Shown here one piece after another: positions 1-64,000 of a DNA stretch of 64,000 bases (its first letter is position 1; each line of letters starts with the position of its first letter). The translations under genes were made by a program, and so were the position numbers. The DNA comes from an uncultured Opitutales bacterium. GTDB taxonomy: Bacteria; Verrucomicrobiota; Verrucomicrobiia; Opitutales; JABDGR01. The notes under the pieces are model-generated. The model was not told where the DNA came from, did no database searches, and worked only from the letters and a program-made list of their open reading frames with translations. Location of the stretch: positions 24,021 to 88,020 of the forward strand of contig CAZLRH010000002.1 in assembly GCA_964562015.1 (NCBI GenBank), given 5' to 3'.

Positions 1-877
1 CCAAAAAGTGCGCGCATTGGGGTTGGAGGCCGCGAAGATGATTGGCCGCACTCCTTCGACCATTAACGCCGGACGAATTCTCCAGCACGGCACACCTGAG
101 TCCGTCAAGCAGTCTGCCATTTTTTTTAGAAATAGTTTGAGACCATACTGTGGACTATTGAATCTGGCACCCCGCGTCGTAGTGACAGTTGCTTCCAAAA
201 ATGAACCGGACCGGCGGGCAGTGCGAGACACCATGTATTGCGCAGGCAGCCGCGATGTATTACTTTTGGAGGCAGGCATGGCGGCCGCCATTGGTGCTGG
301 ATGGAACGTTCAGGAACCGGAATTTCGAGCCAGCTTAGTTTTCGAAAGAGACTGGTTTCAATACAGCGTGATTAGCCTGGCGGGCGTCGTGACTGGTGCG
401 CAAGAAGCCACGGGCTTTGAAAATCTGCTGGAAGATATTGCCATCTATTTGACTGAAACCCAGCAGTTCTGTCCGGCTCCAGACGTCCTTTTGAATCAAG
501 TCCGGCAATCGGGCTTTCGGCAAACGGCGGAGGGTGTGTTGGGATGGGATGCTTGGGTGGCCGATGTGTCACAAGGGCGGGCTCGTCTCGAAAACGTGGA
601 CGCAGAAAGCATGGTGCGTGGGGTCACCCCCGCCCTACGACGATTGGCGTTAAAAATTCAGCAGGCTCACCAAAGGCTAGACCGCGAAAAACAACTACTC
701 GCTGAAGCAGCCCCACTCCATATGTTTGGGGAATATGGAGAGATTCCTGGTTTGGCGGCTTTGCTGGAGCAGACCCTGAACCGCAAGGTGGTGGTCGGCC
801 CAGAACCGCGACAAGCAATGATTCGCGGCGCACTTTCGGTATTGAAAAATCTGGATTGGTGGCTCTCCAATATTTAA
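1..877 (+). CDS. MreB-like actin-family protein, 5'-truncated at window edge. ATP-binding motifs are degenerate, so it is a putative pseudo-ATPase paralog.
   Basis: The 8..877 ORF aligns along its whole length to the MreB C-terminal half: PRVVVTVASKNEPDRRAVR, LLLEAGMAAAIGAGW (MreB: IEEPMAAAIGAGL) and a C-terminal ...IRGALSVL. The phosphate-2 motif VVDIGGGTTEVAVISL is replaced by LVFERDWFQYSVISL. The adenosine motif VLTGGGALL is replaced by LHMFGEYGEIPGL. No in-window start; position 8 is an in-frame GTG. Confidence 0.7.
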   Translation, partial: QKVRALGLEAAKMIGRTPSTINAGRILQHGTPESVKQSAIFFRNSLRPYCGLLNLAPRVVVTVASKNEPDRRAVRDTMYCAGSRDVLLLEAGMAAAIGAGWNVQEPEFRASLVFERDWFQYSVISLAGVVTGAQEATGFENLLEDIAIYLTETQQFCPAPDVLLNQVRQSGFRQTAEGVLGWDAWVADVSQGRARLENVDAESMVRGVTPALRRLALKIQQAHQRLDREKQLLAEAAPLHMFGEYGEIPGLAALLEQTLNRKVVVGPEPRQAMIRGALSVLKNLDWWLSNI

Positions 878-999
878 GGCCGGTTTAATATTCAATCTTA
901 GGCCCGTCCCCACTATAAACATCGCGCCAGCGAGGCATTGACAACCCTGGGCGGGCGCGGTTGCATCGGGGATGGGCGCGTGCCGTGCCCATCTTCCCC

Positions 1000-1761
1000 A
1001 TGATTTGGTACTACGTTGACGAGGGCAAGCAAGCCGGCCCGGTGGATGACGCCCAATTGGAGGCGTTGCGCGTGAGCGGCAAGGTCGGACCGAATACCTA
1101 TGTTTTCCGCGAGGGGATGACGAATTGGCAGCCGTACCACCAGGTCGTGGGCGGTGCCGGCCTCTCGACAACGGCCGGGCCGAACGAGGGGGTGTGCGTG
1201 GAATGCGGCAAGGTTTTCCCGCAGGACCAGTTGATGCAGCACGGCCAGTACTTTGTCTGCGCCCAGTGCAAACCGGTGTTTCTGCAAAAATTGGCGGAGG
1301 GCGCCGCGGTGGGCGGCCAGCCGGTGCACTACGCCGGCTTCTGGATCCGTTTTGTGGCCGCGTTCCTGGATGGCATTTTTTTGTGGATTATCCAGATTCC
1401 CGTGCGTCTCATCGCCGGAGTCGGCATATTGGGCCTGAACGGGCCGCCCCCGACCTCCCCGCCGACGCTGGCCACTTTCGTGCCGATGCTGGGGCTCTTG
1501 GTTGTTGGTTTTTTCATTACGTTTGGCTACGAGATTTTCATGGTGGGCAAATGGGGCGCCACGCTGGGCAAGATGGCGGTCAAGATCAAGGTGGTGACGG
1601 CGGACGGCGGACGCGTGAGTTATGCGCGCGCGACGGGCCGTTGCTTTGCGCGCATCGTCAGCGCCATGATTTGCTACATCGGCTATATCATGGTGGCTTT
1701 TGACGACCAAAAGAAGGCGCTGCATGATATGATGTGCAATACGCGCGTCATCTATAAATAA
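1000..1761 (+). CDS. DUF4339 (GYF-like) + Zn-ribbon + RDD family membrane protein
   Basis: N-terminus MIWYYVDEGKQAGPVDDAQLEALRVSGKVGPNTYVFREGMTNWQPY is the DUF4339 signature. Cys4 ribbon: CVECG...CAQC. C-terminal RDD-type TM domain: YAGFWIRFVAAFLDGIF...AFDDQKKALHDMMCNTRV. ATG at 1000 within the TTG-initiated ORF 961..1761. Confidence 0.75.
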   Translation: MIWYYVDEGKQAGPVDDAQLEALRVSGKVGPNTYVFREGMTNWQPYHQVVGGAGLSTTAGPNEGVCVECGKVFPQDQLMQHGQYFVCAQCKPVFLQKLAEGAAVGGQPVHYAGFWIRFVAAFLDGIFLWIIQIPVRLIAGVGILGLNGPPPTSPPTLATFVPMLGLLVVGFFITFGYEIFMVGKWGATLGKMAVKIKVVTADGGRVSYARATGRCFARIVSAMICYIGYIMVAFDDQKKALHDMMCNTRVIYK

Positions 1762-1770
1762 CCGGCCCCC

Positions 1771-2349
1771 ATGAGCCTGTCGCCCGTCTGCTGTCCCAAG
1801 TGCCGCGCGGTGCTTGCGCCGATTGCCCTCAACCATCCCGAACCAGACCCGTGCCCGGAGTGCGGCACGGAACTCGAAGTGGCGGTGTTTCCGGCGCTGT
1901 TCCGCTCGTTCACGCCGGGCCCGACCGCGGAGCTGGTCACGATGGAAGGCGAGTCCACCTGTTTCTATCATCCGGCGAAGAAGGCGATTCGCCCCTGCGA
2001 CGGCTGCGGGCGGTTCGTGTGCGCGCTGTGCGACTGCGAACTGCACGGGGCGCATTATTGCCCGTCGTGCCTGGAGGTTGGCCGGCGGAAGGGCAAAATC
2101 AAAAGCCTGGAAAACACGCGGCTGCGGTACGACAGCATTGCGCTGGGGCTGGCGGGCTTTCCACTGCTATTCTGGCCTATTTCGGTGGTCACGGCGCCAG
2201 TGGCCCTCTACTACGTATTTCGTTTTTGGAATGCGCCTCGCAGCCTCATCCGCCGCTCACGGTTTCGTTTTCTCCTCGCCGCGCTGCTCGCCAGCCTCGA
2301 GATAGTGGGGTGGTGCAGCGTGGCCTATTTCCTGATTAACGCGCATTGA
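1771..2349 (+). CDS. Zn-ribbon/B-box-like membrane protein (hypothetical)
   Basis: CPKC...CPEC and CFYHPAKKAIRPCDGCGRFVCALCDCELHGAHYCPSC Cys/His clusters, followed by two predicted TM helices. ATG 10 bp after the upstream stop. Confidence 0.55.
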   Translation: MSLSPVCCPKCRAVLAPIALNHPEPDPCPECGTELEVAVFPALFRSFTPGPTAELVTMEGESTCFYHPAKKAIRPCDGCGRFVCALCDCELHGAHYCPSCLEVGRRKGKIKSLENTRLRYDSIALGLAGFPLLFWPISVVTAPVALYYVFRFWNAPRSLIRRSRFRFLLAALLASLEIVGWCSVAYFLINAH

Positions 2350-2359
2350 TTCACTCCCC

Positions 2360-2956
2360 ATGGATAAGGAAAACTATGTGCGGCTGACACGCCCCGCCCA
2401 GCGGACGGCGGGCGGCCTCGTGGCCGTCAGCCAAGTGTACACCAGCCTCTGGCTGGGCTCCGATCACTTGTTGAGCGTCGAGACGAACGGCTTTACGGAA
2501 AACTACAAACGCTTTTATTACCGCGACATTCAGGCCATCGTTTTGCGGAAAACCAAGCGCTGGGTGCTTTGGCTGGCGGGGTGGGCCGTCTTCCTCCTCG
2601 CGGCCGGCGTCAGCGCGTATGCGGCGGAGGAAACCATCGGCTATTTGCTAGCGGCCATTTTTGCCGCCGTCGTGGCCGGTTTTCTGGGGATTGGATACCT
2701 AATAAAAGGCACGTCGACCACGGGCTATTTGCGCACAGCGGTGCAAACGGAGGAGCTGCCCTCGCTCCGGCGGCTGAAGTCGGCCCGCAAGGCGCTGGAC
2801 CGGTTGCGCCCGCTCATCGCCGCCGCGCAAGGCACGCTGCCGCCGGAAGAATTCGCCCAGCGGCTCGCCCTCCTGCAAGGGAACGGGACCTCCGCGATTC
2901 CACTCTCCACGGCTGCTTCCAGTCCGGCCACCTCCGTGCCCCCGGGGAATGTCTGA
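2360..2956 (+). CDS. hypothetical membrane protein
   Basis: 198-aa ORF with a central hydrophobic stretch (WVLWLAGWAVFLLAAGVSAYAA...AVVAGFLGIGYLI). Tightly spaced within the operon. No recognisable domain. Confidence 0.45.
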   Translation: MDKENYVRLTRPAQRTAGGLVAVSQVYTSLWLGSDHLLSVETNGFTENYKRFYYRDIQAIVLRKTKRWVLWLAGWAVFLLAAGVSAYAAEETIGYLLAAIFAAVVAGFLGIGYLIKGTSTTGYLRTAVQTEELPSLRRLKSARKALDRLRPLIAAAQGTLPPEEFAQRLALLQGNGTSAIPLSTAASSPATSVPPGNV

Positions 2957-2980
2957 GGACTTCTGTTTGCGCGCACCGCC

Positions 2981-3292
2981 ATGCCGTCCCTCGCCCAAGT
3001 CCGCTGCTACCACCATGTCGAGCGCGAAGCCGTGGCGCGGTGTCCGGCGTGCGGTCATTGCTACTGCCGCGAATGCATCACCGAGCACGACGACCGCGTC
3101 ATTTGCGCGGCCTGCCTTGCGAAATTGACCCGCGCGGCCCCGCAAAAAAAGATGAACTGGGCCGGCTTGGTTTATCTCGTGGGCGGCGGCGCGGGCCTGG
3201 TGGTCGCGTGGCTTTTCTTTTATTTGCTGGGCCATTACCTGCTCGGATTACCCACGGCGTTCCACGACGGAACGCTGTGGACGACCCACTGA
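2981..3292 (+). CDS. small B-box/Zn-ribbon membrane protein (hypothetical)
   Basis: RCYHHVEREAVARCPACGHCYCRECITEHDDRVICAAC, followed by a TM helix (LVYLVGGGAGLVVAWLFFYLL). Resembles the Cys-rich part of the 1771..2349 product. Confidence 0.5.
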   Translation: MPSLAQVRCYHHVEREAVARCPACGHCYCRECITEHDDRVICAACLAKLTRAAPQKKMNWAGLVYLVGGGAGLVVAWLFFYLLGHYLLGLPTAFHDGTLWTTH

Positions 3293-3302
3293 ACCGCCCG
3301 CC

Positions 3303-4991
3303 ATGAATCCGGCCCACCGCCCGCGCCAAGGCAAGACCGCCCTCGAAATGCTCGAGGAGGCGACGCAACTGCTGCGCACGTGTCCGTGGTCGGTGCTGGC
3401 CAGTTACTACACCGGCACGCTGCCGTTTGCGCTCGGCTTGCTGTATTTTTGGACGGACATGGGGCGCAACCCGTTCGCTGCGCGGCATGTGGTGGAAGGA
3501 GCGCTGGGGATGGCGTTGCTCTTTGCGTGGATGAAAGGCTGGCAGGCGGTGTTCGTACAACAATTGCGCGCCCGCCTGAGCGGAGCCCGCGACGCACCGT
3601 GGGACGGGGGGCGCTGGCGGCGCGTGCTTTTAACCCAATTGCTGCTGCAACCGGCGGGCCTATTCCTCGTCCAAATCACGCGGGTTTTTCTGCTGCCCTA
3701 CCCCTGGGTGAACGCCTTTTTTGAAAACTTGCTCGTCCTCGATGACGGGCGGGAACTGCGCGTGCGCGCCCTGTGCCGGCAAGCGTGGCGCTTGGCTGGG
3801 CTGTGGCCCCGGCAAAACATCCTGGCGATTCTCCTGCTTTGGGCCTTCAATTTTTGCGTCTTCCTCAATTGGGCGTCCGTGTGCATGTTATTGCCTCACT
3901 TGGTGAAAATGCTCACCGGCCTCGAGTCCGTGTTCACCCAAAGCAGCCTGGCGATGGTGAACTCGACCACCTTCATCATCGTGCTGACCCTGACATACCT
4001 CAGCGTAGACCCCATCGCCAAGGGGCTGTACGTGCTGCGTTGCTTTTATGGGGAGTCGCTGCGTTCGGGCGACGACTTGAAGGCGGAATTGAAAAGCGCG
4101 GCCCGCCCGGCGGCAGCCCTCGCGGCCACCCTGGCCCTGGCCGTTTTGGCGTTGAGCGTGCGACCTGGGCACGCGGCCGAAACGCCGACGGCTTCGCCGC
4201 CGGTCGCGCCAGAGAGCGCCGGCAGTGCCGGGCCGCCTTCGCCCGCCGCCACTCCGCAGGCGGTTTCGCCGCCGCAATTGAATCAAGCCATTGGCGAGGT
4301 GATTCACCGGGACAAATTCGTCTGGCGGATGCCGAAGGAAAAATTTGCCGAGGGCGACGAGTCCGAAAGCTGGCTCGCACAATTCTTCCACGAGGTCTAC
4401 AATACCCTGCGGGACTGGTATGATTACCTGCGGGATTTATGGCGCCGTTTCTGGGGCGAGGACGTCGCCAAGCCGTCGGCCCGCTCGCTCAGTTATGGCT
4501 GGATCACGTCGTCGCAGGTTTTGTTAATCAGCCTGATCTGCCTCGTGGGCGCCATCCTGGGCGTGGTACTGTACCGCACGCTGCGCCAGCGGGCCCGGCG
4601 GCGGGCGGTGGTGCAAAGCCAGCCCCTGCCCGCGCAGCCGGACCTGGCCGATGAGAACGTCAGCGCCGACCAGTTGCCCGAGGACGGCTGGACCACGCTC
4701 GCGCGGGAATTGCTGGCCCGCGGGGAATTCCGGCTCGCCCTGCGGGCCTTTTATCTTTCCAGCCTCGCGCATTTGGCGGCCCGGCAACTGATCGCCCTCG
4801 CCAAATTCAAATCCAACCGGGACTACGAGCGCGAATTGCGCCGCCGCGAACACGCCATCCCCGGCCTGCCCGGGCTCTTTGGCGAAAATGTCGTCGCCTT
4901 CGACCGCAGTTGGTACGGCCGCCATGAACTGAACGACGCGCTGGTGCGTCATTTCGCCGCCAACGTGGATAAAATAAAATCTCTCGAGTGA
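3303..4991 (+). CDS. DUF4129-type membrane protein (C-terminal transglutaminase-associated DUF4129-like domain)
   Basis: Multi-TM N-terminal half. C-terminal PEDGWTTLARELLARGEFRLALRAFYLSSLAHLAARQLIALAKFKSNRDYERELRRR fits the DUF4129 pattern. Sits upstream of DUF4350-MoxR-DUF58 as in the conserved cluster. Confidence 0.6.
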   Translation: MNPAHRPRQGKTALEMLEEATQLLRTCPWSVLASYYTGTLPFALGLLYFWTDMGRNPFAARHVVEGALGMALLFAWMKGWQAVFVQQLRARLSGARDAPWDGGRWRRVLLTQLLLQPAGLFLVQITRVFLLPYPWVNAFFENLLVLDDGRELRVRALCRQAWRLAGLWPRQNILAILLLWAFNFCVFLNWASVCMLLPHLVKMLTGLESVFTQSSLAMVNSTTFIIVLTLTYLSVDPIAKGLYVLRCFYGESLRSGDDLKAELKSAARPAAALAATLALAVLALSVRPGHAAETPTASPPVAPESAGSAGPPSPAATPQAVSPPQLNQAIGEVIHRDKFVWRMPKEKFAEGDESESWLAQFFHEVYNTLRDWYDYLRDLWRRFWGEDVAKPSARSLSYGWITSSQVLLISLICLVGAILGVVLYRTLRQRARRRAVVQSQPLPAQPDLADENVSADQLPEDGWTTLARELLARGEFRLALRAFYLSSLAHLAARQLIALAKFKSNRDYERELRRREHAIPGLPGLFGENVVAFDRSWYGRHELNDALVRHFAANVDKIKSLE

Positions 4992-6355
4992 ACACGTTAT
5001 TTTCCAAACCTTGGTTGCTGGGAGCCTGCGCACTGGGGTTTGCGCTCGGGCTGGCCTGGCTGTTGGCCCAGCGCTTCGCCGGAGGCGATGTTTATCCGCC
5101 TTATTCGTCGCTGCGCGCGGATCCGCTGGGCACGATGGCTTTTTACGAGAGCCTGGAACGCCTTCCGCAACTGACGGTGTCGCGGGATTTCACGATCACC
5201 AATGAAATGCCCGCCGATCACCACACCACCTACCTCCATCTGGCGGCTTCTCCCAGCGAGACTTCCCTGCCGCCGGAGGCCTTTCGGGCAGTGGAGGCTT
5301 TTCTCCTGCACGGCGGACGGCTGGTCGTCACCTACTTCCCGGAAGAAACGGAGAGCGATTCCACCCAGCCTTCGGCAAATGATGCCTCGGCAAAAAAGCC
5401 GGCAACGCCCGCGAAATCGTCCGCCAAACCCGCAGAGCCCACCGCGCCAGCAACGACGCCCACGCCCGGTGCAAAACCCGATGAAAAAAAGGCGGTCGCC
5501 GACAAACCGGCGAAGAAGCCGGCCAAACCCAAAGCGAAGCCTGACGCTGATGAAGAAACCGAGCCCGAGATTTCCCTGACCGAGAAATGGGGTTTTCAGA
5601 CGGCGTTCGACGCTTTGCCGGAGTCGGAAACGCATTACGATTCCGTCTTGGTTTTTCGCAAATCTGAACTGGCGCTACCCGCCGCCATGTCCTGGCACAG
5701 CGCCATGACCCTGTCGGAGCTGGATCCCGCGTGGAACGTGATTTACGCCCGCGGCCAAGCACCGGTGCTCGTCGAGCGCGCCTTCGGTGCGGGGTCGGTA
5801 ATTTTAGCCACCGACTCGTATTTCCTCAGCAACGAGGCGCTGTTCAAGGAACCTCATGCCGACCTGCTGGCGTGGATTTTGGGCGACAATCCCAACGTCG
5901 TCTTTGACGAAGCGCATCTGGGCGTGACCCAGACTTCCAACATCGCCGGACTCATCCGCCAATTTCGTCTACACGGGCTGGTCGTTGGCCTGCTGGTACT
6001 GGCCCTTTTGTTCATTTGGAAAAGTGCCGCGAGCCTCGTGCCGCCGCACGCCGTGGAAGCGCCCTCGCCCTATGTGGCGGGCAAGGATGCCGCCGGCGGA
6101 TTTGTGAACTTGCTGCGCCGCCACGTGCCCGGCACTAAGGTGCTGGACTTGTGTGTCACGGAATGGAAAAAGTCCCGCGCCCGCCTGGTGCCCGCGGTCA
6201 AGTTGCAGCAGATTCAAGCCGTGCTCGAGGCCGAGAACACCCGCCCCGCCCGCCAGCGCGATGCCGTCGCGGCGTACAATCAAATTTCCGCCATCCTCCG
6301 CCAGCCCGTACTTTCCGGCGCGGAGACCGCTCCCACCCAACCCCCCGCATCATGA
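4988..6355 (+). CDS. DUF4350 domain protein with Lys/Pro/Ala-rich low-complexity linker
   Basis: GTG start overlapping the upstream stop (GTGA). Signal-like N-terminus. VVFDEAHLGV motif typical of DUF4350. Internal PAKSSAKPAEP...PAKKPAKPKAKPDADEE stretch. Confidence 0.65.
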   Translation: MNTLFSKPWLLGACALGFALGLAWLLAQRFAGGDVYPPYSSLRADPLGTMAFYESLERLPQLTVSRDFTITNEMPADHHTTYLHLAASPSETSLPPEAFRAVEAFLLHGGRLVVTYFPEETESDSTQPSANDASAKKPATPAKSSAKPAEPTAPATTPTPGAKPDEKKAVADKPAKKPAKPKAKPDADEETEPEISLTEKWGFQTAFDALPESETHYDSVLVFRKSELALPAAMSWHSAMTLSELDPAWNVIYARGQAPVLVERAFGAGSVILATDSYFLSNEALFKEPHADLLAWILGDNPNVVFDEAHLGVTQTSNIAGLIRQFRLHGLVVGLLVLALLFIWKSAASLVPPHAVEAPSPYVAGKDAAGGFVNLLRRHVPGTKVLDLCVTEWKKSRARLVPAVKLQQIQAVLEAENTRPARQRDAVAAYNQISAILRQPVLSGAETAPTQPPAS

Positions 6356-7311
6356 ACGCAGACCGTCTCAAGGAAGTCCTGGCCGAAGCCAGGGCTGAAA
6401 CCGCCAAGGTCATCATCGGCCAGCACGAGGTCGTCGACCTGGCGCTCATTGCGATTTTCACGGGCAACCACGCGCTCATCGAGGGCGTGCCCGGCGTCGC
6501 CAAAACGCTGCTCGTGCGCACGCTCGCGCATGTGCTCGGGTGCGAATTCGCGCGCATCCAATTCACGCCCGACCTGATGCCGAGCGACATCACGGGCACC
6601 ACCATTTTCAACATGCAACGCAGTGAATTCACGGTTGCCAAGGGGCCCGTGTTCACGTCGTTTCTGCTGGCGGATGAAATCAACCGCGCGCCCGCGAAAA
6701 CGCAGTCCGCCCTGCTGCAGGCCATGCAGGAACGATGCGTGACCATCGACCGCGAGACGTACCCGCTGCCACCGAATTTCACGGTGTTTGCGACCCAAAA
6801 CCCCATCGAGTACGAGGGGACGTATCCGCTGCCGGAGGCGCAGAAGGACCGCTTCATGCTGAAGATCACGATGCGCGCCCCGGCCCGCGATGAGGAATTC
6901 ATCCTTGCCCAGCGCACGATGACCAAGGAGGCGCCGGAGGCCGTCCTGGCCCAGGGGGCGGTGCGCGCCGTGGTGCAATTGCAAGATTTGGCGGAGTTAC
7001 GCGAGCAACTGGCGGCCATCACCGTGCGCGAGGAATTGCTGGGCTACGTGGTGGACCTCGTGCGGGCGACGCGCCAGCATGAGAGCATCCTCGTCGGCGC
7101 GGGACCGCGCGCCACCCAGGCGCTCATCATGGCCGCCCGCGCGTGCGCCGCGCTGGCCGGGCGGGATTTCGTCACGCCCGACGACATCAAGACCATGGCG
7201 ACACCGGTGCTCGAACACCGCCTCATCCTGCGGCCCGAATTTGAAATCGAGGGCCTTGGGCTCATCGAAGTCATTCAGCAAATCCTCCAACAAATTGCGG
7301 TGCCGCGATGA
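6352..7311 (+). CDS. MoxR-family AAA+ ATPase
   Basis: IIGQHEVVDLALIAIFTGNHALIEGVPGVAKTLLVRTLAHVLG (Walker A), FLLADEINRAPAKTQSALLQAMQE (Walker B/sensor), and a C-terminal MoxR lid. ATG at 6352 overlaps the upstream TGA (ATGA). The ORF-track extension back to 6151 is rejected. Confidence 0.9.
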   Translation: MNADRLKEVLAEARAETAKVIIGQHEVVDLALIAIFTGNHALIEGVPGVAKTLLVRTLAHVLGCEFARIQFTPDLMPSDITGTTIFNMQRSEFTVAKGPVFTSFLLADEINRAPAKTQSALLQAMQERCVTIDRETYPLPPNFTVFATQNPIEYEGTYPLPEAQKDRFMLKITMRAPARDEEFILAQRTMTKEAPEAVLAQGAVRAVVQLQDLAELREQLAAITVREELLGYVVDLVRATRQHESILVGAGPRATQALIMAARACAALAGRDFVTPDDIKTMATPVLEHRLILRPEFEIEGLGLIEVIQQILQQIAVPR

Positions 7312-8642
7312 TCGCGCCCCGCACCAGTCTGCTGTTTTGGGTGGCGCTCGTGGTCCTGCCGCTCGCGGTGGTGCTGGCCGCTTCGCCCGCGGCCGAAACG
7401 GCCGGCTGGGCGCTCGCGGGCGGCCTGGGGCTGGTGGCCCTGCTTGACGCCCTCGGCGCGCGCACGCGGCTGTCCGACCTGCGCGTGGAACTGCCGCCGA
7501 TCGCCCGCATGTCGAAGGATCGGGACGCGAAACTGGAACTGCGCGTGTACAATGCCCGCCGGCGCCCGCTGACGTTGCGTTTTGCGCTCGCCCTGCCGCG
7601 CGAATTCGACTCCGCGCAACCCGACCTCGAAGTCGCCCTGCCGGACAGCGACGAGTGGTCGCGCTTCTCCTGGGCCTGCCGCCCGCGCCGCCGCGGCCGC
7701 TTTCAAATTGATACGGCGTACTTGGAAACGGCGTCACCCCTGGGCCTGTGGAGCGTGCGCCGCGCGGTGCCCGCATCCGCAGAAATCCGGGTGTACCCGA
7801 ATTTGCGCGCGGACCGCCGGAGCCTGGCGGCGTTGTTTTTGCACCGGCCGGCGCCGGGCCTGCGCACCCAACGGCAGGTCGGCAAGGGCCATGAATTTGA
7901 AAAACTGCGCGACTACGTGGCGGGCGATGGTTTTGAAGACGTGCACTGGAAGGCCACCGCGAAGCACGGCCGGCCCATCACCAAAGTATTTCAAGTCGAG
8001 CGCACGCAGGAAGTTTACGTGGTGCTCGATGCCTCGCGCCTCTCCGCCCGGCCGCCCGTGCCCGGCGACCGTTCCGGCGCGACTTGCCTCGAACGCTACG
8101 TCACCGCCGCGCTTGTGCTCGGTCTGGCCGCGGAGCAACAAGGCGATTTATTTGGCCTGCTCACGTTTGCGGACAAGGTGCAGACCTTCGTCCGCGCCAA
8201 GAACGGGCAGGCGCACTACAATGCCTGCCGTGATGCGCTCTACACGATTCAGCCGCAGGGCGTGTCGCCGGATTTTGACGAATTGTGCACGACCATCCGC
8301 CTGCGCCTGCGCCGCCGCACGCTGCTGATTTTCCTCACCTCCCTCGATGATCCCGAGCTGGCGTCAAGCTTTGTGAAAAACATGGACCTGTTGCGCCGCC
8401 AGCATCTCGTGGTGGTGAACATGATTCAGCCGCCGGGCGTGGCCCCCGTCTTTGGCGCGCCGATCGCCTCCGCGGACGAACTTTACCAGCAGCTCGGCGG
8501 CCACCTGCGCTGGCACAACCTGCGCGAATTGGAGAAAGTATTGCAGCGGCGGGGCGTGCAATTTCAATTGCTGAAAAATGAAAACCTCAGCGCGCAGGTG
8601 GTGACGCAATACCTCCGCATCAAACAAAGGCAGTTGTTGTGA
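7308..8642 (+). CDS. DUF58 domain protein (MoxR partner, vWA-like fold)
   Basis: FEKLRDYVAGDGFEDVHWKATAKHGRPITKVFQVERTQEVYVVLDAS is the canonical DUF58 core. N-terminal TM segments. ATGA overlap with moxR. Confidence 0.85.
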   Translation: MIAPRTSLLFWVALVVLPLAVVLAASPAAETAGWALAGGLGLVALLDALGARTRLSDLRVELPPIARMSKDRDAKLELRVYNARRRPLTLRFALALPREFDSAQPDLEVALPDSDEWSRFSWACRPRRRGRFQIDTAYLETASPLGLWSVRRAVPASAEIRVYPNLRADRRSLAALFLHRPAPGLRTQRQVGKGHEFEKLRDYVAGDGFEDVHWKATAKHGRPITKVFQVERTQEVYVVLDASRLSARPPVPGDRSGATCLERYVTAALVLGLAAEQQGDLFGLLTFADKVQTFVRAKNGQAHYNACRDALYTIQPQGVSPDFDELCTTIRLRLRRRTLLIFLTSLDDPELASSFVKNMDLLRRQHLVVVNMIQPPGVAPVFGAPIASADELYQQLGGHLRWHNLRELEKVLQRRGVQFQLLKNENLSAQVVTQYLRIKQRQLL

Positions 8643-9655
8643 TCATCGACCTCCAGCGTTTTTTGCAAACCGAGCGGCCCTACTGGACGGAGCTGGAAAG
8701 CTTCCTCAACCAGTTGGAGGCCGAACCTAACCTCGTGCTTTCGCTCGAGCGTTTGCGGCACTTTCACCATCTCTACGAGCGGACCGCCGCCGACCTGGCG
8801 AAAATCACGACCTTTTCCTCCGAGCCGGAAACCCGCCGGTATTTGGAGAACCTGGTGGCGCGCGCGTATGGCGAAATCCATGAAACCCGCGTGAAAGCTC
8901 GGCGGTTTTCGCCGCTGCAATGGTTTCTCAAGGATTTGCCGCGCACGTTCCGGCGGCACCTGGGCGCGTTTGGGTTGTCCCTCGGCATCACGCTGGCCGG
9001 TTGTGCGTTCGGCACCCTGGCGCTCGCGCTCGATCCGGCGTCGAAGCAGGTGCTCATGCCGTTTGCGGGCTTGCAGGGCGACCCGACCAAGCGCGTGGCC
9101 GAAGAGGAGAAAATGAAACAGGACCGCCTGGAAGGCCACCGGCCGGATTTTTCCGCCGGCCTCATGACGCATAACACGCGGGTCTCCATTTTCACGATGG
9201 CGCTGGGCATGACGTGGGGCGTGGGCACGATTTTCATGCTCTTCTACAATGGCGTTCTGCTCGGCGCGGTCGCCTTCGACTACATCCGGGCCGGACAGAC
9301 GACGTTCCTGCTCGGCTGGCTGCTGCCGCACGGGGTCGTGGAGATTCCTTCCATCCTGATTGCGGGGCAGGCGGGTTTGGTGCTGGCGCGCGCGCTCATC
9401 GGCTGGGGCCGGCAAATACCGCTCACCGCGCGGCTGCGGGAAATCTCGCATGATTTGGTGACGCTGATTTTCGGCGTCGCGGTCCTCCTGGTCTGGGCAG
9501 GTTTTGTGGAATCATTTCTGTCCCAATACCACGAGCCGGTGGTCCCGTACTCCGCGAAAATCGCCTTCGGGTTGGTCGAGTTGTCGTTGCTGACCCTGTT
9601 CCTCGCCAAGTCCGGCACCAAAGCCACGCCGGCCACGGACGGACCGCCCGCATGA
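8639..9655 (+). CDS. SpoIIM-like / DUF95 family membrane protein
   Basis: GTG start in a GTGA overlap. Multi-TM protein. LLPHGVVEIPSILIAGQAGLVLARAL matches the stage II sporulation protein M-like family. Position matches the conserved cluster. Confidence 0.65.
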   Translation: MIIDLQRFLQTERPYWTELESFLNQLEAEPNLVLSLERLRHFHHLYERTAADLAKITTFSSEPETRRYLENLVARAYGEIHETRVKARRFSPLQWFLKDLPRTFRRHLGAFGLSLGITLAGCAFGTLALALDPASKQVLMPFAGLQGDPTKRVAEEEKMKQDRLEGHRPDFSAGLMTHNTRVSIFTMALGMTWGVGTIFMLFYNGVLLGAVAFDYIRAGQTTFLLGWLLPHGVVEIPSILIAGQAGLVLARALIGWGRQIPLTARLREISHDLVTLIFGVAVLLVWAGFVESFLSQYHEPVVPYSAKIAFGLVELSLLTLFLAKSGTKATPATDGPPA

Positions 9656-10431
9656 AAACCAGCGCGCTACTTATCCGCACGCCCGAAGGCATTGTGTTCG
9701 CGCAAGAGCTGGCCGGGCCCATTGCGCGTTTTCTGGCATGGCTGGTGGACCAGGCGTGCATTATCGCCTCAACTCAAGTGCTGGGCGTGGCCTTGCGCGC
9801 CGTCGGCCTGCTCAGTCCGTCGCTGGCGCAGACCTTTTTTATTCTCACTTATTTTATCCTCAGCCTCGGCTACGGAATGGCGTGCGAATGGTGGTGGCGC
9901 GGGCAGACGCTCGGCAAGCGGGTGCTGCGCCTGCGGGTGATGGACGCCGAGGGCCTGCGGCTGCATTTCCCCCAAATTGTCATCCGCAATCTGCTGCGGG
10001 CGGTGGATGTGCTGCCCGTCGCCTATTTTCTCGGCGGCGTGGTGTGCTGGTGCAGCGCCAAGGGCCAGCGCCTGGGCGACATCGCCGCGAACACCATCGT
10101 CGTGCGCCATCCGAAAATCATCGAACCGGACCTCGGCCAATTGCTGGCGGGCAAATACAATTCCCTGCGCCTGCACCCGCACCTGGCGGCGCGCCTGCGC
10201 CAGCGCGTTTCGCCGGGCGAGGCCTCCGTGGCGCTGCAGGCGATTTTTCGGCGCGACGAATTTGAGCCGCTGGCGCGCGTGGAACTTTTTGCCGAGCTGG
10301 CGCAACATTTCCGCGCCAAAGTCGATTTTCCCGCGGAAGTCTGCGCAGGCATCACGGACGAGCAGTACATGCGCAACGTGGTCGACGTGGTGTACCGGCA
10401 GCAGGCCCAACCGCCGATCATGCGCCATTGA
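9652..10431 (+). CDS. RDD family membrane protein
   Basis: WWWRGQTLGKRVLRLRVMDAEGLRLHFPQIVIRNLLRAVDVLP is the classic RDD core. ATGA overlap with the upstream gene. Confidence 0.8.
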   Translation: MKTSALLIRTPEGIVFAQELAGPIARFLAWLVDQACIIASTQVLGVALRAVGLLSPSLAQTFFILTYFILSLGYGMACEWWWRGQTLGKRVLRLRVMDAEGLRLHFPQIVIRNLLRAVDVLPVAYFLGGVVCWCSAKGQRLGDIAANTIVVRHPKIIEPDLGQLLAGKYNSLRLHPHLAARLRQRVSPGEASVALQAIFRRDEFEPLARVELFAELAQHFRAKVDFPAEVCAGITDEQYMRNVVDVVYRQQAQPPIMRH

Positions 10432-12417
10432 TCATTTGACCTCGGCCGGCTGCTCCTCCGCCTCCGCGGCGGCCTCCGCGAGGCCGGCGAGTTTGAAATG
10501 CTGGGCGGTGAAATCGGCGGCCTGCACCACGGCGCGAAACACGCCTTTCAAAATTTCCTGGTCGATTTTGCTCAACTCCTCGGGGCGGATGAATTGGCCG
10601 TTGTCGCCGTGACGGAAGCCCGCGAGCGCCTGATGGTAAAGCGTGGCGCGCGCGGCCTCCGCGGCGTCCTCGAGTGCGGCGCGCCCGGCGGGCAGGCGTT
10701 GCGCGGCCTGCAAAAAGCGCGCGCTCGTGCTGAGCGGGTCCGGGCCGCCTGCCTCGAGGGCGAACACGCGCGCCATGTCGGCCAGCGGTTGGAGGGCGTG
10801 CTGCCGGGTGTCGATGCAGGTCCAGAGCAGGCCCTCCTTGTCCACGACGGCGTTGCGGAAAATGGTCAGCGGCGGCAAATTGGCGAGGGAGTCGTTGGCC
10901 GCGAGCAAAATAAACTGGGCCTGCTCTGCGATGCGCGCGCGAACGTGCCCGCGCAATTGTTCGGCGAGTTCACCCGCACCGGCCACTGCGCGCAGGTCAA
11001 AAAACGGCAAACGGGAAAGGATGTTCTCCTCGACGGGGCTTTCGATCCAGGTTTGAAAAACCCCGCGCCAACTGGAGAGCGACCGGCAGCAACCCGGTTG
11101 CGCGGCGACCATGCCCTCCGGCGAAGGACGAAAACCCACCGCCGCCAGGCCCGCCGTCACCTGCTCGGCCAGCCGCAAAAACCACGCCTGCACCGCGGCT
11201 TCCCGTCCGGGCGGCGGGTCGGCAAAGACGAGCGCGGTTTCCTGGTGCGAGCGCAACAAGCGCTCGCGGCGGCCCTCGGCGCCCACGGCCAGCCAGCAAA
11301 AATTCACGCCCGGCGCGGGCTCGCCGGAGGCGGCCATTTCCGCCGCGGCCAAATCCAGCAGGCGGGCGGTGATCTGGTCGTCCACCTCGCTGATAAAATC
11401 TCCCGCCCAGCTCAAGGGCGCGCGTTCCTGCAGGGCGAACTTGAGCAAATCCTCCGCGCGTTCGCGGAAGGCGCGCAAAGCGGCGGCATCCGGGGCCGTG
11501 CGGATTTCCATGCCCAGGGCAATCGGCAAACGCCCGTACAACACCTGCGTGTCGCGCTCGCTGATCAAGCCCGCCACGGAGGTTGCCGTCGTGCCATCGA
11601 CCGTGACCACCAGATGGCGGACCTTGTGCCGCAGCATTTCCAACACAATCTCGCCGGCGGTCAGGCCCGGCCGGACCGTCCACACCGGCCGGCTCATGAT
11701 GGCTTCGACGGGCGCCAGCAACGGCACTTCGCCGGTGGCCACGCGATGCACCAAATCCGTTTCCGTGATGACGCCGAGCGGGCGGCCGCCCGTGTCCACC
11801 ACCACCAGGGCGTCGCCGCGCGTGCGCAGGCGCTGGGCGGCGTCGCGCACGCTCATGGTCGGCAGGCCCGTGAGGAGGCGCCAGCGAGCGCGCTCCGCCA
11901 GCGGCGCGGTGGCGGAGAGCCAGGTGTCCGCGGCCTCGGTGGTCGAGCCCGCGCGCGAGGGGGCCGTGCCGGCCTGCGGGTCGGGCAATTGAAAATCGGG
12001 CCGGAGGGAAAAATAGGCGGCAAGATAGCGCGATACTTTCGGATATTTGCGGGCCAGCGGCGCAAAATCATCCCACGGCAGCGCGTACAGCAGGGTGTCC
12101 GTCTCGGTGCGAGCGCTTTGCACGAAGGTCTTCTCGCTGAGGAACCAGGAGATGCCGAGCAGGTCGCCCACGCCGCGCATGTCCACGAGTTCCTCGCCGC
12201 GCGGGGTGTTTTGCACGACGCGCACGGTGCCTTGCTGGATGACGTAGAGCCACGGGCCCCGCGGCTCACCCTGGCGGAAAATATATTCTCCCTCCTCGTG
12301 GAATTTCACCCGGCCCAGCGAGGCCAGCCGCTGGACGTCGGCCGGTTCCATGTACTCAAACGGCGGGTGCTCCTTGAGAAAGTCGGCGACCCGCAGGGCG
12401 ATGCTCGAAGTCTTCAT
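10432..12417 (-). CDS. cyclic-nucleotide-binding + tandem CBS + DUF294 (putative nucleotidyltransferase) signalling protein
   Basis: cNMP-binding beta-roll at the N-terminus (GEYIFRQGEPRGPWLYVIQQGTVRV), then CBS pairs and a C-terminal DUF294-like region. Start chosen at MKTSSIAL (12417). An in-frame upstream ATG at 12501 is also possible. Confidence 0.7.
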   Translation of the reverse strand: MKTSSIALRVADFLKEHPPFEYMEPADVQRLASLGRVKFHEEGEYIFRQGEPRGPWLYVIQQGTVRVVQNTPRGEELVDMRGVGDLLGISWFLSEKTFVQSARTETDTLLYALPWDDFAPLARKYPKVSRYLAAYFSLRPDFQLPDPQAGTAPSRAGSTTEAADTWLSATAPLAERARWRLLTGLPTMSVRDAAQRLRTRGDALVVVDTGGRPLGVITETDLVHRVATGEVPLLAPVEAIMSRPVWTVRPGLTAGEIVLEMLRHKVRHLVVTVDGTTATSVAGLISERDTQVLYGRLPIALGMEIRTAPDAAALRAFRERAEDLLKFALQERAPLSWAGDFISEVDDQITARLLDLAAAEMAASGEPAPGVNFCWLAVGAEGRRERLLRSHQETALVFADPPPGREAAVQAWFLRLAEQVTAGLAAVGFRPSPEGMVAAQPGCCRSLSSWRGVFQTWIESPVEENILSRLPFFDLRAVAGAGELAEQLRGHVRARIAEQAQFILLAANDSLANLPPLTIFRNAVVDKEGLLWTCIDTRQHALQPLADMARVFALEAGGPDPLSTSARFLQAAQRLPAGRAALEDAAEAARATLYHQALAGFRHGDNGQFIRPEELSKIDQEILKGVFRAVVQAADFTAQHFKLAGLAEAAAEAEEQPAEVK

Positions 12418-12544
12418 ACCGTGCGCGGTGGGGAAGGGGCCGCGGATTGTTTCGTCAGCCTGCGAATCCCCTAGGTTACACCGGCGCGCGTCCTGCGCCA
12501 AGCAAATCCCGAAGCAAAATGGAACCCTTTGCCCCCGCCGAAAA

Positions 12545-13471
12545 TCAGCGCGGGTCCGCCACCGCCATGGCCGAGCCCATCTGTGCGTACAACTCGCGGC
12601 CCTGGCGTGTGTTTTCGACCAAATCCTCCGCGAGCCGCACGCGCCCGGGCTCGAACAGCGTCACGGTGGCCGAACCGCCAAAGGCGAAATACCCCTTTTC
12701 GTCGCCCCGCGCCACACGGCGGCCAACGGCATAGGTCTGGTGAATGCTGCCGACATTCGTGGCGCCTACTTCGAGCAATAGAACGCGGCCCGCGCGCGGA
12801 GATTCAAACTCGGTGATGCGCCGCCGGTTTTCCCACAGGTAGGCCAGCCGCCGCCGCAGAGCGATCGGGTTGACGCTCCACAACGTCCCGCGCACCAAGC
12901 GAGCCGGGCCGGGCGTGCCGTCCGTCGGAAAATGAAACCGGTGATAATCCACCGGACACAGGCGCGACAAAATGAGCGTGCCCTGCGCATACCGCCGCGC
13001 CAGTTCGGCATCCCCGAGCAGCGCGCGGAGATTCCAGCGCTGGCCCTTGATGAAGACTCCGTCCACCTTGGAGACATCCGGGAACCCAAGGTGCCGCCCG
13101 TCCGCGCCGAAGACCATCGTCTCCGGTCCGCCGGCCAACGGGCGCACTCCCGCCTTCAGGCGCCGCACGAAGAAATCGTTAAAGCTGCGAAAATTCTCCA
13201 CCGGCTCGGCAAATTCGGATTCGTCCAGCGCATAGTGCTGGAGAAAGGGACGGATGCGCAGGCGGCTGACGCTCCGGCGCATGCGCCAGCCGTACCAGTG
13301 CGCAAACCAGCCGCGCCGTGCCACCGCCCAGGCCGTCAGGCGACCCTGGCCCGATTCATAGGCCCACCGCAGAAAACTCTCGCCGTAAACCTGCTCCACC
13401 TCGACCCGGCCGGTGTGCCGGTTGAAGTACTCAACCGGCTGGCCGCGCGCGGCTTTGACGCTGTCAAACAT
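12545..13471 (-). CDS. psd: phosphatidylserine decarboxylase proenzyme
   Basis: FNDFFVRRLKAGVRP, LSRLCPVDYHRFHFP, and a FGGS-type cleavage motif near the C-terminus. Start at MFDSVK (13471). The ORF extends in frame to 13507. Confidence 0.8.
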   Translation of the reverse strand: MFDSVKAARGQPVEYFNRHTGRVEVEQVYGESFLRWAYESGQGRLTAWAVARRGWFAHWYGWRMRRSVSRLRIRPFLQHYALDESEFAEPVENFRSFNDFFVRRLKAGVRPLAGGPETMVFGADGRHLGFPDVSKVDGVFIKGQRWNLRALLGDAELARRYAQGTLILSRLCPVDYHRFHFPTDGTPGPARLVRGTLWSVNPIALRRRLAYLWENRRRITEFESPRAGRVLLLEVGATNVGSIHQTYAVGRRVARGDEKGYFAFGGSATVTLFEPGRVRLAEDLVENTRQGRELYAQMGSAMAVADPR

Positions 13472-13709
13472 ACGCCCCACACAACCGGATGCCCCCGCGC
13501 TCCTCAAGCGCGAACCGCGATGTGCTTAGACACCTGCGGACGCCCGCATCGCCTCGATGAATTGGAATTCAGTGATTCTTCCTTGGCAAAATAAAGGCAA
13601 AGCCTCATTTCCAAATCAGGCGAGACTATCTATGCTGTTGGTTAGCTTTTGCAGGACTGTCATTTTGCTTTCAGAATTTTGCATTCTACATTCTCGATTC
13701 TACCTTCTC

Positions 13710-14321
13710 ATGTTGTGGCAAATTCTCCTTTTCGACGGTTTTGACGAACTCGACGCGGTCGCGCCGTTCGAGGTGCTGCAGATGGCGGCTGCGCGCGTGC
13801 CGGAGTGGCGGGTGGAACTCGTGGCCGTGGAGGGCCCGCGTGAAATCACCGCCAACCACGGGCTGCGCTTGCACGCCACCGGCAAGCTGGGGCCGACGAG
13901 CGGACTGGGCCGCCCGGATGTCATCATCGTGCCAGGCGGCGGATGGGTGGACCGCAAGGCCCACGGCGCACGCGCCGAAGTCACGCGCGGATTAATTCCC
14001 AAAGCCCTAGGTGAGTTGAGCCGCTCGGGTACCCTCGTCTGCTCCGTCTGCACGGGGGCGATGCTCGTGGCCGCGGCGGGATTGCTGCGCAATCGGCCGG
14101 CGACGACCCATCACGCCGCGCTCGAGGATTTGCGCGCGGCCGGGGCGAAAATTATTTCGGCGCGCGTGGTGGACGCCGGCGACCTGGTGACCGCGGGCGG
14201 CGTCACCTCCGGCCTCGACCTGGCCCTGCATCTGGTGGGTCGCTTCAGTTCCCCCGCCCTCGCCCGCCAGCTCGAAGGCACGCTCGAATACGAGCAGCGC
14301 GAGGAAGCGTGGAAGGGCTAG
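13710..14321 (+). CDS. DJ-1/PfpI (ThiJ) family protein
   Basis: ILLFDGFDELDAVAPFEVL, VIIVPGGGW, nucleophile elbow CSVCTGAMLVAAAGLL. ATG at 13710 directly after a CT-rich leader. Confidence 0.8.
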   Translation: MLWQILLFDGFDELDAVAPFEVLQMAAARVPEWRVELVAVEGPREITANHGLRLHATGKLGPTSGLGRPDVIIVPGGGWVDRKAHGARAEVTRGLIPKALGELSRSGTLVCSVCTGAMLVAAAGLLRNRPATTHHAALEDLRAAGAKIISARVVDAGDLVTAGGVTSGLDLALHLVGRFSSPALARQLEGTLEYEQREEAWKG

Positions 14322-14791
14322 CCTTTGGGATGATTCGTCGCAACGATCCCCGCGCCCGCGATGCCATCCTCGGAGACCAGGCCCACTTTCGGCTCCGTTG
14401 AGTTTTCTCGGGCCTGTTTCGCGGCTTTCCGTTTGGCCGTCAAGGCCGCGGCATATGCGTCAGCTTCCTGCTCGGTAATGACGCCGTCCTTATCCGCGTC
14501 GGCCTGCGCCAGGGCGGCATTGACGAGGATAGTAGAGGAATCTCGATCCCGCTCATAATAACTGACCGGCAAAGGCACAAAGAGGGTGAGGCTGTGCTTA
14601 TATCCGTCGGCGGGAAATTTCTCCGCCAGCAACGCCTCGTAAAACGTCTGGGACGCTTTCTCCGAGGCAAAAGTTGTGCCGGCACGCGGGGCGTCATGGT
14701 AAGTGTACTTTTGCACGGACACGCAGCCGTAGAGGAGAAGCGCGGACAACGCCGCGGGAAGGAGACCAGGGAGGCGGAAGTTAAGGGTCAT
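14318..14791 (-). CDS. lipoprotein with EF-hand-like Ca-binding loop (hypothetical)
   Basis: Lipoprotein signal MTLNFRLPGLLPAALSALLLYGC. DADKDGVITEQEAD matches the 12-residue EF-hand loop (DxDxDGxIxxxE). Confidence 0.5.
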   Translation of the reverse strand: MTLNFRLPGLLPAALSALLLYGCVSVQKYTYHDAPRAGTTFASEKASQTFYEALLAEKFPADGYKHSLTLFVPLPVSYYERDRDSSTILVNAALAQADADKDGVITEQEADAYAAALTAKRKAAKQARENSTEPKVGLVSEDGIAGAGIVATNHPKG

Positions 14792-14890
14792 GCAGGCCGT
14801 AATACCTCTAACTAATAGGTATGTCAACCATTAAACTATGAGGTATTGCAGCCCCAGCGAGATCCGGCTGCGTGAAATCAAAAAAGAGAA

Positions 14891-17527
14891 CTATTTCTTC
14901 TCGGGTTTACCGGCCGCTTTTTCGCCCGCCACCACAGTCATCACCAGTTCGCCTTTTTTCTCGTCGGCGGTGAATTTCGCGGTCTGGCCCTCGCGGATTT
15001 CTCCGGCAATAAGCGCGCGGGCGAGGCGGGTTTCGACTTGTTTCTGGAGGAACCGGCGCAGGGGACGCGCGCCGAACACCGGGTCGTAGCCGCGCTCGGC
15101 GGCCCACGATTTCGCAGCGTTATCAAACTCGACGCGCACGCGGCGGTCCGCCAGACGCTTGTTCACATCGGCCAGCAGCAAGTCCACGATGTGGGTGATT
15201 TCCTCGAGCGTGAGCGGCTTGAAGAGAATGACATCGTCGATGCGGTTTAAAAATTCCGGGCGGAAGGCGCCGCGCAATTCCGTCATCACGCTTTCGCGCA
15301 CGCTCTCGGGAATTTCGTCGCCGCGCACGCCTTCGAGCAGGAAGCGCGAGCCGATGTTCGAAGTCATGATGATGACGGTGTTTTTGAAATCGACCACGCG
15401 GCCCTGGCTGTCCGTCAGGCGGCCGTCGTCAAGAATTTGCAGGAGCGTGTTGAACACGTCGGGGTGGGCTTTTTCCACTTCGTCGAACAGCACGACGCAA
15501 TACGGTTTGCGGCGCACGGCCTCGGTGAGCTGGCCGCCCTCGTCGTAGCCGACGTACCCAGGTGGCGCGCCGATGAGCCGCGCGACCGAGTGTTTTTCCA
15601 TGTATTCGCTCATGTCGAGCCGCACGATATTGTCCTCGCTGTCGAACAGCGCGGCGGCGAGCGTCTTTGCCAGCTCGGTTTTGCCGACGCCGGTGGGCCC
15701 CAAAAACAGGAACGAGCCGATGGGCCGGCGCGGGTCCTTGATGCCGGCGCGCGCGCGCAAAATCGCCTCGGTGACGAGCGTGACCGCCTCGTGCTGGCCG
15801 ATGACGCGCTCGTGCAAGACCTCCTCGAGGCGTAAAAGTTTTTCCTTCTCCCCCTCGAGCAGGCGGGTGACCGGCACGCCCGTCCAGCGGGCGACAATTT
15901 CCGCGATTTCCTCGCCCGTGACCTCCTCCTTGAAGAGCGTGTTCTTGTCCTCGGATTTTTCGAGCTTCGCCAATTCGGCCTCGAGCTTTGGAATGGTGCC
16001 GTGGCGCAGCTCGGCCATTTTTTGCAAATCGTAGGTGCGCTCGGCGGTTTCCATGGCCTGGCGCGCGGCTTCCAGTTCCTCGCGGACTTTTTGCACGCGG
16101 CCCTGCGCGGCTTTTTCCGACTCCCAGCGGGCCCGCAAAGCCCCGGCCTCGGCGCGGATACCGGTCAGCTCCTTGCGCAGGGTGTCGAGCCGTCGCTTGG
16201 AGGCCTCGTCCTTTTCATTTTTTAGCGCGGCCTCCTCAATTTCCAATTGCAGAACGCGGCGCGACAACCCGTCGAGTTCTTGCGGCATGGAATCGCGGTC
16301 GGTGCGAATCATCGCACAGGCTTCGTCCATGAGGTCGATCGCCTTGTCCGGGAGGAAGCGGTCGGCAATGTAGCGGTGGGAAAGAACGGCGGCCTCGACG
16401 AGCGCGTTGTCGGTGATGCGCACGCCGTGGTGCAATTCGAAGCGTTCCTTGAGCCCGCGCAAAATCGAAATGGTGTCCTCGACATTCGGCTGGTCCACCA
16501 TCACGGGCTGGAAGCGCCGTTCGAGCGCGGCGTCTTTCTCGATGTGCTTGCGGTATTCGTCGAGCGTGGTCGCACCAATGCAATGCAACTCGCCGCGCGC
16601 GAGCATGGGCTTGAGGAGATTGCCGGCATCCATGGCTCCCTCAGCCTTGCCCGCGCCGACGATGGTGTGCAATTCGTCGATGAATAGCACGACGCGCCCG
16701 GCGGAGTTTTTGATTTCCGCGAGGACGGCTTTGAGGCGTTCTTCGAATTCGCCGCGGTATTTCGCGCCGGCCAGGAGCGCGCCCATGTCGAGGGAGAAGA
16801 TGGTCTTGTCCTTCAGCCCCTCCGGCACATCACCGCGCACAATGCGGTGCGCCAGACCCTCGACGATGGCGGTCTTGCCGACGCCTGGCTCGCCGATGAG
16901 CACGGGGTTGTTCTTGGTCTTGCGCGACAAAATGCGGATGACGCGGCGGATTTCCTCATCGCGCCCGATGACCGGATCCAGCTTTCCCTTCTTGGCCTGC
17001 TCGACCAGATCGATGCCATATTTGCCCAGTGCGTCGTAAGTCGCCTCAGGATTCTCCGAAGTCACACGCTGGTTGCCGCGCACGGCCTTCAGGCTTTCAA
17101 GAATTTTTGCCGGCGTGATGCCGAAGCCCTGGAGAAATTTGCCGAACTCCGGCGCGCCGGGCGCTTCGACCAAGCCCAGCAGCAAGTGCTCGACCGAAAC
17201 GTAATCGTCCTTCAAGCGCTTGGCCGCGGCCTCGGCCTTGGTGACGGCGTCTTGAAACGCCTGCGTGATGTAAATTTGCGAGGCGCTGGCGGGGCCGGTC
17301 ACGCTCGGCAGGCGGTCCAATTCCTTGGCCAAACCCGTCTGGACCGCCGCGGGTGAAATCTCCAATTTTTGCAATAGGGCCGGCGCGAGGCCGCCCTCCT
17401 GCCCCAACAACGCCGCCAGCAAATGCCAGTTGTCGACCTGCTGGTGGTGCCGGCGCCGGGCCTCGGCCTGGGCCTCCATGATGGCCGCGCGCGCCTTTTC
17501 GGTAAATTTATTGAGGTCGAGATTCAT
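14891..17527 (-). CDS. clpB: ATP-dependent chaperone ClpB
   Basis: Two AAA+ modules ([15 protein letters not shown]; [15 protein letters not shown]) separated by a long coiled-coil M-domain. Clp N-domain at the N-terminus. Start MNLDLNKF. Confidence 0.97.
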
Positions 17528-17544
17528 TCCGGTTCCTTTACCAC

Positions 17545-17572
17545 AAAGTATTCCATGCGCGCCGTGGGTCAA
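17545..17572 (-). promoter_or_regulatory. candidate sigma70-like promoter for clpB (-35 TTGACC, 16-nt spacer, -10 TACTTT on minus strand)
   Basis: Reverse complement reads gggaggTTGACCcacggcgcgcatggaaTACTTTgtggtaaaggaaccggaATG. Spacing and hexamers are plausible. Coordinates approximate (+/-2). Confidence 0.3.
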
Positions 17573-17611
17573 CCTCCCGACAGTGATTTAATCGAATCTT
17601 TTGGCCGGTAA

Positions 17612-17625
17612 TAGTTTGCAAACTA
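17612..17625. promoter_or_regulatory. 14-bp perfect palindrome TAGTTTGCAAACTA upstream of clpB (candidate operator)
   Basis: Self-complementary 14-mer about 90 bp upstream of the clpB start. Nearby GGTCAAAC motifs. Confidence 0.25.
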
Positions 17626-17748
17626 CCATGGTCAAACACGTAACTCCATGGGTTTCGCATCTAGCCACGTCAATTTGTCCGTTGGGGACGCCCAGACTGC
17701 GCCAACTTGGCCTGCCTTCAGAGATTAAAATTCCCCCATTTCGCGGCT

Positions 17749-18483
17749 TTAAAAATCATACCCGCCCCGGAAATTGCGCCAGATGATTTTGAGCACGTCA
17801 CAACCGTACTTGATGGGTCGCAGGTGGGATTTCTCATCGCCGTAATGCGTGGGAATCGGCAAATCGGCGATGCGGAGTTTTTTCTTGCCGGCCATCAGCA
17901 GCATCTCGCCGTCAAAATGAAACGTGTCGCTCAGTTTTTGAAAGGGGATGCTTTCCAAGGCGCGGCGGTTGTAGAGCATGTAGCCGCTGTGGAACTCGGA
18001 GAGGTTCATGCCGTAACAAAGATTTTCCAGCTTAGTCAGGGCGATATTCGCGAGCCATTTGTACATCGGCATGCCGCCGGCAAGCGCGGACCGGGGATTT
18101 TTCATGCGCGAGCCGAGCACCACATCGGCCTCGCCGCGCATCAACGGCGCGTACAGACGCTCCATGTCTTCGGGTGCGTACTGGCCGTCGGCATGAAGGA
18201 GCACCCCGATGTCCGCACCGAGTTCCAGGGCGCGGGCAAAGCCCGTCTTCTGCGCGCCACCATAACCGCGGTTGGCGGCGTGTTCGACGACTTCGAGTTG
18301 CGGGTATTCGCGTTTTATTTCCTCGCTCACCGAGCGGCGAATCTGCGCGCCTCCGTCTTCGACCACCACAATGCGGTGCAAGCCCGCCAACACCGGGCCG
18401 GGGATGCGTCGCAAAACGCCAGGAAGAGTCTGGTCCGCCTGATAGGCGGGAATGACCACCACAATCTTTTTCCCCACGCTCAT
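17749..18483 (-). CDS. family 2 glycosyltransferase (polyprenyl-phosphate sugar transferase-like)
   Basis: KIVVVIPAYQADQTLPGVL, VVVEDGGAQ, DxD region LHADGQYAPED. ATGA overlap with the upstream epimerase gene. Confidence 0.8.
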   Translation of the reverse strand: MSVGKKIVVVIPAYQADQTLPGVLRRIPGPVLAGLHRIVVVEDGGAQIRRSVSEEIKREYPQLEVVEHAANRGYGGAQKTGFARALELGADIGVLLHADGQYAPEDMERLYAPLMRGEADVVLGSRMKNPRSALAGGMPMYKWLANIALTKLENLCYGMNLSEFHSGYMLYNRRALESIPFQKLSDTFHFDGEMLLMAGKKKLRIADLPIPTHYGDEKSHLRPIKYGCDVLKIIWRNFRGGYDF

Positions 18484-19484
18484 TGGAACAACTGCTCCGT
18501 CCAGGTCTTGGGGCAACGCGTCGACCGGATTTCCACATCGAGATGATAACGAAATTTCCGCGGTCCGCGTTCCTCAATCCAGGCGGCGAGATTTTTCACG
18601 CTGTCGCGCAGGGTGTGGCGGGTTTCGTAGCCGAGCAGGCGGCGGGATTTTTCCGCGCTGCACGAGGCCAGTTTGATTTCCCCCGGACGGGCGTCCACGA
18701 AAACGGGATCGAGTTTTTTGAAGCCGACGGTTTCCGCGATGATTTCCGCCAATTCCAAAATGCTGACAAATTCCTCATCCGGACCGACATTGATGGTTTC
18801 ATTTGTGCCGGCCGTGAGCGCCCGGACAAAGCAAGGGACGACGTCGCGGATGTCGGAAAAGCAGCGCTTCTGCTTGCCGTCGCCATAAATGATGGGTTGT
18901 TTGCCGCGCAGCATGAGGTTGATCATGATGCTGGCGACATTGCGGTAGGGGTCATCGTACTTCTGGTGCGGGCCGATGATGTTGTGCGGCACCAGGTTGA
19001 CAAATTCGAAGCCATGCACGGACGCGAGCACTTCGAGGATTTTCTCCGCAGCCACTTTCGCAATGCCGTAGGGGTCCACGGGATTGGGCGTCAGCCCTTC
19101 GTGAAAAGGCAGCACCGATTGACGGCCATAACGCGCCATGCTCGAACAATTAATCACGCGGCGGATTTTGTTGGAGGCGCAGGCGGTAAAAACCGTGGAC
19201 GAAATCTGCACCGTGTTTTGTGTGACCAAATGCGGGGAGAACATGCTCAGGCCCTCGTAAGCGGCGCAGGCGGCATGGATGACCACGTCGCAACCCGCGG
19301 TCAGCTTCTTCATCGTGTTCAGAAACTGGCAGTCCACCTGGTGAAATTCGGCGTCCTGCGGCACATTGTCCAGATACCCGCCGATGAGCGTGTCGCACCC
19401 GGCGACCTGATGGCCTTGGGCCAGCAGTTCCAACGCAACTTGGCTACCGAGAAAACCGGCGATGCCGGTGATGAAGACCTTCAT
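18480..19484 (-). CDS. NAD-dependent epimerase/dehydratase family protein
   Basis: MKVFITGIAGFLGSQVALELL Rossmann motif, catalytic YGIAKVAAEK (YxxxK). The ORF-track 5' extension to 20102 is rejected as non-coding. Confidence 0.85.
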   Translation of the reverse strand: MKVFITGIAGFLGSQVALELLAQGHQVAGCDTLIGGYLDNVPQDAEFHQVDCQFLNTMKKLTAGCDVVIHAACAAYEGLSMFSPHLVTQNTVQISSTVFTACASNKIRRVINCSSMARYGRQSVLPFHEGLTPNPVDPYGIAKVAAEKILEVLASVHGFEFVNLVPHNIIGPHQKYDDPYRNVASIMINLMLRGKQPIIYGDGKQKRCFSDIRDVVPCFVRALTAGTNETINVGPDEEFVSILELAEIIAETVGFKKLDPVFVDARPGEIKLASCSAEKSRRLLGYETRHTLRDSVKNLAAWIEERGPRKFRYHLDVEIRSTRCPKTWTEQLFQ

Positions 19485-19561
19485 GGGGCAAAAAGTGGCA
19501 TTCCCACTCGGATTGAATCTAGCAAGATTCGCCCGTAATCCAATGGTCAATTTTGGCCGGA

Positions 19562-21603
19562 TTACAATTGTTCCGCGATTTCCCGGACCTTTTCCGTTAC
19601 CGCCTGACATTGCGTGCCGACACACAATTGCATTCCAGCCGGTTGCGCAGAGTCGTTGTTCGCATTCACTAAAAATACGGGCCGATAAGGCCGGGACGCG
19701 AGGGCCGCACGCAGGGCGGTAAAATCGCACGCGCCTTTGATTTTGAGGACCGCGACCCCGAGCGCATCCCAGGTGAAGGCCGTCAGCGCATGGGACACGC
19801 CCGTGGGCGCGCGGGTGACGAGCCCGGCGTAGGCCTTTTTCAAGTCGCCGAGTTCCGCGGCGTAAGAGGCGTCGCCGGTCAGCGCGTGCAAAAAGGTGAA
19901 AACGTGGGCGAGAGCGGAATGCCCGCTGGGTTGCGCGCTGTCCCACCAGGTCTTCTTCCGCACCGCCAGCGCCTCGGCATCGACGGCAGTAAAGAAATAG
20001 CCGGCCTCCGTGGCATCGCGAAAATACGCGCGGGCGGATTCGACGAGCGCCTGCGCACGTTTGATATAGATTGTGCCAGTGCCCGCGCCAGGCGCGGCCC
20101 ATTCCGCATAGGCGGCCAGGGCCAGCAACGCTTCGGCGAAAAAGGCGTAGTCGTCCAAAAAGGCGACGGGTGGCTTTGTTTTTGCCGACGCGGTGTTTTC
20201 GCGGGCATCATAAAATACGGATTGCAACCGTGGCCGGCCCTGGGCGTCGTCGCGCCGCAAATTGTCCCAGAGCCAATCGGCGGCCCGTTGCGCGGCGGCG
20301 AACCAATCCGGACGGTTCAGCGCCCAGGCCGCCTCGGCCAGCCCGCGAATGGCGAGGGCGTTCCAGGCCAGCACGATCTTTTTGTCCTTGGCCGGTTGCG
20401 GACGCAGCTCGCGCGCGGCGAGCAATTTCGCGCGGGCGGGCGCCAAGGCGGTCCGCTTCGCGAAATCATCCTCGACCAGCGCAGGGTTGGTGAAATTGTC
20501 CTCAAAATTGCCGCGCTCCGAAATGCCGTAGGCCGCGCAGACCGCCTGCGCCTCCGCGGCGCCCAAGACTTCGCGCACCTGTTCGGGCCGCCAGACGTAG
20601 GTGCCGCCCTCATGGCCCTCGGTGTCGGCGTCGAGCGCCGCATAAAACGACCCTGCGGGATGGCGCATTTCGCGAAACAGCCAGCCCACAATTTCCTCGG
20701 CGACGGCACCGTACAACGGTTTTTCAAAACGCCGGTGGGCCTTGGCGTAAAGGTCGAGCAGCAGCCCGTTGTCGTAGAGCATTTTTTCGAAATGCGGAAT
20801 CAGCCATTTCTCATCCACGCTGTACCGGCAAAAGCCGCCGCCAAACTGGTCGAACATGCCGCCGTGGGCCATTGCGCGCGTGGTGGTGTTGATGACCTCA
20901 TCCAGCCGCGCGGCCAGCCCTCGGGTGCGTTCCGCCGCGGCGGTGGCGCGCACGGCGAGCAGAAAATCCAGCGTCATGGCCGGCGGAAATTTCGGCGCCT
21001 GGCCAAAACCGCCCCAGGTGTCGTCGTGCAACGTCGTGATGGCGTGCGCGGCCTGCACCAGCGCGCGATTTTCCAGCGGCTGCCCGGTCGCGCCCATCGC
21101 CGCATTCGAATGGGCGAGATTTTTTACGATGTTCTCCGCGTTTTCGTTCAACTCCTTTTGGTTGCGCGTGTAAAAATCCGCCACCCGCATGAGCAACTGC
21201 GGCCACGGGATGATGCCCTGGCCGGAATCCGACGGCGGAAAATAAGTGCCGCCGAAAAACGGGCGCTGGTCCGGCAGGCAAAAGGCGTTCAGCGGCCAGC
21301 CGCCGTGCTGGGTGAGCATTTGCACCGCTTCCATGTAAACCTGGTCCACATCGGGCCGTTCCTCGCGATCGACTTTGATGCAAATGAAGTGCCGGTTCAT
21401 CAAATCCGCGATATAAGCGTCTTCAAAACACTGGTGCGCCATGACGTGGCACCAATGACAGGCCGAGTAGCCGACGGACACCAACACCGGTTTGTTCTCA
21501 ACGCGGGCGCGGGCCCAGGCCTCGTCGCCCCAGGGGTACCAGTCCACGGGGTTTTCAGCATGTTGCCGGAGGTAAAGACTCTGTTCGTGCGCAAGGCGGT
21601 TCA
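19562..21603 (-). CDS. thioredoxin-domain protein, YyaL/DUF255 family (Trx-like + six-hairpin glycosidase-like)
   Basis: [45 protein letters not shown] is the hallmark N-terminus of DUF255. Start MNRLAHEQ, preceded by a (TTCCTCC)n leader. Confidence 0.85.
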
Positions 21604-21744
21604 TGGAAAAGGAGGAAGGATGAAGGAGGAAGGAGGAAGGGTGCCAACTTAAAAGCACCCAATCTGAAATTCCTCTCCCAGCCCCGCTCGCTGTCACAAA
21701 AATGAGATTTGCGGTAATACCGTATTTCTGCAATTCTGCTCGTC

Positions 21745-22068
21745 ATGAAAAATACCACCTTGCGGATAAGCCCGCGCGGCACCGTCACACTCCCTAAACT
21801 CTTACGCCAGCAATACGCGTTGGACACCCATGATCTATTGCTGGCCGAGTCCACGGCCGAGGGCATCCTGCTGCGCCCCGCCATCGCCACCCCCATCGAG
21901 CTCTACACCGATGAACGCCTGGCCGAGTTCGCCCAAGAGGAACGCAAACTGGAAGCGCGTTTGCAACGCGAACCGCGCCTGCGCAAATGGGTGGAGGAGG
22001 GCTCGCGCAAATTAGCGATTGAAACCAAGCAGCGCCTCCAACGCCGTGCCACCGCCTCCACGCGTTGA
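21745..22068 (+). CDS. AbrB/MazE/SpoVT-fold antitoxin-like protein
   Basis: LRISPRGTVTLPKLLRQQYAL... is typical of SpoVT/AbrB swapped-hairpin antitoxins (VapB-type). Followed 13 bp later by a PIN gene. Confidence 0.6.
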   Translation: MKNTTLRISPRGTVTLPKLLRQQYALDTHDLLLAESTAEGILLRPAIATPIELYTDERLAEFAQEERKLEARLQREPRLRKWVEEGSRKLAIETKQRLQRRATASTR

Positions 22069-22089
22069 CCTTCTTCGCCAGTGCCGCCC

Positions 22090-22482
22090 ATGAGTTCCGC
22101 GAGAGTTTTTGTGGCTGCCAATATCTTGTTCTCGGCCTGCCGACCGGGTCCAGCCTTGGGCGGCCTGCTCTTCCGCCTGGGCCAAGAGGAACGCCTGGTG
22201 ACCTGTGCCTTGGCGATCGAAGAAGCCGCGCGTAATCTGGAAAAGAAGCGGCCACAGTGGTTCCCACGACTCGCGCTCTTTATCCCCACCATCCAGCGCG
22301 TGCCACTAGGTGAATGCCCGGATGACATCTCCCTGCCCGCCAATGACGGCATGCTCTTGGGCGCAGCCATTGCCGCAGGCTGTGCGATTTTTCTGACGGG
22401 CGACTGCGGAGACTTTGGCCACCTTTATGGGCGGGTCATCGTCGGCGTGCGCGTCTTGCCGCCCAGCGAATTTAATCCTTAG
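22090..22482 (+). CDS. PIN-domain protein (VapC-like toxin homolog; first catalytic Asp replaced by Ala)
   Basis: ARVFVAANILFSA (PIN beta1, normally vxvDtNvl), EEAARNL, PANDGMLLGAAIAAGCAIFLTGDCGDF (conserved C-terminal LVTgD-type motif). ATG at 22090 inside the GTG-initiated ORF 22081. Confidence 0.55.
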   Translation: MSSARVFVAANILFSACRPGPALGGLLFRLGQEERLVTCALAIEEAARNLEKKRPQWFPRLALFIPTIQRVPLGECPDDISLPANDGMLLGAAIAAGCAIFLTGDCGDFGHLYGRVIVGVRVLPPSEFNP

Positions 22483-22604
22483 GTGCTCTCTGGTGACCGC
22501 AGCGAAAGGCCGCCAAGAAGGGAGATGAGTTGCTGTTCAAACCGCCGGCCCCCCTTTCTTTTTATTCTACATTCCACCTTCTCCCTTCTACATTCTCTTC
22601 CCCA

Positions 22605-24473
22605 ATGCCCCGCATCCACATCCTGCCCGACCGCGTGGCCAACCAGATTGCCGCCGGCGAAGTCGTCGAGCGGCCCGCCGCCGTCGTCAAGGAACTGCTG
22701 GAAAACGCCCTCGATGCCGGGGCGCTGCATGTGGAAATCGAATTTCGCCACGGCGGCAAATCCTACCTCCGGGTCGAAGACGATGGTCATGGGATGGCGC
22801 CCGACGAGGCGATGCTCTCACTCGAGCGCCACGCCACGTCCAAGATTCGGGAGGCGGCGGACTTGCTGGCGGTGCGGACCTTTGGTTTTCGCGGCGAGGC
22901 GTTGCCGTCCATTGCCAGCGTGTCGCGTTTTCAATTGATGACCCGCGCACGCGAGGCGGCGGAAGGCACCGAAATCCTCGTCAATGGCGGCAAGCTGCTG
23001 CACCAGCGCGCGTGCGGCTGCCCCGTCGGCACGCGCATCGAGGTTGCCCATTTGTTTAATTCGGTGCCCGCGCGCCGCAAGTTTCTCAAGACGGATGCCA
23101 CCGAATCAGCGCATATCGCGCGCCTCGCCCGGCTCTATGCCATCGCGCACCCGCAGGTTGCGTTCACGCTGCTCGAGGACGGGCGCGTGATTTTCCGCTC
23201 GCCGCCCTGCCCGTCGCTGCGCGACCGCGTGGCGGAAATCTGGGGCCGGCGCGCCGCTGACGAGTTGGTGGAATTGCCCGAGACCAGGAACCAGGCCGCC
23301 GGCTTGCGCCTGTACGGGCTGCTGGGGCGACCGGGAGTGGGCCGGCCGACGCGCGACGGGCTCATCACTTTGGTCAACCGCCGGCCGGTGGATTCGCGCA
23401 CGCTGTCCTACGCGATTCTCGAAGCCTACCATACTTACGTGCCCAAGGGCCGCTACCCGCCGGCCATTCTGCTGCTCGAGATAGATCCCGCAGCCGTGGA
23501 TGTGAATGTGCATCCCGCGAAACGCGAAGTGCGCTTTCGCGACGAGGCCGGCGTGCGCCAATTCGTGCTTTCCGCCGTGCTGGCACAATTGCGCACACCG
23601 ACGGGCGAAGGGGCGAAGCCCGAAATTTCAACCTTCAGCGTTCAACCTTCAACATCCAACCCGCAACGCCCACCACCCCAACTCCCCACCCCTGCACCTA
23701 TCATGCAGACGCCGGTCCTCGTGGCGCCCCAACCTTGGCCTCGGCAAGAAAAGCAGAAAGAATCAACCATTCAGCATACGTCTACTCCCGCGGCGTTGTC
23801 TGCCAACCCAAGAACACCTGCGCCAGGCAGTCGCCCTTCATTGGAGGTTGAACGTTCAACGTTGAATGTTGAACGTTCGCTGCCCGTCCGCCTCACGTGG
23901 CGGCTGATCGGGCGCTGGCGCGGGCACCTTTACCTCTTCGAATCGGGCTCGGGGCTGATTCTCTTTAATTCCCGGGCGGCGCACGAACGCGTCTGGTTTG
24001 AGGAATTGCGGGCGCGCTTTGCCGGGGCGAATGCGCCGTCGCAGCAACTCCTCTTTCCCCTGCCGCTCGAACTCGAACCGCTGCCGGCGGCGGCGCTGGA
24101 GGAATTGCGCCCCTGGCTCAATGGCCATGGTTTTGCCCTGGAGCCCTTTGGCCGCAACTTTTTCCGCCTCGAAGCCACGCCCGACTGGCTCGACCCCGCG
24201 CACGCCGAGACCTTTCTGCGCGACCTGGCCGACCTCGCCCGCGAACGGGGCCCAGCGACCGAACTGCCCAACGACGACATCGCGCGCCTCGCCGCCACGC
24301 GCGCCCTGCGTCTCGGTGATCAACCCTCGGAACAGGAGATTCGCTCGTTGGCCCAACGGCTGCTCGGCACCAGCCAGCCGCTCACCTGCCCGCGCGGGCG
24401 CTCGACCTTCATCGAACTCTCCGCGACCGACCTCGCCCGCCGTTTCGGCGGCGACGCGGAGGTGCTTGATTAA
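22605..24473 (+). CDS. mutL: DNA mismatch repair protein MutL
   Basis: RIHILPDRVANQIAAGEVVERPAAVVKELLENALDAGA (GHKL ATPase motif I), ...GFRGEALPSIASVS. C-terminal dimerisation domain present. Start MPRIH. Confidence 0.95.
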   Translation: MPRIHILPDRVANQIAAGEVVERPAAVVKELLENALDAGALHVEIEFRHGGKSYLRVEDDGHGMAPDEAMLSLERHATSKIREAADLLAVRTFGFRGEALPSIASVSRFQLMTRAREAAEGTEILVNGGKLLHQRACGCPVGTRIEVAHLFNSVPARRKFLKTDATESAHIARLARLYAIAHPQVAFTLLEDGRVIFRSPPCPSLRDRVAEIWGRRAADELVELPETRNQAAGLRLYGLLGRPGVGRPTRDGLITLVNRRPVDSRTLSYAILEAYHTYVPKGRYPPAILLLEIDPAAVDVNVHPAKREVRFRDEAGVRQFVLSAVLAQLRTPTGEGAKPEISTFSVQPSTSNPQRPPPQLPTPAPIMQTPVLVAPQPWPRQEKQKESTIQHTSTPAALSANPRTPAPGSRPSLEVERSTLNVERSLPVRLTWRLIGRWRGHLYLFESGSGLILFNSRAAHERVWFEELRARFAGANAPSQQLLFPLPLELEPLPAAALEELRPWLNGHGFALEPFGRNFFRLEATPDWLDPAHAETFLRDLADLARERGPATELPNDDIARLAATRALRLGDQPSEQEIRSLAQRLLGTSQPLTCPRGRSTFIELSATDLARRFGGDAEVLD

Positions 24474-24512
24474 TTCAGATTCGCAAAAATCATTTCTCGC
24501 GGAGTGCTTCGG

Positions 24513-26174
24513 CTACTTTTCCGCCAAGCTCACGGCACCCTGCTGACGCATCGATTGCAAGAGGCCACTGCGCAGATTCGGTGGAAGATTGGCGGTCTGC
24601 GCCCACTGCAACGCTCCCGCGAAATCCTTGCCCATCCAGACGGTCAATACGCGTTTGAGGTTGTCGTCACGCAGTGCGGTGTCCGTAAGCGTCGTCGCCC
24701 AATTGAGCGCTCCGATCGGGTCCTTCCCGGCTTGCGCAGCGACCAGTTCAACCACGGCGGTATTGCGCTGAGCCCCCGGGGCCAAATCATTTATCCAGGC
24801 GGAGGCGGCTGACGGATCCTGCCGCAACCAAGTGGAGACCACCGCCTGGGTTGACGCCTCGAGCAACGGGCCGGCGGGAATCTGCGCGAGCAACGTCGCC
24901 GCCTGGGCTGGATCGCGTTTGGCCTGAGTGCCCATCAGGCTGGCGAGGGCGCCGTCTTGGCCCGGCCCTGGCGGCAGGGCTCCGGCCAGGTTCCACGCCG
25001 ACGAGAAATCGCTGGCGGACATTTGCACCAGCACGTTGCTCAAGGCCAGATCGCGCGACGAGCCCCCAGGCAGGTTTTGCACAAAGGCCAGGGCCGCGTC
25101 GGGACTGGACTTGGCTAAATTCGAGGCGAGGACGGGTGCATCCACCGCATAGATACTTGGATCCGCGGAAGCATTGACGAAGGCCAGCGCCGCGGCGGGA
25201 TCGTTTTTGGCCCAGACTAAAACGATCGACTGCAAGGCCCCAGTCCGGGCCATTGCATCCGCGTCGGGCAATTTCTGGGCCCAAGCCAGCGCGCCTCCGA
25301 GGTCAGTCTTGGTCCAACCGTTCGCCATGCTGGCAATGGCGGTCGCGCGCAGCGCCGGGTCCGTCACTTTGTCCAATAAGGCGACGGCACTGTCAAGGTC
25401 GGGCTTGTAAAACGAAAAAGTACTTCGAATCACGCCGCCGGGCAGCGTGGTGGCCTCCACTGGTGGTTTCGTTAAACTGGTGAAAATGAAGGCGAGCGTT
25501 TTTTGCAAATCCTCAGCGGAAGCAAATTGCGTCAGCAGTTCCAACGCGCCCTCCGAATTGCCCGCCCGGGTCATCCTCATCGCCACCGCCGAGGCCGCTT
25601 TGCTGCGGTCCCCGGGATTCTCCAACAAGCTCAGATAGCCCGCCGCCACCTCCGGCGCAGCCAGGTCTCCAAACGCACCGGGCGAAACCCCGAGGAGGCC
25701 TTTGAGCAGAGTTTGAGCGTCGGTTTCGGGGAGGCTGGCAGCCCAGGCGAGCGTAGTGTTCTCGTCTTCGCGTGTCCACCGCAGGGCGACACTGCGCAGG
25801 GCCGCAGTGCGCAGCTCGCCCGGCGGGAAATTGGCCGCGGCGGCCGCGGCGGCGAAGATCGGCATGTTTTTCAATACGTCTAACACGGCGGCGGTCGCGT
25901 CCTTGGCCCCCTCCGGTAATTCCCCCGCCAGGATTTTGGCAATTTGCGCGTTGCCCTGCGCCACAGTATAAAGAGCGACCGCCGGACCGCGTCGAGCCGG
26001 AGGCCCGTTCGAACGCTGAAGTCTTTGGCCCGCCGACGGCCTGGAGGTGGATGCCCCTGGCGTGCTCCCGCTGCTTGAGTCGAGCCAAGGACGGCGCCCC
26101 AAGAGAAAGCTCGTGCCGACAGCGGCCAAAACAAAGGCCCCTTGAAAAACCAGGCGTGGTGAGGGCTTTTTCAT
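24513..26174 (-). CDS. repeat-containing secreted/anchored protein, paralog B (about 45-aa W..DP..A..W...LP repeats)
   Basis: N-terminal anchor MKKPSPRLVFQGAFVLAAVGTSFLL. Repeats such as WTKTDLGGALAWAQKLPDADAMARTGAL / WAKNDPAAALAFVNASADPS / WLRQDPSAASAWINDLAPGAQRNTAVV. An alternative GTG start at 26219 is possible. Confidence 0.6.
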   Translation of the reverse strand: MKKPSPRLVFQGAFVLAAVGTSFLLGRRPWLDSSSGSTPGASTSRPSAGQRLQRSNGPPARRGPAVALYTVAQGNAQIAKILAGELPEGAKDATAAVLDVLKNMPIFAAAAAAANFPPGELRTAALRSVALRWTREDENTTLAWAASLPETDAQTLLKGLLGVSPGAFGDLAAPEVAAGYLSLLENPGDRSKAASAVAMRMTRAGNSEGALELLTQFASAEDLQKTLAFIFTSLTKPPVEATTLPGGVIRSTFSFYKPDLDSAVALLDKVTDPALRATAIASMANGWTKTDLGGALAWAQKLPDADAMARTGALQSIVLVWAKNDPAAALAFVNASADPSIYAVDAPVLASNLAKSSPDAALAFVQNLPGGSSRDLALSNVLVQMSASDFSSAWNLAGALPPGPGQDGALASLMGTQAKRDPAQAATLLAQIPAGPLLEASTQAVVSTWLRQDPSAASAWINDLAPGAQRNTAVVELVAAQAGKDPIGALNWATTLTDTALRDDNLKRVLTVWMGKDFAGALQWAQTANLPPNLRSGLLQSMRQQGAVSLAEK

Positions 26175-26215
26175 TGGCGGTGGGAAAAATAATAAACGGA
26201 ATGGCCCAGTCCCCT

Positions 26216-27928
26216 TCACTTCGCAGGGGAAGACGCCTGGGCAAGATTAACGCGCAGCAACGCGCGCTGGGCGGCGGAAAGATTGGCCGACGCCACCGCG
26301 CTCACGGCGGTATCGGGGTCACTTTTCGCCCACGCCGAAACGACGTTCTTAATCTGCGTAAAGCGATCATTGGCATTGCCAATGGAATTGGCGAAGGCCA
26401 GCGCCGCCGCCGGGTCTTTAATGGCAGTCACCGTCACCAGCTTGACCGTGGCGGCATCGCGCTGATCGCCCAGCGGCAACGTTTCGATCCACGCGGCGGC
26501 GGCGGTCGGATCCGTTTTGGCCCAATTGGCGGCCACCGCCACGATGGCGCTTTCGCCGGGAACGCCCGTGTCGTATTTTTCCAGAAAATCAGCGGCTTGG
26601 GCGGGGTCATGTTTGCTCAAGGCCGCCACGAGGCTGTCCATGGCGCCATCATGACCGACCCCGGCGGGCAAGGCCGCGGCCTGAGTCCAGGCGGCGGAAA
26701 AGTCGCTCGCCGCCATCGCCACTAATACGGTGCTTACGGCTTGGTCTTTTTCCAGGCCGCCGGGCAGATTTGCCACCCAGTCCAGCGCGGCTGGCGGATC
26801 CATCTTGGCCATGGCCTGGGCCAGCACAGGCGCAACACTAAGCAACGCCGGCGGATTGGACAGGCCTTGGACATAGGCCAGCGCGGCCGGAAGGTCCTGC
26901 CCCGCCAGGCCGGCCACCGCGGACCGCAAGGCCGCCGTGCGCACGACCCCGTCGGCCTCCGGCAGGGCTTGGGCCCACGCCAGTGCCGCCACCGGGTCCT
27001 TCGCGGACCATTGGTCGGCCAACTGCGCAATGACCGCCTCGCGGTCGAGCGGATCACTCAATTTGACCAGCAAATCCGCGCCGCCGGCCGGATCGTTTTC
27101 AGCCAGATCGGAGAAAATGGATTTTACAGCTTTATCATAAGTTGTACCATTGGCCACCTGATTCAGCCAATCCAGGGCCGCCGCCGGATCGGTGTTGGTG
27201 CGGTCGCGCCAATAACCCATGCTCCAGGAATCAGCGATTTCCGCGATGACTTGGTTGCGCGCGGAGGCATCCGTGAGGTTGGCCACGTATTGGGCCGCGA
27301 GCGCGGGCTGGTGATTGCCGGCGGCGATCAGGGCGTCGGTCAACACCGCCGAATCCGTGGGTGGCAGCGCCACCGCCCAGTCTAACAACGCCCCGGCATC
27401 CCGCCGGGCCCAGCTGTCCGCGGCCCCCACCAAGGCGGCGGTTCGCTCCGGCCCGGGCGGCAGCGCGAGGGCGGCGCCCGCCGCTTTGGTGGCGTTCGCC
27501 GGATTTCCGCCGGCCCACGCGCTGAATGCACTGCGATAGGCCGCCTCGGTCAGTTCCCCATGCGGGAGCCGGGCCAATTCGCCCAACGCGCGCTCGGGCT
27601 GCATCAGCATCATCCGCGACACGCTGAGGCCATCAATATAGTACTGGCCCATCTGATCCACGCTGACCCTTACCCCACCCACTTGATGATCGATCAACGT
27701 CGAATGCGGATAGGGTCGCAGAAAATTATCCCGCGACACCTGCAGCGCCAGCTGGAGGCCAGGAGCGGCCACCGCCGCCGGCCGCGACGAGGTTTCACCC
27801 TTGTCCTCCAGCAGCCATCGCTCCGGAGGCGGCGGCCGCCGCAGCGCGGCTCCGCCCAAAAATGCAGCCACCATGGTCGCCGCCAGGCCTACGACGCGAA
27901 TAGACCGGTGGCGAAATAACCGCGTCAT
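26216..27928 (-). CDS. repeat-containing secreted/anchored protein, paralog A (same repeat family)
   Basis: N-terminal hydrophobic anchor VVGLAATMVAAFLGGAAL. Repeats WSAKDPVAALAWAQALPEADGVVRTAAL / WAKTDPTAAAAWIETLPLGDQRDAATV / WAKSDPDTAVSAV. Similar in length and repeat architecture to 24513..26174. Confidence 0.6.
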   Translation of the reverse strand: MTRLFRHRSIRVVGLAATMVAAFLGGAALRRPPPPERWLLEDKGETSSRPAAVAAPGLQLALQVSRDNFLRPYPHSTLIDHQVGGVRVSVDQMGQYYIDGLSVSRMMLMQPERALGELARLPHGELTEAAYRSAFSAWAGGNPANATKAAGAALALPPGPERTAALVGAADSWARRDAGALLDWAVALPPTDSAVLTDALIAAGNHQPALAAQYVANLTDASARNQVIAEIADSWSMGYWRDRTNTDPAAALDWLNQVANGTTYDKAVKSIFSDLAENDPAGGADLLVKLSDPLDREAVIAQLADQWSAKDPVAALAWAQALPEADGVVRTAALRSAVAGLAGQDLPAALAYVQGLSNPPALLSVAPVLAQAMAKMDPPAALDWVANLPGGLEKDQAVSTVLVAMAASDFSAAWTQAAALPAGVGHDGAMDSLVAALSKHDPAQAADFLEKYDTGVPGESAIVAVAANWAKTDPTAAAAWIETLPLGDQRDAATVKLVTVTAIKDPAAALAFANSIGNANDRFTQIKNVVSAWAKSDPDTAVSAVASANLSAAQRALLRVNLAQASSPAK

Positions 27929-28124
27929 GGGAAATTATATTAATTGGTTCCTGGAAGCCGACAAGCCAGGAAAATCCATGGCTCCGACTTTGACCACCGC
28001 CCGAGGTGGTCTCAGCCCTGCCGTCATTCACGTTGGCACATCCCCTGCTCCCAGGCCGTCGTCACCCAACTTTCACCCATTTCCCGCTTCCTCAATCGCC
28101 GGCTCTTGTTAGTCTGCTCTTGTC

Positions 28125-30734
<2,610 letters not shown>

Positions 30735-31071
30735 GTAACGCCCTGACTCAGGCAAACTGACCGGAGTCGGTTTTCAGCTAACGGCCTCAAACGTGAACAA
30801 GATAAGCCGCATCCCTTTGCGGCCGCGCTTTGGAGCCGCCCTTTCGCTCTTGCCGGGCCACCCTGTATGATCTTTACTGGGACGTGACCGTTTTAGGGCG
30901 TGAATTAATCCGGCGAAAAGCCTGTCGCCGGGGCGATTGTTGTTTTCGCCCTTCCGGAAAGCGTACGGGCGGATACCCTAGAAATAGTACGATTTACTAG
31001 CGGGAAGACCGGGGCGGTTTTCCGTTGAGCCGGGGGCGCAGGGGTCAACGATAGGGGTTGTCACTCAAAAA

Positions 31072-31076
31072 AGGAG
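31072..31076 (+). promoter_or_regulatory. Shine-Dalgarno AGGAG for the flotillin gene
   Basis: aaaaAGGAGatcccTATG, spacer 6 nt to the ATG at 31083. Confidence 0.5.
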
Positions 31077-31082
31077 ATCCCT

Positions 31083-32918
31083 ATGAACTTCTCGACCTTA
31101 ACCAGCTACTGGTGGGTGCTGCTGCTCGCGGTGCTCATCGTCTGCTATAAACTCGTGCTGCGCGTCCTCGGCGTGGTGATCATACCCGAGGATCGCGTGG
31201 GCATCGTGAACAAGAAATTTGTGCTCTTCGGCGCCCACCGCACCCTGCCGGACGGCGCCATCATCGCCCTCCAGGGGGAGGCCGGCTTTCAGGTGGACAC
31301 GCTCGCCCCGGGCCTACACTTCTGGCTCTGGCCGTGGCAGTTTCAAGTCGCCCGCGAACCGTTTGTGACGGTGCCCGAGGGGTCCATCGGCGTGGTGGAG
31401 TCCCGCGACGGCCGCCCGCTGACCGACGGCCACGTGCTGGGCCGCCGGGTGGAGTGCGACTCGTTCCAAAACGCCCGGCAATTCCTGGCCAACGGCGGAG
31501 AGCGCGGCCTGCAGATCACCATCATCCCGCCGGGCACGTACCGCATCAATTCGGCCTTGTTCACCGTGGAAACCGAGCCGGTGCTTGAAATCCCGCAAAA
31601 TAAGGTGGGCATCATCACCGTCAAGGAGGGCCGGCCGCTACCGACCGGCGATATCGCCGGCATGGAGGTGGCGGGCCACAATGCCTACCAGGATGCGCAA
31701 AGCTTCGTGGACGCGGGTGGTTTTAAGGGACTGCAGGAGCAAGTGCTTCTGTCCGGGCGCTACTTCCTCAACCCGCGGTTTGCCATCGTCGAAACGGTGG
31801 AGATGACCGAGGTGCCCATCGCGCACGTCGGCGTTGTCATCGCGTACGTGGGCAAGGCGGGCAAGGACTTGACCGGCGACACGTTCCGGCACGGCAACCT
31901 CGTCGGCAAAGGCGAGCGCGGCGTGTGGATTGAACCGCTGGACCCGGGCAAGTATCCCATCAACCCACGCACGCACCGGGTCGAACTCGTGCCGACGGCG
32001 AATGTCGTGCTGAATTGGGCCACCGGCAAAACCGAGGCCCACAAGCTCGACGCCAACTTGTGCACCATCACGGTGCGCTCGTCCGACGGCTTCAAGTTCA
32101 ACCTCGACGTCAGCCAGATCATCCACATTCCGCGCACCGATGCGCCGAAGGTCATCGCGCGCTTTGGCTCGATGCTGAGCCTCGTCACCCAGGTGCTCGA
32201 GCCGACCATCGGGAACTACTTCCGCAATGCCGCGCAGGGGTCCGATGTCATCGACTTCCTCAAGCAGCGCGCCCAGCGGCAGCAGGACGCGCGGGCGAAA
32301 ATCTCCGCGGCGCTCGACGAGTACAACGTGGGCGCGGTGGACACGCTCATCGGCGACATCGTGCCGCCGGATGAATTGATGAAGACGCTCACCGACCGCA
32401 AAATCGCCGAGCAGGAGCGCGTCACCTATCAGACGCAACGCGAAGCCGAGCAAATCCGCATGGAGTTCGAGCAGGCGAAGGCGCTGGCGAATACCCAGGC
32501 GCGCGTGGTGGACTCGGAACGAAGCGTGAAAATCGCGGAGTTTGCCGCCCAAGCCGCCATCAAGACGGCCGAGGGCAGCGCGCAATCCAAGACCATCAAC
32601 GCGCAGGCCGATGCCAACGTGCTCACCACCGTGGGCACCGCCGAGGCGAAGAAGGTCGAAGCCGTCGGCAGCGCCGAAGCCGCGGTCATCAAATTGAAAA
32701 TCAATTCGATGGAGTCGGGCAATTATGCCGGCATCGAGATTGCCAAGGCGCTGTCGAACAGCGGCTACAAACTGGTGCCGGACGTGATGGTTTCCGGCGG
32801 CACCGGCACGGGTGGCGGCTCGCTGGTGGAAGTGCTGCTCGCGAACCTCATTCGCGACCAGTTGCCGAAACCCGCGGCCAGCCCTGCTCGTCCGCTCACG
32901 GCGGCGGGCAAGGCCTAG
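31083..32918 (+). CDS. flotillin-like SPFH/band-7 domain protein
   Basis: N-terminal TM anchor and SPFH domain. Extended Ala/Glu/Gln-rich coiled coil (EAEQIRMEFEQAKALANTQARVV...), as in flotillin/YqiK-type proteins. 611 aa. Confidence 0.8.
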   Translation: MNFSTLTSYWWVLLLAVLIVCYKLVLRVLGVVIIPEDRVGIVNKKFVLFGAHRTLPDGAIIALQGEAGFQVDTLAPGLHFWLWPWQFQVAREPFVTVPEGSIGVVESRDGRPLTDGHVLGRRVECDSFQNARQFLANGGERGLQITIIPPGTYRINSALFTVETEPVLEIPQNKVGIITVKEGRPLPTGDIAGMEVAGHNAYQDAQSFVDAGGFKGLQEQVLLSGRYFLNPRFAIVETVEMTEVPIAHVGVVIAYVGKAGKDLTGDTFRHGNLVGKGERGVWIEPLDPGKYPINPRTHRVELVPTANVVLNWATGKTEAHKLDANLCTITVRSSDGFKFNLDVSQIIHIPRTDAPKVIARFGSMLSLVTQVLEPTIGNYFRNAAQGSDVIDFLKQRAQRQQDARAKISAALDEYNVGAVDTLIGDIVPPDELMKTLTDRKIAEQERVTYQTQREAEQIRMEFEQAKALANTQARVVDSERSVKIAEFAAQAAIKTAEGSAQSKTINAQADANVLTTVGTAEAKKVEAVGSAEAAVIKLKINSMESGNYAGIEIAKALSNSGYKLVPDVMVSGGTGTGGGSLVEVLLANLIRDQLPKPAASPARPLTAAGKA

Positions 32919-33074
32919 CGTTAGCCGTTCGGTGACTTCGGAGCGCGTTCCGCGGGGTGCGGAACGCGCTCTTTTTTTATTTAGGGCGGCCACCCGCAGC
33001 CTTCTCTAAGCAGCTTGACCCGGTGCACCCGGCGGCAACAATGCCTTTCCCCCACCCCAAACCCGAGGCCTTGT

Positions 33075-34370
33075 ATGCGTCTTTTCCCCTGCTCCAGGTA
33101 TTTATCAAATAACGTCAAATTTCATTATTTTTCGGGTTTAGCCTGCCTCAGTTTGGCTGCGCTCGCCGGCCTGGCCGGCTGTGCCGGCGCGAACGGCACC
33201 GCCGCCAGGGACCAGCCGGCCCCCGCCGGTTCGGCGGACCGCTGGGTGGATGCCTGGGGCGCCAGTTTTCTGCCGACGACGATCAACGGCAACCTTTCGG
33301 CGGGCGTGCCGACGTTCGATAATCAAACGGTGCGTTTCAATATTTACGCGGAAGTGGGCGGCACACGTGCGCGGGTGAAATTTACCAACAAATTTGGCAG
33401 CGAACTGCTCACGATCGGCGAAGCCCGCCTCGCCCTGCGCGACCATGATTCCGCCATCATGCCCGGCACCGACCGGGCGCTTACCTTTGCCGGCGCGCCG
33501 GGGGTGACGCTCCCGCCAGGCGCGGAAATCTGGAGCGACCCGGCCGACCTCGCGATCCCGCAACACTCGGATGTCGCCATTAGCGTTTTCATTCCGGGGA
33601 AAATCAAGCCCACCGGTTTTCATCCCACAGGCTTGAAAACGATGTACCTTTCCGCGCCCGGAAATTTTGTGAGCGCCCCCACCCTGCCGCGCGCCACGAG
33701 CAATCCCGCCACCATCACGTCGCTGTTCTTTCTCTCCGATCTCCAAGTCCTGGCCTCGGCGCGCACCATCGTCGTGGTCGGTTTCGGTGATTCCATTACC
33801 GACGGCGCGAACTCGAATGTCGACACCAACACGTCCTGGCCCGCCTTGCTATCCCAGCGCCTTCCCGCGAAGGCCGACGGCACACCCGTTTCCGTGATTA
33901 ACATGGGCATCGGCTCCAACCGCATTGTGTCCGCCGACGCCGCCGGGCCCGCCGGAGTCAAGCGTTTCGACGACGATGTGCTGGCCCGCCCCAACGTCAA
34001 ATATGTCATCGTGCTCGAAGGCATCAATGACATCAGTTATGAATCCGCGTCGGCCGACCAACTCATCGCGGCGTACCGGCAACTCATTGCCCAAGCCCAC
34101 GCCCACGGCCTGAAAATTTACGGCGCCACACTGCTGCCCATTTTAAACTCGCGGAAATACACGGTGCCCAATGAGGCCACCCGCGCCGCCGTGAACCAAT
34201 GGCTGCGCACCGCGCATGAATTCGACGCCGTGATTGATTTCGAGGCCGCCGTGCGCGATCCCGCCAACCCGCTGAGCATCCGCGCCGACCTCACCCGCGA
34301 TTATGTGCACCCGAACTCGGCCGGCTACAAGCTAATGGCCGAGGCCATTCCGGTCGAACTCATCCAGTGA
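33075..34370 (+). CDS. SGNH/GDSL-family hydrolase (lipoprotein)
   Basis: Lipobox LAGLAGC. GDSL block IVVVGFGDSITDGANS. C-terminal catalytic region ...DYVHPNSAGYKLMAEAI (DxxH). ATG at 33075 within the TTG-initiated ORF 33015. Confidence 0.8.
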   Translation: MRLFPCSRYLSNNVKFHYFSGLACLSLAALAGLAGCAGANGTAARDQPAPAGSADRWVDAWGASFLPTTINGNLSAGVPTFDNQTVRFNIYAEVGGTRARVKFTNKFGSELLTIGEARLALRDHDSAIMPGTDRALTFAGAPGVTLPPGAEIWSDPADLAIPQHSDVAISVFIPGKIKPTGFHPTGLKTMYLSAPGNFVSAPTLPRATSNPATITSLFFLSDLQVLASARTIVVVGFGDSITDGANSNVDTNTSWPALLSQRLPAKADGTPVSVINMGIGSNRIVSADAAGPAGVKRFDDDVLARPNVKYVIVLEGINDISYESASADQLIAAYRQLIAQAHAHGLKIYGATLLPILNSRKYTVPNEATRAAVNQWLRTAHEFDAVIDFEAAVRDPANPLSIRADLTRDYVHPNSAGYKLMAEAIPVELIQ

Positions 34371-34383
34371 TTTTATCCCTTTT

Positions 34384-35697
34384 ATGCGATTCACCTCCCG
34401 TCGTTGTTTATGGCTTTCGCTGACTGCCCTGGCCTTGGGGCTGGCCACGGTGTTTTCCGGCGCGGCCGTGTCCGGTGCCCCGGCCGCTTCGCCACTGCCC
34501 CATTTTCTGATCACCGACCATGGCGCGGTGGGCGACGGCACGACGCTGAACACCGCGGCGATTCAGCAAACCATCGATGCCGCCGCCGCCGCGGGCGGGG
34601 GTGTGGTCGAAATTCCCGCGGGCAAATTTCTCAGCGGTTCTCTCTTTTTGAAAAACGGCGTGGAGTTGTACCTGGATACCGATGCCGTGTTGCTCGGTTC
34701 GCAAAACATTGAGGATTACCCGAAGCGTCCGACCCGCGTGGAGGGCCATTTTCCGGAGTGGCGCATGGCGCTTGTGAACGCGCAAAACATGAGCCGCGTG
34801 CGCATCGGCGGCACGGGCCAGCTCAACGGCAATGGCGCGCCGTTTTGGGCGCTGTTTTATGCCCAGCGGCGCGCCAACCCGAAAACCACCAACCTGGATG
34901 TCGAGCGCCCGCGCCTGGTGTTCATCGACCGCTGTCAGGACGTGCGCGTGGAAAATGTTTCCTTCCAGGACTCCGGTTTTTGGAACCTGCATATGTACAA
35001 TTGCCATAATGTGCTGATCGAGGGCTTGCACATCAACGCACCGCCGATGACCCCAAGCACCGACGGCATGGACATCGACAGTTGCCAGAACGTCACCATC
35101 CGCCACTGCCAAATTTCGTGCAACGACGACAACATTGCGCTCAAGGGCAGCAAGGGTCCGCTCGCCGACGTGTACGTCACCGACGGCCCGCCGGTGGAAA
35201 ACATTTTGATTGAGGATTGCGAATTCGGCAACGGCAACGGTGTCATCACCTGCGGCAGCGAGGCCACCATCATCCGCAACGTCACCGTGCACAATTGCAC
35301 CATCACCGGCCGCGCCAACCTGCTCACCCTCAAGTTGCGCCCCGACACGTCCCAGCACTACTCGAACATCACCGTGGATGGCGTCAAGTCCACCGGCACT
35401 GCGGGCAGCTTTTTCAACGTCGCGCCGTGGACGCAGTTTTACGATTTGGCCGACCAGCCCGCGCCGCCGCCGCGCGAAATCGCGCACGTCACCGTCCGCA
35501 ATATCACGGGCAATTTCGCCCAACTCGGCTCCCTGCGCGGTAATCCCGACGATACTCTGCGCGACATCACCATTGAAGACGTGGATATCAACACCGGCGG
35601 CCGCCCCCTCCTGCTCGGTGACGTGGAAAAGCTCACGTTCAAAAACGTGCTCGTCAATGGCGAGGCGTATGATCCGACGAAGCCGACAGAGCCGTAA
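34384..35697 (+). CDS. glycoside hydrolase family 28 (polygalacturonase-like, parallel beta-helix)
   Basis: Signal peptide. NTDGMDIDSCQNVTIRHCQIS, CNDDNIALKG, GNGNGVITCGS are the GH28 signature blocks (NTDG / G-DD / G-HG analogues). Confidence 0.85.
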   Translation: MRFTSRRCLWLSLTALALGLATVFSGAAVSGAPAASPLPHFLITDHGAVGDGTTLNTAAIQQTIDAAAAAGGGVVEIPAGKFLSGSLFLKNGVELYLDTDAVLLGSQNIEDYPKRPTRVEGHFPEWRMALVNAQNMSRVRIGGTGQLNGNGAPFWALFYAQRRANPKTTNLDVERPRLVFIDRCQDVRVENVSFQDSGFWNLHMYNCHNVLIEGLHINAPPMTPSTDGMDIDSCQNVTIRHCQISCNDDNIALKGSKGPLADVYVTDGPPVENILIEDCEFGNGNGVITCGSEATIIRNVTVHNCTITGRANLLTLKLRPDTSQHYSNITVDGVKSTGTAGSFFNVAPWTQFYDLADQPAPPPREIAHVTVRNITGNFAQLGSLRGNPDDTLRDITIEDVDINTGGRPLLLGDVEKLTFKNVLVNGEAYDPTKPTEP

Positions 35698-35823
35698 TGA
35701 AGAAACCGGCCATGCCGGAAAAGTTACAATAGATAGTTTAAGGTGAACTGGGCGGAACCCGCCCGGCCCTTGCGCTTTCTTATGGTTATTTTCCGGGTTC
35801 TGGTTAAACTTATCACCCTGCCC

Positions 35824-36900
35824 ATGAAGATACCTTTTTTCTCCCGCCCGGCCACGAGCCTCGTGACTTTGCTCGCCACCGGCTTGGCCCATGGCCAAGC
35901 CACCCCCGCCCCGTTGTATCCGCCGCCGGCCGCGACCTCGTCGGTGCCCGCCTCCACGGTCCCGTCGGCCCCTGCGCCCGCCCCGGTCGCTCCGGCCCCG
36001 GCCACCGTTATTCCCACGGTGCCCCCGGCCACAGCCGCCGCCACTGCGACGGCGGACGCCGCCGCGCCGACCCCGCAACGTGATACCCTCGGTGTGAGCG
36101 ACATCAAAGTACTCCCGGCCTTGCTCACGGAAGCCCGGCGCAACGGCACCTCCAGCGCCCTCGAGCGCGTCGCCCAGTCGCTGGACAGCCAGCTCATCGC
36201 CGCCCTCGGCTCCACCCGCAAATTCCAATTGGTGGGCCGCAGCGACCTCGACGTCATTCTCAAGGAGCAATCGCTCTCGAATTCCGGCACGGTGGACGAC
36301 GCCTCCGCCGTGAAGATGTTCAAGCTCGCGGGCGCGACCTACATCCTGACCGTCAGCATCGACAATTTCCAGGACCGCACTGAAACCGCGACCTTCTCCG
36401 CCCTCGGCGAGCAGGCCCAGCGCCGGAAGGTCACACTTTCCTGCATTGCCAAAATCTATTCGGCACAATCCGGCAAGCTCCTCGAATCCGCCAACATCCA
36501 GCTCGACCAGACGGACGCCCGCAACGACCCGAATTACATCGCTTCCGCCGGCTCCAATTGGGCCGACAAACTGCTCGTGGATCTCGCGCGCACGGCCTCG
36601 GAAAAAATCGCCCAGAGCGTCACCGACTCGCTTTATCCCGCCAAGGTGGTCGCCAAAACGGACAAGCAAATCACCCTCAATCGCGGCGAGGGCACCGGCA
36701 TCGCCGTCGGCCAGACGTGGATCATTTATAACGTGGGCAAGGAGCTCATCGATCCCGACACCGGCCTGAGCCTCGGCCGCGAGGAAGTCGCCATCGGCAA
36801 GGCCAAAATCACCTCCGTCACGCCGCGTACCGCCCTCGCAGAATTGACTGAGGACCGCGGCGTCGCGCCCTTGAACACCGCCCGGCAAACGGATCAGTAA
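35824..36900 (+). CDS. periplasmic CsgG/LPP20-like (TolB-N-like fold) protein with Pro/Ala-rich N-terminal linker
   Basis: Signal peptide MKIPFFSRPATSLVTLLATGLAHG. Core KFQLVGRSDLDVILKEQSLSNSGTVDDASAVKMFKLAGATYILTVSIDNF resembles the CsgG/LPP20/LpoB-N family pattern. Family assignment tentative. Confidence 0.45.
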   Translation: MKIPFFSRPATSLVTLLATGLAHGQATPAPLYPPPAATSSVPASTVPSAPAPAPVAPAPATVIPTVPPATAAATATADAAAPTPQRDTLGVSDIKVLPALLTEARRNGTSSALERVAQSLDSQLIAALGSTRKFQLVGRSDLDVILKEQSLSNSGTVDDASAVKMFKLAGATYILTVSIDNFQDRTETATFSALGEQAQRRKVTLSCIAKIYSAQSGKLLESANIQLDQTDARNDPNYIASAGSNWADKLLVDLARTASEKIAQSVTDSLYPAKVVAKTDKQITLNRGEGTGIAVGQTWIIYNVGKELIDPDTGLSLGREEVAIGKAKITSVTPRTALAELTEDRGVAPLNTARQTDQ

Positions 36901-36953
36901 ATTCCCCGCCTGACCGCTCGGGACTCTTTCGGAAATCTTCCGCGCCCAGCCCG

Positions 36954-38408
36954 ATGAAACCTTTTAGCGTGCTCGGCGGAGCGATTTTGGCCCTCCTGTT
37001 GGGCGGCTGCGCGACGTATAAAGATGACACGGAAGGGCTGCGCACCGCGTGGGCCGCCGGCAATGTGAAACAGGCCGCGCAAATCGCGGGCTCAAACGCC
37101 GAGCAAAAGAAGGGCTCCGGCACGGCGCTGCTGTGGTATCTGGAGGACGGCGCAACCACGCGGGCCGACGCCCAATTCGACCGCAGTCTGGCCGCCTTCA
37201 ACCAGGCGGACGCGAAAATCGATTATTGGGACAGCCAGCCCGCGGTGTCCGTCTCCGCCGAGGCCGCGGCCATCATGGTCAACCAGACGGTGCTTTCCTA
37301 CCGCGGCACCTCCTATGATAAAATCATGGAGAGTACTTATCAAGCGCTGAACTATCTCCAGTTGGGCCAGCCCGACCAGGCCCGCGTCGAGCTGAACCGC
37401 GCCCGTGAGCGCCAGCGCGCCGCGGTGGAGGCCAATGCCGCCCGCATCGCCTCGGCCCAGGAAGCCGCCGCCGCCGCCTCCAACGGCACCTTGAACGCGA
37501 ATTCCGCGGCCGCGAACAAGACCGCACCCGAGGATTCTTATGACGTGCAGCGCGCGCAAAATGATCCCGGATTCAAGGCCAATCTCCAAAACGCCTACGG
37601 CTCGCTCGACGGGCTCCACTACTACACGCCGTACGTGAATCCCTTCAGCGTTTTTCTCGAGGGGATTTACTTTCTGGCGCGCGGCGACACCGGCGCGGAC
37701 CTCGAACGCGGGCGCGTGGCGCTCAACCAGGTGCGCAGCCTGACCGGTGACAATCCCTTCATCAACGCCGATTGCGACCTTGCGGACAAGATGGCGAACG
37801 GCGCGCCCCTGCCGGAGACTACCTATGTCATCTATGAAACGGGCATGGCGCCGATTCGCGATGAAGTGCGGATCGACATTCCGCTTTTCATTGTTAGCCG
37901 GTCGGTGCCGTACGTCGGGGTGGCGTTTCCGCAACTGCGGTTCAACAGCCAGTACAACCCCGGCCTGATCGTGCAGGCGGGCAAGGGTGAACCTCTGCGC
38001 ACCGTGTTGCTGTGCGACATGGATCTCGTGATTGCCCAGGAATTTCGGAACGAATTGCCGGTCATCATTGTCAAAACCCTTATCTCCGCCGGTGCCAAGG
38101 CGGCGGCCCAGTACGGCCTCTACGCCGCCACCAAGGGCAACAACGCCCTTTCCCTGTTCGCGGAAATCGGCGGCACCCTCTACCAATTCGCCACCAACCG
38201 CGCCGACTTGCGCACGTGGGTCACCCTGCCCAAGCAGTTCGTGTATTGCCGCCTGCCCACCCCCGCCGACCGGAAACTCCAACTCACCAACCAAGGGACC
38301 GGCCTGACGCAGACTGTTGACCTCCCGCCGGGCGTCGTTACCATTGTGTACGTCAAAAGCAACACCTTCGCTGACCGCCTCCTCGTCAATACCTTTACCC
38401 TTCGTTGA
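36954..38408 (+). CDS. hypothetical lipoprotein (484 aa)
   Basis: Lipobox ALLLGGC. No confidently recognised domain. Tightly linked (4-bp gap) to the YcfL-like gene. Confidence 0.5.
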   Translation: MKPFSVLGGAILALLLGGCATYKDDTEGLRTAWAAGNVKQAAQIAGSNAEQKKGSGTALLWYLEDGATTRADAQFDRSLAAFNQADAKIDYWDSQPAVSVSAEAAAIMVNQTVLSYRGTSYDKIMESTYQALNYLQLGQPDQARVELNRARERQRAAVEANAARIASAQEAAAAASNGTLNANSAAANKTAPEDSYDVQRAQNDPGFKANLQNAYGSLDGLHYYTPYVNPFSVFLEGIYFLARGDTGADLERGRVALNQVRSLTGDNPFINADCDLADKMANGAPLPETTYVIYETGMAPIRDEVRIDIPLFIVSRSVPYVGVAFPQLRFNSQYNPGLIVQAGKGEPLRTVLLCDMDLVIAQEFRNELPVIIVKTLISAGAKAAAQYGLYAATKGNNALSLFAEIGGTLYQFATNRADLRTWVTLPKQFVYCRLPTPADRKLQLTNQGTGLTQTVDLPPGVVTIVYVKSNTFADRLLVNTFTLR

Positions 38409-38411
38409 CCC

Positions 38412-38840
38412 ATGAAAAAATCCGCCCTTCGCATTTTCGCCGCCGCCACGCTGGGCCTTGCGTTGCTCGCCGGTTGCTCGACCGTCAATACCGTCGAGCC
38501 CGCCAATCCGCAGGCCCGCCCCAACCGCGTGGACGACAAGCGCATCATCACCGACTCCGACCTCAACGACATCGCCTACGTGCAAAATGTTTATGAGACC
38601 ACCGTCAGCGGCAATCTCAAGCGCGTGCAGGTGACGATCCGGAATCTCACTTCCACGGTAAAAAACGTGAATTACAAATTCACCTGGTTTGACGGCCAGG
38701 GCATCGTGGTGGATTCGCCGATGAGCCTTTACCAGTCCGTGTCCATCGAAGGCGGGGCTTCCTTGCCGCTGACCTCGACCGCGCCGAATCCAAAGGCCGT
38801 GGACTTCAAACTCGAACTGCTCGGCTCCGTCCGCCGCTAA
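38412..38840 (+). CDS. YcfL-like (DUF1425) lipoprotein
   Basis: Lipobox LLAGC. Size (142 aa) and the pattern NLKRVQVTIRNLTSTVKNVNYKFTWFDGQGIVV...SIEGGASLPL fit the YcfL family. Confidence 0.5.
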   Translation: MKKSALRIFAAATLGLALLAGCSTVNTVEPANPQARPNRVDDKRIITDSDLNDIAYVQNVYETTVSGNLKRVQVTIRNLTSTVKNVNYKFTWFDGQGIVVDSPMSLYQSVSIEGGASLPLTSTAPNPKAVDFKLELLGSVRR

Positions 38841-38855
38841 CTTTCTCCCTTCTCC

Positions 38856-39458
38856 ATGAAAACCTCCCCTCTTTTTCTCGCTGTACTCCCTGCGCTGCTG
38901 CTGGCCGGTTGCGGCTCGCCGCCGAACTCGGCCCAATACGTGGACCCGAACGGCCCGCGCACCATCGTGTCGCTGAACCAAATCGACATCCAGGATTTCA
39001 ACGGCGCCGCCGCGACGATGACCCAGTCGCTCCTCAACAGCGGGGTGCTCGAAAAAGCGCCGACGCAACCGGCGGTGATGGCCATTTCGCGCATCACCAA
39101 CGACACCGGCCAGCAATTTGACACGGACTACCTGATCAAGAACATCCGCGTGGCGCTGAACAACAGCGGCAAAGTCGTCACCACCACGACCACCGGCCTC
39201 GGCGGCAAGGCGGAAGACCCGCTGGCCCGCGACGCCGGCAACATGCAGGCGTTCATGCAGGGCCAGCCGGCGCCCTCACGCATTCCCTATTACAGTTTGT
39301 CAGGCAAGATTCTCGCCAGTACCGCCAAGGCCGACGACATCTACCAACGCACGTACACATTTCAACTGAGCCTGACGGAAATTGCCTCGGGCAATGCCGT
39401 TTGGGAGGATCAAAAGCAAATCACCAAGCAAGGCAAACAGCCGGCGGTCGGGTTTTGA
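38856..39458 (+). CDS. LpoB-like lipoprotein (penicillin-binding-protein activator LpoB family, COG3417-like)
   Basis: Lipobox LLAGCGS. PTQPAVMAISRITNDTGQQFDTDYLIKNIRVALNNSGKVVTTT resembles the LpoB globular domain. Adjacent to a ycfL-like gene as in E. coli ycfL-lpoB. Confidence 0.5.
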   Translation: MKTSPLFLAVLPALLLAGCGSPPNSAQYVDPNGPRTIVSLNQIDIQDFNGAAATMTQSLLNSGVLEKAPTQPAVMAISRITNDTGQQFDTDYLIKNIRVALNNSGKVVTTTTTGLGGKAEDPLARDAGNMQAFMQGQPAPSRIPYYSLSGKILASTAKADDIYQRTYTFQLSLTEIASGNAVWEDQKQITKQGKQPAVGF

Positions 39459-39582
39459 AAGGGAACTGAAACCGCAGATTACGCCGATGAGCGCAGATAG
39501 TCCGGGGGTAGCGCCAGATGGTCCCTGCTGCTGCACGATTGAAATCGCTTGAGCTTTGAAACGCCCGCTTCTTTGCTTTGTC

Positions 39583-39609
39583 CCTTAGTCCCTTTGCTCC
39601 TTAGTCCCT
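39583..39609 (+). repeat. direct repeat 2 x CCTTAGTCCCT immediately upstream of purN
   Basis: tgtCCCTTAGTCCCTttgctCCTTAGTCCCTatttccgcatctGTG. Coordinates approximate. Confidence 0.3.
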
Positions 39610-39621
39610 ATTTCCGCATCT

Positions 39622-40224
39622 GTGAAATCTGTGGATTCCCCCTTTAAAATCGTTCTGCTCGGTTCTGGTCGCGGCTCCAATGCCGAAGCGGTGCTCGTGG
39701 CCGAACGCGCCGGAAAGTTGGGCCGCGCCAAGGTCGTGGGTATTCTCTGCGATCAGCCCGGCGCGCGCATCCTCGAACTCGGCCCGCGTTTTGGCGTGCC
39801 CGCGCTCTATCTCGATCCCGCACCGTTTAAGACGAAACTCGAGGGCGATGCCGAACAACACTACCTGGCACAAATTCGCGCCTGGCAAGCCGACCTCGTC
39901 GTGCTCGCCGGCTTCATGCGCGTCATCAAGAGGGCGTTTCTCGAGGCCTTCGCCGGGCGCATCATCAATCTGCACCCCAGTCTACTGCCCGCTTTTCCCG
40001 GGCTCGAATCGATCAAGCAAGCCTTCGATGCGCGCGTGCCCGTCACCGGCTGCACGGTGCATTACGTCAATGCGCAGGTGGATGCCGGCAACATTATCCG
40101 GCAAGCCACGGTCCCCATTCTCCCCGGCGATACGCTCGATGCCCTGGAAACGCGCGTCCACGCCGCGGAACACCAGTTGCTGCCGGCGGTGGTTGCGGAA
40201 TTGAGTAATGGAAAGTTGAAGTGA
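39622..40224 (+). CDS. purN: phosphoribosylglycinamide formyltransferase
   Basis: KIVLLGSGRGSNAEAVL, LVVLAGFMRVI, INLHPSLLPAFPG, HYVNAQVDAGNII are PurN blocks. GTG start. Confidence 0.9.
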   Translation: MKSVDSPFKIVLLGSGRGSNAEAVLVAERAGKLGRAKVVGILCDQPGARILELGPRFGVPALYLDPAPFKTKLEGDAEQHYLAQIRAWQADLVVLAGFMRVIKRAFLEAFAGRIINLHPSLLPAFPGLESIKQAFDARVPVTGCTVHYVNAQVDAGNIIRQATVPILPGDTLDALETRVHAAEHQLLPAVVAELSNGKLK

Positions 40225-40225
40225 C

Positions 40226-40747
40226 TTATCGTTTTGGCGCTGTCCATAAAATCACATCCGGACTCTCTGCGGCGGAGGCCAGCCGGGCGCGGGCCTCGGC
40301 CCAAATCGGGCGCTGAAAACGCCGCGACCGTTCGATCAATTCCCGCAGAGGCACGGTGACAAAGGCGCGATCCCACATGCGCGGGTGCGGCAGGATCAAC
40401 TCTGGACCATTGCTAGTCACGCCTTCGTATAACAGCAAATCAAGATCCAGTGTGCGCGGGCCCCAGCGGATTTCCTCTGCGCGCCGACGGCCTGCCGCGC
40501 GTTCGAGTTGATGCAGCACCGGCAAAAGCTCGGCCGGCTCCAGCGTTGTTTCCAGTCCCGCCACCAAGTTGAGAAACAACGGCTGCTCCGTGAGGCCCAC
40601 GGGAGCGGTTTCATAAATCGCCGAGGGTTCGACTAAGGTTATTCCGGGAGTCTTCCGCAAAGCGTCCAGTGCGGCGCGCAGCGTGGCCCCGCGGTCGCCG
40701 AGATTGGCGCCGAGGCCCACAAAGGCTTGTCGCGCGGCGGCGGGCAT
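40226..40747 (-). CDS. folK: 2-amino-4-hydroxy-6-hydroxymethyldihydropteridine diphosphokinase (HPPK)
   Basis: AFVGLGANLGDR, EPSAIYETAPVG, RWGPRTLDLDLLLY, PHPRMWDRAFV. Confidence 0.9.
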   Translation of the reverse strand: MPAAARQAFVGLGANLGDRGATLRAALDALRKTPGITLVEPSAIYETAPVGLTEQPLFLNLVAGLETTLEPAELLPVLHQLERAAGRRRAEEIRWGPRTLDLDLLLYEGVTSNGPELILPHPRMWDRAFVTVPLRELIERSRRFQRPIWAEARARLASAAESPDVILWTAPKR

Positions 40748-40750
40748 GGC

Positions 40751-41125
40751 TCAGGCGCCGACGCGCGTGCGCCGAATCTTTGCGCTGAAGCCGGCGAAGG
40801 CAAATTCCACCGGCGGCGCGGGCTTCGTGACTTCCACCTCGACCGCCTGCACCGTCGAAAAGGCCTGGAGCAATTCGGCCGCGATGGCTTCGGCCAGCGA
40901 CTCAGCCAATTGCCGCGACGGGCCCTCCATGACAGCCCGCACGGTTTCAAAAATGGCCCGGTAATCAATCGCCCGCGCGAGGTCGTCCGCGCGGCCAGCC
41001 TCAGCCAGCGGCACTTCCAGCCGCACCGTGACTTCAAAAACCTGGCCGTGAGTTTTTTCCTGCGGAAAAACCCCGTGCCGGGCGAAAAAGCGCAGGCGCG
41101 TGAGCGTGAGAGAATCGGAGGTCAT
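40751..41125 (-). CDS. folB: dihydroneopterin aldolase
   Basis: LRFFARHGVFPQEKTHGQVFEVTVRLEVPL, ...DYRAIFETV. Start MTSDSL overlaps the folP stop (ATGA). Confidence 0.85.
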   Translation of the reverse strand: MTSDSLTLTRLRFFARHGVFPQEKTHGQVFEVTVRLEVPLAEAGRADDLARAIDYRAIFETVRAVMEGPSRQLAESLAEAIAAELLQAFSTVQAVEVEVTKPAPPVEFAFAGFSAKIRRTRVGA

Positions 41126-42048
41126 GGTGTCCAGGCGAGACCGGCGCGGAGCGCGTCGGCCATTTTGACAAAACGGCGCATCGGCGCGACATCGTGCACG
41201 CGCACCATCTGGCAGCCTTGCTGAATGCCCCAAACGAGGGTCGCCCCGGTGGCATCCAGACGGTCCTCCACCGGGGCATCGAGCACGCGGCCGAGCGTGG
41301 ACTTGCGCGACGTGCCGAGCAAGACCGGAAAACCCAGTTCCACCACGCGCGCAAGGTGCCTGAGTACTTCAAGATTTTGCGCCGGTTCCTTGGCAAAACC
41401 AAAACCCGGATCCAGCCACAACTGGTGGTGAGCGATGCCCGCGGAGCGCGCGACCAAAACACTCAGGCGCAAATCATCGAGCACCTCGGGCCAGAAATCC
41501 TTATAATCCCGATCGGGCCGGTTGTGCATAAGAATAAGCGGGCAGCCGAGGTCCGCCACCACCGCCGCCAGAGGAGATTCATCCACGGCCAGTTGGGTGG
41601 AGGCCGTGGGATGATGCAACGACGCAATCAATTCGCGCCGCCGGGCTGCGCTGAAGCCGTGCAGGCCGCCCCACACGTCGTTCACCACGTCGGCTCCCGC
41701 GGCCACGGCAGCCCGGGCGACCTCCGCTTTGTAGGTATCAATGGATAGCGGCGCGGAGGAAAAAGCCTCACGCACCGCCTTAATTGCCGGCAACACGCGC
41801 TCCATTTCCTCGGCGGCGGAAATCGGCGCGGCCTCGGGGCGCGTGGATTCACCACCGAGATCGAGGATATCGGCCCCTGCCACGAGCATGGCGCCTGCCC
41901 GGTCCACAACCGCCTGCAACGAGGGCAATTCCCCGCCGTCGGAAAAAGAATCCGGCGTGAGGTTGAGGACCCCCATCAACAAAGTGCGCCCGCCCGGCGT
42001 CGGCAAGGCGCGGCCATGCGGACTCTGCCAGTACGAGGGAGAAGTCAT
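41122..42048 (-). CDS. folP: dihydropteroate synthase
   Basis: MGVLNLTPDSFSDGG, DILDLGGESTRP, VVNDVWGG, and a pterin-binding TIM barrel throughout. The true start could instead be the internal MGVLN. Confidence 0.9.
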   Translation of the reverse strand: MTSPSYWQSPHGRALPTPGGRTLLMGVLNLTPDSFSDGGELPSLQAVVDRAGAMLVAGADILDLGGESTRPEAAPISAAEEMERVLPAIKAVREAFSSAPLSIDTYKAEVARAAVAAGADVVNDVWGGLHGFSAARRRELIASLHHPTASTQLAVDESPLAAVVADLGCPLILMHNRPDRDYKDFWPEVLDDLRLSVLVARSAGIAHHQLWLDPGFGFAKEPAQNLEVLRHLARVVELGFPVLLGTSRKSTLGRVLDAPVEDRLDATGATLVWGIQQGCQMVRVHDVAPMRRFVKMADALRAGLAWTP

Positions 42049-42122
42049 GCGGAAAAACCGTCGCTATGATTCGCAAACTCCGGCGCACTGGCAAGCTTCA
42101 CTCGCGCTGCCTACGCGCTCGC

Positions 42123-44006
42123 TCATGCCGTGGCCTCGGTCGGCGTCGGGGCTGGCGGCGTCTCAGCCGCGGCTTTGGCCGCCGTTTCCTGGCGCAGGCG
42201 CCGGTAATCGTCGAGCTTGCGTTTGCGCAAGTCGTCCGCCTGGGATTTGACTTCAGCCTCGATGGCGAATTCCTCGCGCACGACTTCCATGTCCTCGATG
42301 TCGGGCGGCACGGTGCCGATGGCTTCCTCGAGGGTGGAAAAACCCGCGCGCACTTTTTTCATGCTGTCCTGGTGCAGGGTGGACATGCCGTTCATCATCG
42401 CGATGCGCTTGATCATGGCCGTCTCGGCCTCCTTGTTGATGGCTTCGACGAGGGCTTCGCTCGTGCCCATCAATTCATGGATGCCCACGCGGCCCTTGTA
42501 GCCGGTGCGGTTGCAGGCCGGGCAGCCCTCCGGGTTCGCGCGGAAAATCTGGCCGCGCCATTGAATCGCCTTGAGCAGAATCTCCGCTTCGCGGCCCACC
42601 GGTTCGAAAGGCTGCTTGCAGGCCTTGCACACGCGCCGCATGAGGCGCTGCGCGCACACACACACAAGGGAGGCCGATACCATGAACGGCTCGACTTCCA
42701 TCTCCGTGAGGCGCGCGACCGTCGAAGGCGCATCATTGGTGTGCAGGGTGGAAAAAAGCATGTGGCCGGTGAGCGCAGCCTCGACCGCGATGCCCGCAGT
42801 TTCCTTGTCGCGAATTTCGCCGACGAGGATGATGTCCGGATCCTGGCGCAAAAAAGCGCGCAGCGCGGTCGCAAAAGTCAGGCCGATCTTGCGGTGCATC
42901 TGCATCTGGCACAGGCCCGGGAGCGTGTATTCAATTGGGTCCTCGGCGGTGCGGATGACCAGGTCCGGCGAATTGATTTCATTCAACGCCGAATAAAGCG
43001 TCATGGACTTGCCGGAGCCGGTCGGGCCGCAGTGCAGCAACATGCCGAACGGCCGCTGGAGCAATTCGCGATAAAGCATCAAATTCTCGGGCTCAAACCC
43101 CAGCGCGGGCAGCGGCAAGGTGGATTTCTGCTTGTCCAGAATACGCATGACGACGCCTTCGCCGTGATTCAACGGGGCCGTGGAGATGCGCAGATCGATG
43201 TCGAGATTCTTGCGCGTGTGCTGCTTGAAAACAATACGGCCGTCCTGCGGCAGGCGCTTTTCCGCAATGTCGAGATTCGCCATGACTTTCAGGCGGGCAA
43301 TGAGCGCGCCGGAGACCTTGGCCGGAATCGTCAACTTTTCCTGGCAATTGCCATCGATGCGGACCCGCACCCGGGTGGATTTCTCGAACGGCTCGATGTG
43401 AATGTCGCTGCCGCCCGAGTAATAGGCGTCCTCGATGATGCGGTTGGCCAGTTGGATGATGGGCGCGGAATCCTCGCTCTCCATGCCATTCTCGATGTCT
43501 TCCTCCGTGGTGGCCTCGTCCATGCCGAGCGCCTCAACGACATCGCCAAAGCCCTCGGAATGGGTCGGCTCCTTTTTCTCGTCCAACAATTCCGCCAGCT
43601 CGGATTCCACCGCAAGCAGGAGGGCCACTTTCTGGCGGGTGAGTTCCTGAATCTTGTGGGTGACCTGGAGATTGAACGGGTTGGCCAGCGCCACGATGAG
43701 AAAGCTGCCGGCCTGACCCACGGGCAGCACTTTATTTTCGCAGCAGAAATCACGATCCAGTTTTTGGAAAGTCAATTCGTCCACCTGGAAATTGCGCGCA
43801 AAAAACGGGCTGAGGCCGAAGGCGCGGCTGCGGGCGATGTGCAGGGCGGGATCCGATATCTTGTACTCCGTCTGCAAAAGTTTGCCGAGCCCCTCGCCGG
43901 ACATGTCGGCCGAGGAATTGATCAAGGCGGTGGCCTGCTCCTCCGTCAATTTGCGGAGGGACTTCAAGTGGTTGACGATGGAGGCTTGGATGCGCGCAAG
44001 TGCCAT
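42123..44006 (-). CDS. GspE/PilB-family secretion ATPase (type II secretion / type IV pilus assembly ATPase-like) with charged C-terminal extension
   Basis: GSPII_E N-domain. Walker [13 protein letters not shown]. Asp box. Walker [13 protein letters not shown]. His box [12 protein letters not shown]. Tetracysteine CKACKQ...[12 protein letters not shown]. An extra acidic/Lys-rich tail of about 60 aa (...[25 protein letters not shown]...PTEATA). Confidence 0.85.
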
Positions 44007-44181
44007 GGGAGACGGCGGAAACCCAGCCCGCCCGAACCCCCAGCATAGCGGGAGAACGGCAAAAAGATAGAGCAGAACTTCGGGTCGACCGCGCTTTGAC
44101 AGATTTTTTATGGCGCGACTAAACTAATCTAAACAACGCTAGAAAAACCTGCCCCCACGACCGGCCGGAAGGGTGGCGGCC

Positions 44182-45516
44182 TCAGGCGCCCGGAATCAAT
44201 TCGGGATAAATCAGCGAAAGGTCGTCGAGGTTGCCGATGCTGCCGAGCAAGGCGGGATCGATTTTGAAATTCTTCAGGAGGGCCACCGGCTCGACACCGG
44301 CCCGGCGCGCGGATTCGGCGATAAATTCCCGTTGCTTGGCAATCAAATAAGATTCCATCCTATCCGGCACCACGCTTTCGTCGGTCGCGAGGAGTTTGGC
44401 GGCGTCGGCGCCGGCCAGCGGCGGCACATGCTCGGTGGCGACCACGCGGCGCGCGACGTCCACCACCTCCAGATAGTTACCGGGCCAGGCGTAACCGAGG
44501 AGCGTCGAAACGGCCTCGGGCGACAATTGCGCGCGCTCGGCGTCGCCTTCGCGGCGGGAAAACAAGTCCAGGTGCAGCTTGAGGTAGGTGGCCAGGTCCG
44601 CCAGGCGCTCGCGCAACGGCGGCAGGACGATGAGGTGGTTCTTCACCACGTCGAACATCTCCGGGCTGCTTTCCGGAAGCATCTGCGGGTAGCGCGTGAT
44701 ATCGAGGAAGAAAACCCAGGAAACCTCGCGGCCGTTGGGCAGGAATTTCGGGTCCGCCGCGAGCAGCTTTTGCACGAGCTCGATTTGGCCGCGCGTGGCC
44801 TCGCCAAAATCCGTGATGGCCACGAGCTTGCTCACCGCGGTCTGGCCCGGCAGTTCGCGAATGGCCTGCAAGACTTCCAGCGATTCAATCTGCGCGATGG
44901 AAAATTGATGAATGGGCAGCCCCGCAAAGCCGTACCAGCCGGACAGTTCGCAAGTGATCAACTCGATTTCTGCGCCGGGCGGCAGGCCCACAAATTGATA
45001 ATTACCCGAACGCGAGGCGTCCCACAATTGCTGGGCAAAATGCTGCGAGCCCTCGGTCGCGTCGGCCAAATGCACCAATTCGGGATAAGTCCGAACCCAG
45101 GCATCTGACGTGCCCTCGGGCTTGGGCTGGGCCGCGGCGCGCTCCTCTTCGGACATGGGCTGCACGAACCGGCGCACGTGGTTGAGGAACGCTTTAATAT
45201 CGAGGGGCTTTTCCAGGACAAGCGTCACATCCATGTTGGCCACTTTGACCAGCTCGGGGGTGTTCATCAGCCCGGACACCATGATGATTGGAAGATTCGG
45301 CAAACGGGCGCGGGCGCGCTCCATGAAATCCGCGCCGTCCATCACCGGCATTTTGTAGTCGGCGATGACGAGATCGAATTCCTCGGCATCGAGCGCCTTC
45401 AAGGCATCGTGGGGCCGGGTCACCATTTCTGTGCGGAAGCCCTCCTGCACGAGCAAGTCGCGCAGCATTTCCGCATAGTTTTCCTCGTCGTCGAGGACTA
45501 GAATTTTACCAGACAT
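44182..45516 (-). CDS. response regulator: receiver domain + degenerate sigma54-activator-like AAA+ domain (predicted ATPase-dead)
   Basis: REC: ILVLDDEENYAEML...DLVIADYKMPVMDG...IIMVSG. Central domain aligns to NtrC-type AAA+ but Walker A is GLPPGAEIE (not GESGTGKE). Walker B is FFLDI (not FLDE). GAFTGA is WYGFAGL. LPPLRERLADL and YAWPGNYLEVVDVARRVV are retained. Confidence 0.65.
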   Translation of the reverse strand: MSGKILVLDDEENYAEMLRDLLVQEGFRTEMVTRPHDALKALDAEEFDLVIADYKMPVMDGADFMERARARLPNLPIIMVSGLMNTPELVKVANMDVTLVLEKPLDIKAFLNHVRRFVQPMSEEERAAAQPKPEGTSDAWVRTYPELVHLADATEGSQHFAQQLWDASRSGNYQFVGLPPGAEIELITCELSGWYGFAGLPIHQFSIAQIESLEVLQAIRELPGQTAVSKLVAITDFGEATRGQIELVQKLLAADPKFLPNGREVSWVFFLDITRYPQMLPESSPEMFDVVKNHLIVLPPLRERLADLATYLKLHLDLFSRREGDAERAQLSPEAVSTLLGYAWPGNYLEVVDVARRVVATEHVPPLAGADAAKLLATDESVVPDRMESYLIAKQREFIAESARRAGVEPVALLKNFKIDPALLGSIGNLDDLSLIYPELIPGA

Positions 45517-45729
45517 GAGTTTAAAAGGCCTCAGCAGCCCTAATTGCTTACACTAAAGCCACCCCCTTTAGCAACTCTCCGCTCGGAAAATCTTTTGCGG
45601 CCCGCCTCGTCTCCGGGGTGAAAATTGCCGAGTGCCCTGGGAAAGCCCCCAGTTTAAACGCGTGTTTGACTACCTGACTGCCTATCCGCTTGCGTGGCAG
45701 GGCCACTTGGAGGATGATGCGGCCCACTG

Positions 45730-47076
45730 ATGTTAGGGACTTTCCTGACCCGAATTATTCCAACGGCTGGAGTTTTTTGCCTGCTCGCGCCGGGAGCCGG
45801 CCACGCGGATGAAACGCCGGCACCCCCTTCCTCTGTCTCCGCGACTCGACCTGCGGATTGGGGGCGGCTTGACCCCTGGAAAAAAACGCTGACGGCCGAA
45901 GAGTGGCGCGAGGCGTTGAACCAGCGCTATGCACCTCATGACACCGCCGATGGGTTGATCGATGTGGGTGGTGACGCGCTTTACACCCGCCTCCAAACCA
46001 ACGACTCAATCCACTATTACGCGTTGGTCCTTCGCGACCCGGCGCAGCCGCGCCCCACCGCCCCGCCGGGCGCGCGCTACTGGCGCACGCGGGCCGAGCT
46101 TCCGCCGATTTCAGACGGCCTGCCGCTGGCGGGTTTGCGGATCGCGCTCGATCCCGGCCATTTGGGCGGCCCTTGGGCGGACATGGAAGAGCGTTCGTTT
46201 TCCGTAAAAGGCGAACCCCCGGTCCACGAAGGCGATTTGACACTGCAGGTCGCCCTGTTGCTCAAACCCCGCCTCGAAGCGCTGGGCGCGACAGTGCTGC
46301 TGGTGCGGGACCGCACGGAACCCGTTACCACCGACACGCCCGCCTCGCTCCGGCCCACTGCGACGACCGCGTATCTCGCGCGGTTTACGCCCGACCACCC
46401 CGCCCCGCCGCCCGGCGACGCCGCCCGCGAACACGACATTACCAAATTGGCGGAATTGCTGTTTTACCGCACCAGCGAAATTCTGGCCCGTGCGCGGCGC
46501 GTGAATGACACGCTTCATCCCGACCTCGTGGTATGCCTTCACTTTAACGGCACGGATTTGCCCGATCCGCAGAATCCCACGCTCGTGCCACAGCAGCATT
46601 TTCACGTCATGGTCAACGGCGCGTATGCGCGCACGGAATTGGAAAACGACGACGAGCGCCTCGAGATGCTCGAACGCATCGCCGACGGCGCGGGCGAGGA
46701 AGAACTGGCGGCGGCACGGGAGATGACCGAAGCGGCGGTGCCAATTTTCGACCTGCCTCCCTTCACTTACAATGGCACGAACGCGGTGGCGCTCGGGGCC
46801 CACGGCTACCTATGGGGCCGCAACCTGCTGGCCAATCGTCTCTATCGCTGTCCGGTGGTTTATTTCGAGCCCTACGTGATGAACAGCGCTGAAGGTTATG
46901 CGCGCATTCAGGCCGGTGACTATGCCGGCACCCGCGAGTTCAACGGACACGAGCGGCAGAACATCTTTGCCGAATACGTGGAAGCCGTGACCGCGGGACT
47001 GGTGAATTATTATGGCGGCCGGCCGGTGGCGCCGACCGAACCGGTGCAAAATATTCCCAACGCACGCCCGCGGTAG
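45730..47076 (+). CDS. N-acetylmuramoyl-L-alanine amidase (Amidase_3 family), secreted
   Basis: Signal peptide. RIALDPGHLGG...EGDLTLQVALLLKPRLEALGATVLLVRDRTEP matches the Amidase_3 pattern (DpGHGG...E...l.la..l...L...G..V.ltR). Pro-rich N-terminal region. Confidence 0.65.
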   Translation: MLGTFLTRIIPTAGVFCLLAPGAGHADETPAPPSSVSATRPADWGRLDPWKKTLTAEEWREALNQRYAPHDTADGLIDVGGDALYTRLQTNDSIHYYALVLRDPAQPRPTAPPGARYWRTRAELPPISDGLPLAGLRIALDPGHLGGPWADMEERSFSVKGEPPVHEGDLTLQVALLLKPRLEALGATVLLVRDRTEPVTTDTPASLRPTATTAYLARFTPDHPAPPPGDAAREHDITKLAELLFYRTSEILARARRVNDTLHPDLVVCLHFNGTDLPDPQNPTLVPQQHFHVMVNGAYARTELENDDERLEMLERIADGAGEEELAAAREMTEAAVPIFDLPPFTYNGTNAVALGAHGYLWGRNLLANRLYRCPVVYFEPYVMNSAEGYARIQAGDYAGTREFNGHERQNIFAEYVEAVTAGLVNYYGGRPVAPTEPVQNIPNARPR

Positions 47077-47213
47077 GCCGGAAGCTCGGCCCGCCGGAGT
47101 CCGTTTCCCATAATAACAAAGCGCCCACGGAGGGCCTGCTCCACCAAGCCGCGCCGTTTGCGCCCGCATCGCCGCTTGACTCACGGGTGCAAATTCGGTT
47201 ACCCCATTGCATC

Positions 47214-47657
47214 ATGTTTACACTTTCGCGGTCACGTCTGGCGGGCTCCTTTTTAATGGCGGCGGTCTTGGCCGCCGGCTGCGCCACCCAGGTGGCGGTC
47301 GGCCCGGCCAACAACCAGGTGGCCACTTACCATTGGGGCACGCTCACGGGCCTGATGCAGGGCGACCCCGATTCACTGTTTCGCGCGACCAACCACGCGC
47401 TCGACGATCTGAAATATTTTCGCGTCTACCAGGAAGTCAGCAAGGACAAGAAGGACATTCTCGTCGTCGCGCGCGGAGTGCTCGACCAGAAAGTGACCGT
47501 GCACATCACACCCGCCAAGGACGAGGGCATGAACACCGTGGCCATCTCCGTCGGCGATGGCGACCTGCCCAAATCGCAGGCCCTGTTCTCCGCCATTGAG
47601 CGCAATATCGGCGGCGGCGGCTCCAGTTCCGGCCTGAATTCACCGTCGCGGCCGTAA
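47214..47657 (+). CDS. DUF3568-like lipoprotein (hypothetical)
   Basis: Lipobox AAVLAAGC. Small (147 aa) conserved-looking periplasmic protein ending in a GGGGSSSGL tail. Confidence 0.45.
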   Translation: MFTLSRSRLAGSFLMAAVLAAGCATQVAVGPANNQVATYHWGTLTGLMQGDPDSLFRATNHALDDLKYFRVYQEVSKDKKDILVVARGVLDQKVTVHITPAKDEGMNTVAISVGDGDLPKSQALFSAIERNIGGGGSSSGLNSPSRP

Positions 47658-47699
47658 CTGATTTAAGCGCGAACTTTCGCGCTGTTTTATAAAAGAGCG

Positions 47700-48803
47700 C
47701 TAGGACCGGGTCACACACCGTCCCAGTGATTCGAGGCAGCGGGCATTTTGGGCGGTGGTGCCGACCGTCACGCGCACATGCGCGGGCAATCCGTAGCCCG
47801 CCAGCGGGCGAACGATCACCCCCTGCGCCTGCATTTCGCGGAAAACCCGCGTGCCGTCGCCGACGCGCACCATGATAAAATTCCCCGCGCTGGGGGTATG
47901 GGCGAGACCAAGCGCGGTAAAGCCGGCGGCCAATTGCTGGAGGCCCGCATTATTAATCGCCAGGGTGCGCGCCAGGTGCTGCACGTCGTCGAGCGCGGCG
48001 AGCGCGGCGGCCTGAGCGATGGAATTTACGTTAAAAGGCTGGCGGGCGCGGTTCAGCAAATCCATCAGCACCCGCGGGCCGTAGCCGTAGCCGACGCGCA
48101 GACCCGCCAGGCCGTAAATTTTGGAGAAAGTGCGGCAGGCCAGGATTTTACGCCCTTCGGCGAGGAGGGGCCGCACATCGGGCACCTCGGCGGTCGGGAG
48201 AAAATCGGCGTAAGCCTCGTCGAGGCAGAGGATGACGTGCTCCGGCAGCGCGCGGGCAAAGTCCAATACGTCGGCGGCGGAATTGGCCGGGCCGGTGGGA
48301 TTGTTCGGCGTCGGCAGGTAAACGATTTTGGTGCGCGGGGTGACAGCCGCGAGCATGGCGTCGAGGTCGTGCGCGTAACCGGGCATTTCCACTTCGACGG
48401 GTTGGCCGCCGTTGAAGAGCGTCACGTATTTGAAAACGATAAAGGCGTGCCGGCCCATCACGACCTCGTCGCCCGGCGAAATGAAAGCCTCCGCCAGCAA
48501 CTGCATGATCTCGTTCGAGCCGTTGCCGGGCAAAATCTGCGCGGGGTCGAGCCCCAGGCGGGTGCCCAACTTCGCGCGCAAGGCGATGGTGCCGCCGTCG
48601 GGATACAAATGAATTTCCTCCAGGGCGCGCTTGGCCGCCGCGAGGCCCAGCGGCGAGGGGCCCAGCGGATTTTCATTCGACGCCAGCTTGATGACCTCCG
48701 CCGGGTCGAGCCCGTGCTCACGCGCCACGTCGGCGATGGGCCGGCCGGGTTCATAAACGGGTTGCGTGAGTACACCGGGCTTGACGAGTTTTTCAAAGCT
48801 CAT
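47700..48803 (-). CDS. hisC: histidinol-phosphate aminotransferase
   Basis: IKLASNENPLGPSP, class-II aminotransferase PLP-lysine region (..YSKIYGLAGLRVGY), 367 aa. Confidence 0.9.
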   Translation of the reverse strand: MSFEKLVKPGVLTQPVYEPGRPIADVAREHGLDPAEVIKLASNENPLGPSPLGLAAAKRALEEIHLYPDGGTIALRAKLGTRLGLDPAQILPGNGSNEIMQLLAEAFISPGDEVVMGRHAFIVFKYVTLFNGGQPVEVEMPGYAHDLDAMLAAVTPRTKIVYLPTPNNPTGPANSAADVLDFARALPEHVILCLDEAYADFLPTAEVPDVRPLLAEGRKILACRTFSKIYGLAGLRVGYGYGPRVLMDLLNRARQPFNVNSIAQAAALAALDDVQHLARTLAINNAGLQQLAAGFTALGLAHTPSAGNFIMVRVGDGTRVFREMQAQGVIVRPLAGYGLPAHVRVTVGTTAQNARCLESLGRCVTRS

Positions 48804-48874
48804 GGAAAACCGGTCATAGTAAACAGAATTTGGGGGTTGGAAAATGGAAAATGAAGGCGTTATTGCTGTTACTG

Positions 48875-49864
48875 ATGAAAGTCCTTCTGACGGGTGCCTC
48901 GGGATTGGTGGGCCATGCGGCCATGCATTCTGCGCTCGCGCGCGGGCACGAGGTGTTCGCGCTCGGGCACGGGCGCATGCCGCCGCTGCCGGTCGAGGCT
49001 GTGGCCCAGGGCCGCGCCCGGGCCTTGCAGGTCGACCTCACCAACGAGCACGCCATCGAGCGGCTGATTTTTGATTACTACCCCGACGCCATCATCAACG
49101 CCGCGGCCCTTTCCAACAACGCTACCGTGGAGGCCGCGCCGGCGCTGGGGGAAAAACTCAATATTGCCCTGCCGCGCCGGCTCGCGCAACTGTCCCATCA
49201 TTTGAGCGCGCGGTTTCTGCATCTTTCCACCGACGCGGTGTTCGACGGCGAGGGCGGCCCGTACCGCTCGACCGACATGCCCGCCCCGCGCACGCTCTAC
49301 GGCCAGCAGAAACTGGAGGCAGAAAAGGAGGTGCTCCGCGTGGGCGGGGGCAATCTGGTCGTGCTGCGCATCACCATCGTAAACGGCAACAGCCCCTCGG
49401 GCCGCCGAAGCATTCACGAAAAACTTTTCCACGCCTGGGCCAAGGGCGAGGTCACGCCGTTGCACACGGACGAATTGCGCCAGCCGGTGTCGGCGGACAA
49501 CGTCGGGGATGTGCTCACGGAATTGCTCGAACGTCCGAATTTGCACGGCCTGTTTCACTGGGCCGGCCCGGATTCGCTCACGCGTTTCGAAATCGGCCAG
49601 CAGATACTGAAACACTTCCACCTGCCGGAGAATTTTATCCGCCCCATCCGGCGCGCCGACCTGCCCAGCGGCGAGAAACACCCGCGCGCCCTGGAGTTCA
49701 TCCTGCCGCCGTTGCTCGGCAAGGTCGCGGCCAAGCCCACGCCGTTTGCCCAGCAAGTGGAAGAACTACAAGTGCCCGCCGAGCTGCAGGAATGGTATCG
49801 GAAGACACGGCTCTCCGGCGGGGAGGCGCCCGCGCGGCGGCTCGTACAGGGGCGCGATTTCTGA
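48875..49864 (+). CDS. NAD(P)-dependent sugar-nucleotide reductase (RmlD/dTDP-4-dehydrorhamnose reductase-like)
   Basis: MKVLLTGASGLVGHA, HLSTDAVFDG, YGQQKLEAEK (YxxxK). In-frame upstream ATGs at 48830/48851 are also possible. Confidence 0.75.
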   Translation: MKVLLTGASGLVGHAAMHSALARGHEVFALGHGRMPPLPVEAVAQGRARALQVDLTNEHAIERLIFDYYPDAIINAAALSNNATVEAAPALGEKLNIALPRRLAQLSHHLSARFLHLSTDAVFDGEGGPYRSTDMPAPRTLYGQQKLEAEKEVLRVGGGNLVVLRITIVNGNSPSGRRSIHEKLFHAWAKGEVTPLHTDELRQPVSADNVGDVLTELLERPNLHGLFHWAGPDSLTRFEIGQQILKHFHLPENFIRPIRRADLPSGEKHPRALEFILPPLLGKVAAKPTPFAQQVEELQVPAELQEWYRKTRLSGGEAPARRLVQGRDF

Positions 49865-50679
49865 TGGAAACGCTCCTCGTGCTTCCGCACCGCGTGGCCG
49901 ACGCCGCCGAAAACATGGCGCGCGATTGGCTCCTGCTTGATTCGTTTGCTGGATCGGATTTCCCGCGCCTGCGCACTTATGGCTGGAGCAAACCGGCGTG
50001 GACATTTGGCTATAGCCAGCGCTGGCAGCAAGTTCGCGAAACCGTTGGCGCCGATGTAGAGTTGGTGCGCCGCTCGACCGGCGGCGGCGTGGTGGACCAT
50101 CGCGCGGATTGGACGTATGCGCTCGTGTTGCCCGCGACGCATCCCTGGGCCCGAGCAAAAGCGGCGGAAAGTTATCGCGCCGTTCATCAAGCACTGGCCG
50201 AGGCGCTGAAAATTTTCGGCGTACCGGTTTCATTAATGGCTTCAGCGCAAAAGGTAGGGACGCCTCTCCGAGGCGTCCGTTCCGATGGCCTTCAGCTTGT
50301 ACCAGACGGACGCCTCGGAGAGGCGTCCCTACCCCGAAACGAAGCCGGAAAATTTTCCCTCCAACATCCTTCCACTGCTTCCTCCGTTTGTTTCACCCAA
50401 CCCGAACTCCACGACGTGGTGCGGATGGACAATGGAAATAAAATCGCGGGGGCGGCGCAAAAACGCACGCGGAAAGGACTGTTGCTGCAAGGCTCCATCA
50501 GCCGCGCCGCGGCGCCTGAGGTACGAGATTGGGACGCGGTCGCTTCGGTATTCGCAAACACACTGAGTCACTTGCTCAAGGACAAACCGCAGCCCTGGTC
50601 CGGCGAAAGTGTTAATCCGTCGCTGCTCGTGGAGGCCCAAGCGCGTTTTGCGTCCACTGCGTGGAACGAGCGGCGATGA
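49864..50679 (+). CDS. lipoate/biotin protein ligase (BPL/LplA/LipB) family protein containing an in-frame 27-codon palindromic insertion
   Basis: ...RSTGGGVVDH, KIAGAAQKRTRKGLLLQGSI (catalytic Lys region). The 81-bp perfect palindrome at about 50253-50333 is translated as VGTPLRGVRSDGLQLVPDGRLGEASLP. Confidence 0.7.
   Translation: METLLVLPHRVADAAENMARDWLLLDSFAGSDFPRLRTYGWSKPAWTFGYSQRWQQVRETVGADVELVRRSTGGGVVDHRADWTYALVLPATHPWARAKAAESYRAVHQALAEALKIFGVPVSLMASAQKVGTPLRGVRSDGLQLVPDGRLGEASLPRNEAGKFSLQHPSTASSVCFTQPELHDVVRMDNGNKIAGAAQKRTRKGLLLQGSISRAAAPEVRDWDAVASVFANTLSHLLKDKPQPWSGESVNPSLLVEAQARFASTAWNERR
50253..50333. repeat. 81-bp perfect inverted-repeat element (27-nt arms, 27-nt spacer) embedded in frame in a CDS
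   Basis: GGTAGGGACGCCTCTCCGAGGCGTCCG ...27 nt... CGGACGCCTCGGAGAGGCGTCCCTACC. Arms are exact reverse complements. Each arm also contains the internal palindrome GACGCCTC/GAGGCGTC. Confidence 0.8.
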
Positions 50680-50740
50680 CCTAAGAGCGGCCGGTCCTGA
50701 TTTCGAATTGTAATTCTGGCCAGCCGGCCAGCGCCCATTC

Positions 50741-52441
50741 CTAGCGTTTTCGCTTACGCAGCAAAACCAGTCCGCTGGCGCCCAGCGCCATGACCAAGGC
50801 GACCGTGGATGGCTCGGGCGCGGGGGTGTAAGTGAAATTGCCCGGGTTGAGCGTGATTTCGACATACATGTTGTCCAACGCGGAGGAGGAGTTGAGCGGA
50901 TTGTAAAACACATCCGGGTTGAGGCCGCCTTGGATGCGGTCGGAAAAAGCGAAGGTGTAGGCATCGGTTTGCGTGGCAAACGCGCCGGAGTAGGAATTGT
51001 AGAACTCGGGGTTGATCTGAATACTGCTGCCCACCCACTTGGCGATGTCGGTATTATTCCCCTGCAAGGAAAGGAGATAGAAGAACTGACCGGAGGACAG
51101 GTTGCCGATGGTCAAATTGGCCGAGGCGTTGCCCGAGGCAAAGATGGAATTATTAAGGTTGGTCGTGGTGCTTGTGTTCCCCGCATGGCCCAAAACGGTT
51201 TCCCCATTGGTGGCCAGGCCGAAATTGAGATCCGCCATGAGGTCGCCCACCACCCGGTCCATGAGATTGTTGGAATTCACCGTGCTGACCGCGGTGCCAT
51301 TCCAATAGGCGACGTAGCTGGGGTTGGCGCCATAGATGCCGTTGATGTTGTCGAGTTGGGAATCCGTGACGAAAACATCGAAGCTCCCGACACTTCCGCC
51401 CGAGCCACTGATGATGACTCCGGAGCTGCTGCCCGTGATACCCTGGCCGCTGAGCGCAGCTATCTCGGTGCCGCTCAGCCCAGCCGTGAGGTTGGACTTA
51501 AAAGTGGCGTTCATGTTGTAGCTTTGATTTTGCAGAAAAAGATTGCCGGTGTCCGCCGGAAAGGGGGTGGTGCCCTGTCCCGCCTGGGTGCCGGCGTAAC
51601 CGAAAATCGTGCCCGCCAGCCGTTGTCCGCCCGGGGGCGTAAAGCTCGAGATGTTTAGCGAAATATTATTGCTTCTCATCCACGGGATGAGGGCAGTATT
51701 GCCGACGTTGCCGGTCGCGGGCGCGAGCCAGCTGTGATAATCAGCAATCGGAGGGACGCCGACGATGCGGGCCGTGCCGCTCAAATTACCCAGCGTGGCG
51801 CCGCTGGAATTGACCACGGCGTAGTTGGCGGCGATACGGGCATCGAGCGGCGTGACCACGGTACTGGCGGTCAGGAGATTAAAAATGGTCGGACCGGGCG
51901 TGGTGTTGATCTCGTTCGCCTGTCCGGGGAGCGTGACGAGGCTGCCATCGGCGCGCGATTTGATGGCAAAGTCCGCCGGCATGCTGACGAAGTTCACATA
52001 CGAGGTGTCCACGTTGTTTTGCGTGCTCCCCGCATTGATGTAGGTTTCGAAACGCGCGGACACCAAGGGGTCGGTGGACCCCGGAGTGTTGCCGCCAATC
52101 TGCGTGCCCGCCGTGAAATCAATAAAGCTGTTATAGAAAGTTCCGATATTGACCGTGGAAACAATCCCCGTGGGCCCGCCGGCCCCGGCGCCGGAGACTG
52201 TGCCATACAAGTCCGCGAGGCTGTAAGAAGTGGACAGTGCACCAGCACTGCCATTGCCGAGAGTCACGTTGCCAAACACCGTTGCGCCGCCGCCGACAAA
52301 GGTCAGGTACAGGGCATCATCCGGGATGCCGGTGTTGTTGACGATGACCAGTTGGGTCGTGTTGTTTTGAGCAAAAGCGGCCGGACCAAGCAATCCAGCG
52401 CCCAGCGCGAGCGAAACGGACACAAATAAACGCAGCTTCAT
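50741..52441 (-). CDS. PEP-CTERM-anchored secreted protein, Asn/Gly/Thr/Ser-rich (beta-helix-like)
   Basis: Signal peptide MKLRLFVSVSLALGAGLLGPAAFA. C-terminus PAPEPSTVALVMALGASGLVLLRKRKR is a canonical PEP-CTERM sorting motif (PEP, TM helix, basic tail). Confidence 0.8.
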   Translation of the reverse strand: MKLRLFVSVSLALGAGLLGPAAFAQNNTTQLVIVNNTGIPDDALYLTFVGGGATVFGNVTLGNGSAGALSTSYSLADLYGTVSGAGAGGPTGIVSTVNIGTFYNSFIDFTAGTQIGGNTPGSTDPLVSARFETYINAGSTQNNVDTSYVNFVSMPADFAIKSRADGSLVTLPGQANEINTTPGPTIFNLLTASTVVTPLDARIAANYAVVNSSGATLGNLSGTARIVGVPPIADYHSWLAPATGNVGNTALIPWMRSNNISLNISSFTPPGGQRLAGTIFGYAGTQAGQGTTPFPADTGNLFLQNQSYNMNATFKSNLTAGLSGTEIAALSGQGITGSSSGVIISGSGGSVGSFDVFVTDSQLDNINGIYGANPSYVAYWNGTAVSTVNSNNLMDRVVGDLMADLNFGLATNGETVLGHAGNTSTTTNLNNSIFASGNASANLTIGNLSSGQFFYLLSLQGNNTDIAKWVGSSIQINPEFYNSYSGAFATQTDAYTFAFSDRIQGGLNPDVFYNPLNSSSALDNMYVEITLNPGNFTYTPAPEPSTVALVMALGASGLVLLRKRKR

Positions 52442-52641
52442 AGTGGCAATGTGGGTAGCTAATTCGACTAAATGGGTCAACGCGCAAAACATGGCTCAAA
52501 GCAACCCTTTGTCATACTCGTCGCCAGGCCCGACCTGCTGGATTTCGATTGGATGATGTACGGCATCGCTTAGTTTGACTCGACGACGCAGAGCTTGCGG
52601 CGGTAACAATCTAGTCCCGCTCCTTAATTCTATTTTACTTC

Positions 52642-53334
52642 ATGACCCCAGTCACCACCAGACCCCGCCCCGACAAGGTCAAATTTCGGTGGGACATCGT
52701 GCTCTTTTTCGCCTACGTCTTCGCCACCATGCGGCGCTCGACGGGTCTGCCCTGGCATGAATGGCTCGGCGTGGTGTTTATCCCGGTGCTTTCAATCCAC
52801 CTCTGGCTCAATTGGAACTGGATTGCCGACTATATCCGGCGGTCCACCCGCGTAGCATCGGGACTGACCCGTTTCAATCGCTGGTGGAATACCCTTCAGC
52901 TTCTCGTCGCAGTCGTGACACTTGCCTCGGGCCTCCTAATCTCCAGGACCTTCCTACCCGCAGTGGGCCTTACTGGCCTTCGCAGCAACTTCCTGGGGGA
53001 CGTGCATGCCGCCTCCGCCACCGTCCTCACCGTGATGATTGGCGTCCATCTGGGCCTGCATGGTCATTGGATATGGTCCAGGCTTCGCGGCGCTTCGCGT
53101 CCCACAGTGACCTCAGACACGAAACAAATCCGAAGGCAACTGTTGCTAGCTTCAGCGATAGTCGTAGCTGTCTTGGCGGCGGTATTATTGATCCCCAACT
53201 CGAACTTCTACCACCAACACTTCCCGCTCCTTCGACGAGTCCGGGATGATTTTATCCAAGTCATCATTTCCATGTCTATTCCGGGAACAATTGCTTTTGG
53301 AGCCCTCGTCTTCTTTCAAGGACGGCGAAGCTGA
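52642..53334 (+). CDS. DUF4405-like membrane protein (hypothetical)
   Basis: Four predicted TM helices with conserved His residues (HEWLGVVFIPVLSIHLWLNW; MIGVHLGLHGHW). Confidence 0.5.
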   Translation: MTPVTTRPRPDKVKFRWDIVLFFAYVFATMRRSTGLPWHEWLGVVFIPVLSIHLWLNWNWIADYIRRSTRVASGLTRFNRWWNTLQLLVAVVTLASGLLISRTFLPAVGLTGLRSNFLGDVHAASATVLTVMIGVHLGLHGHWIWSRLRGASRPTVTSDTKQIRRQLLLASAIVVAVLAAVLLIPNSNFYHQHFPLLRRVRDDFIQVIISMSIPGTIAFGALVFFQGRRS

Positions 53335-53384
53335 AGTTTGTGACCAAGCCATCGGTATCTTTCAGGAGCGTGGCTACTCCAAGC

Positions 53385-53410
53385 CAAAGGCCAGCAAGGG
53401 CCTTTTTTAG
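53385..53410 (+). terminator. Rho-independent terminator candidate
   Basis: AAGGCC-agcaag-GGCCTT hairpin followed by TTTTTT, about 50 bp after the 52642..53334 stop. Confidence 0.5.
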
Positions 53411-53486
53411 CCTTGCGTCGAGTCGGTCAAAAGGGTTTTGTCCACCTTTGCGCACTTCCCGCTTTATCCTTTAACATCGCATCACC

Positions 53487-53717
53487 ATGGCACGCATCTG
53501 TTTCGTCACGGGCAAAGGCCCGACCAAAGGCAACGTCACCTTCCGCCGGGGCGTCGCCAAAAAAGCCGGCGGCATCGGCACGCACGTGACCAAGCGGACG
53601 CGCCGGCAGTTCCGGCCCAACCTGCAGCGGGTGCGCGTCAAGCTGGCCAGCGGCCAGGTCAAGCGCGTGTGGGTGCGGGTCAAGGCCCTCAAGGCCGGCC
53701 TCATCAGCAAGGCTTAA
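53487..53717 (+). CDS. rpmB: 50S ribosomal protein L28
   Basis: MARICFVTGKGPTKGNVTFRRGVAKKAGG...RRQFRPNLQRVRV is the L28 signature. 76 aa. Confidence 0.9.
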   Translation: MARICFVTGKGPTKGNVTFRRGVAKKAGGIGTHVTKRTRRQFRPNLQRVRVKLASGQVKRVWVRVKALKAGLISKA

Positions 53718-53763
53718 GCCGCCGGGCTGCCTGACATTCCTGGGTCGCGTGCTGGTGGTTTTT

Positions 53764-53777
53764 CAAACGCGCGTTTG
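53764..53777. promoter_or_regulatory. 14-bp perfect palindrome CAAACGCGCGTTTG upstream of the RND efflux operon (candidate operator)
   Basis: Self-complementary 14-mer about 95 bp upstream of the MFP gene start. No cognate regulator gene adjacent. Confidence 0.2.
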
Positions 53778-53872
53778 ACCCAGTATTATTTTCCACCCGG
53801 ACTCCCGGGGGTCGGTTGAGAGTCAGATTTGACGAACCGACAGTTATGGGTAGATGTAGTCCCACACCATTC

Positions 53873-55090
53873 ATGAACGCTCGTGCGCAAATTCTGCCGC
53901 TCCGTGCGGTTACTGCGGCCTGGACCCTCGCCGGGCTGGCCTTGCTGGCTGGCTGCGGAAAGTCCAATCAGGCGGCCCCCGCCGGCATGCCGCCCTCGCT
54001 GGTGACGGCCGCCACGGCCACCGCCCAGGATGTGCCCAAATACCTGGACACCATCGGCCAGACCACGGCGTACGAGGCGGTCAATATCGTTTCCCAAGTG
54101 GAGGGCCAGATCATCGAAATGCCCTTCCAGCAAGGCTCCCTGGTGAAAAAAGGCGACGTGCTGGCCGTGATTTTCCAGCCGCCGTTTGTCGCCGCCGTGG
54201 AGCGGTCCTCCGGGGTGGTCGCCTCTGACGAGGCCAACCTCGCCATCGCCAAGTTGCAGGTGGAACGCAGCCAACCGCTGACGGCCGACAACCTCGTTTC
54301 GAAACAGCAGTACGACACCTGGCAGTCGCAGGTCAAAGCCCTCGAGGGCCAGTTGGCCGTGGACAAGGCCAACCTCGACCTCGCGAACATCAATCTCGGC
54401 TACTCCACCATTCGCGCGCCGGTCGACGGCATGGTGGGCGTGTACAAGATCAACATCGGCAATGTCGTCAAAATCAACGATGCGCCAATCACCACCATCC
54501 AGCGCATGGACCCGATTTACGCGGACTTCGTGGTGTCGGTGACGGATTTTCCCGCGATGAAAAAATATTTCGCCGACAACGGTGGAAAACTCGGCGTGCA
54601 CGTCGAAAGCCTCTCGGACGCCACGCAGGCCAAGGACGGTAATTTGACGATTCTCGGCAACGCCATCTCCGCCTCCACGGGCACGGTCTCGGTGCGCTGC
54701 ACGATGCCGAATGACGATTTGCTCTTCTGGCCCAACGAACCGGTGCACGCCCGCATTTTGCTGACGACCCTCAAGGACGCCGTGCTGATTCCCAAGGAAG
54801 CGGTGCAGTTGAACCAGCAGGGCCGCTTCGTGTTTGCCATCAAACCGCCCGCCAAAGCCGGGGACCCGGAAACCGTCGAACAGCGCCCGGTGGAAATTGG
54901 CCAGCCGCAGGAAGGCGGCCTGATTGTCGTCAACTCGGGCGTCAAGGTTGGCGAAAAAGTCGTCGTGCGCAACCCGCTCTTTTTGCAGGACGGCGGCCCG
55001 GTCATGGTGGCGGAATTGGACGGCAAATCCCTCCTGCCGCCGCCCGATGCCGGCCGCCGCGGCGGCCCGCCGCCCGCGGACAAGAAGTAA
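53873..55090 (+). CDS. efflux RND transporter periplasmic adaptor subunit (MFP) 1
   Basis: Lipobox LAGC. IGQTTAYEAVNIVSQVEGQIIEMPFQQGSLVKKGDVLAVI (lipoyl/beta-barrel MFP core). About 70% identical over the core to the 58591..59814 product. Confidence 0.9.
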   Translation: MNARAQILPLRAVTAAWTLAGLALLAGCGKSNQAAPAGMPPSLVTAATATAQDVPKYLDTIGQTTAYEAVNIVSQVEGQIIEMPFQQGSLVKKGDVLAVIFQPPFVAAVERSSGVVASDEANLAIAKLQVERSQPLTADNLVSKQQYDTWQSQVKALEGQLAVDKANLDLANINLGYSTIRAPVDGMVGVYKINIGNVVKINDAPITTIQRMDPIYADFVVSVTDFPAMKKYFADNGGKLGVHVESLSDATQAKDGNLTILGNAISASTGTVSVRCTMPNDDLLFWPNEPVHARILLTTLKDAVLIPKEAVQLNQQGRFVFAIKPPAKAGDPETVEQRPVEIGQPQEGGLIVVNSGVKVGEKVVVRNPLFLQDGGPVMVAELDGKSLLPPPDAGRRGGPPPADKK

Positions 55091-55165
55091 ACCGCCCGTC
55101 GCTGCCACCGACGGTGGCAATCCCTCCCGCCTTTTCACCCTCTCCTTGCCGCGCCTGCACCGCCG

Positions 55166-58100
55166 ATGAACAGTATTTCCGACCCGTTTATCAAGCGCCC
55201 GGTGATGACCATGCTGGTGTACCTCGGGGTGCTGGCCTTTGGCGCGTACGCATTTATATTACTCCCGGTCAGCGACCTGCCGACCGTGGACTACCCGGTC
55301 ATCCAAGTCACCGCCTCCTATCCCGGCGCGAGCCCGGACACCGTGGCCGCGAATGTGGCCTCGCCGCTCGAGCAGCAGTTCCTGAAAGTGCCGGGCATTG
55401 AAATCGTCACCTCATCGAGTTCGCAGGGCAATGCGCAGCTCGTCCTGCAATTCCACCTCGACAAATCCATCGACGCGGCGGCGAGCGACGTGCAGGCGGC
55501 CATCAACCAGGCGCAGGGCAACCTGCCGGCGGATCTCCCCTCCCCGCCCACGTTCCGCAAAACCAATCCGAACGAGCAGCCGATGATGTATATCGGCGCC
55601 ATCTCGTATTCGATGACGGCGACGCAGCTTTATGATTTCGCCTACACGGAACTGGTGCAGCGGATGCAAGTGGTGCCGGGCGTCTCGAACGTGCAGGTGT
55701 ACGGCTCACCCCGCGCGGTGCGCGTGCAGGTGGACCCCGAGAAACTTTATTCACTCGGCCTGAGTTTCAACGACGTGAACCAGGCGGTGCAGCAAGGCAC
55801 CAATCTGGTCGGCGCGGGGCAATTGAAGAGCAACACCTACCAATTCACGCTCCAGCCGAGCACCCAGTTGGAAATGGCGGACGACTACGCCAAGCTCATC
55901 ATCGCCTACAAGGACGGCGCCCCGATTTACCTGCGCGATGTGGCCAGCGTCATCGATACGACGCAGTTTGAGGACTTGAAGATGGACTTCTGGTCCAAGC
56001 GCATTCCCAAACCCGGCGCGGTCGGCATCGTGCTGGCCGTGACCAAGGCGGACGGCGCCAACGCCGTGGAAGTTTCCAAGGGCCTGCGCGCGTTGCTCCC
56101 GCAACTCCAGCAAATCATCCCGAAGTCCATTACGCTGGTGCCCATTTATGATCGGGCGAACAGCATCATCGCCTCCGTGCACGACGTGGAGGAAACGCTC
56201 GGCATCGCGTTTGTGCTGGTGGTGCTGGTCGTGTTCTTCTTCCTCGGGCGCGTGGCGGACACCGTGATCCCCGCGGTGGCGCTGCCGATGTCCCTGCTGA
56301 TGACGTTCATCGTCATGCGGCTGTGCAATTACACCCTGGACAACCTTTCGCTGATGGCGCTGACGCTCTCCATCGGCTTCCTGATTGATGACGCCATCGT
56401 GTTTTTGGAAAACATGGTGCGGCGCATGGAAGCTGGCGAATCCGTGCGCGAAGCCACCTTCAAGGGCGCGAAGGAAATCAGCTTCACCATTTTGGCGATG
56501 ACCCTTTCCCTCGCGGTGGTGTTTCTCCCGCTGGTCGGCATGAGCGGCTTGATCGGGCGGATTTTCCGTGAACTCGGGGTGACGATCGTCGTCGCGGTGC
56601 TGGCCTCCGGCATTGTCTCGCTGACGCTGACGCCTATGATGTGCTCGCGCATCATCCAGGATCGCGGGCGCGACACGAAGACGCTGGTCGAGCGGTTCGC
56701 CCACTGGATTGAGGGCCGGTGCATCGCGTTCTACAGTCCGACGCTGACCTATGCCCTGAAACACTGGTATTTGTCCGTCATTGCGATGGTGCTGTGCTTC
56801 GTAGGCATCGGCGTCTTCGGTTACCTCGTGCCCAAATCGCTGCTGCCCACGGGCGACAGCGGCTTCATTTCCGGCGTGTTCATCGCCGCGCCCAGCACGT
56901 CCCCCACGCTCATGCACGAATATCAGAGCAAGGTGGACGACAGCCTGCGCACCAATCCTTATGTGGACAGCTACGTGTCGGTGTCGGGTTTCGGGCAATT
57001 CCTGAATTCCAACTTTGGCATCGTGTTCGTGCTCCTGGATGAGGCCGGCCAAAAGCTGGCCGACGGCAAGCCCCGTCCGAAGATTGACGCCGTCAACGGC
57101 ATGTTGATGGGCCAGATTTTTCAAATCCCCGGCCTGATTGCGGGCATTCGCCCGATGCCGGTGCTGCAAATCAGCGCCGGCGCCTCGGCTTCGAACTCCG
57201 GCAAGTACCAGTACGTGCTTTACGGCTTGGATAAGGCCAAAGTGCAATTGGCGGGCTTTGCGCTCATGGGGGCCATGTCACAATATCCGAATGTGTTCGG
57301 CCAGGTGACTCCCGATCTTTTCCCGATGAACCCGGTGTTGGATGTGAAGTTGAACCGGCAGCAGGCTTCGCAGTACGGCGTGACGGCGACCAACTTTGCC
57401 CAACTGATGTCCACCGCCTACGCCCAGAACTTCTCCTACCTGATCAAGAGCGACTACCTCCAATACTGGGTGGTGGTCGAGGCCAAGCCCAAGTACCGCG
57501 CCAATGTCGGCGACCTCGACTGGCTCTATTTCAATTCCCTGACAAACCAGAGCACGCTGTACAACACCGGCAGCGCGTTTGACGTGAGCAACAACCTCGT
57601 GCCCTTCCGTGCCATCGGCACCACGTCGCCGAAAATCGGCCCGATCGCGGTCAATCACTTCAACGGCTTTTCGTCCGTGACGCTGTCGTTCGATTTGCAA
57701 CCCGGCATCCCCCTCGGCGTGGCGACGAATGCCATTGAACAAATGGCGGCGTCGATGACGCCCCAATACATTGCCCCCGACATCACGCGCACGTTCCAAG
57801 GCGAAGCGCTGTTGTTCAACGAGGCCCAGGTCAGCCTGCTGCTGGGCATGTTGGTGGCCTTCTTTGTGATGTATATCATCCTGGGAATTTTGTACGAAAG
57901 CTATGTCCACCCCTTCACCGTGCTGCTCTCCATCCCGCTGGCGTTCGCGGGCGGTTTGGGCACGCTGTGGCTGTTTGGGCGGGAACTCTCCCTTTATTCC
58001 GGCATCGGGATGTTCATGCTCGCCGGCATCGTGAAAAAGAACGGCATCATGATGATCGACTTCGCCATCATGCGGCAGGAGGAGGGGCGCAGCCCGAGCG

Positions 58101-58417
58101 ACGCCGTGCACGAGGCCAGCATGGAGCGATTCCGCCCGATCATCATGACCACGCTCGCGGCCTTTTTTGGCGCGGTGCCGCTGGCCATCGGCCTCGGGGC
58201 GGACGCCGAATCGCGCATCCCCTTGGGGCTCACCATCTGCGGCGGCTTGCTGGTGTCCCAACTCATCACGCTTTACGTCACTCCGGTCACCTATCTTGGT
58301 TTTGAGTGGCTGCAAACCCGCGTCCTGGATCGCATCGGTTTCTTTGCGCGCGGGGAAAAGGATTTGGACCGGCCCGCCACCCCGACCGCCCCGCCGGTGG
58401 CCACTCCGGGCGCCTAG
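55166..58417 (+). CDS. efflux RND transporter permease (HAE1 family, MdtB/MdtC/AcrB-like) 1
   Basis: FIKRPVMTMLVYLGVLAFG start, 12-TM architecture, 1083 aa, AcrB family blocks throughout. Confidence 0.95.
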   Translation: MNSISDPFIKRPVMTMLVYLGVLAFGAYAFILLPVSDLPTVDYPVIQVTASYPGASPDTVAANVASPLEQQFLKVPGIEIVTSSSSQGNAQLVLQFHLDKSIDAAASDVQAAINQAQGNLPADLPSPPTFRKTNPNEQPMMYIGAISYSMTATQLYDFAYTELVQRMQVVPGVSNVQVYGSPRAVRVQVDPEKLYSLGLSFNDVNQAVQQGTNLVGAGQLKSNTYQFTLQPSTQLEMADDYAKLIIAYKDGAPIYLRDVASVIDTTQFEDLKMDFWSKRIPKPGAVGIVLAVTKADGANAVEVSKGLRALLPQLQQIIPKSITLVPIYDRANSIIASVHDVEETLGIAFVLVVLVVFFFLGRVADTVIPAVALPMSLLMTFIVMRLCNYTLDNLSLMALTLSIGFLIDDAIVFLENMVRRMEAGESVREATFKGAKEISFTILAMTLSLAVVFLPLVGMSGLIGRIFRELGVTIVVAVLASGIVSLTLTPMMCSRIIQDRGRDTKTLVERFAHWIEGRCIAFYSPTLTYALKHWYLSVIAMVLCFVGIGVFGYLVPKSLLPTGDSGFISGVFIAAPSTSPTLMHEYQSKVDDSLRTNPYVDSYVSVSGFGQFLNSNFGIVFVLLDEAGQKLADGKPRPKIDAVNGMLMGQIFQIPGLIAGIRPMPVLQISAGASASNSGKYQYVLYGLDKAKVQLAGFALMGAMSQYPNVFGQVTPDLFPMNPVLDVKLNRQQASQYGVTATNFAQLMSTAYAQNFSYLIKSDYLQYWVVVEAKPKYRANVGDLDWLYFNSLTNQSTLYNTGSAFDVSNNLVPFRAIGTTSPKIGPIAVNHFNGFSSVTLSFDLQPGIPLGVATNAIEQMAASMTPQYIAPDITRTFQGEALLFNEAQVSLLLGMLVAFFVMYIILGILYESYVHPFTVLLSIPLAFAGGLGTLWLFGRELSLYSGIGMFMLAGIVKKNGIMMIDFAIMRQEEGRSPSDAVHEASMERFRPIIMTTLAAFFGAVPLAIGLGADAESRIPLGLTICGGLLVSQLITLYVTPVTYLGFEWLQTRVLDRIGFFARGEKDLDRPATPTAPPVATPGA

Positions 58418-58590
58418 GTTAAAGAAGGCGGGCAACTTTTGGCTTTCGCCACGGTCGGAGGTTCGTCACACTCTTTCGTTTCCCAGCCCAAGTCTAACGC
58501 TGGGCCGGTTAAGCCCCTGGATTAAATTTCAAACAACTGTTTGATTTTTTGCCCGAGCTGGATCATATTCGGCCTACTTTCTCCCACGTT

Positions 58591-59814
58591 ATGTACCCGT
58601 CCGCGAGTTCCCCCCTCACCCCGTCTGCCCGCGCCGCCTGGACTTTGCTGGCGGCCTGCGGCCTGGCCGGCTGCGCGGCCAAATCGGCGCCGCCGGCCGA
58701 AGCGCCGCCCCGCACCGTCTCGGCGGCCACCGTCGTCACCCGCGATGTCCCGCGTTACCTCGACGCCCTGGGCCAGATGACGGCCTATGAATCAGTGAAC
58801 ATTGTCTCCCAAGTGGATGGCCAAATCGTGGAGATGCCGTTCCAGCAAGGCTCGCTAGTCAAGAAAGGCGACAAATTGGCCGTCGTTTACCAGGCGCCGT
58901 TTGCCGCCGTCCTGCAGGAAGCCAAGGGCCTCCTCGATGTGGACAAAGCCGGCCTCAAACTGGCCCAATCCCAGCTCGAACGCAGCCGGCCGCTCCTCAG
59001 CGGCAATCTCGTTTCACAGCAGCAATTTGACACCTACTCCTCGACGGTCGACCAGTTGATGGGGAAAATCGATGTCGATGAGGCCCACGTCAAGACCGCG
59101 CAAATCAATTACGACTACACCACCATTCTCGCCCCGATTGACGGCATGGTCGGCACGTACAAAATCAGCGTTGGCAACGTGGTCAAGGGCCAGGATCAAA
59201 TCCTCACCACCATCCAGCGGATGGACCCGATTTACGCCGATTTTGTGGTTTCCGTGGACGACTTCCCCCGCTTGCGCGACTACTTCGACAAGAATGGCGG
59301 CACGCTGCGCATCGTCGCCGCGGACATGTCCGACCCCACGCGGATGCGCGAAGGCAACCTCACCATTTTGGCCAACGCGATTGCCGGCTTGACGGGCACC
59401 GCGGCCTTGCGTGCGACCATGCCCAATTCCGACCGCCTGTTCTGGCCCAATGAGCCCGTGCGCGTGCGCGTGTTCTTGGACACCTTGCAGGGTGCGATGC
59501 TGGTGCCGGAATCCGCGGTGCAATTGAGCCAGCAGGGCTCATTCGTCTTTGTCATTAATCCGGCCGCCAAAGCCGGTGCCGCAGCCACGGTCGAAAAGCG
59601 CATCGTGCAAGCCGGCCAGACGCAGGACGATGGGTTGACCGTCATCAATTCCGGGCTGAAGGCTGGTGAAATGGTCGTGGTGCACGGTCAGGTGTTTTTG
59701 CAGCCGAATGCAGTCGTCAAAGTCATGGAACTGGACGGCCATGCCCCTGATGCCGCTCCGGCAGCCTCCACCGTAACCGCCACCACTCCCGCCCCCGCCC
59801 AGCCTAAATCCTAA
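58591..59814 (+). CDS. efflux RND transporter periplasmic adaptor subunit (MFP) 2
   Basis: Lipobox LAGC. LGQMTAYESVNIVSQVDGQIVEMPFQQGSLVKKGDKLAVV. Paralogous to MFP 1. Confidence 0.9.
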   Translation: MYPSASSPLTPSARAAWTLLAACGLAGCAAKSAPPAEAPPRTVSAATVVTRDVPRYLDALGQMTAYESVNIVSQVDGQIVEMPFQQGSLVKKGDKLAVVYQAPFAAVLQEAKGLLDVDKAGLKLAQSQLERSRPLLSGNLVSQQQFDTYSSTVDQLMGKIDVDEAHVKTAQINYDYTTILAPIDGMVGTYKISVGNVVKGQDQILTTIQRMDPIYADFVVSVDDFPRLRDYFDKNGGTLRIVAADMSDPTRMREGNLTILANAIAGLTGTAALRATMPNSDRLFWPNEPVRVRVFLDTLQGAMLVPESAVQLSQQGSFVFVINPAAKAGAAATVEKRIVQAGQTQDDGLTVINSGLKAGEMVVVHGQVFLQPNAVVKVMELDGHAPDAAPAASTVTATTPAPAQPKS

Positions 59815-59861
59815 GCTGCGGATTTTCACCATTTGCACCACCCTCCTGCTTTGTCTTTGCG

Positions 59862-62800
59862 ATGAACAGCCTGTCCGACCCCTTCATCAAGCGCCCCGTG
59901 ATGACCATGCTGGTCTACCTCACGGTTTCGGCCTTTGGCATCTATTCTTATATAATGATGCCCGTGAGCGATCTCCCGACGGTGGATTACCCCGTCATTC
60001 AGGTCACCGCGAGCTATCCCGGCGCGAATCCCGAAGTGATGGCCTCCAACGTGGCGGCGCCCCTGGAGCAACAATTCCTGCAAATTCCGGGCATCGACAT
60101 CGTCACGTCGAATAATTCGCAGGGCAATTCGAAGATGGTGTTGCAGTTCCAACTCGACAAATCCATCGACGGCGCGGCCTCGGACGTGCAAGCCGCCATT
60201 AACCGGGCGCAGGGCAGCCTGCCCGCGGACCTGCCCTCCCCGCCCACGTTCCAGAAGTCTAACCCGAACGACTTTCCCGTCATCTTCCTCGGGGTGATTT
60301 CCTACTCGATGACGGCCGGCCAGCTTTACGATTACGCGTTCACTGAAATCGCCCAGCGCCTGCAAACGGTCCCCGGCGTCGCCAGCGTCAACACCTACGG
60401 TTCACCGCGCGCCGTGCGCATCCGCGTGGACCCGCACAAACTGTATTCGCGGGGGCTGACCTTTGACGACATTACTGGGGCGATCCGGGGCGGCACGTCC
60501 CTGCAAAGCGCCGGCCAGATCAAGGGAAATTCCATCCAGATGACCGTCAAGCCGCGGACGCAGCTCGAACACTCCGACGACTATTCCAAACTCATCATCG
60601 CCGACAAGGACGGCGCCCCGGTTTTCCTGCGGGACGTGGCGGAAGTGGTGGATTCGCTCCAGTCCGAAGACATGCGCATGCAGTACTGGTCCAAGACCAT
60701 TCCGGCCGGGTCCGTGGGCGTGGTGCTGTCCGTCACCAAGGCGAGCGGCGCCAATTCCGTGGAAGTGGCGCAAGGCGTGCAAGCGATGATCCCCAAGCTG
60801 CGTCAAATCATTCCGCAGTCCATGCAAATACTGCCCATCTACGACCGCTCCGTCAGCATCCGGAATTCCATCGAGGACGTGGATGTGACGCTGCTCATTG
60901 CCTTTGTGCTGGTGGTGCTGGTCGTATTCTTGTTCCTCGGACGGGTGGCGGACACCATCATCCCCGCCGTGGCCTTGCCGATGTCCCTGTTACTGACGTT
61001 CATCGTCATGCACCTGTGCGGCTTTTCCCTGGACAATCTCTCGCTGATGGCGCTGACCCTTTCCGTGGGCTTCCTCATCGATGATGCCATTGTGTTTCTG
61101 GAGAACATGGTGCGCCGCATGGAAGCCGGCGAACACGTCTGGACGGCGGCCTTCAATGGCGCCAAGGAAATCAGCTTCACCATTTTGGCGATGACGCTGT
61201 CCCTGGCCTCGGTGTTCATTCCCCTGGTGGGCATGAGTGGGTTGATGGGCCGGGTGTTTCGCGAGTTGGGCGTGACCATCATTGTGGCGGTGGTGGCCTC
61301 GGGCGTGGTCTCGCTGACTCTGACGCCGATGATGTGCTCCCGTCTGCTCACTGCCCATGAGCCGCACAAGCGTTCCCTGCTGGAGCGCAGCGCGCATTTC
61401 ATTGAGGAACGGTTGCTGGCCATTTACAGCCCGATGCTGACCTTTGCGCTGCGGCACTGGTATCTTTCTGTCGCTGCTTATGCCTTGTGCGGTTTCGGGG
61501 TGTACTGGTTTGCCCTCAATGTGCAAAAGACCTTCCTACCCGAAGGCGACAGCGGCTTTGTGTCGGGGGCTTGGATTGTGGACACGGACACCTCGCCCCA
61601 GCAGATGAAGCAATACCAGGACAGAATCATCGAGGCCGTGAGCAAGGTGGACCACGTCCTGGGCTTCGTCACTGTCTCGGGCTTCACGCAGCGCAACAAT
61701 TCGAATTCGGGGTCGATGTTCATCGCGTTGGACGACCCCAAAAACCGCCCGCCCATCAAGGATGTCACGAATCAGATCAAGGCCGTGATGGCCCAAATTC
61801 CCGGCGTCGTACCCTCCTTGCGCCCGCGCCCGGTGTTGAACATCAGTGCCGGCGCCACCAACAACAACCAAGGCAAGTACGCCTATACCATCTCCGGCCT
61901 CGACAAGGACAAGGTATACGCCAGCGGCTACGCCCTGATGGACCGGATGCTTAAGAGCAAGCTGTTCAGCATCGTCAACCCGGACTACTTCCCGGACAAC
62001 CGCCAACTGGAAATCTCCCTCGACCGCGACCAGGCCTCGAACTACGGCGTCGGGGCCGCCGGCCTGGCCCAGACCATTTCGAACGCCTATTCGCAAAACT
62101 ATTCCTATCTGATCAAAAATGATTTTCAGCAGTACTGGGTCATCGTTGAGGCCGCGCCTGAATACCGCGCCCGCCCCGGCAATCTGGACCAGATCTTCTT
62201 CAATTCACAAACCAATCAGGGCTCCCTCTATTCCGCAACCGCCGGCGGCGAGGACCTCAGCCGCCTCGTGCCGTTCCGCACCGCGGCCAAAACCAACGTC
62301 ACCCTCGGCCCGCTGGCGGTGAACCATATCAACGGCTTCACCTCGTTCACCCTCTCCTACGACCTCGCCCCCGGCGTGGGCATCGGCACGGCCACTGATT
62401 TCATCGCTCAAGCGGCGGCGGAAATTGTCCCGCCCGAACTGACCCGCGGCTTCCAGGGCGATGCGCTCATCTTCCGCCAGACGGTGGTAAGCATGGGCGT
62501 GATGTTCCTCGTGGCCATCTTTGTGATGTATGTCATCCTCGGCATTCTCTACGAAAGCTACATTCATCCCATCACGGTGCTTTCGTCCCTGCCGGTGGCC
62601 ATCGTCGGCGGCTTGGGCACCCTCTGGTTGTTCGATTCGGAATTGTCCCTTTATGCCTGGATTGGCGTCTTCATGCTCGCCGGCTTGGTGAAGAAGAATG
62701 GCATCATGATGATCGACTTTGCCATTGCCCGCCAATCGGAAGGCCGCACGCCTTACGAAGCCGTCCATGAAGCCTGCCTCGAGCGTTTCCGGCCCATCAT

Positions 62801-63080
62801 GATGACGACCCTCGCCGCCTTTTTCGGCACCCTGCCGCTGGCCATCGGCCTGGGCGCGGACGCCGCCTCCCGCCAGCCGCTCGGGTTGACGATTTGCGGG
62901 GGCCTCGTGGTCTCGCAACTGGTCACGCTCTTCGTCACCCCCGTAACCTTCCTCGGGCTCGAGTGGGTGCAAGTGCGAATTCTCGACCGCATTCCGTTTT
63001 TTGCCCGGCGCCACCACCTGCATTCGGACGCCCCGCCGCTGCCCGGATTGGACCAAAAAATCCCGACGCCGGCGGTCTGA
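59862..63080 (+). CDS. efflux RND transporter permease (HAE1 family) 2
   Basis: 1072 aa, collinear paralog of 55166..58417 (FIKRPVMTMLVYLTVSAFG...). Confidence 0.95.
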   Translation: MNSLSDPFIKRPVMTMLVYLTVSAFGIYSYIMMPVSDLPTVDYPVIQVTASYPGANPEVMASNVAAPLEQQFLQIPGIDIVTSNNSQGNSKMVLQFQLDKSIDGAASDVQAAINRAQGSLPADLPSPPTFQKSNPNDFPVIFLGVISYSMTAGQLYDYAFTEIAQRLQTVPGVASVNTYGSPRAVRIRVDPHKLYSRGLTFDDITGAIRGGTSLQSAGQIKGNSIQMTVKPRTQLEHSDDYSKLIIADKDGAPVFLRDVAEVVDSLQSEDMRMQYWSKTIPAGSVGVVLSVTKASGANSVEVAQGVQAMIPKLRQIIPQSMQILPIYDRSVSIRNSIEDVDVTLLIAFVLVVLVVFLFLGRVADTIIPAVALPMSLLLTFIVMHLCGFSLDNLSLMALTLSVGFLIDDAIVFLENMVRRMEAGEHVWTAAFNGAKEISFTILAMTLSLASVFIPLVGMSGLMGRVFRELGVTIIVAVVASGVVSLTLTPMMCSRLLTAHEPHKRSLLERSAHFIEERLLAIYSPMLTFALRHWYLSVAAYALCGFGVYWFALNVQKTFLPEGDSGFVSGAWIVDTDTSPQQMKQYQDRIIEAVSKVDHVLGFVTVSGFTQRNNSNSGSMFIALDDPKNRPPIKDVTNQIKAVMAQIPGVVPSLRPRPVLNISAGATNNNQGKYAYTISGLDKDKVYASGYALMDRMLKSKLFSIVNPDYFPDNRQLEISLDRDQASNYGVGAAGLAQTISNAYSQNYSYLIKNDFQQYWVIVEAAPEYRARPGNLDQIFFNSQTNQGSLYSATAGGEDLSRLVPFRTAAKTNVTLGPLAVNHINGFTSFTLSYDLAPGVGIGTATDFIAQAAAEIVPPELTRGFQGDALIFRQTVVSMGVMFLVAIFVMYVILGILYESYIHPITVLSSLPVAIVGGLGTLWLFDSELSLYAWIGVFMLAGLVKKNGIMMIDFAIARQSEGRTPYEAVHEACLERFRPIMMTTLAAFFGTLPLAIGLGADAASRQPLGLTICGGLVVSQLVTLFVTPVTFLGLEWVQVRILDRIPFFARRHHLHSDAPPLPGLDQKIPTPAV

Positions 63081-63149
63081 AGATAATCCACCTTCCGCTT
63101 TGCATTTCGTGGATGATTCTGCCTTGATGCGCCCTACCTTTTCGCACCC

Positions 63150-64000
63150 ATGAATTTCTTGCGCCCTGTTTTGCTGGCCACGCTGCTGACCGCGCCGTTC
63201 GCGGGTTGTGTCAACGTGGACAAAGAAACCGCGAACACTCCGCGGGAATACTGGAAACCGCCCGCCCAGGCCCAGCCCAAAGAAGAGCTGTCGCTGCCTG
63301 CGCCGCAACCAGCTTCCCGCGGCACCCAGCCCGACCAGGGCAAGCTGGATTTGCCAACCTTGGTGGACATCGCCCTGTCCAACAACCCGCAGACGCGCCA
63401 GGCCTGGTACAGCGCGAAGACCGCCGCCGCCACCGTCGGCCAGGTTAATAGCCAGTACTATCCGCAAATCACCGTGGGCGCGGGGATCACCCGCAGCAAG
63501 GTCCGCGGCGTCGCCTTCAACGGCGGCAGCAACGGCGCGGGCACAACCTACAGCACTTCCTACGGGCCTTCCGCCGAAATCAATTACCTGCTCTGGAATT
63601 GGGGCAAAAATTACGCGCAAACCGAGGCCGCCCGCCAGGCCCTTTACGCCGCCAATTACCAGTACAATCAAGTCATCCAGGACGTGATTTTGTCCACCGA
63701 GCTGGCCTATTTTAATTTCAACGCCGGCCTCGGTTTTGTCGATGCCGCCACGGCCACCCTCACTGACGCCCAGACCAACTACAAGGCCGCCGACCAGAAA
63801 CTCACCACCGGCTTGGGCAACAAGCAGGATGACCTCCAGGCCCTGGCGCAAGTGAAGAATGCGGAGTTTCAACTCGAGCAGGCGCAGACGCAGGTGGAAA
63901 CCGCGCGTTCGCAACTGGCCCGCGCCCTCGGCATTTCCGTCAACTCCAACCTCGACATCGTGCGCGACCAGACCGCCGTGGAATTGCCGCTGGTGGACAA
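63150..64000 (+). CDS. efflux transporter outer membrane factor (TolC/NodT family lipoprotein), 3'-truncated by window end
   Basis: Lipobox PFAGC. LDLPTLVDIALSNNPQTRQAWYSAKTAAATVGQVNSQYYPQITVGAG is the OMF N-terminal repeat. Open reading frame continues to the window edge with no stop. Confidence 0.85.
   Translation, partial: MNFLRPVLLATLLTAPFAGCVNVDKETANTPREYWKPPAQAQPKEELSLPAPQPASRGTQPDQGKLDLPTLVDIALSNNPQTRQAWYSAKTAAATVGQVNSQYYPQITVGAGITRSKVRGVAFNGGSNGAGTTYSTSYGPSAEINYLLWNWGKNYAQTEAARQALYAANYQYNQVIQDVILSTELAYFNFNAGLGFVDAATATLTDAQTNYKAADQKLTTGLGNKQDDLQALAQVKNAEFQLEQAQTQVETARSQLARALGISVNSNLDIVRDQTAVELPLVD

Follow-up and report, generated by a model that had tools for sequence, protein, structure and literature searches.

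A gene on the minus strand of the analyzed window (64,000 nucleotides of DNA from an uncultured Opitutales bacterium, GCA_964562015.1 CAZLRH010000002.1:24021-88020) is predicted to encode an intact pilus/secretion motor ATPase of the PilB type; the host order belongs to the Verrucomicrobiota. The gene order at related loci indicates that the conserved genetic partner of this ATPase is the response regulator encoded directly upstream, not the folate genes folP-folB-folK (folPBK) located downstream. This regulator, referred to as RR444 (“RR-B”), is encoded on the same strand and was missing from the initial annotation of the locus. We consider it rather probable that the ATPase is the PilB-like motor of a dispersed filament machine with RR444 as its partner, and that its adjacency to the folate genes is incidental.

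Table 1 Features of the ATPase locus, with coordinates counted from the first nucleotide of the window.
Feature	Coordinates	Strand	Basis or remark
folP-folB-folK operon	40226..42048	-	judged outside the ATPase system
folK	40226-40747	-	
folB	40751-41125	-	
folP	41122-42048	-	
PilB/GspE-family ATPase, predicted PilB-type	42123..44006	-	627 aa; T2SSE E 1.6e-123
N-terminal PilB-like region, residues 1-143	43578..44006	-	helical MshEN_N-like part and T2SSE_N/MshEN domain
N2 and catalytic domain, Pfam T2SSE residues 177-562	42321..43478	-	E 1.6e-123
Walker A GPTGSGKS, residues 327-334	43005..43028	-	invariant in orthologs
Asp box AEDPIE, residues 354-359	42930..42947	-	motif position and ortholog alignment
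Walker B box, residues 389-400	42807..42842	-	motif position and ortholog alignment
His box, residues 413-423	42738..42770	-	motif position and ortholog alignment
Tetracysteine (Zn-type) segment, CKAC 460-463 to CPAC 495-498	42513..42629	-	ortholog alignment
VPPDIE end motif, residues 566-571	42294..42311	-	conserved order-wide
Charged tail helix, residues 573-615	42162..42290	-	AF2, ortholog tails, and composition
A/P/T/E-rich low-complexity end, residues 616-627	42126..42161	-	mean identity 0.07-0.11
Regulator-ATPase intergenic region	44007..44181	-	175 nt
Response regulator RR444 (RR-B)	44182..45516	-	receiver, degenerate NtrC-type AAA+ core, AAA lid, C-terminal helices
RR444 receiver domain, residues 5-114	45175..45504	-	Response_reg E 3.4e-20

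The gene product had initially been described as a fully motif-competent type II/IV secretion ATPase, and all catalytic motifs as well as a four-cysteine site are indeed present (Table 1). The Walker A, Asp box, Walker B, and His box motifs that characterize the T2SSE (PF00437) superfamily were all found, and these motifs and the cysteine pairs vary little among 82 orthologs, being either invariant or conserved to at least 90%. C460, C463, C495, and C498, each at least 90% conserved in the same set, form a predicted Zn site. An open reading frame on the opposite strand (42066-44048, plus strand) was rejected as a high-GC artefact, the GC3 in the minus strand frame being 0.80. In the AF2 model, the N-terminus of the ATPase consists of helices at residues 2-62 followed by an alpha/beta domain, and Pfam places an MshEN domain at residues 64-143. 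This MshEN-family N-domain, shared with MshE-type ATPases, also occurs in a stand-alone 170-aa protein encoded at related loci. MshE/MshEN proteins are described as c-di-GMP-binding extension ATPases (PMC11656802, citing Wang et al. 2016). The criterion for c-di-GMP binding by MshEN, two tandem 24-residue motifs of the form RLGxx(L/V/I)(L/V/I)xxG(L/V/I)(L/V/I)xxxxLxxxLxxQ, is matched only in part by the Opitutales ATPase, unlike in MshE-type ATPases. Within residues 5-60, the Arg and hydrophobic positions are retained and the Gly and Gln positions are changed in the sequence and the ortholog consensus; in the first 24-residue motif, substitutions affect both Gly and the final Gln.

The PilB model TIGR02538 matched the ATPase with 565 bits and aligned residues 12-562 to model positions 4-558, whereas the alignment to the GspE model TIGR02533, with 528 bits, starts only at residue 82. 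Both scores are below the respective NCBIfam equivalog cut-offs of 675.65 bits for PilB and 630.25 bits for GspE. The closest solved structures are the PilB proteins of Geobacter metallireducens (5tsg/5tsh) and Myxococcus xanthus (3jc8), which matched over the whole length of residues 18-565 with 448 and 440 bits, respectively. The ATPase shares with PilB the order of an N-terminal helical region, T2SSE_N, N2, and a catalytic domain that carries all ATPase boxes and the Zn tetracysteine. It differs from PilB in its score below the TIGR02538 cut-off, the lack of an adjoining pilT or pilC, its VPPDxE end with a 57-residue charged extension, and its linkage to pseudo-EBP response regulators. The catalytic core and the Zn module are also common to GspE/EpsE (Vibrio 1p9r, 4ksr); however, the N-terminus of the Opitutales ATPase follows PilB and not the GspL-binding N1E domain, and no gspF, gspL, gspM, or gspD is located nearby. 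The orthologs constitute one tight, Opitutales-wide group at 61-83% identity (116 full-length sequences at 62-83%, with loci included down to 61%), and the next relatives share at most 55% identity. The entire clade falls into a single 50%-identity cluster with 907 bits, compared with at most 587 bits for the next representative. We regard the ATPase as a variant of a known motor that is specific to this lineage.

The “unusual” charged C-terminal extension of about 60 aa that had been noted before comprises residues 566-627 (62 aa) and reaches past canonical PilB/GspE, with canonical PilB structures aligning only to residues 565-569. D/E/K/R make up 40% of the extension and 25% of the body of the protein, and its net charge is -5. 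This extension is a lineage-specific add-on of three parts, and its conservation in orthologs, which the initial annotation had raised as a test, is order-wide for the VPPDxE motif, restricted to some families for the charged helix, and lacking for the Ala/Pro/Thr-rich end. The VPPDxE motif counts among the conserved core features of the ATPase clade: D569 and E571 are invariant and V566, P567, and P568 at least 90% conserved among the 82 orthologs, the 570-aa orthologs from Opitutaceae terminate at TVPPDL, and the nearest outgroups show related xPDE ends. The AF2 model contains a single helix at residues 573-615 (pLDDT 84-96 over residues 581-610), which is kept as a pattern only in the clade of the window and in Cerasicoccus-like lineages. 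An amphipathic docking helix was rejected, since the hydrophobic moment is low (0.12-0.33) and the tail rather resembles a single charged helix. The helix represents a family-level addition, probably for protein-protein contact. The idea that a long tail complements a missing N-domain protein was discarded, as locus L015 carries both. The Ala/Pro/Thr-rich end is not conserved among orthologs and is under no constraint.

In 21 of about 40 loci, which span the clade of the window, Cerasicoccus, Coraliomargarita, and Puniceicoccaceae, an RR-B ortholog directly precedes the ATPase gene on the same strand, and the narrowest gaps measure 19-37 nt. The two genes are 19-40 nt apart in most lineages and 175 nt apart in the window. 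No regulator of this kind occurs within 10 kb of the ATPase in the 570-aa group from Opitutaceae or in a few further lineages. Other Opitutales lineages additionally possess a paralogous regulator, RR-A, so that often two regulators are present, and a stand-alone protein resembling the PilB N-terminus. The gene of the latter (170 aa; Pfam MshEN, E 7e-5; PilB model positions 4-143, E 3e-4) adjoins the ATPase in about 25 loci, and hhalign showed the protein to be collinear with the ATPase N-terminus.

The receiver domain of RR444 has D9, D10, D53, S81, and K103, all invariant among 71 sequences. Pfam recognized only Response_reg and AAA_lid_14 in RR444 and yielded no match to Sigma54_activat (PF00158); HTH_8 was detected neither in RR444 nor in the Cerasicoccus RR-A and RR-B at E values up to 0.01-0.1. 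The P-loop position reads PPGAEIE and has lost the P-loop Lys, and the conserved DE of Walker B and the GAFTGA motif are absent from the sequence and the family consensus. The AF2 model of RR444 (pLDDT 87.7) ends in three short helices without the basic residues found in recognition helices of the Fis type. Its top Foldseek matches over the full length were NtrX, NtrC1, NtrC4, LuxO, VpsR, and FleQ, with NtrX as the best. RR444 has the fold and the order of receiver, AAA+, and C-terminal helices in common with NtrC-family enhancer-binding regulators such as PilR (the family's classical regulator of pilus genes), NtrX, VpsR, and FleQ, but unlike them it has no P-loop Lys, Walker B acidic pair, GAFTGA, or detectable HTH_8, and only its lid is recognizable by sequence. 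We interpret RR444 as an enhancer-binding-protein scaffold with a predicted intact phospho-receiver that has lost the ATPase motifs, the sigma-54 contact motif, and a recognizable DNA-binding motif. The RR444 family appears to be limited to the Opitutales. A sigma-54 promoter of the ATPase or RR444 gene was ruled out, as the best -24/-12 matches upstream of either gene had 4-5 mismatches of 11. Membership of the ATPase and its partners in a defence system was likewise rejected: no PADLOC model matched the ATPase or the N-domain protein, and RR444 matched generic lid and receiver models only.

What is known of how pilus and secretion motors are controlled comes mainly from Proteobacteria, Myxococcus, and cyanobacteria, where control involves c-di-GMP/MshEN, PilZ-FimX, CheY-like, and PATAN regulators. 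To our knowledge, almost nothing is known about motor control in Verrucomicrobia, although these bacteria abound as polysaccharide degraders in marine, soil, and gut habitats. The conserved module of a motor, one or two response regulators with a dead AAA+ domain, and a stand-alone N-domain protein offers a concrete, testable hypothesis of how filament assembly may be gated in these organisms, and RR444 would exemplify the reuse of an enhancer-binding-protein scaffold after the loss of all three classical activities. Response regulators that act on PilB have precedent (10.1101/2021.06.11.447907; PMC11181946; PMC11656802). The PATAN-REC regulators of Synechocystis, which bind PilB1, and PilG/PilH of the Pil-Chp system couple a phospho-receiver protein to an extension ATPase, as proposed here; in contrast to their outputs (PATAN or none), that of RR444 is a dead AAA+ domain, and its coupling to the motor is suggested by gene order only. 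The Opitutales stand-alone N-domain protein could have an accessory role analogous to that in the PilZ-FimX-PilB complex of Xanthomonas, in which small accessory proteins bind PilB and license assembly (PMC8389850). Unlike that complex, the Opitutales module contains no PilZ, GGDEF, or EAL, and its accessory protein is paralogous to the N-terminal part of the motor itself.

The ATPase gene is co-oriented with folPBK, and the spacing of 75 bp given previously was measured as 74 nt from the ATPase stop to the folP start; folP and folB overlap by 4 nt, and folB and folK are 3 nt apart. A functional tie between the ATPase and folate synthesis, by way of joint regulation or a common pathway, would be compatible with the short same-strand gap, in which no terminator-like hairpin was found and across which read-through transcription is possible. 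However, orthologs have not kept this linkage. FolPBK follow the ATPase in only two of about 40 related loci, namely the window and L004, and in L004 a DegT-type aminotransferase gene and one more gene separate the ATPase from folP. In L005 and L007, from relatives with 81-82% identity (about 18% diverged), an aminotransferase gene and argS are located downstream of the ATPase and the fol genes are absent. A promoter-like site also lies directly upstream of folP, and we know of no biochemical connection between a PilB-type ATPase and folate synthesis. Because synteny differs in the relatives, we reject a functional linkage, the probability of which we regard as practically negligible; the adjacency reflects an accidental, recent local rearrangement without functional meaning beyond possible read-through. 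PVC bacteria routinely scatter the genes of one machine, and an “orphan” part or an odd neighbor such as folPBK is thus easily over-read.

The reported absence of PilC, PilM, PilN, PilQ, and GspF genes nearby holds for the approximately 48 ORFs of the window, in which Pfam detected no T2SSF, secretin, PilM/N/O, or pilin families, and for the 10 kb beyond its right end, where no pilus genes were found. In tblastn searches of the window with PilC, GspF, GspD, PilM, and PilT references only the ATPase itself matched, and a scan for prepilin motifs was negative. The unannotated ORFs at 1771-3292, 24513-27928, 36954-38408, and 50741-52492 were rejected as hidden pilus genes by the same three approaches. 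Hence, no further pilus or T2SS genes occur over about 74 kb around the ATPase, and PilC, secretin, and PilM were absent within 10 kb of its orthologs in all 46 Opitutales loci examined (0/46). Extending this to 46+4 loci revealed no PilC/GspF platform or secretin, a result of little informative value given that the Opitutales sequence covered amounts to about 1 Mb and is skewed towards the surroundings of ATPase and pilin genes. The association with pilC, pilT, or other pil genes that is typical of PilB was thus not observed in the window with its flanking 10 kb or in the 46 loci, except in Cerasicoccus maritimus, where two N_methyl pilins and a PilX_N protein are encoded 1.1 kb from the ATPase. 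The search for other type IV pilus or T2SS genes nevertheless succeeded in relatives, which encode a pilin, a prepilin peptidase (in L061), and minor pilins at separate sites. The small pilin is 55-72% conserved in related Opitutales; its gene adjoins one for a GT-C-type glycosyltransferase and shares a 598-kb contig with the ATPase ortholog, at a distance of 60 kb. Judging from these relatives, scattering of filament genes is the normal layout in Opitutales and presumably also in the genome of the window. Since dispersal is the rule, the local orphan status of the ATPase carries little weight, and because relatives encode pilin, prepilin peptidase, and minor pilins separately, a dispersed type IV filament machine is its likeliest home. 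Verrucomicrobia appear among the taxa in trees of type IV filament ATPases, peptidases, and secretins (PMC6668835), and we found no literature specific to pili or T2SS of Opitutales.

In the mechanism that we propose, the ATPase is a catalytically intact, hexamer-type PilB-like extension ATPase. It most likely drives assembly in a type IV filament machine (a pilus or else a T2SS-like endopilus) whose other parts would be scattered around the chromosome. Phosphorylation of RR444 may couple a two-component signal to this motor, via direct contact with the ATPase or control of its expression. A motility pilus is not obvious, as Opitutales bacteria are mostly described as non-motile cocci. The lack of PilC/GspF and secretin genes in the DNA examined and the scores below both equivalog cut-offs speak against this proposal. 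They would fit a non-canonical machine or signaling ATPase that has the N-domain protein and the dead-AAA+ regulators as partners and needs no PilC-type platform, as would the very high sequence conservation for a PilB, the clade's own C-terminal motif and partners, and the signaling role reported for M. xanthus PilB (PMC5544727). The initial annotation had also suggested a solo GspE-like ATPase of a non-canonical machine. We consider such a machine very unlikely and not needed to explain the data, because the ATPase keeps all motifs of a functional motor for pilin assembly, the Zn module among them, the pilins, prepilin peptidase, and minor pilins of the same order need such a motor, and orphan status means little where these genes are dispersed. 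The ATPase could alternatively be the GspE of a T2SS that exports polysaccharide-degrading enzymes. Its similar scores against the GspE and PilB models, the unusually high conservation of the small pilin, which resembles that of pseudopilins, the equal fit of this pilin to GspG and PilA models through its N-terminus, and the hosts' lifestyle as non-motile polysaccharide degraders are consistent with this reading. It is unlikely in view of the PilB-like N-terminus, the PilB proteins as best solved relatives, the absence of any GspL/M/C among the genes seen, the PilX_N protein and PilV-like minor pilins next to the ATPase gene in Cerasicoccus maritimus, and the glycosyltransferase beside the pilin, which is a pilus-type feature.

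With respect to the regulator, synteny is the sole basis for the suggested coupling to the motor, against which stand the 175-nt gap of the window, with a weak terminator-like hairpin (44152-44171), and the lineages without a nearby regulator. RR444 could instead be a plain transcription factor of the atypical enhancer-binding type, similar to NtrX and VpsR, which act without sigma-54, and switch the ATPase gene without ever touching the motor. A regulator beside its target is the commonest reason for such adjacency, the full-length fold matches NtrX best and also VpsR and FleQ, and the 175-nt gap has room for a separate promoter. Moreover, between the hairpin and the ATPase lies a short A-rich element (ATAAAAAATCTGTCAAAGCGC) that is shared by three close relatives, namely the window, L005, and L006. 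We regard this alternative as rather unlikely, because HTH_8 and Fis-type basic residues are lacking, because NtrX retains its nucleotide site (it was crystallized with ATP and ADP according to the titles of the structure matches) whereas RR444 has lost the P-loop Lys and Walker B, and because the gap of 19-40 nt in most lineages is operon-partner-like and the locus often contains two paralogous regulators and the PilB-N-domain protein. A more far-reaching and quite improbable variant of motor coupling is that motor control has been rewired in the Opitutales, with dead-AAA+ response regulators serving as ring-shaped adaptors that dock on the PilB-like hexamer while the free N-domain competes or cooperates for the platform. 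One or two phosphorylatable regulators would then form an NtrC-type ring without catalysis, sigma-54 contact, or DNA binding, docking possibly through the clade-specific acidic VPPDMEDLE end and the charged helix. If true, a PilB motor would here be gated by a two-component system purely at the level of proteins, in a way not described before.

As minor observations, one of the nearest outgroups of the ATPase clade belongs to the Planctomycetota, and the 10 kb past the right end of the window contain RND pump, HigB/HTH, adenylate cyclase, and transglutaminase genes.

The initial annotation had described the 627-aa protein as a motif-complete PilB/GspE-type ATPase, and this description held. 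Pfam assigned a T2SSE domain (residues 177–562, E 1.6e-123) and an MshEN (T2SSE_N) domain (64–143). Walker A (327–334), Asp box (354–359), Walker B (389–400) and His box (413–423) were all present, as was a tetracysteine site formed by two CxxC pairs (460–463 and 495–498), and across 82 orthologs these features varied hardly or not at all. An antisense ORF (42066–44048) was rejected as a high-GC artefact (the GC content of the window is ~62%); codon-position GC favored the minus-strand frame. The closest solved structures were PilB of Geobacter (448 bits, residues 18–565) and of Myxococcus (440 bits), followed by GspE/EpsE chains, for which only the ATPase core was matched. The NCBIfam PilB model (565 bits, model positions 4–558) and the GspE model (528 bits, aligned from residue 82) both scored below their curated equivalog cut-offs (675.65 and 630.25, respectively). 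Based on these scores and on the ranking of PilB as best among the structures, we assign the ATPase to the PilB/GspE family as a member with PilB architecture, short of equivalog status. Named orthologs carry the label “GspE/PulE family protein”, which NCBI rules would also give to this ATPase.

A homolog search retrieved more than 116 full-length orthologs with 62–83% identity, and all named ones originated from Opitutales, Puniceicoccaceae, Opitutaceae, Cerasicoccus or Coraliomargarita. Scanning species genomes added 38 further Opitutales loci (61–83%), after which identity dropped to 40–50% for cyanobacterial and myxobacterial proteins. When 1.84 billion cluster representatives were searched exhaustively, the entire clade fell into a single 50% cluster (907 bits) and the next matches reached at most 587 bits. 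The nearest full-length relatives outside the clade were 700–800 aa long and 50–55% identical, the only named one being from Planctomycetota. Since one cluster and an identity gap set this group apart, we regard the gene as a member of a discrete, tight and strongly constrained orthologous group that spans the order Opitutales. The matches also place the window itself in an uncultured member of this order.

Canonical PilB corresponds to the ATPase up to about residue 565. The extension beyond this point, which had been noted as an unusual charged tail, proved to be real, although only its first residues are conserved throughout the order. The motif V566-P-P-D-x-E571 was as conserved in the orthologs as the catalytic boxes, the shortest orthologs stop exactly at ...TVPPDL, and the nearest outgroups often end in the related ...EAL(R/S)V(A)(R/P)PDE. 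Given this ortholog conservation and the related outgroup ends, VPPDxE is part of the core conserved in a wider subfamily of PVC-type PilB proteins. In contrast, the charged helix was restricted to some lineages and the Ala/Pro/Thr-rich end was unconserved. Residues 573–615 were predicted to form a single long helix (pLDDT 84–96 over 581–610), and its pattern EEFxhxxxxKxxxDxxRKxxh was common to the window clade, the Cerasicoccus-like lineages and the related locus L015. Tails in Coraliomargarita, Puniceicoccaceae and Opitutaceae were short and different, or missing. With 40% charged residues, a net charge of −5 and a low hydrophobic moment, the helix seems closer to a charged single helix than to an amphipathic helix. 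A tail beyond VPPD tended to accompany adjacent regulators and the tail-less group had none, a co-occurrence that is only suggestive because it goes back to very few evolutionary events.

Consistent with the initial annotation, no pilus or T2SS genes were located near the ATPase. Pfam detected no T2SSF, secretin, PilM/N/O, prepilin peptidase or pilin families among the ~48 ORFs of the 64 kb, and tblastn with PilC, GspF, GspD, PilM and PilT references from cyanobacterial and deltaproteobacterial loci matched solely the ATPase itself in the window. A prepilin-leader scan of the window was negative, and the 10 kb past its right end likewise lacked pilus and T2SS genes. The co-oriented folP-folB-folK genes, which converge with purN on the opposite strand, were confirmed downstream of the ATPase, but their linkage was not kept in the orthologs. 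According to tblastn of the window neighbors against all loci, the fol genes lie downstream of the ATPase only in the window contig and in the related locus L004, where two genes intervene between the ATPase and folP, one for a DegT-type aminotransferase and the other on the opposite strand. Two loci with ATPases 81–82% identical (L005 and L007) contain this aminotransferase and an arginyl-tRNA synthetase downstream and no fol genes. We therefore interpret the fol adjacency as incidental, a product of chance, and the direct abutment in the window as the outcome of a deletion or rearrangement that was local and recent. A consensus scan placed a promoter-like site immediately 5′ of folP, no terminator-like hairpin was found 3′ of the ATPase, and transcription may read through from the ATPase into folP.

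Evidence for filament machinery came from the loci of relatives, from which we infer it for the genome of the window. Prepilin-type leaders were detected at five Opitutales loci. In Cerasicoccus maritimus (L009), two N_methyl pilins and a PilX_N protein are encoded 1.1 kb from the ATPase, a cluster that was absent at the other Cerasicoccus loci; it weakly matched the NCBI “Verru_Chthon cassette” C/D models. A small pilin (114–121 aa), 55–72% conserved across Opitutales, shares a 598-kb contig with an ATPase ortholog 60 kb away, and in a different genome this pilin has a bona fide prepilin peptidase gene 7 kb away. Published phylogenies of the ATPases, peptidases and secretins of type IV filaments also include Verrucomicrobia (PMC6668835). 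No PilC or secretin was found in ~1 Mb of sampled Opitutales DNA, an absence made uninformative by the sampling. As the pilin, peptidase and minor pilin sites lie apart in the relatives, filament genes in Opitutales are scattered singly, with “orphan” as the normal state of each. The headline oddities of the ATPase locus are thus mostly explained, the fol adjacency by chance and the orphan status as the local norm. Recurrent neighbors of the small pilin are a membrane PIN(-TRAM) protein and a ~600-aa PMT_2 (GT-C type) glycosyltransferase, an arrangement that hints at glycosylation of the pilin.

Locations of the features discussed (positions refer to the window or to the named locus of a related Opitutales member)
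Feature	Location	Strand	Remarks
MoxR/DUF58-type run	961–10431	+	RDD/GYF protein, three small unannotated ORFs, DUF4129, DUF4350, MoxR-type AAA_3 ATPase, DUF58, SpoIIM-like membrane protein, second RDD protein
Overlapping ORFs	24513–27928	-	adjacent; 568 and 570 aa
Lipoprotein-type cluster	35743–39458	+	CsgG-like 385 aa; unannotated 484 aa; DUF1425 142 aa; LpoB-like 200 aa
folK	40226–40747	-	downstream of folB
folB	40751–41125	-	downstream of folP
folP	41122–42048	-	downstream of ATPase, gap 74 nt
ATPase	42123–44006	-	627 aa, PilB/GspE family
A-rich element	44085–44115	-	upstream of ATPase start
RR444	44182–45516	-	444 aa, directly upstream of ATPase
RR444 end peptide	44185–44229		residues ~430–444
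Amidase_3-like/DUF3568 pair	45730–47657	+	divergent from RR444
583-aa protein	50741–52492	-	
Two RND efflux pairs	53816–63080	+	running on into L060, the DNA past the right end
217–231-aa protein	L009 7863–8516; L058 6848–7543		equivalents in L013, L014, L016, L011
Two prepilin-type proteins and 798-aa PilX_N protein	L009 12993–16732	+	downstream of ATPase
Small pilin neighborhoods	L019 3923–7482; L062 8822–12280; L063 8803–12529		

In 21 of ~40 loci, the gene immediately preceding the ATPase encodes an ortholog of the response regulator RR444. These loci represent the window clade, Cerasicoccus, Coraliomargarita, Puniceicoccaceae and additional MAG lineages, and the gap is often just 19–40 nt. 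The orthologs were 70–75% identical in the window clade and 30–40% in other families, and the RR444 family looks confined to Opitutales. In RR444, Pfam recognized a receiver (E 3.4e-20) and, weakly, a sigma-54-type AAA+ lid; Sigma54_activat and HTH_8 were not matched, and the two Cerasicoccus regulators gave the same picture. In a phmmer search of solved structures, receiver and lid aligned to Aquifex NtrC4 at equivalent positions (295–359 versus 295–358), which argues that the core between them is homologous to the NtrC4 core, though unrecognizable by sequence. The AlphaFold model was confident (pLDDT 87.7, alignment of 71 homologs) and had full-length NtrX, NtrC1, NtrC4, LuxO, VpsR and FleQ as best Foldseek matches. 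Receiver residues D9, D10, D53, S81 and K103 were invariant in the family alignment. At the P-loop position RR444 has PPGAEIE (family consensus PxGxExEL), and neither the acidic Walker B pair nor GAFTGA was conserved. No DNA-binding motif was detectable, and the C-terminal helices seem to lack the basic residues that recognition helices of the Fis type usually carry. RR444 is thus a predicted phosphorylatable response regulator on the scaffold of an NtrC-family enhancer-binding protein (EBP), minus the ATPase and sigma-54 contact motifs. At the C-terminus of the family is a conserved peptide, LxLLYPELL (DLSLIYPELIPGA in RR444; L435 and L440 ≥90% conserved), which could be a short docking motif. 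On its other side, RR444 adjoins two divergent genes, one for a 448-aa protein that Amidase_3 matched weakly and one for a DUF3568 lipoprotein, a position kept in all close relatives (L005, L007, L008 and L012).

Many RR444-linked loci also encode the paralogous regulator RR-A (~25% identical) and a small protein of 155–175 aa. This small protein alone precedes the ATPase in the 570-aa Opitutaceae ATPase group, and a few lineages have neither partner near the ATPase. The window clade retained RR444 as sole partner; the small protein was not found near its ATPases. Three matches, each weak and mutually consistent, lead us to read the small protein as a stand-alone version of the N-terminal domain of PilB: Pfam MshEN at threshold (E 7e-5, locus L040), the PilB equivalog model (positions 4–143, E 3e-4) and, profile to profile, ATPase residues 39–144 (collinear, E 5.6e-4). 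In Cerasicoccus-like lineages and in L058, the two regulator genes have between them a conserved gene for a 217–231-aa protein that matched no family and may be a further module member.

At the sequence level, the order combines an intact PilB-type ATPase, a conserved pseudo-EBP neighbor predicted to be phosphorylatable, and filament substrates with their peptidase. The ATPase would power pilin polymerization in a dispersed type IV filament machine, either a pilus or a T2SS-like endopilus, and RR444 would relay a two-component signal to this motor by contact with the ATPase or through transcription. That RR444 is a transcription factor acting on the ATPase gene is a reading still alive: its fold resembles NtrX and VpsR, the 175-nt gap between the two genes in the window contains a weak hairpin, and an A-rich element (ATAAAAAATCTGTCAAAGCGC) 5′ of the ATPase is common to the window, L005 and L006. 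This element is kept though the rest of the spacer cannot be aligned, and may be a promoter or operator; no sigma-54 promoter was found upstream of the ATPase. The loss of the classical EBP output motifs, the operon-like spacing in most lineages and the occurrence of two regulators with an N-domain protein make us lean towards control at the protein level. Response regulators acting on PilB have precedents in cyanobacteria and in Pil-Chp (10.1101/2021.06.11.447907; PMC11181946; PMC11656802), and we found no description of an Opitutales motor-regulator module in the literature. What is new is a lineage-specific variant, namely a PilB clade that spans Opitutales, has a C-terminal motif and an extension of its own, and is accompanied by a conserved regulator module. 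Protein-level gating of the motor, if true, would make this variant more significant.

Several other gene clusters occur in the window. Four co-oriented lipoprotein-type genes resemble a conserved envelope cluster, and a long co-oriented MoxR/DUF58-type cluster contains extra members. The overlapping 568- and 570-aa ORFs have good codon bias and gave no Pfam match up to an E of 0.1. The sole match of the 583-aa protein was a weak PEP-CTERM motif at its extreme end (E 0.023), and its first-position GC is unusually low for the genome. The two tandem RND efflux pairs, each a membrane-fusion protein and an AcrB-type pump, are followed in L060 by an outer-membrane factor and a HigB/HTH toxin-antitoxin pair.

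Follow-up and report, generated by a model that had tools for sequence, protein, structure and literature searches.

A conserved family of response regulators with a degenerate enhancer-binding AAA+ domain is paired with a PilB-like ATPase gene in Opitutia

Introduction

What can a response regulator control when its AAA+ domain seems unable to work as a motor? The question arises from a gene of an uncultured Opitutales bacterium, within a stretch of 64,000 nucleotides that was analyzed as a whole (the window). A preliminary description of this DNA noted a response regulator with a catalytically degenerate domain of the sigma-54 activator type, next to a gene for a PilB-like ATPase. Enhancer-binding proteins (EBPs) are ATP-driven transcription activators, and PilR classically activates the pilin promoter. 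Opitutia abound in soil and sea, where they degrade polysaccharides; to our knowledge, almost none of their regulatory biology has been worked out.

Results

The regulator gene encodes 444 amino acids and occupies positions 44182 to 45516 of the window (stop codon at 44182-44184). This and all features below are on the minus strand. All strings quoted in the preliminary description are present in the translation. A search with the protein returned 443 homologues (E ≤ 1e-3). We aligned 115 of them, each a full-length family member of 420 to 480 amino acids. The family comprises about 100 full-length clusters at 50% identity. Its taxonomically labeled members all belong to the class Opitutia (Verrucomicrobia). 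A frameshifted pseudogene, which the preliminary description had allowed for, is ruled out: the reading frame is intact, and full-length frames are kept across relatives of 31% to 75% identity. At least one database entry names a Rubellicoccus member “sigma-54–dependent transcriptional regulator,” a name that the sequence does not bear out.

We find that this conserved family descends from EBPs of the receiver-AAA+-helix-turn-helix (HTH) type. Over its full length, the family profile can be aligned with Brucella NtrX, and it also matches the lids of NtrC1, NtrC4, ZraR, PspF, LuxO, and VpsR. An AlphaFold model of the whole regulator is confident (mean pLDDT 89.5). Its top matches in the PDB are exclusively EBPs (target-normalized TM scores of 0.56 to 0.68 for EBP AAA+ matches), and when the receiver is removed, the top 50 Foldseek matches are all EBP AAA+ domains. 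Profile and fold thus agree with the preliminary view of the central domain as EBP-like, and a different AAA+ clade in which the observed motifs would be the norm is ruled out. Pfam finds no match to Sigma54_activat (PF00158) in the window protein at E ≤ 1. Among the best 150 matches to the whole domain from about 1.84 billion representatives, there are no intermediates bearing Walker A or GAFTGA; canonical EBPs appear in that search only below about E = 1e-25 and match mainly the lid.

The receiver domain (residues 1 to 120; 45157 to 45516) is competent for phosphorylation and very strongly conserved. Pfam Response_reg (PF00072) matches residues 5 to 114 (E = 3e-20). All five catalytic positions are present (D9, D10, D53, S81, and K103), with the phospho-acceptor Asp53 in LVIADYKMP (45346-45372), as had been described. 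Across the 115 homologues, D53, S81, and K103 are invariant, and D9 and D10 are at least 90% conserved; the domain as a whole is 66 to 73% identical across the family. The linker that follows (residues 121 to 143; 45088 to 45156) is poorly conserved (24% identity across the family) and modeled with low confidence (pLDDT < 50 at residues 132 to 137). It ends at a family-conserved TYP motif, whose Y144 and P145 are each shared by at least 90% of the 115 aligned members.

In the AAA+ domain, whose degenerate α/β core spans residues 144 to 298 (44623 to 45087), the family has lost every catalytic and sigma-54–contacting element. We delimited the core and placed its motifs by alignment with canonical EBPs, the strand order of the model, and column counts in 115 family members versus 8 canonical EBPs. 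At the Walker A position stands GLPPGAEIEL (44959-44988), just where the preliminary description had put it. The Walker A lysine is found in 0 of 115 members, and the residue before it, canonically glycine, is Glu or Asp in all 115. The former P-loop has given way to P-x-G-x-[ED]-x-[ED]-L, an acidic motif conserved in the family, whose Pro is kept in 80 members, Gly in 108, the first acid in 115, the second in 110, and Leu in 108. LVAITDFGEA (residues 231 to 240; 44797-44826), previously read as sensor-like, lies on strand 3 and is the Walker B position by alignment and strand order. There, none of the 115 members has the Asp, and just 5 retain the Glu. The loss of the Walker B Glu reported earlier holds for nearly the whole family, but the string cited for it, FFLDI, belongs to WVFFLDIT (44695-44718), which lies on strand 4 at the sensor I position. 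Likewise, WYGFAGL (residues 194 to 200) is not the counterpart of GAFTGA: it precedes strand 2, and the GAFTGA hairpin itself has been deleted between strands 2 and 3, leaving a 14-residue gap in 115 of 115 members. The same GAFTGA-spanning deletion is found in 10 of 10 paralogues with a dead EBP domain. The arginine fingers of FRxDLxYRL are all but gone, with the second Arg in only 4 of 115 members and the first outside the five commonest residues of its column. Only 30 of 115 members retain the sensor II Arg; the window protein has Leu instead, within the string WPGNYLEV of the lid.

The Walker A Lys, the Walker B Asp, and GAFTGA are thus missing from every family member. Judged by these residues, no member can be an active EBP that hydrolyzes ATP and remodels the sigma-54 holoenzyme, and the dead motor proposed earlier stands despite two misplaced motifs. 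The core has kept features of its own: identity within the close clade is 77%, and W194, like W344 in the lid, is invariant in the family.

The AAA+ lid (residues 299 to 362; 44431 to 44622) retains the conserved strings LPPLRERLADL and WPGNYLEV. Pfam AAA_lid_14 falls on residues 302 to 362 below its threshold (23.8 bits versus a cutoff of 27). Three lid residues are nearly or fully invariant: R304 in 112 of 115 members, D307 in 111, and W344 in 115. Behind the lid, a three-helix region (44185 to 44430) occupies the position of a Fis-type HTH, with modeled helices at residues 387 to 406, 410 to 416, and 421 to 425, and the profile alignment with NtrX extends across the NtrX HTH. We find that the basic, DNA-reading residues of this HTH have been lost. 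Columns of the recognition helix hold on average 0.6 basic residues in the family versus 4.4 in canonical EBPs, and the net charge of the region is −3.0 versus +3.9. Neither the window protein, searched against Pfam, nor the precomputed domains of 120 listed homologues show a match to HTH_8. The Fis-type HTH sought at this end is therefore present by position, but stripped of its basic residues and net acidic. Since the region is homologous to an HTH and keeps a three-helix fold, it may still bind DNA in an unusual mode. It ends in a tail, LSLIYPELIPGA (44185-44220), that recurs across the family in the form LxLL[Y/F]P[E/D]L.

The next same-strand open reading frame downstream (42123 to 44006) encodes an assembly ATPase of the PilB/GspE family, 627 amino acids long. 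T2SSE (PF00437) matches with 412.5 bits (E = 1.6e-123) and MshEN (PF05157) with 50.4 bits. The protein combines the T2SSE domain with Walker A (GPTGSGKS), Walker B (ILVGEIRD), a His box, a tetracysteine zinc site (CxxC...CxxC), and an N-terminal GSPII domain, a set of motifs by which the ATPase is apparently active. Scores against the equivalog models for PilB (TIGR02538, 565 bits) and GspE (528 bits) are both below the cutoffs; the best solved relatives are the PilB proteins of Geobacter and Myxococcus.

We find that the regulator forms a fixed gene pair with this hexameric ATPase, a pairing that extends the adjacency noted earlier well beyond the window. An orthologue of the ATPase (62 to 82% identity) lies directly downstream, on the same strand, at every one of the 24 related genome loci whose sequence extends far enough downstream, and the other neighbors vary. 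The reverse search, starting from PilB, found the regulator upstream in 8 of 16 testable loci. At L090, L095, L100, and L101, the PilB orthologue has only a 170–amino acid protein or nothing upstream. Because some orthologues occur without the regulator, the ATPase is not strictly dependent on a nearby copy.

Most relatives carry a larger module. A second receiver paralogue with a dead EBP domain is present in 21 related loci, and a stand-alone protein of about 170 amino acids that resembles the PilB N terminus is present in 19. In a profile search against the PDB, the only solved relatives of the latter, all significant, are the N-terminal GSPII/MshEN domains of PilF, PilB, and MshE. A single-sequence Pfam search with it returned nothing significant, and its profile-profile match to the N terminus of the window PilB is weak (E = 0.058). 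The 170–amino acid protein is absent from the window, and the window clade has no adjacent dead-EBP paralogue.

The two genes are separated in the window by 175 nt (44007 to 44181) versus mostly 9 to 58 nt in relatives. When aligned with L005 and L006, part of this spacer, approximately 44040 to 44130, is similar to the corresponding spacer of a 71%-identical relative. To judge by this partial conservation, the spacer could be an operator. A terminator-like hairpin after the regulator stop codon was considered and rejected: shuffled sequence folds just as well (z = 0.09), and we therefore make no claim of separate transcription. Neither flanking intergenic region holds a sigma-54 promoter (TGGCAC-N5-TTGC with at most two mismatches), and sigma-54–like sites across the window are fewer than expected by chance. 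Among the 38 window reading frames scanned, there is no rpoN, no histidine kinase, and no other pilus or secretion gene. The search for rpoN and a cognate kinase, proposed as a check on the preliminary description, thus came back empty for these frames. Its comparison with PilR-PilS–type control is likewise unsupported, given the degenerate HTH, the lack of a flanking sigma-54–type promoter, and the lack of a kinase or rpoN among those frames.

Adjacency by itself would be no less likely if the regulator were a transcription factor standing beside its target gene.

Discussion

We propose that the regulator is a phospho-switchable, noncatalytic partner that controls the PilB-like ATPase at the level of protein rather than transcription, a reading for which our belief and our doubt are evenly balanced. 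A histidine kinase encoded elsewhere would phosphorylate Asp53. Phosphorylation would make the noncatalytic AAA+-like body and its C-terminal tail change in conformation or in oligomeric state. The altered body would then bind or release the neighboring ATPase or its N-terminal GSPII domain, and pilus or pseudopilus assembly would thereby be turned on, turned off, or relocated. The larger module of most relatives, with its paralogue and PilB-N–like protein, would fit a multiprotein complex around the ATPase. A phosphorylation-controlled scaffold had already been suggested in the preliminary description; the PilB-like ATPase, whose gene is consistently paired with that of the regulator, now becomes a candidate target for it. 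More tentatively, the dead AAA+ body might form a phosphorylation-dependent ring or half-ring docked on the hexameric ATPase, perhaps jointly with the paralogue and the free GSPII-like protein. Such an assembly would act as a signal-controlled clutch, a specific arrangement that we consider possible but doubtful.

Functional models for a protein-level partner exist. The Xanthomonas response regulator DrdR binds PilB directly (PMC13507683), as do PatA-type regulators such as cyanobacterial PixE/PixG (bioRxiv 10.1101/2021.06.11.447907). In these systems and in Pseudomonas PilG/PilH, a nonenzymatic output, joined to a phosphorylatable receiver, binds PilB and alters its localization or activity. 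Their outputs are unrelated to that of the regulator, being a second pseudo-receiver, a PATAN domain, or none, and none of them contains an EBP-derived pseudo-AAA+ body. Moreover, interaction with PilB has been demonstrated for them, whereas for the regulator we infer it from the adjacency conserved at all 24 loci. The words “NtrC,” “AAA+,” and “receiver” do not occur in a 2024 review of PilB cofactors, and our literature search, of incomplete coverage, found no description of an EBP-like pseudo-ATPase as a cofactor of PilB or GspE.

The main rival to this protein-level reading is that the regulator is an atypical EBP of the TyrR/HupR/NtrX/VpsR kind, which would bind DNA through its C terminus and activate or repress the ATPase gene via sigma-70 RNA polymerase, requiring neither ATP hydrolysis nor sigma-54. 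We regard this as unlikely, although several observations favor it. Atypical EBPs (Brucella NtrX, Vibrio VpsR, TyrR, HupR, HsfA, and PhhR) resemble the regulator in combining a receiver, an EBP-type AAA+ domain, and a C-terminal helical domain, and they form a recognized class without a functional GAFTGA and with nonconsensus Walker motifs (PMC6158489). NtrX and VpsR are among its closest solved relatives, and its C terminus aligns with the NtrX HTH. In addition, its gene stands upstream of the presumed target, and the ATPase gene of the window clade has an upstream region of its own that is partly conserved with L006. However, the known members are DNA-binding transcription factors that keep their DNA-binding domain, while the HTH of the regulator is acidic, lacks the basic residues of the recognition helix, and goes undetected by HTH_8 throughout the family members listed. 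With gaps of 9 to 58 nt in most relatives, a separate, regulated promoter would not fit between the two genes. NtrX has been crystallized with ATP and ADP (PDB titles), whereas the P-loop Lys is gone from every one of the 115 regulator family members, and their GAFTGA hairpin is physically deleted. Two further features set this family apart, its conserved C-terminal tail motif and its linkage to a PilB-type ATPase.

We weighed two further explanations. As an anti-activator or “poison subunit,” it would join sigma-54 activators or its own paralogue and block their rings in a phosphorylation-dependent manner. The lid and AAA+ fold that mediate EBP oligomerization are retained, two dead paralogues stand in tandem in many genomes and could form heteromers, and the lineage does have sigma-54 activators, such as a PspF-like gene near the Rubellicoccus locus. 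These points would be compatible with such a role, which had been suggested in the preliminary description and which nothing else in our analysis speaks for. We consider it highly improbable: the family has lost the arginine fingers and the surface loops found at EBP subunit interfaces, no paralogue adjoins the gene in the window clade, no EBP or rpoN was found among the window reading frames scanned, and both the pairing with a PilB-type ATPase and the PilB-N–like protein would be left unexplained. Least probable of all, to the point of being barely credible, is that the protein is a phosphate sink or evolutionary relic in which only the receiver matters and the remainder is decaying without function. 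Identity to distant members, at 66% in the receiver versus 20 to 39% outside it, is what such decay would leave. Yet about 300 residues beyond the receiver have stayed in frame and full length in some 100 clusters, with a new P-loop motif, two invariant tryptophans, a well-conserved Y144 and P145, a recurrent tail motif, a core well conserved in the close clade, and a confidently predicted fold.

Compared with PilR (with PilS) and NtrC/NtrC1, the regulator shares domain order and ancestry and, with PilR, a thematic link to pilus genes. Those proteins are active sigma-54–dependent ATPases with GESGTGKE, GAFTGA, DE, arginine fingers, and a basic Fis-type HTH. The regulator has none of these, and no sigma-54–like promoter flanks it or the ATPase gene. 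Known atypical EBPs have lost sigma-54 dependence and kept DNA binding; this family appears to have gone one step beyond, such that only the phospho-switch and the fold seem to remain, in a gene fixed beside a motor of the type IV pilus/type II secretion class. If the regulator does act on that motor as we propose, it would be a new kind of PilB/GspE cofactor, would clearly exemplify how a pseudo-enzyme can pass from transcription to the control of a machine, and would offer an entry point to the control of surface appendages or secretion in Opitutia. Were the clutch arrangement true, it would represent an undescribed class of traffic-ATPase cofactors and the first EBP lineage to have moved wholly from transcription to protein-level control.

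Ligand sensing offers a further parallel. FleQ and VpsR are c-di-GMP–sensing EBPs, examples of an EBP AAA+ domain turned into a ligand sensor, although FleQ has kept an active P-loop, unlike the regulator, and binds DNA. The 170–amino acid protein of the related loci, in turn, resembles the GSPII (MshEN) domains of MshE and PilF, a fold family that binds c-di-GMP.

The regulator and its family

The regulator (window 44182-45516, minus strand) is encoded by an uninterrupted open reading frame of 444 codons. Pfam detects a receiver domain (residues 5-114, E = 3e-20) and a subthreshold AAA_lid_14 match at 302-362 (23.8 bits versus a cutoff of 27), and its Sigma54_activat model does not match. NCBIfam models for NtrC, AtoC, NtrX, GlrR, and ZraR align over two segments, with scores far under their cutoffs. 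Every peptide string quoted in the preliminary description is present in the translation.

We detected 443 matches to the regulator among 5.8 billion proteins. All 115 listed matches of 420-480 aa share its architecture (31-75% identity), and the named members, like the genome loci, all belong to the class Opitutia (Verrucomicrobiota), including Opitutales MAGs, Puniceicoccaceae, Coraliomargarita, Thalassobacterium, Cerasicoccus, and Rubellicoccus. A broken gene is thus ruled out by the uninterrupted frame and the conserved family of the same architecture. When the profile of residues 140-444 alone was searched against 1.84 billion representatives, 96 proteins reached E ≤ 1e-30; truncated fragments excepted, these are ~370-500 aa long, and their domain begins at about residue 140-160. 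No family-type match from this search has a Walker A or GAFTGA motif, and canonical enhancer-binding proteins (EBPs) whose motifs are intact come in only at ~E = 1e-25 and weaker, matching mainly the lid. The Rubellicoccus peritrichatus member (P0036; locus L002, 10001-11356) is named “sigma-54-dependent transcriptional regulator” in its source database, although it lacks every motif required for that function.

Loss of the AAA+ motifs

Motif columns were counted in an alignment of 115 family members, 10 paralogues (second receiver-dead-EBP proteins in related loci), and 8 canonical receiver-EBPs from the fetched loci. The canonical Walker A, GESGTGKEL, is LPPGAEIEL in the window protein. Its Lys occurs in 0/115 members, and the preceding residue, Gly in canonical proteins, is Glu in 88 and Asp in 27. 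At Walker B, TLFLDEIGEL is replaced by LVAITDFGEA (Asp in 0/115, Glu in 5/115). The GAFTGA hairpin falls within a 14-residue deletion in all 115 members, and the pre-sensor-I loop is 5 residues shorter. The sensor I Asn persists in only 4/115, with Asp or Glu in 82; both arginine fingers (FRxDLxYRL) are nearly gone (second-finger Arg in 4/115), and the sensor II Arg is retained in 30/115, the window protein having Leu. For the regulator, both ATP hydrolysis and sigma-54 engagement are impossible.

The losses of Walker A, Walker B, and GAFTGA across 115 members confirm the dead motor proposed in the preliminary description, which also placed Walker A correctly. Its other assignments are revised: FFLDI, taken as Walker B, occupies the sensor I position on strand 4; WYGFAGL, taken as the GAFTGA equivalent, precedes strand 2; and the “sensor-like” LVAITDFG is the true Walker B position.

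The motif that takes the place of the P-loop, P-x-G-x-[ED]-x-[ED]-L, is conserved too, as are a TYP motif, W165, W194, the lid motif LPPLxxRxxD, and W344. This conservation points to a re-purposed surface rather than drift. Judging from its sequence, nucleotide binding is unlikely, because the former phosphate-binding loop carries two acidic side chains.

Ancestry and constraint

Brucella NtrX aligns end to end with the family profile (positions 1-430), and the lids of NtrC1, NtrC4, ZraR, PspF, LuxO, and VpsR align with the profile as well. The AlphaFold model, computed from 115 sequences, has high confidence (mean pLDDT, 89.5). In it, the receiver is followed by an alpha/beta core with five strands, a helical lid, and three helices at the C-terminus. 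The model's top-ranked Foldseek matches in the PDB are full-length NtrX, NtrC1, NtrC4, LuxO, VpsR, and FleQ. The central domain is EBP-derived; a different AAA+ clade with matching normal motifs is rejected, since the top profile and fold matches are all EBPs.

The last 60 residues, which the preliminary description proposed to check for a Fis-type HTH, align with that element in NtrX and in canonical EBPs, and the model has three helices there. However, the region is acidic (net charge -3.0 in the family versus +3.9 in canonical EBPs) and poor in Lys and Arg at the recognition-helix columns (mean 0.6 versus 4.4), and Pfam HTH_8 is found neither in the window protein nor in the precomputed domains of 120 listed homologues. 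Family proteins close with a conserved hydrophobic/acidic tail, LxLL[Y/F]P[E/D]L. The regulator probably does not read DNA.

Between the window protein and distant family members, identity is 66% in the receiver, 39% in the lid, 23% in the AAA core, and 20% in the C-terminal region; core identity rises to 77% inside the close clade. The regulator is under purifying selection, and the phospho-switch is its most constrained part. The body appears to be maintained, co-varying by clade, as expected of a partner-binding module.

Linkage to a PilB/GspE-type ATPase

The next gene after the regulator (42123-44006, minus strand) encodes a 627-aa PilB/GspE-family ATPase (T2SSE, E = 1.6e-123, plus an MshEN/GSPII N-domain), with Walker A, Walker B, His box, and tetracysteine site all intact. 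Its closest solved structures are Geobacter and Myxococcus PilB, and it scores under the PilB and GspE equivalog cutoffs alike. Antisense ORFs of 660 aa (42066-44048, plus strand) and 311 aa (44173-45108, plus strand) overlap the ATPase and regulator genes; similar ORFs occur in relatives only as mirror images of conserved genes, and they look like high-GC artefacts.

The position upstream of a pilB-like gene noted in the preliminary description is conserved: a PilB orthologue (62-82% identity) follows the regulator on the same strand in 24/24 genome loci with sufficient downstream DNA. Gaps are usually 9-58 nt in relatives, surrounding genes vary, and the ATPase is the sole constant neighbor. 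At 16 metagenome loci found with the ATPase as query and judgeable upstream, the upstream region had the regulator in 8, a ~170-aa protein alone in 6, and neither in 2. Thus, the regulator is always accompanied by the ATPase, but the converse is not always true. The regulator is genetically locked to this ATPase, and both its anatomy and its linkage are solid.

The minimal two-gene form characterizes the window's clade (window, L005, L006, and L010). Just upstream of the regulator in 21 loci (L002 6655-8001, L003 8669-9967, L009 4675-5970, and 18 others) lies the paralogue, 22-31% identical to the window protein, with GEPGMHY at the Walker A position; it is not adjacent to the window's regulator gene. 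The ~170-aa protein, absent from the window, occurs in 19 genome loci, either ahead of the paralogue or between regulator and ATPase; in the 6 metagenome loci, it accompanies the PilB orthologue without the regulator. Examples drawn from across these loci are L003 8130-8642, L002 5977-6492, L025 7360-7899, L027 7260-7763, L100 4481-4951, and L101 4475-4990. It is conserved without belonging to a Pfam family. In the PDB, the hits of its profile are confined to the GSPII/MshEN domains at the N-termini of PilF, PilB, and MshE (E = 6e-5 to 0.01), and its motif RFLGxxLVxxGLI resembles the c-di-GMP-binding MshEN motif; single-sequence Pfam searches and profile comparison with the window's PilB N-terminus gave weak results.

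Possible function

We propose that the regulator is a phospho-dependent, noncatalytic regulator of the PilB/GspE-type ATPase that would act at the protein level and, in many species, within a larger module to which the paralogue and a free-standing PilB-N-like domain also belong. DrdR (PMC13507683) and PatA-type regulators (bioRxiv 10.1101/2021.06.11.447907) set a precedent for control of PilB by direct action of a response regulator. The leading alternative is that the protein is an atypical EBP of the sigma-70 type, like NtrX or VpsR (PMC6158489). The 175-nt spacer before the ATPase gene has a block (44040-44130, minus strand, around ...ATAAAAAATCTGTCAAA...AAGTTCTGCT...TATGCTGG) in common with the corresponding spacer of L006, a relative with 71% identity, but not clearly with that of L005. 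The block may be a promoter or operator. Such partial conservation, like the ancestry, is consistent with this alternative; evidence against it comes from the acidic HTH, poor in Lys and Arg, and from the short distance between the two genes in the operons of most relatives. That the protein acts as an anti-activator, or persists as a relic or phosphate sink, is less likely.

Atypical EBPs and PilB-binding response regulators are already known. In incomplete literature coverage, we found no description of an EBP lineage without ATPase, sigma-54 contact, or DNA-reading residues that is fixed to a traffic ATPase; the terms “NtrC,” “AAA+,” and “receiver” occur nowhere in a 2024 review of PilB cofactors.

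Genomic surroundings

Neither rpoN nor a histidine kinase, both raised as checks in the preliminary description, was found among the 38 window ORFs scanned, nor were another EBP or further pilus/secretion genes. In Rubellicoccus peritrichatus, the gene for a cNMP-binding histidine kinase (L002 13306-14400, minus strand) comes directly after that of the PilB orthologue, in convergent orientation. The kinase is a candidate for the cognate one in that species; it is not conserved in other loci. Neither spacer flanking the regulator contains a sigma-54-type -24/-12 match. The best such match in the window, TGGCACATCCCCTGCT (28034-28049, plus strand, 1 mismatch), lies ~75 nt upstream of a glycogen phosphorylase gene (28125-30734) and may mean nothing, because the window-wide count is below chance. 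A terminator-like hairpin after the regulator stop codon is no more stable than shuffled sequence.

Neighboring genes encode folate, purine, and histidine metabolism, an amidase-like protein, lipoprotein clusters, and efflux pumps. A co-oriented run (3303-10431, plus strand) of DUF4129, DUF4350, MoxR-type AAA_3 ATPase, DUF58, SpoIIM-like, and RDD genes looks like a MoxR/DUF58 (Bat-like) operon. The lipoprotein cluster at 35743-39458 (plus strand) comprises a CsgG/LpoB-like protein, a 484-aa family-less protein, DUF1425, and an LpoB-like protein. A secreted protein of 583 aa, rich in Thr, Ser, Gly, and Asn (50741-52492, minus strand), has no Pfam match; the sequence at its C-terminus, PAPEPSTVALVMALGASGLVLLRKRKR, resembles a PEP-CTERM sorting signal. 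Two efflux units lie in tandem at 53816-63080 (plus strand), each pairing an HlyD-type adaptor with a downstream AcrB-family pump: 53816-55090 and 55166-58417 in the first, 58549-59814 and 59862-63080 in the second.

Follow-up and report, generated by a model that had tools for sequence, protein, structure and literature searches.

How did a perfect 81-bp palindrome come to lie in frame inside an enzyme gene, and what has kept its two arms perfect? The question is raised by positions 50253–50333 of the 64-kb stretch of DNA analysed here (the window), where a sequence-only reading had described such a palindrome and had taken its lack of mismatches as a sign of recent origin. A repeat search over the window recovered at this place a perfect inverted repeat of 81 bp in total, with zero mismatches. 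The proposed division into two 27-nt arms and a 27-nt spacer had the right sum and the wrong internal borders: the arms (50253–50280 and 50306–50333) measure 28 nt each, are 100% complementary and lie 25 nt apart. No other inverted repeat of this class was present in the 64-kb window, and the number of second arm copies expected by chance with up to three mismatches, as estimated on shuffled sequence, was 0.00. The single-stranded element is predicted to fold into a 29-bp stem, with −68.4 kcal/mol as RNA (z −10.2) and −41.1 kcal/mol as DNA.

The palindrome is in frame in an open reading frame at 49864–50679 (+ strand), whose 271-aa product is identical to database protein P0001 and runs through the element as VGTPLRGVRSDGLQLVPDGRLGEASLP, the translation given earlier. 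Assignment of this gene to the lipoate/octanoyl-protein ligase family, already made from the letters, agrees with the Pfam profile LplA-B_cat (PF21948, E = 3e-14, 53.8 bits for a cutoff of 27; PF03099 was also matched) and with a Foldseek search, in which an AF2 model of the protein (pLDDT 85, pTM 0.81) found the LplA catalytic domains of the PDB at E of about 1e-13. Scores against the NCBIfam LplA models were far under their cutoffs. The protein has 563 homologs, and Cys176 and Lys193 are invariant in an alignment of 23 sequences. By profile, alignment and model, the product belongs to the LplA/LipB catalytic fold family, and is predicted to be a ligase, an octanoyltransferase or an amidotransferase.

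The element encodes residues 131–156 and parts of codons 130 and 157. It falls within a hypervariable loop, predicted to be disordered, that comprises residues 129–171 (50248–50376, + strand) and lies between the strand of residues 122–124 and the invariant Cys176. In the AF2 model, pLDDT drops below 50 at residues 129–159 and 162–171, and the remaining fold is confident. Most homologs, of about 235 aa, lack the segment; the region is gap-rich in the 23-sequence alignment, and a motif-based measurement in 71 metagenomic relatives gave loop lengths of 16 to 47 aa. The ortholog alignment thus upholds the earlier claim of an insertion, the 27 residues being extra relative to most homologs, and on the model they are an insertion in a permissive loop of a ligase-family protein, predicted to be disordered. 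For annotation, this accounts for an odd stretch of 27 residues that the model places with low confidence in an enzyme that is unremarkable elsewhere. The sequence GAAAATTTTC, found at 50208 and again at 50348, was considered as a target-site duplication of a larger insert, and rejected because its first copy sits in the ALKIFG coding block conserved in all homologs. As a separate observation, tandem arrays of a heptamer occupy the same loop in two other loci (L128 and L129).

Each arm contains a hairpin of its own, with a 9-bp stem, a 3-nt loop and the tetranucleotide GTAG directly before it. The sequence-only reading had seen the inverted arms and missed this smaller structure. The left unit (50253–50278, + strand) consists of a G, the GTAG head (50254–50257), the stem strand GGACGCCTC (50258–50266), the loop TCC (50267–50269) and the stem strand GAGGCGTCC (50270–50278). 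The right unit (50308–50333, − strand) is its reverse complement, read on the + strand as GGACGCCTC GGA GAGGCGTCC CTAC C, with its head on the opposite strand at 50329–50332. Between these 26-nt units lies a spacer of 29 nt (50279–50307), whose two outermost nucleotides at either end remain paired. By its anatomy, that is the perfect arms, the fold and the geometry shared with the family described below, the 81-bp element (50253–50333) is classed as a dimer of GTAG-tagged REP sequences with the GTAG ends outside (HH, REPIN-like). Such REPs were defined, together with REPtrons, by Di Nocera, De Gregorio and Rocco (2013, BMC Genomics 14:522; PMC3733652), who give stems of 5–13 bp and loops of 2–20 nt, and distinguish HH dimers, with GTAG outside, from TT dimers.

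The repeat unit of the arm, G-GTAG-GGACGCCTC-NCC-GAGGCGTCC, is oriented and dispersed. A scan for exact matches to the 18 specified bases of its core hairpin, with one genome per species, returned at least 120 genome stretches, many of them contigs from single MAGs. Among the matches listed, the hosts were mostly Verrucomicrobiota (Opitutales and others), Lentisphaerota and Kiritimatiellia, with Acidobacteriota in addition, and the oriented flank GGTAG...CTACC was present in about 85%. Repetition within a genome was evident for a Ca. Acidoferrum MAG, with many contigs, and for a Verrucomicrobiae MAG, with several sites. When up to five mismatches were accepted, 210 units were collected. About 90% of these retain the GTAG head (T in 183, A in 195 and G in 201), and the left unit of the window is identical to the second commonest variant (40 of the 210). 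Compensated stem variants occur within the unit, for instance GGACGGTTC...GAACCGTCC, and both sides change in six of the nine pairs of the mini-hairpin (78 distinct units). The number of covarying cells was 28, against 3.3 ± 1.5 in shuffled data (0 of 500 shuffles), and the signal collapsed once the partners were slid. Judged by this covariation, the conserved structure of the family is the 9-bp mini-hairpin of each unit, and not the long inter-arm stem of 27–28 bp. A REP unit common to Verrucomicrobiota, Lentisphaerota, Kiritimatiellia and Acidobacteriota is thereby defined, and it was not found in the searchable literature: full-text searches with the unit sequence or the peptide gave only unrelated primer-like matches, and the accessible part of the supplements to PMC3733652 contains, as text, neither the unit sequence nor the peptides VGTPLRGV and GRLGEASLP.

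Close pairs of units had their GTAG ends outside in 53 of 62 cases, forming dimers of 54–108 bp whose size is specific to the genome: 68 bp in Ca. Acidoferrum, 103–104 bp in one Verrucomicrobiae MAG, 54 or 78 bp in Lentisphaerae, 83–84 bp in Opitutus MAGs, and 81 bp for the window element. In genomes with many copies the spacer length is fixed and the spacer sequences are unrelated (of the 16-nt spacers in Ca. Acidoferrum, for example, no two agree), and heterodimers with arms that pair poorly with each other are common in the family. No target motif was shared by the flanks of the elements. Coding context was judged by the phase of GC3, a test of which only the comparison with random positions was used, and which misses the window's own gene as coding, its GC3 being unbiased. 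By this measure, 4–6% of the elements had a coding-like, in-phase context, versus 35–54% of random positions at the same loci. A second test, based on stop-free stretches, was dropped as uninformative, random positions reaching 86% in these high-GC genomes. The family is predominantly extragenic, and the copy in the window is an exception of a kind that the literature records. Across the 73 kb or so of source genome that were covered (the window and 9 kb to its right) the dimer is the only hairpin headed by GT[AG]G, and a plasmid collection searched with the window element gave no real match.

A candidate transposase was found beside units of the family in the locus L077, where an ORF of 152 aa (1571–2029) adjoins them. 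An approximate E. coli RayT probe was used solely to locate this ORF. Its product matched the NCBIfam model REP_Tyr_transpos (E = 2e-20) with 73 bits, just under the 80-bit cutoff, and the structure of E. coli TnpA_REP (PDB 4ER8, E = 4e-8); it matched no Pfam family. Its 1,257 database relatives, many of them named RayT by their sources, are in Verrucomicrobiota and Kiritimatiellia. Three of the four RAYT genes retrieved (L124 from Opitutaceae, L126 and L127 from Kiritimatiellia) have dimers of GGTAG-headed 9-bp hairpins on both sides, oriented heads out, and the unit beside L124, GGTAG GGACGCCTG ccct CAGGCGTCC, is nearly that of the window. By gene order and repeat anatomy, these three genes and that of L077 match the published REPtron arrangement. 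In the source genome, no RAYT gene was detected in the 64-kb window by a tblastn search that covered the window and all loci, or in the 9 kb beyond its right edge. Conserved inverted arms around a variable spacer might also suggest an invertible switch or a CRISPR-like repeat. Both were dropped, because the units are single GTAG hairpins associated with RAYT genes, the spacer has only 25–29 nt, and no recombinase or cas genes lie nearby.

In-frame REP dimers within genes, notably in Verrucomicrobia, have already been published (PMC3733652): Opitutus terrae has the most intragenic GTAG REPs in that survey, and more than half of its inserts are dimers or groups encoding 20–30 residues. What is new here is the REP sequence family and the host gene. 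With the GTAG REPs of that paper the family shares a unit in which a 9-bp stem closes a short loop and GTAG is left unpaired at one end, GTAG-outside dimers that are mostly intergenic and in part lie in ORFs where they encode 20–30 residues, hosts among the Verrucomicrobia and the PVC group, and RAYT genes with flanking repeats (REPtrons). It differs in that its unit spans several phyla, and in the variable sequence of its HH spacers, which are conserved there as a rule of thumb; the ligase gene is not among the targets listed there. REPINs, as defined by Bertels and Rainey (2011, PLoS Genet 7:e1002132; PMC3116915), likewise consist of two inverted REPs and a spacer forming a long hairpin, are associated with RAYTs, which mobilise them, and have arms more conserved than the spacer, whose length is conserved. 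In contrast, classical REPINs are extragenic and form populations of near-identical whole units in each genome, whereas the window copy is intragenic, the spacers of family copies are unrelated, and neither a population nor a RAYT was seen in the 73 kb or so of source genome. Since near-identical whole units, spacer included, were not found in the many-copy genomes of the family, the element is called REPIN-like and not a REPIN.

The sequence-only reading had compared the element to the Rickettsia palindromic elements (RPEs). The resemblance holds as regards a miniature palindromic repeat that lies in frame in a protein gene and adds a peptide in a permissive region; the class does not. RPE-4 and RPE-6, which are short and intragenic in Rickettsia, are CGTC-tagged REPs with no associated transposase (PMC3733652), and RPE-1 is longer, whereas the element here is GTAG-tagged, RAYT-associated and from another phylum. 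Set apart in this description by its tag and by its PVC and Acidobacteriota hosts, it is not an RPE, yet it is an RPE-like passenger. With the E. coli REP/BIME system and its TnpA_REP (4ER8; Messing et al. 2012, PMC3479197) the common features are the GTAG-headed imperfect palindrome and the RAYT-like protein, that of L077 matching an HUH/Y1 enzyme which recognises the REP hairpin. Stem sequence and host phylum differ.

The element was followed in related genomes, much as the sequence-only reading had proposed for strains. The syntenic ortholog in L001 (protein P0002, 64% identical) also contains an element of 81 bp, which is placed at the identical codon. Between the two, the arms are identical at 51 of 54 positions (P = 4e-6 versus the 69% nucleotide identity elsewhere in the gene), and this includes 17 of the 18 third codon positions (P = 2e-4 versus a background of 53%). 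The spacers, of the same length, agree at 7 of 27 positions, as for random sequence. The L001 arms contain two uncompensated mismatches and a further position where pairing persists in the sense RNA, as G-U. A tree of the flanking genes gives ((window, L123), L001): the epimerase of L123 is 89% identical to that of the window and the downstream protein 84%, against 79% and 57% for L001. L123 (P0003), which is by its flanking genes the closest relative of the window, is without the element. It has GCAGGGGCGTCTC where the left arm would begin, the left arm of the window starting with GTAGGGACGCCTC. This supposed remnant agrees with the arm at 10 of 13 nt; as 0.65 such matches are expected across the locus, it lacks locus-wide significance, and is a weak positional hint of a decayed copy.

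The segment is thus palindromic in L001 and relatives of the unit are many; the sequence-only reading would have been overturned by a single-copy element facing a non-palindromic homologous segment, which is not the situation found. Recent origin is unsupported, as an ortholog carries the element at the same site. From the alignments and the flanking-gene tree, the simplest and most likely history would be one ancestral insertion before the split of L001, followed by loss in L123.

The same gene, often in synteny, was inspected in other lineages, and its loop was found to hold dimers of other hairpins headed by GT[AG]G. In L130 the unit is GTAG GGGCGCAG..., with GTAG inside (TT dimer). L148, L155 and L158 have GTGG GAGCGAGC-TT-GCTCGC, a Pseudomonas-type REP, of which single Pseudomonas plasmids have as many as 27 unannotated occurrences. 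The unit is GTAG GAGCCCAT-TT-ATGGGC in L160, and GTGG AGCGCGTTG-accc-CAACGCGCT in L191, L194, L197 and L202. At least five REP families occur in the loop, as seen in eight of the 71 analysable metagenomic relatives and in L130, L001 and the window. The pattern of the window and L001 recurs between L148 and L155: their proteins are 68% identical and third positions are saturated (47%), the arms are 100% identical, and the spacers are different.

Comparison of L148 with L160 shows the arms changing together. Sequence identity between the two is 90% outside the element, and they have both ends of the spacer in common, hence their elements derive from the same insertion. In each arm, nevertheless, eight inner-stem positions are different, and the changes in one arm mirror and fully compensate those in the other. 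At 10% divergence, independent point mutations are a very unlikely source of such a change, which on the aligned sequences points to conversion or replacement, that is to concerted evolution of the arms. Consequently, the window element may be old in spite of its perfect arms, a second reason why the recent origin first proposed is unsupported. Three observations together indicate, at the level of sequence, that REP dimers evolve in concert or are replaced in situ: deeply diverged lineages keep an intragenic REP dimer at orthologous positions, its arms at the consensus and its spacer randomised; at least five REP families occur in one protein loop; and both arms have been rewritten in mirror image between close relatives.

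The reading that we favour, and hold to be highly probable, is that the palindrome is a GTAG-tagged REP dimer, most likely ancestral, lying in frame in a disordered loop, with arms most likely held by concerted evolution. By analogy with known REP/RAYT systems, non-autonomous REP units would be processed as single-stranded hairpins by a RAYT (an HUH/Y1 tyrosine transposase), and a RAYT-mediated origin in the source genome may be supposed on the same grounds. The insertion of one dimer would have hit the coding sequence of a disordered surface loop in the LplA-family enzyme. The frame would have stayed open, 81 nt being 27 codons and the phase avoiding the TAG of the GTAG head; because length and phase keep it open, the enzyme would gain a tolerated loop extension of 27 residues. 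The insertion most likely took place before the split of L001 and was presumably largely deleted in L123. Afterwards the spacer would drift freely while the arms stay at the family consensus, most likely through concerted evolution by conversion or replacement, from arm to arm or from copy to copy. Selection on the hairpins perhaps contributes, and youth of the element would not be the reason. The encoded peptide is probably a tolerated passenger, neutral for the enzyme, and in the mRNA the element is predicted to fold into the 29-bp stem.

The alternative that fares best keeps the identity of the element as a REP dimer, and supposes that the lineages of the window and of L001 acquired or re-acquired it independently, the loop or an old REP remnant in it being a hot spot for insertion or replacement and the arms looking conserved since each insertion is young and near the family consensus. 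It would explain directly why L123 lacks the element in a tree that places it beside the window, and why the spacers of the window and L001 are as unrelated as those of separate dimers within one genome. Repeated insertions do occur, as the five or more REP families in the loop of other lineages indicate, arms were exchanged at a single site on a short timescale in L148 and L160, and differing REPs have been described at about the same site in Xanthomonas recB genes (PMC3733652). On the other hand, the junction codon is exactly shared and both elements have 81 bp, the flanks have no common target motif, the GCAGGGGCGTCTC of L123 stands exactly at the start of the left arm as a decayed ancestral copy might, and neither donor copies nor a RAYT were seen in the approximately 73 kb of source genome. 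We therefore regard independent acquisition as possible, with the balance on the side of a single ancestral insertion.

A bolder and rather unlikely proposal is that the loop before the invariant Cys is a preferred site for the landing or replacement of REP dimers, and not merely permissive. In one variant, resident dimers would be repeatedly overwritten in situ to match the current REPs of the genome, a site-specific turnover by RAYT or by hairpin-templated conversion; in another, dimers would be retained since the hairpin or the loop extension tunes the expression or activity of the lipoylation enzyme. If the preferred-site proposal were true, this gene family would be a natural system for the renewal of REPs at fixed sites over long times.

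Could the palindrome instead be a locally evolved or selected cis-regulatory hairpin of the mRNA, which would control ligase expression by, for example, RNase III cleavage or the pausing of ribosomes, its likeness to a REP being secondary or an exaptation? The 29-bp stem of the sense RNA is indeed very stable (−68.4 kcal/mol), nucleotide conservation of the arms extends to third codon positions, with the hairpin loop left free, and many REPs have been argued to act at the RNA level (PMC3733652). This origin is nonetheless improbable, as the unit recurs in conserved form at hundreds of non-coding sites, in several phyla, and as the covariation backs the mini-hairpin of each unit in a family where poorly inter-pairing heterodimers are common. 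It also sits badly with the two uncompensated mismatches and the G-U pair of the L001 arms, and with the lack of the element in L123, the closest relative. A scan of the region against Rfam matched no curated RNA family; sub-threshold matches to miRNA precursors were rejected as generic long hairpins.

That the 27-residue peptide itself was selected as a functional loop extension, the DNA palindrome being incidental, is more improbable still. The open frame has been kept in two divergent lineages, with conservation of the arm-encoded VGTxLRGVR and GRLxEASLP. Identity at 17 of 18 third positions of the arms, against the 53% background, nevertheless places the constraint at the nucleotide level; moreover the segment is predicted to be disordered, is missing in the closest relative and in most homologs, and is replaced elsewhere in the same loop by unrelated peptides from unrelated REP families.

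Finally, an assembly or sequencing artefact, such as the chimeric fold-backs that in some library types can yield perfect palindromes, has a negligible probability: the palindrome is in frame in the interior of a long contig, the ortholog of another organism has the element with its own substitutions, and an independent ENA assembly, which matches the region with a single mismatch in 20,816 nt, contains an identical element.

In other lineages, the disordered ligase loop equivalent to the one that houses the window's REP dimer is occupied by dimers that belong to other families of GT[AG]G-headed hairpins, at least four in number. Such non-window dimers were found in the loop regions of the homologous genes L148, L155, L158, L160, L191, L194, L197 and L202, the last of which carries an additional tandem REP unit, and in L130 (2008–2114). 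In two additional homologs this loop is taken up by tandem arrays of a heptamer, eight copies of CAGATKG in L128 (1825–1881) and five of GTTGCAG in L129 (1839–1872); the 7-nt period runs within an open frame, and the arrays encode peptides such as LQIADYRLQMADG and LQVAGCRLQVA.

The ligase genes L148 and L160 are 90% identical at the nucleotide level in pairwise comparison, and their REP dimers (445–501 and 1185–1259, respectively) share the ends of the spacer. The spacers differ in length by an 18-nt indel, and the inner stem is swapped in both arms as a mirror image, GAGC-TT-GCTC in L148 versus CCAT-TT-ATGG in L160. The REP dimer looks to have been converted or replaced in situ. As for the window ligase gene itself (49864–50679), its product shares 65% amino acid identity with that of the closest relative, L123, which lacks the element, whereas identity reaches 89% and 84% for the flanking genes (48851–49864 and 50741–52492). 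The divergence of the ligase is far above that of both neighbours, which suggests that the gene has either evolved rapidly or been exchanged.

Among the matches listed (loci L003–L122), a near-identical 26-nt REP unit was common to Verrucomicrobiota, Lentisphaerota, Kiritimatiellia and Acidobacteriota, and dozens of these units were present in a single Ca. Acidoferrum MAG. REP sequences are usually lineage-specific, yet this unit crosses phyla, which suggests either horizontal spread of a REP/RAYT system or very strong constraint. One locus, L077, carries a single unit of the window family (1117–1142) in frame within a 407-aa ORF (169–1392), where it encodes GGRLGEASLP as part of a (GNDGG)n stretch of low complexity; a RAYT-like gene lies directly downstream of this ORF.

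The 68-bp HH dimers of Ca. Acidoferrum, for example those of L025 (564–631, 3088–3155, 4293–4360 and 7135–7202), all have a spacer of 16 nt, the sequences of which are unrelated. Constant length combined with free sequence is contrary to copying of the whole unit. These dimers thereby differ from the HH dimers described in PMC3733652, for which conserved spacers are a rule of thumb.

Other palindromes were noted in the window. The self-complementary 10-nt word GAAAATTTTC is present twice, 140 nt apart (50208–50217 and 50348–50357), bracketing the loop-encoding region; this pairing is probably a coincidence, since the first copy lies within conserved coding sequence. Clustered, overlapping palindromes built on GTTGAACGTTCAACGTTGAA occupy positions 23839–23874 (inverted-repeat pairs I3 and I4), and a GC-rich overlapping palindrome starting with CCGCCCGATGCCGGCCGCCGCGGCGG, 81% complementary, lies at 55040–55079 (pair I2). 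Just past the right end of the window, downstream of an RND efflux operon, lie paired genes for a HigB-like toxin and an HTH_3 antitoxin (L211, 14857–15456).
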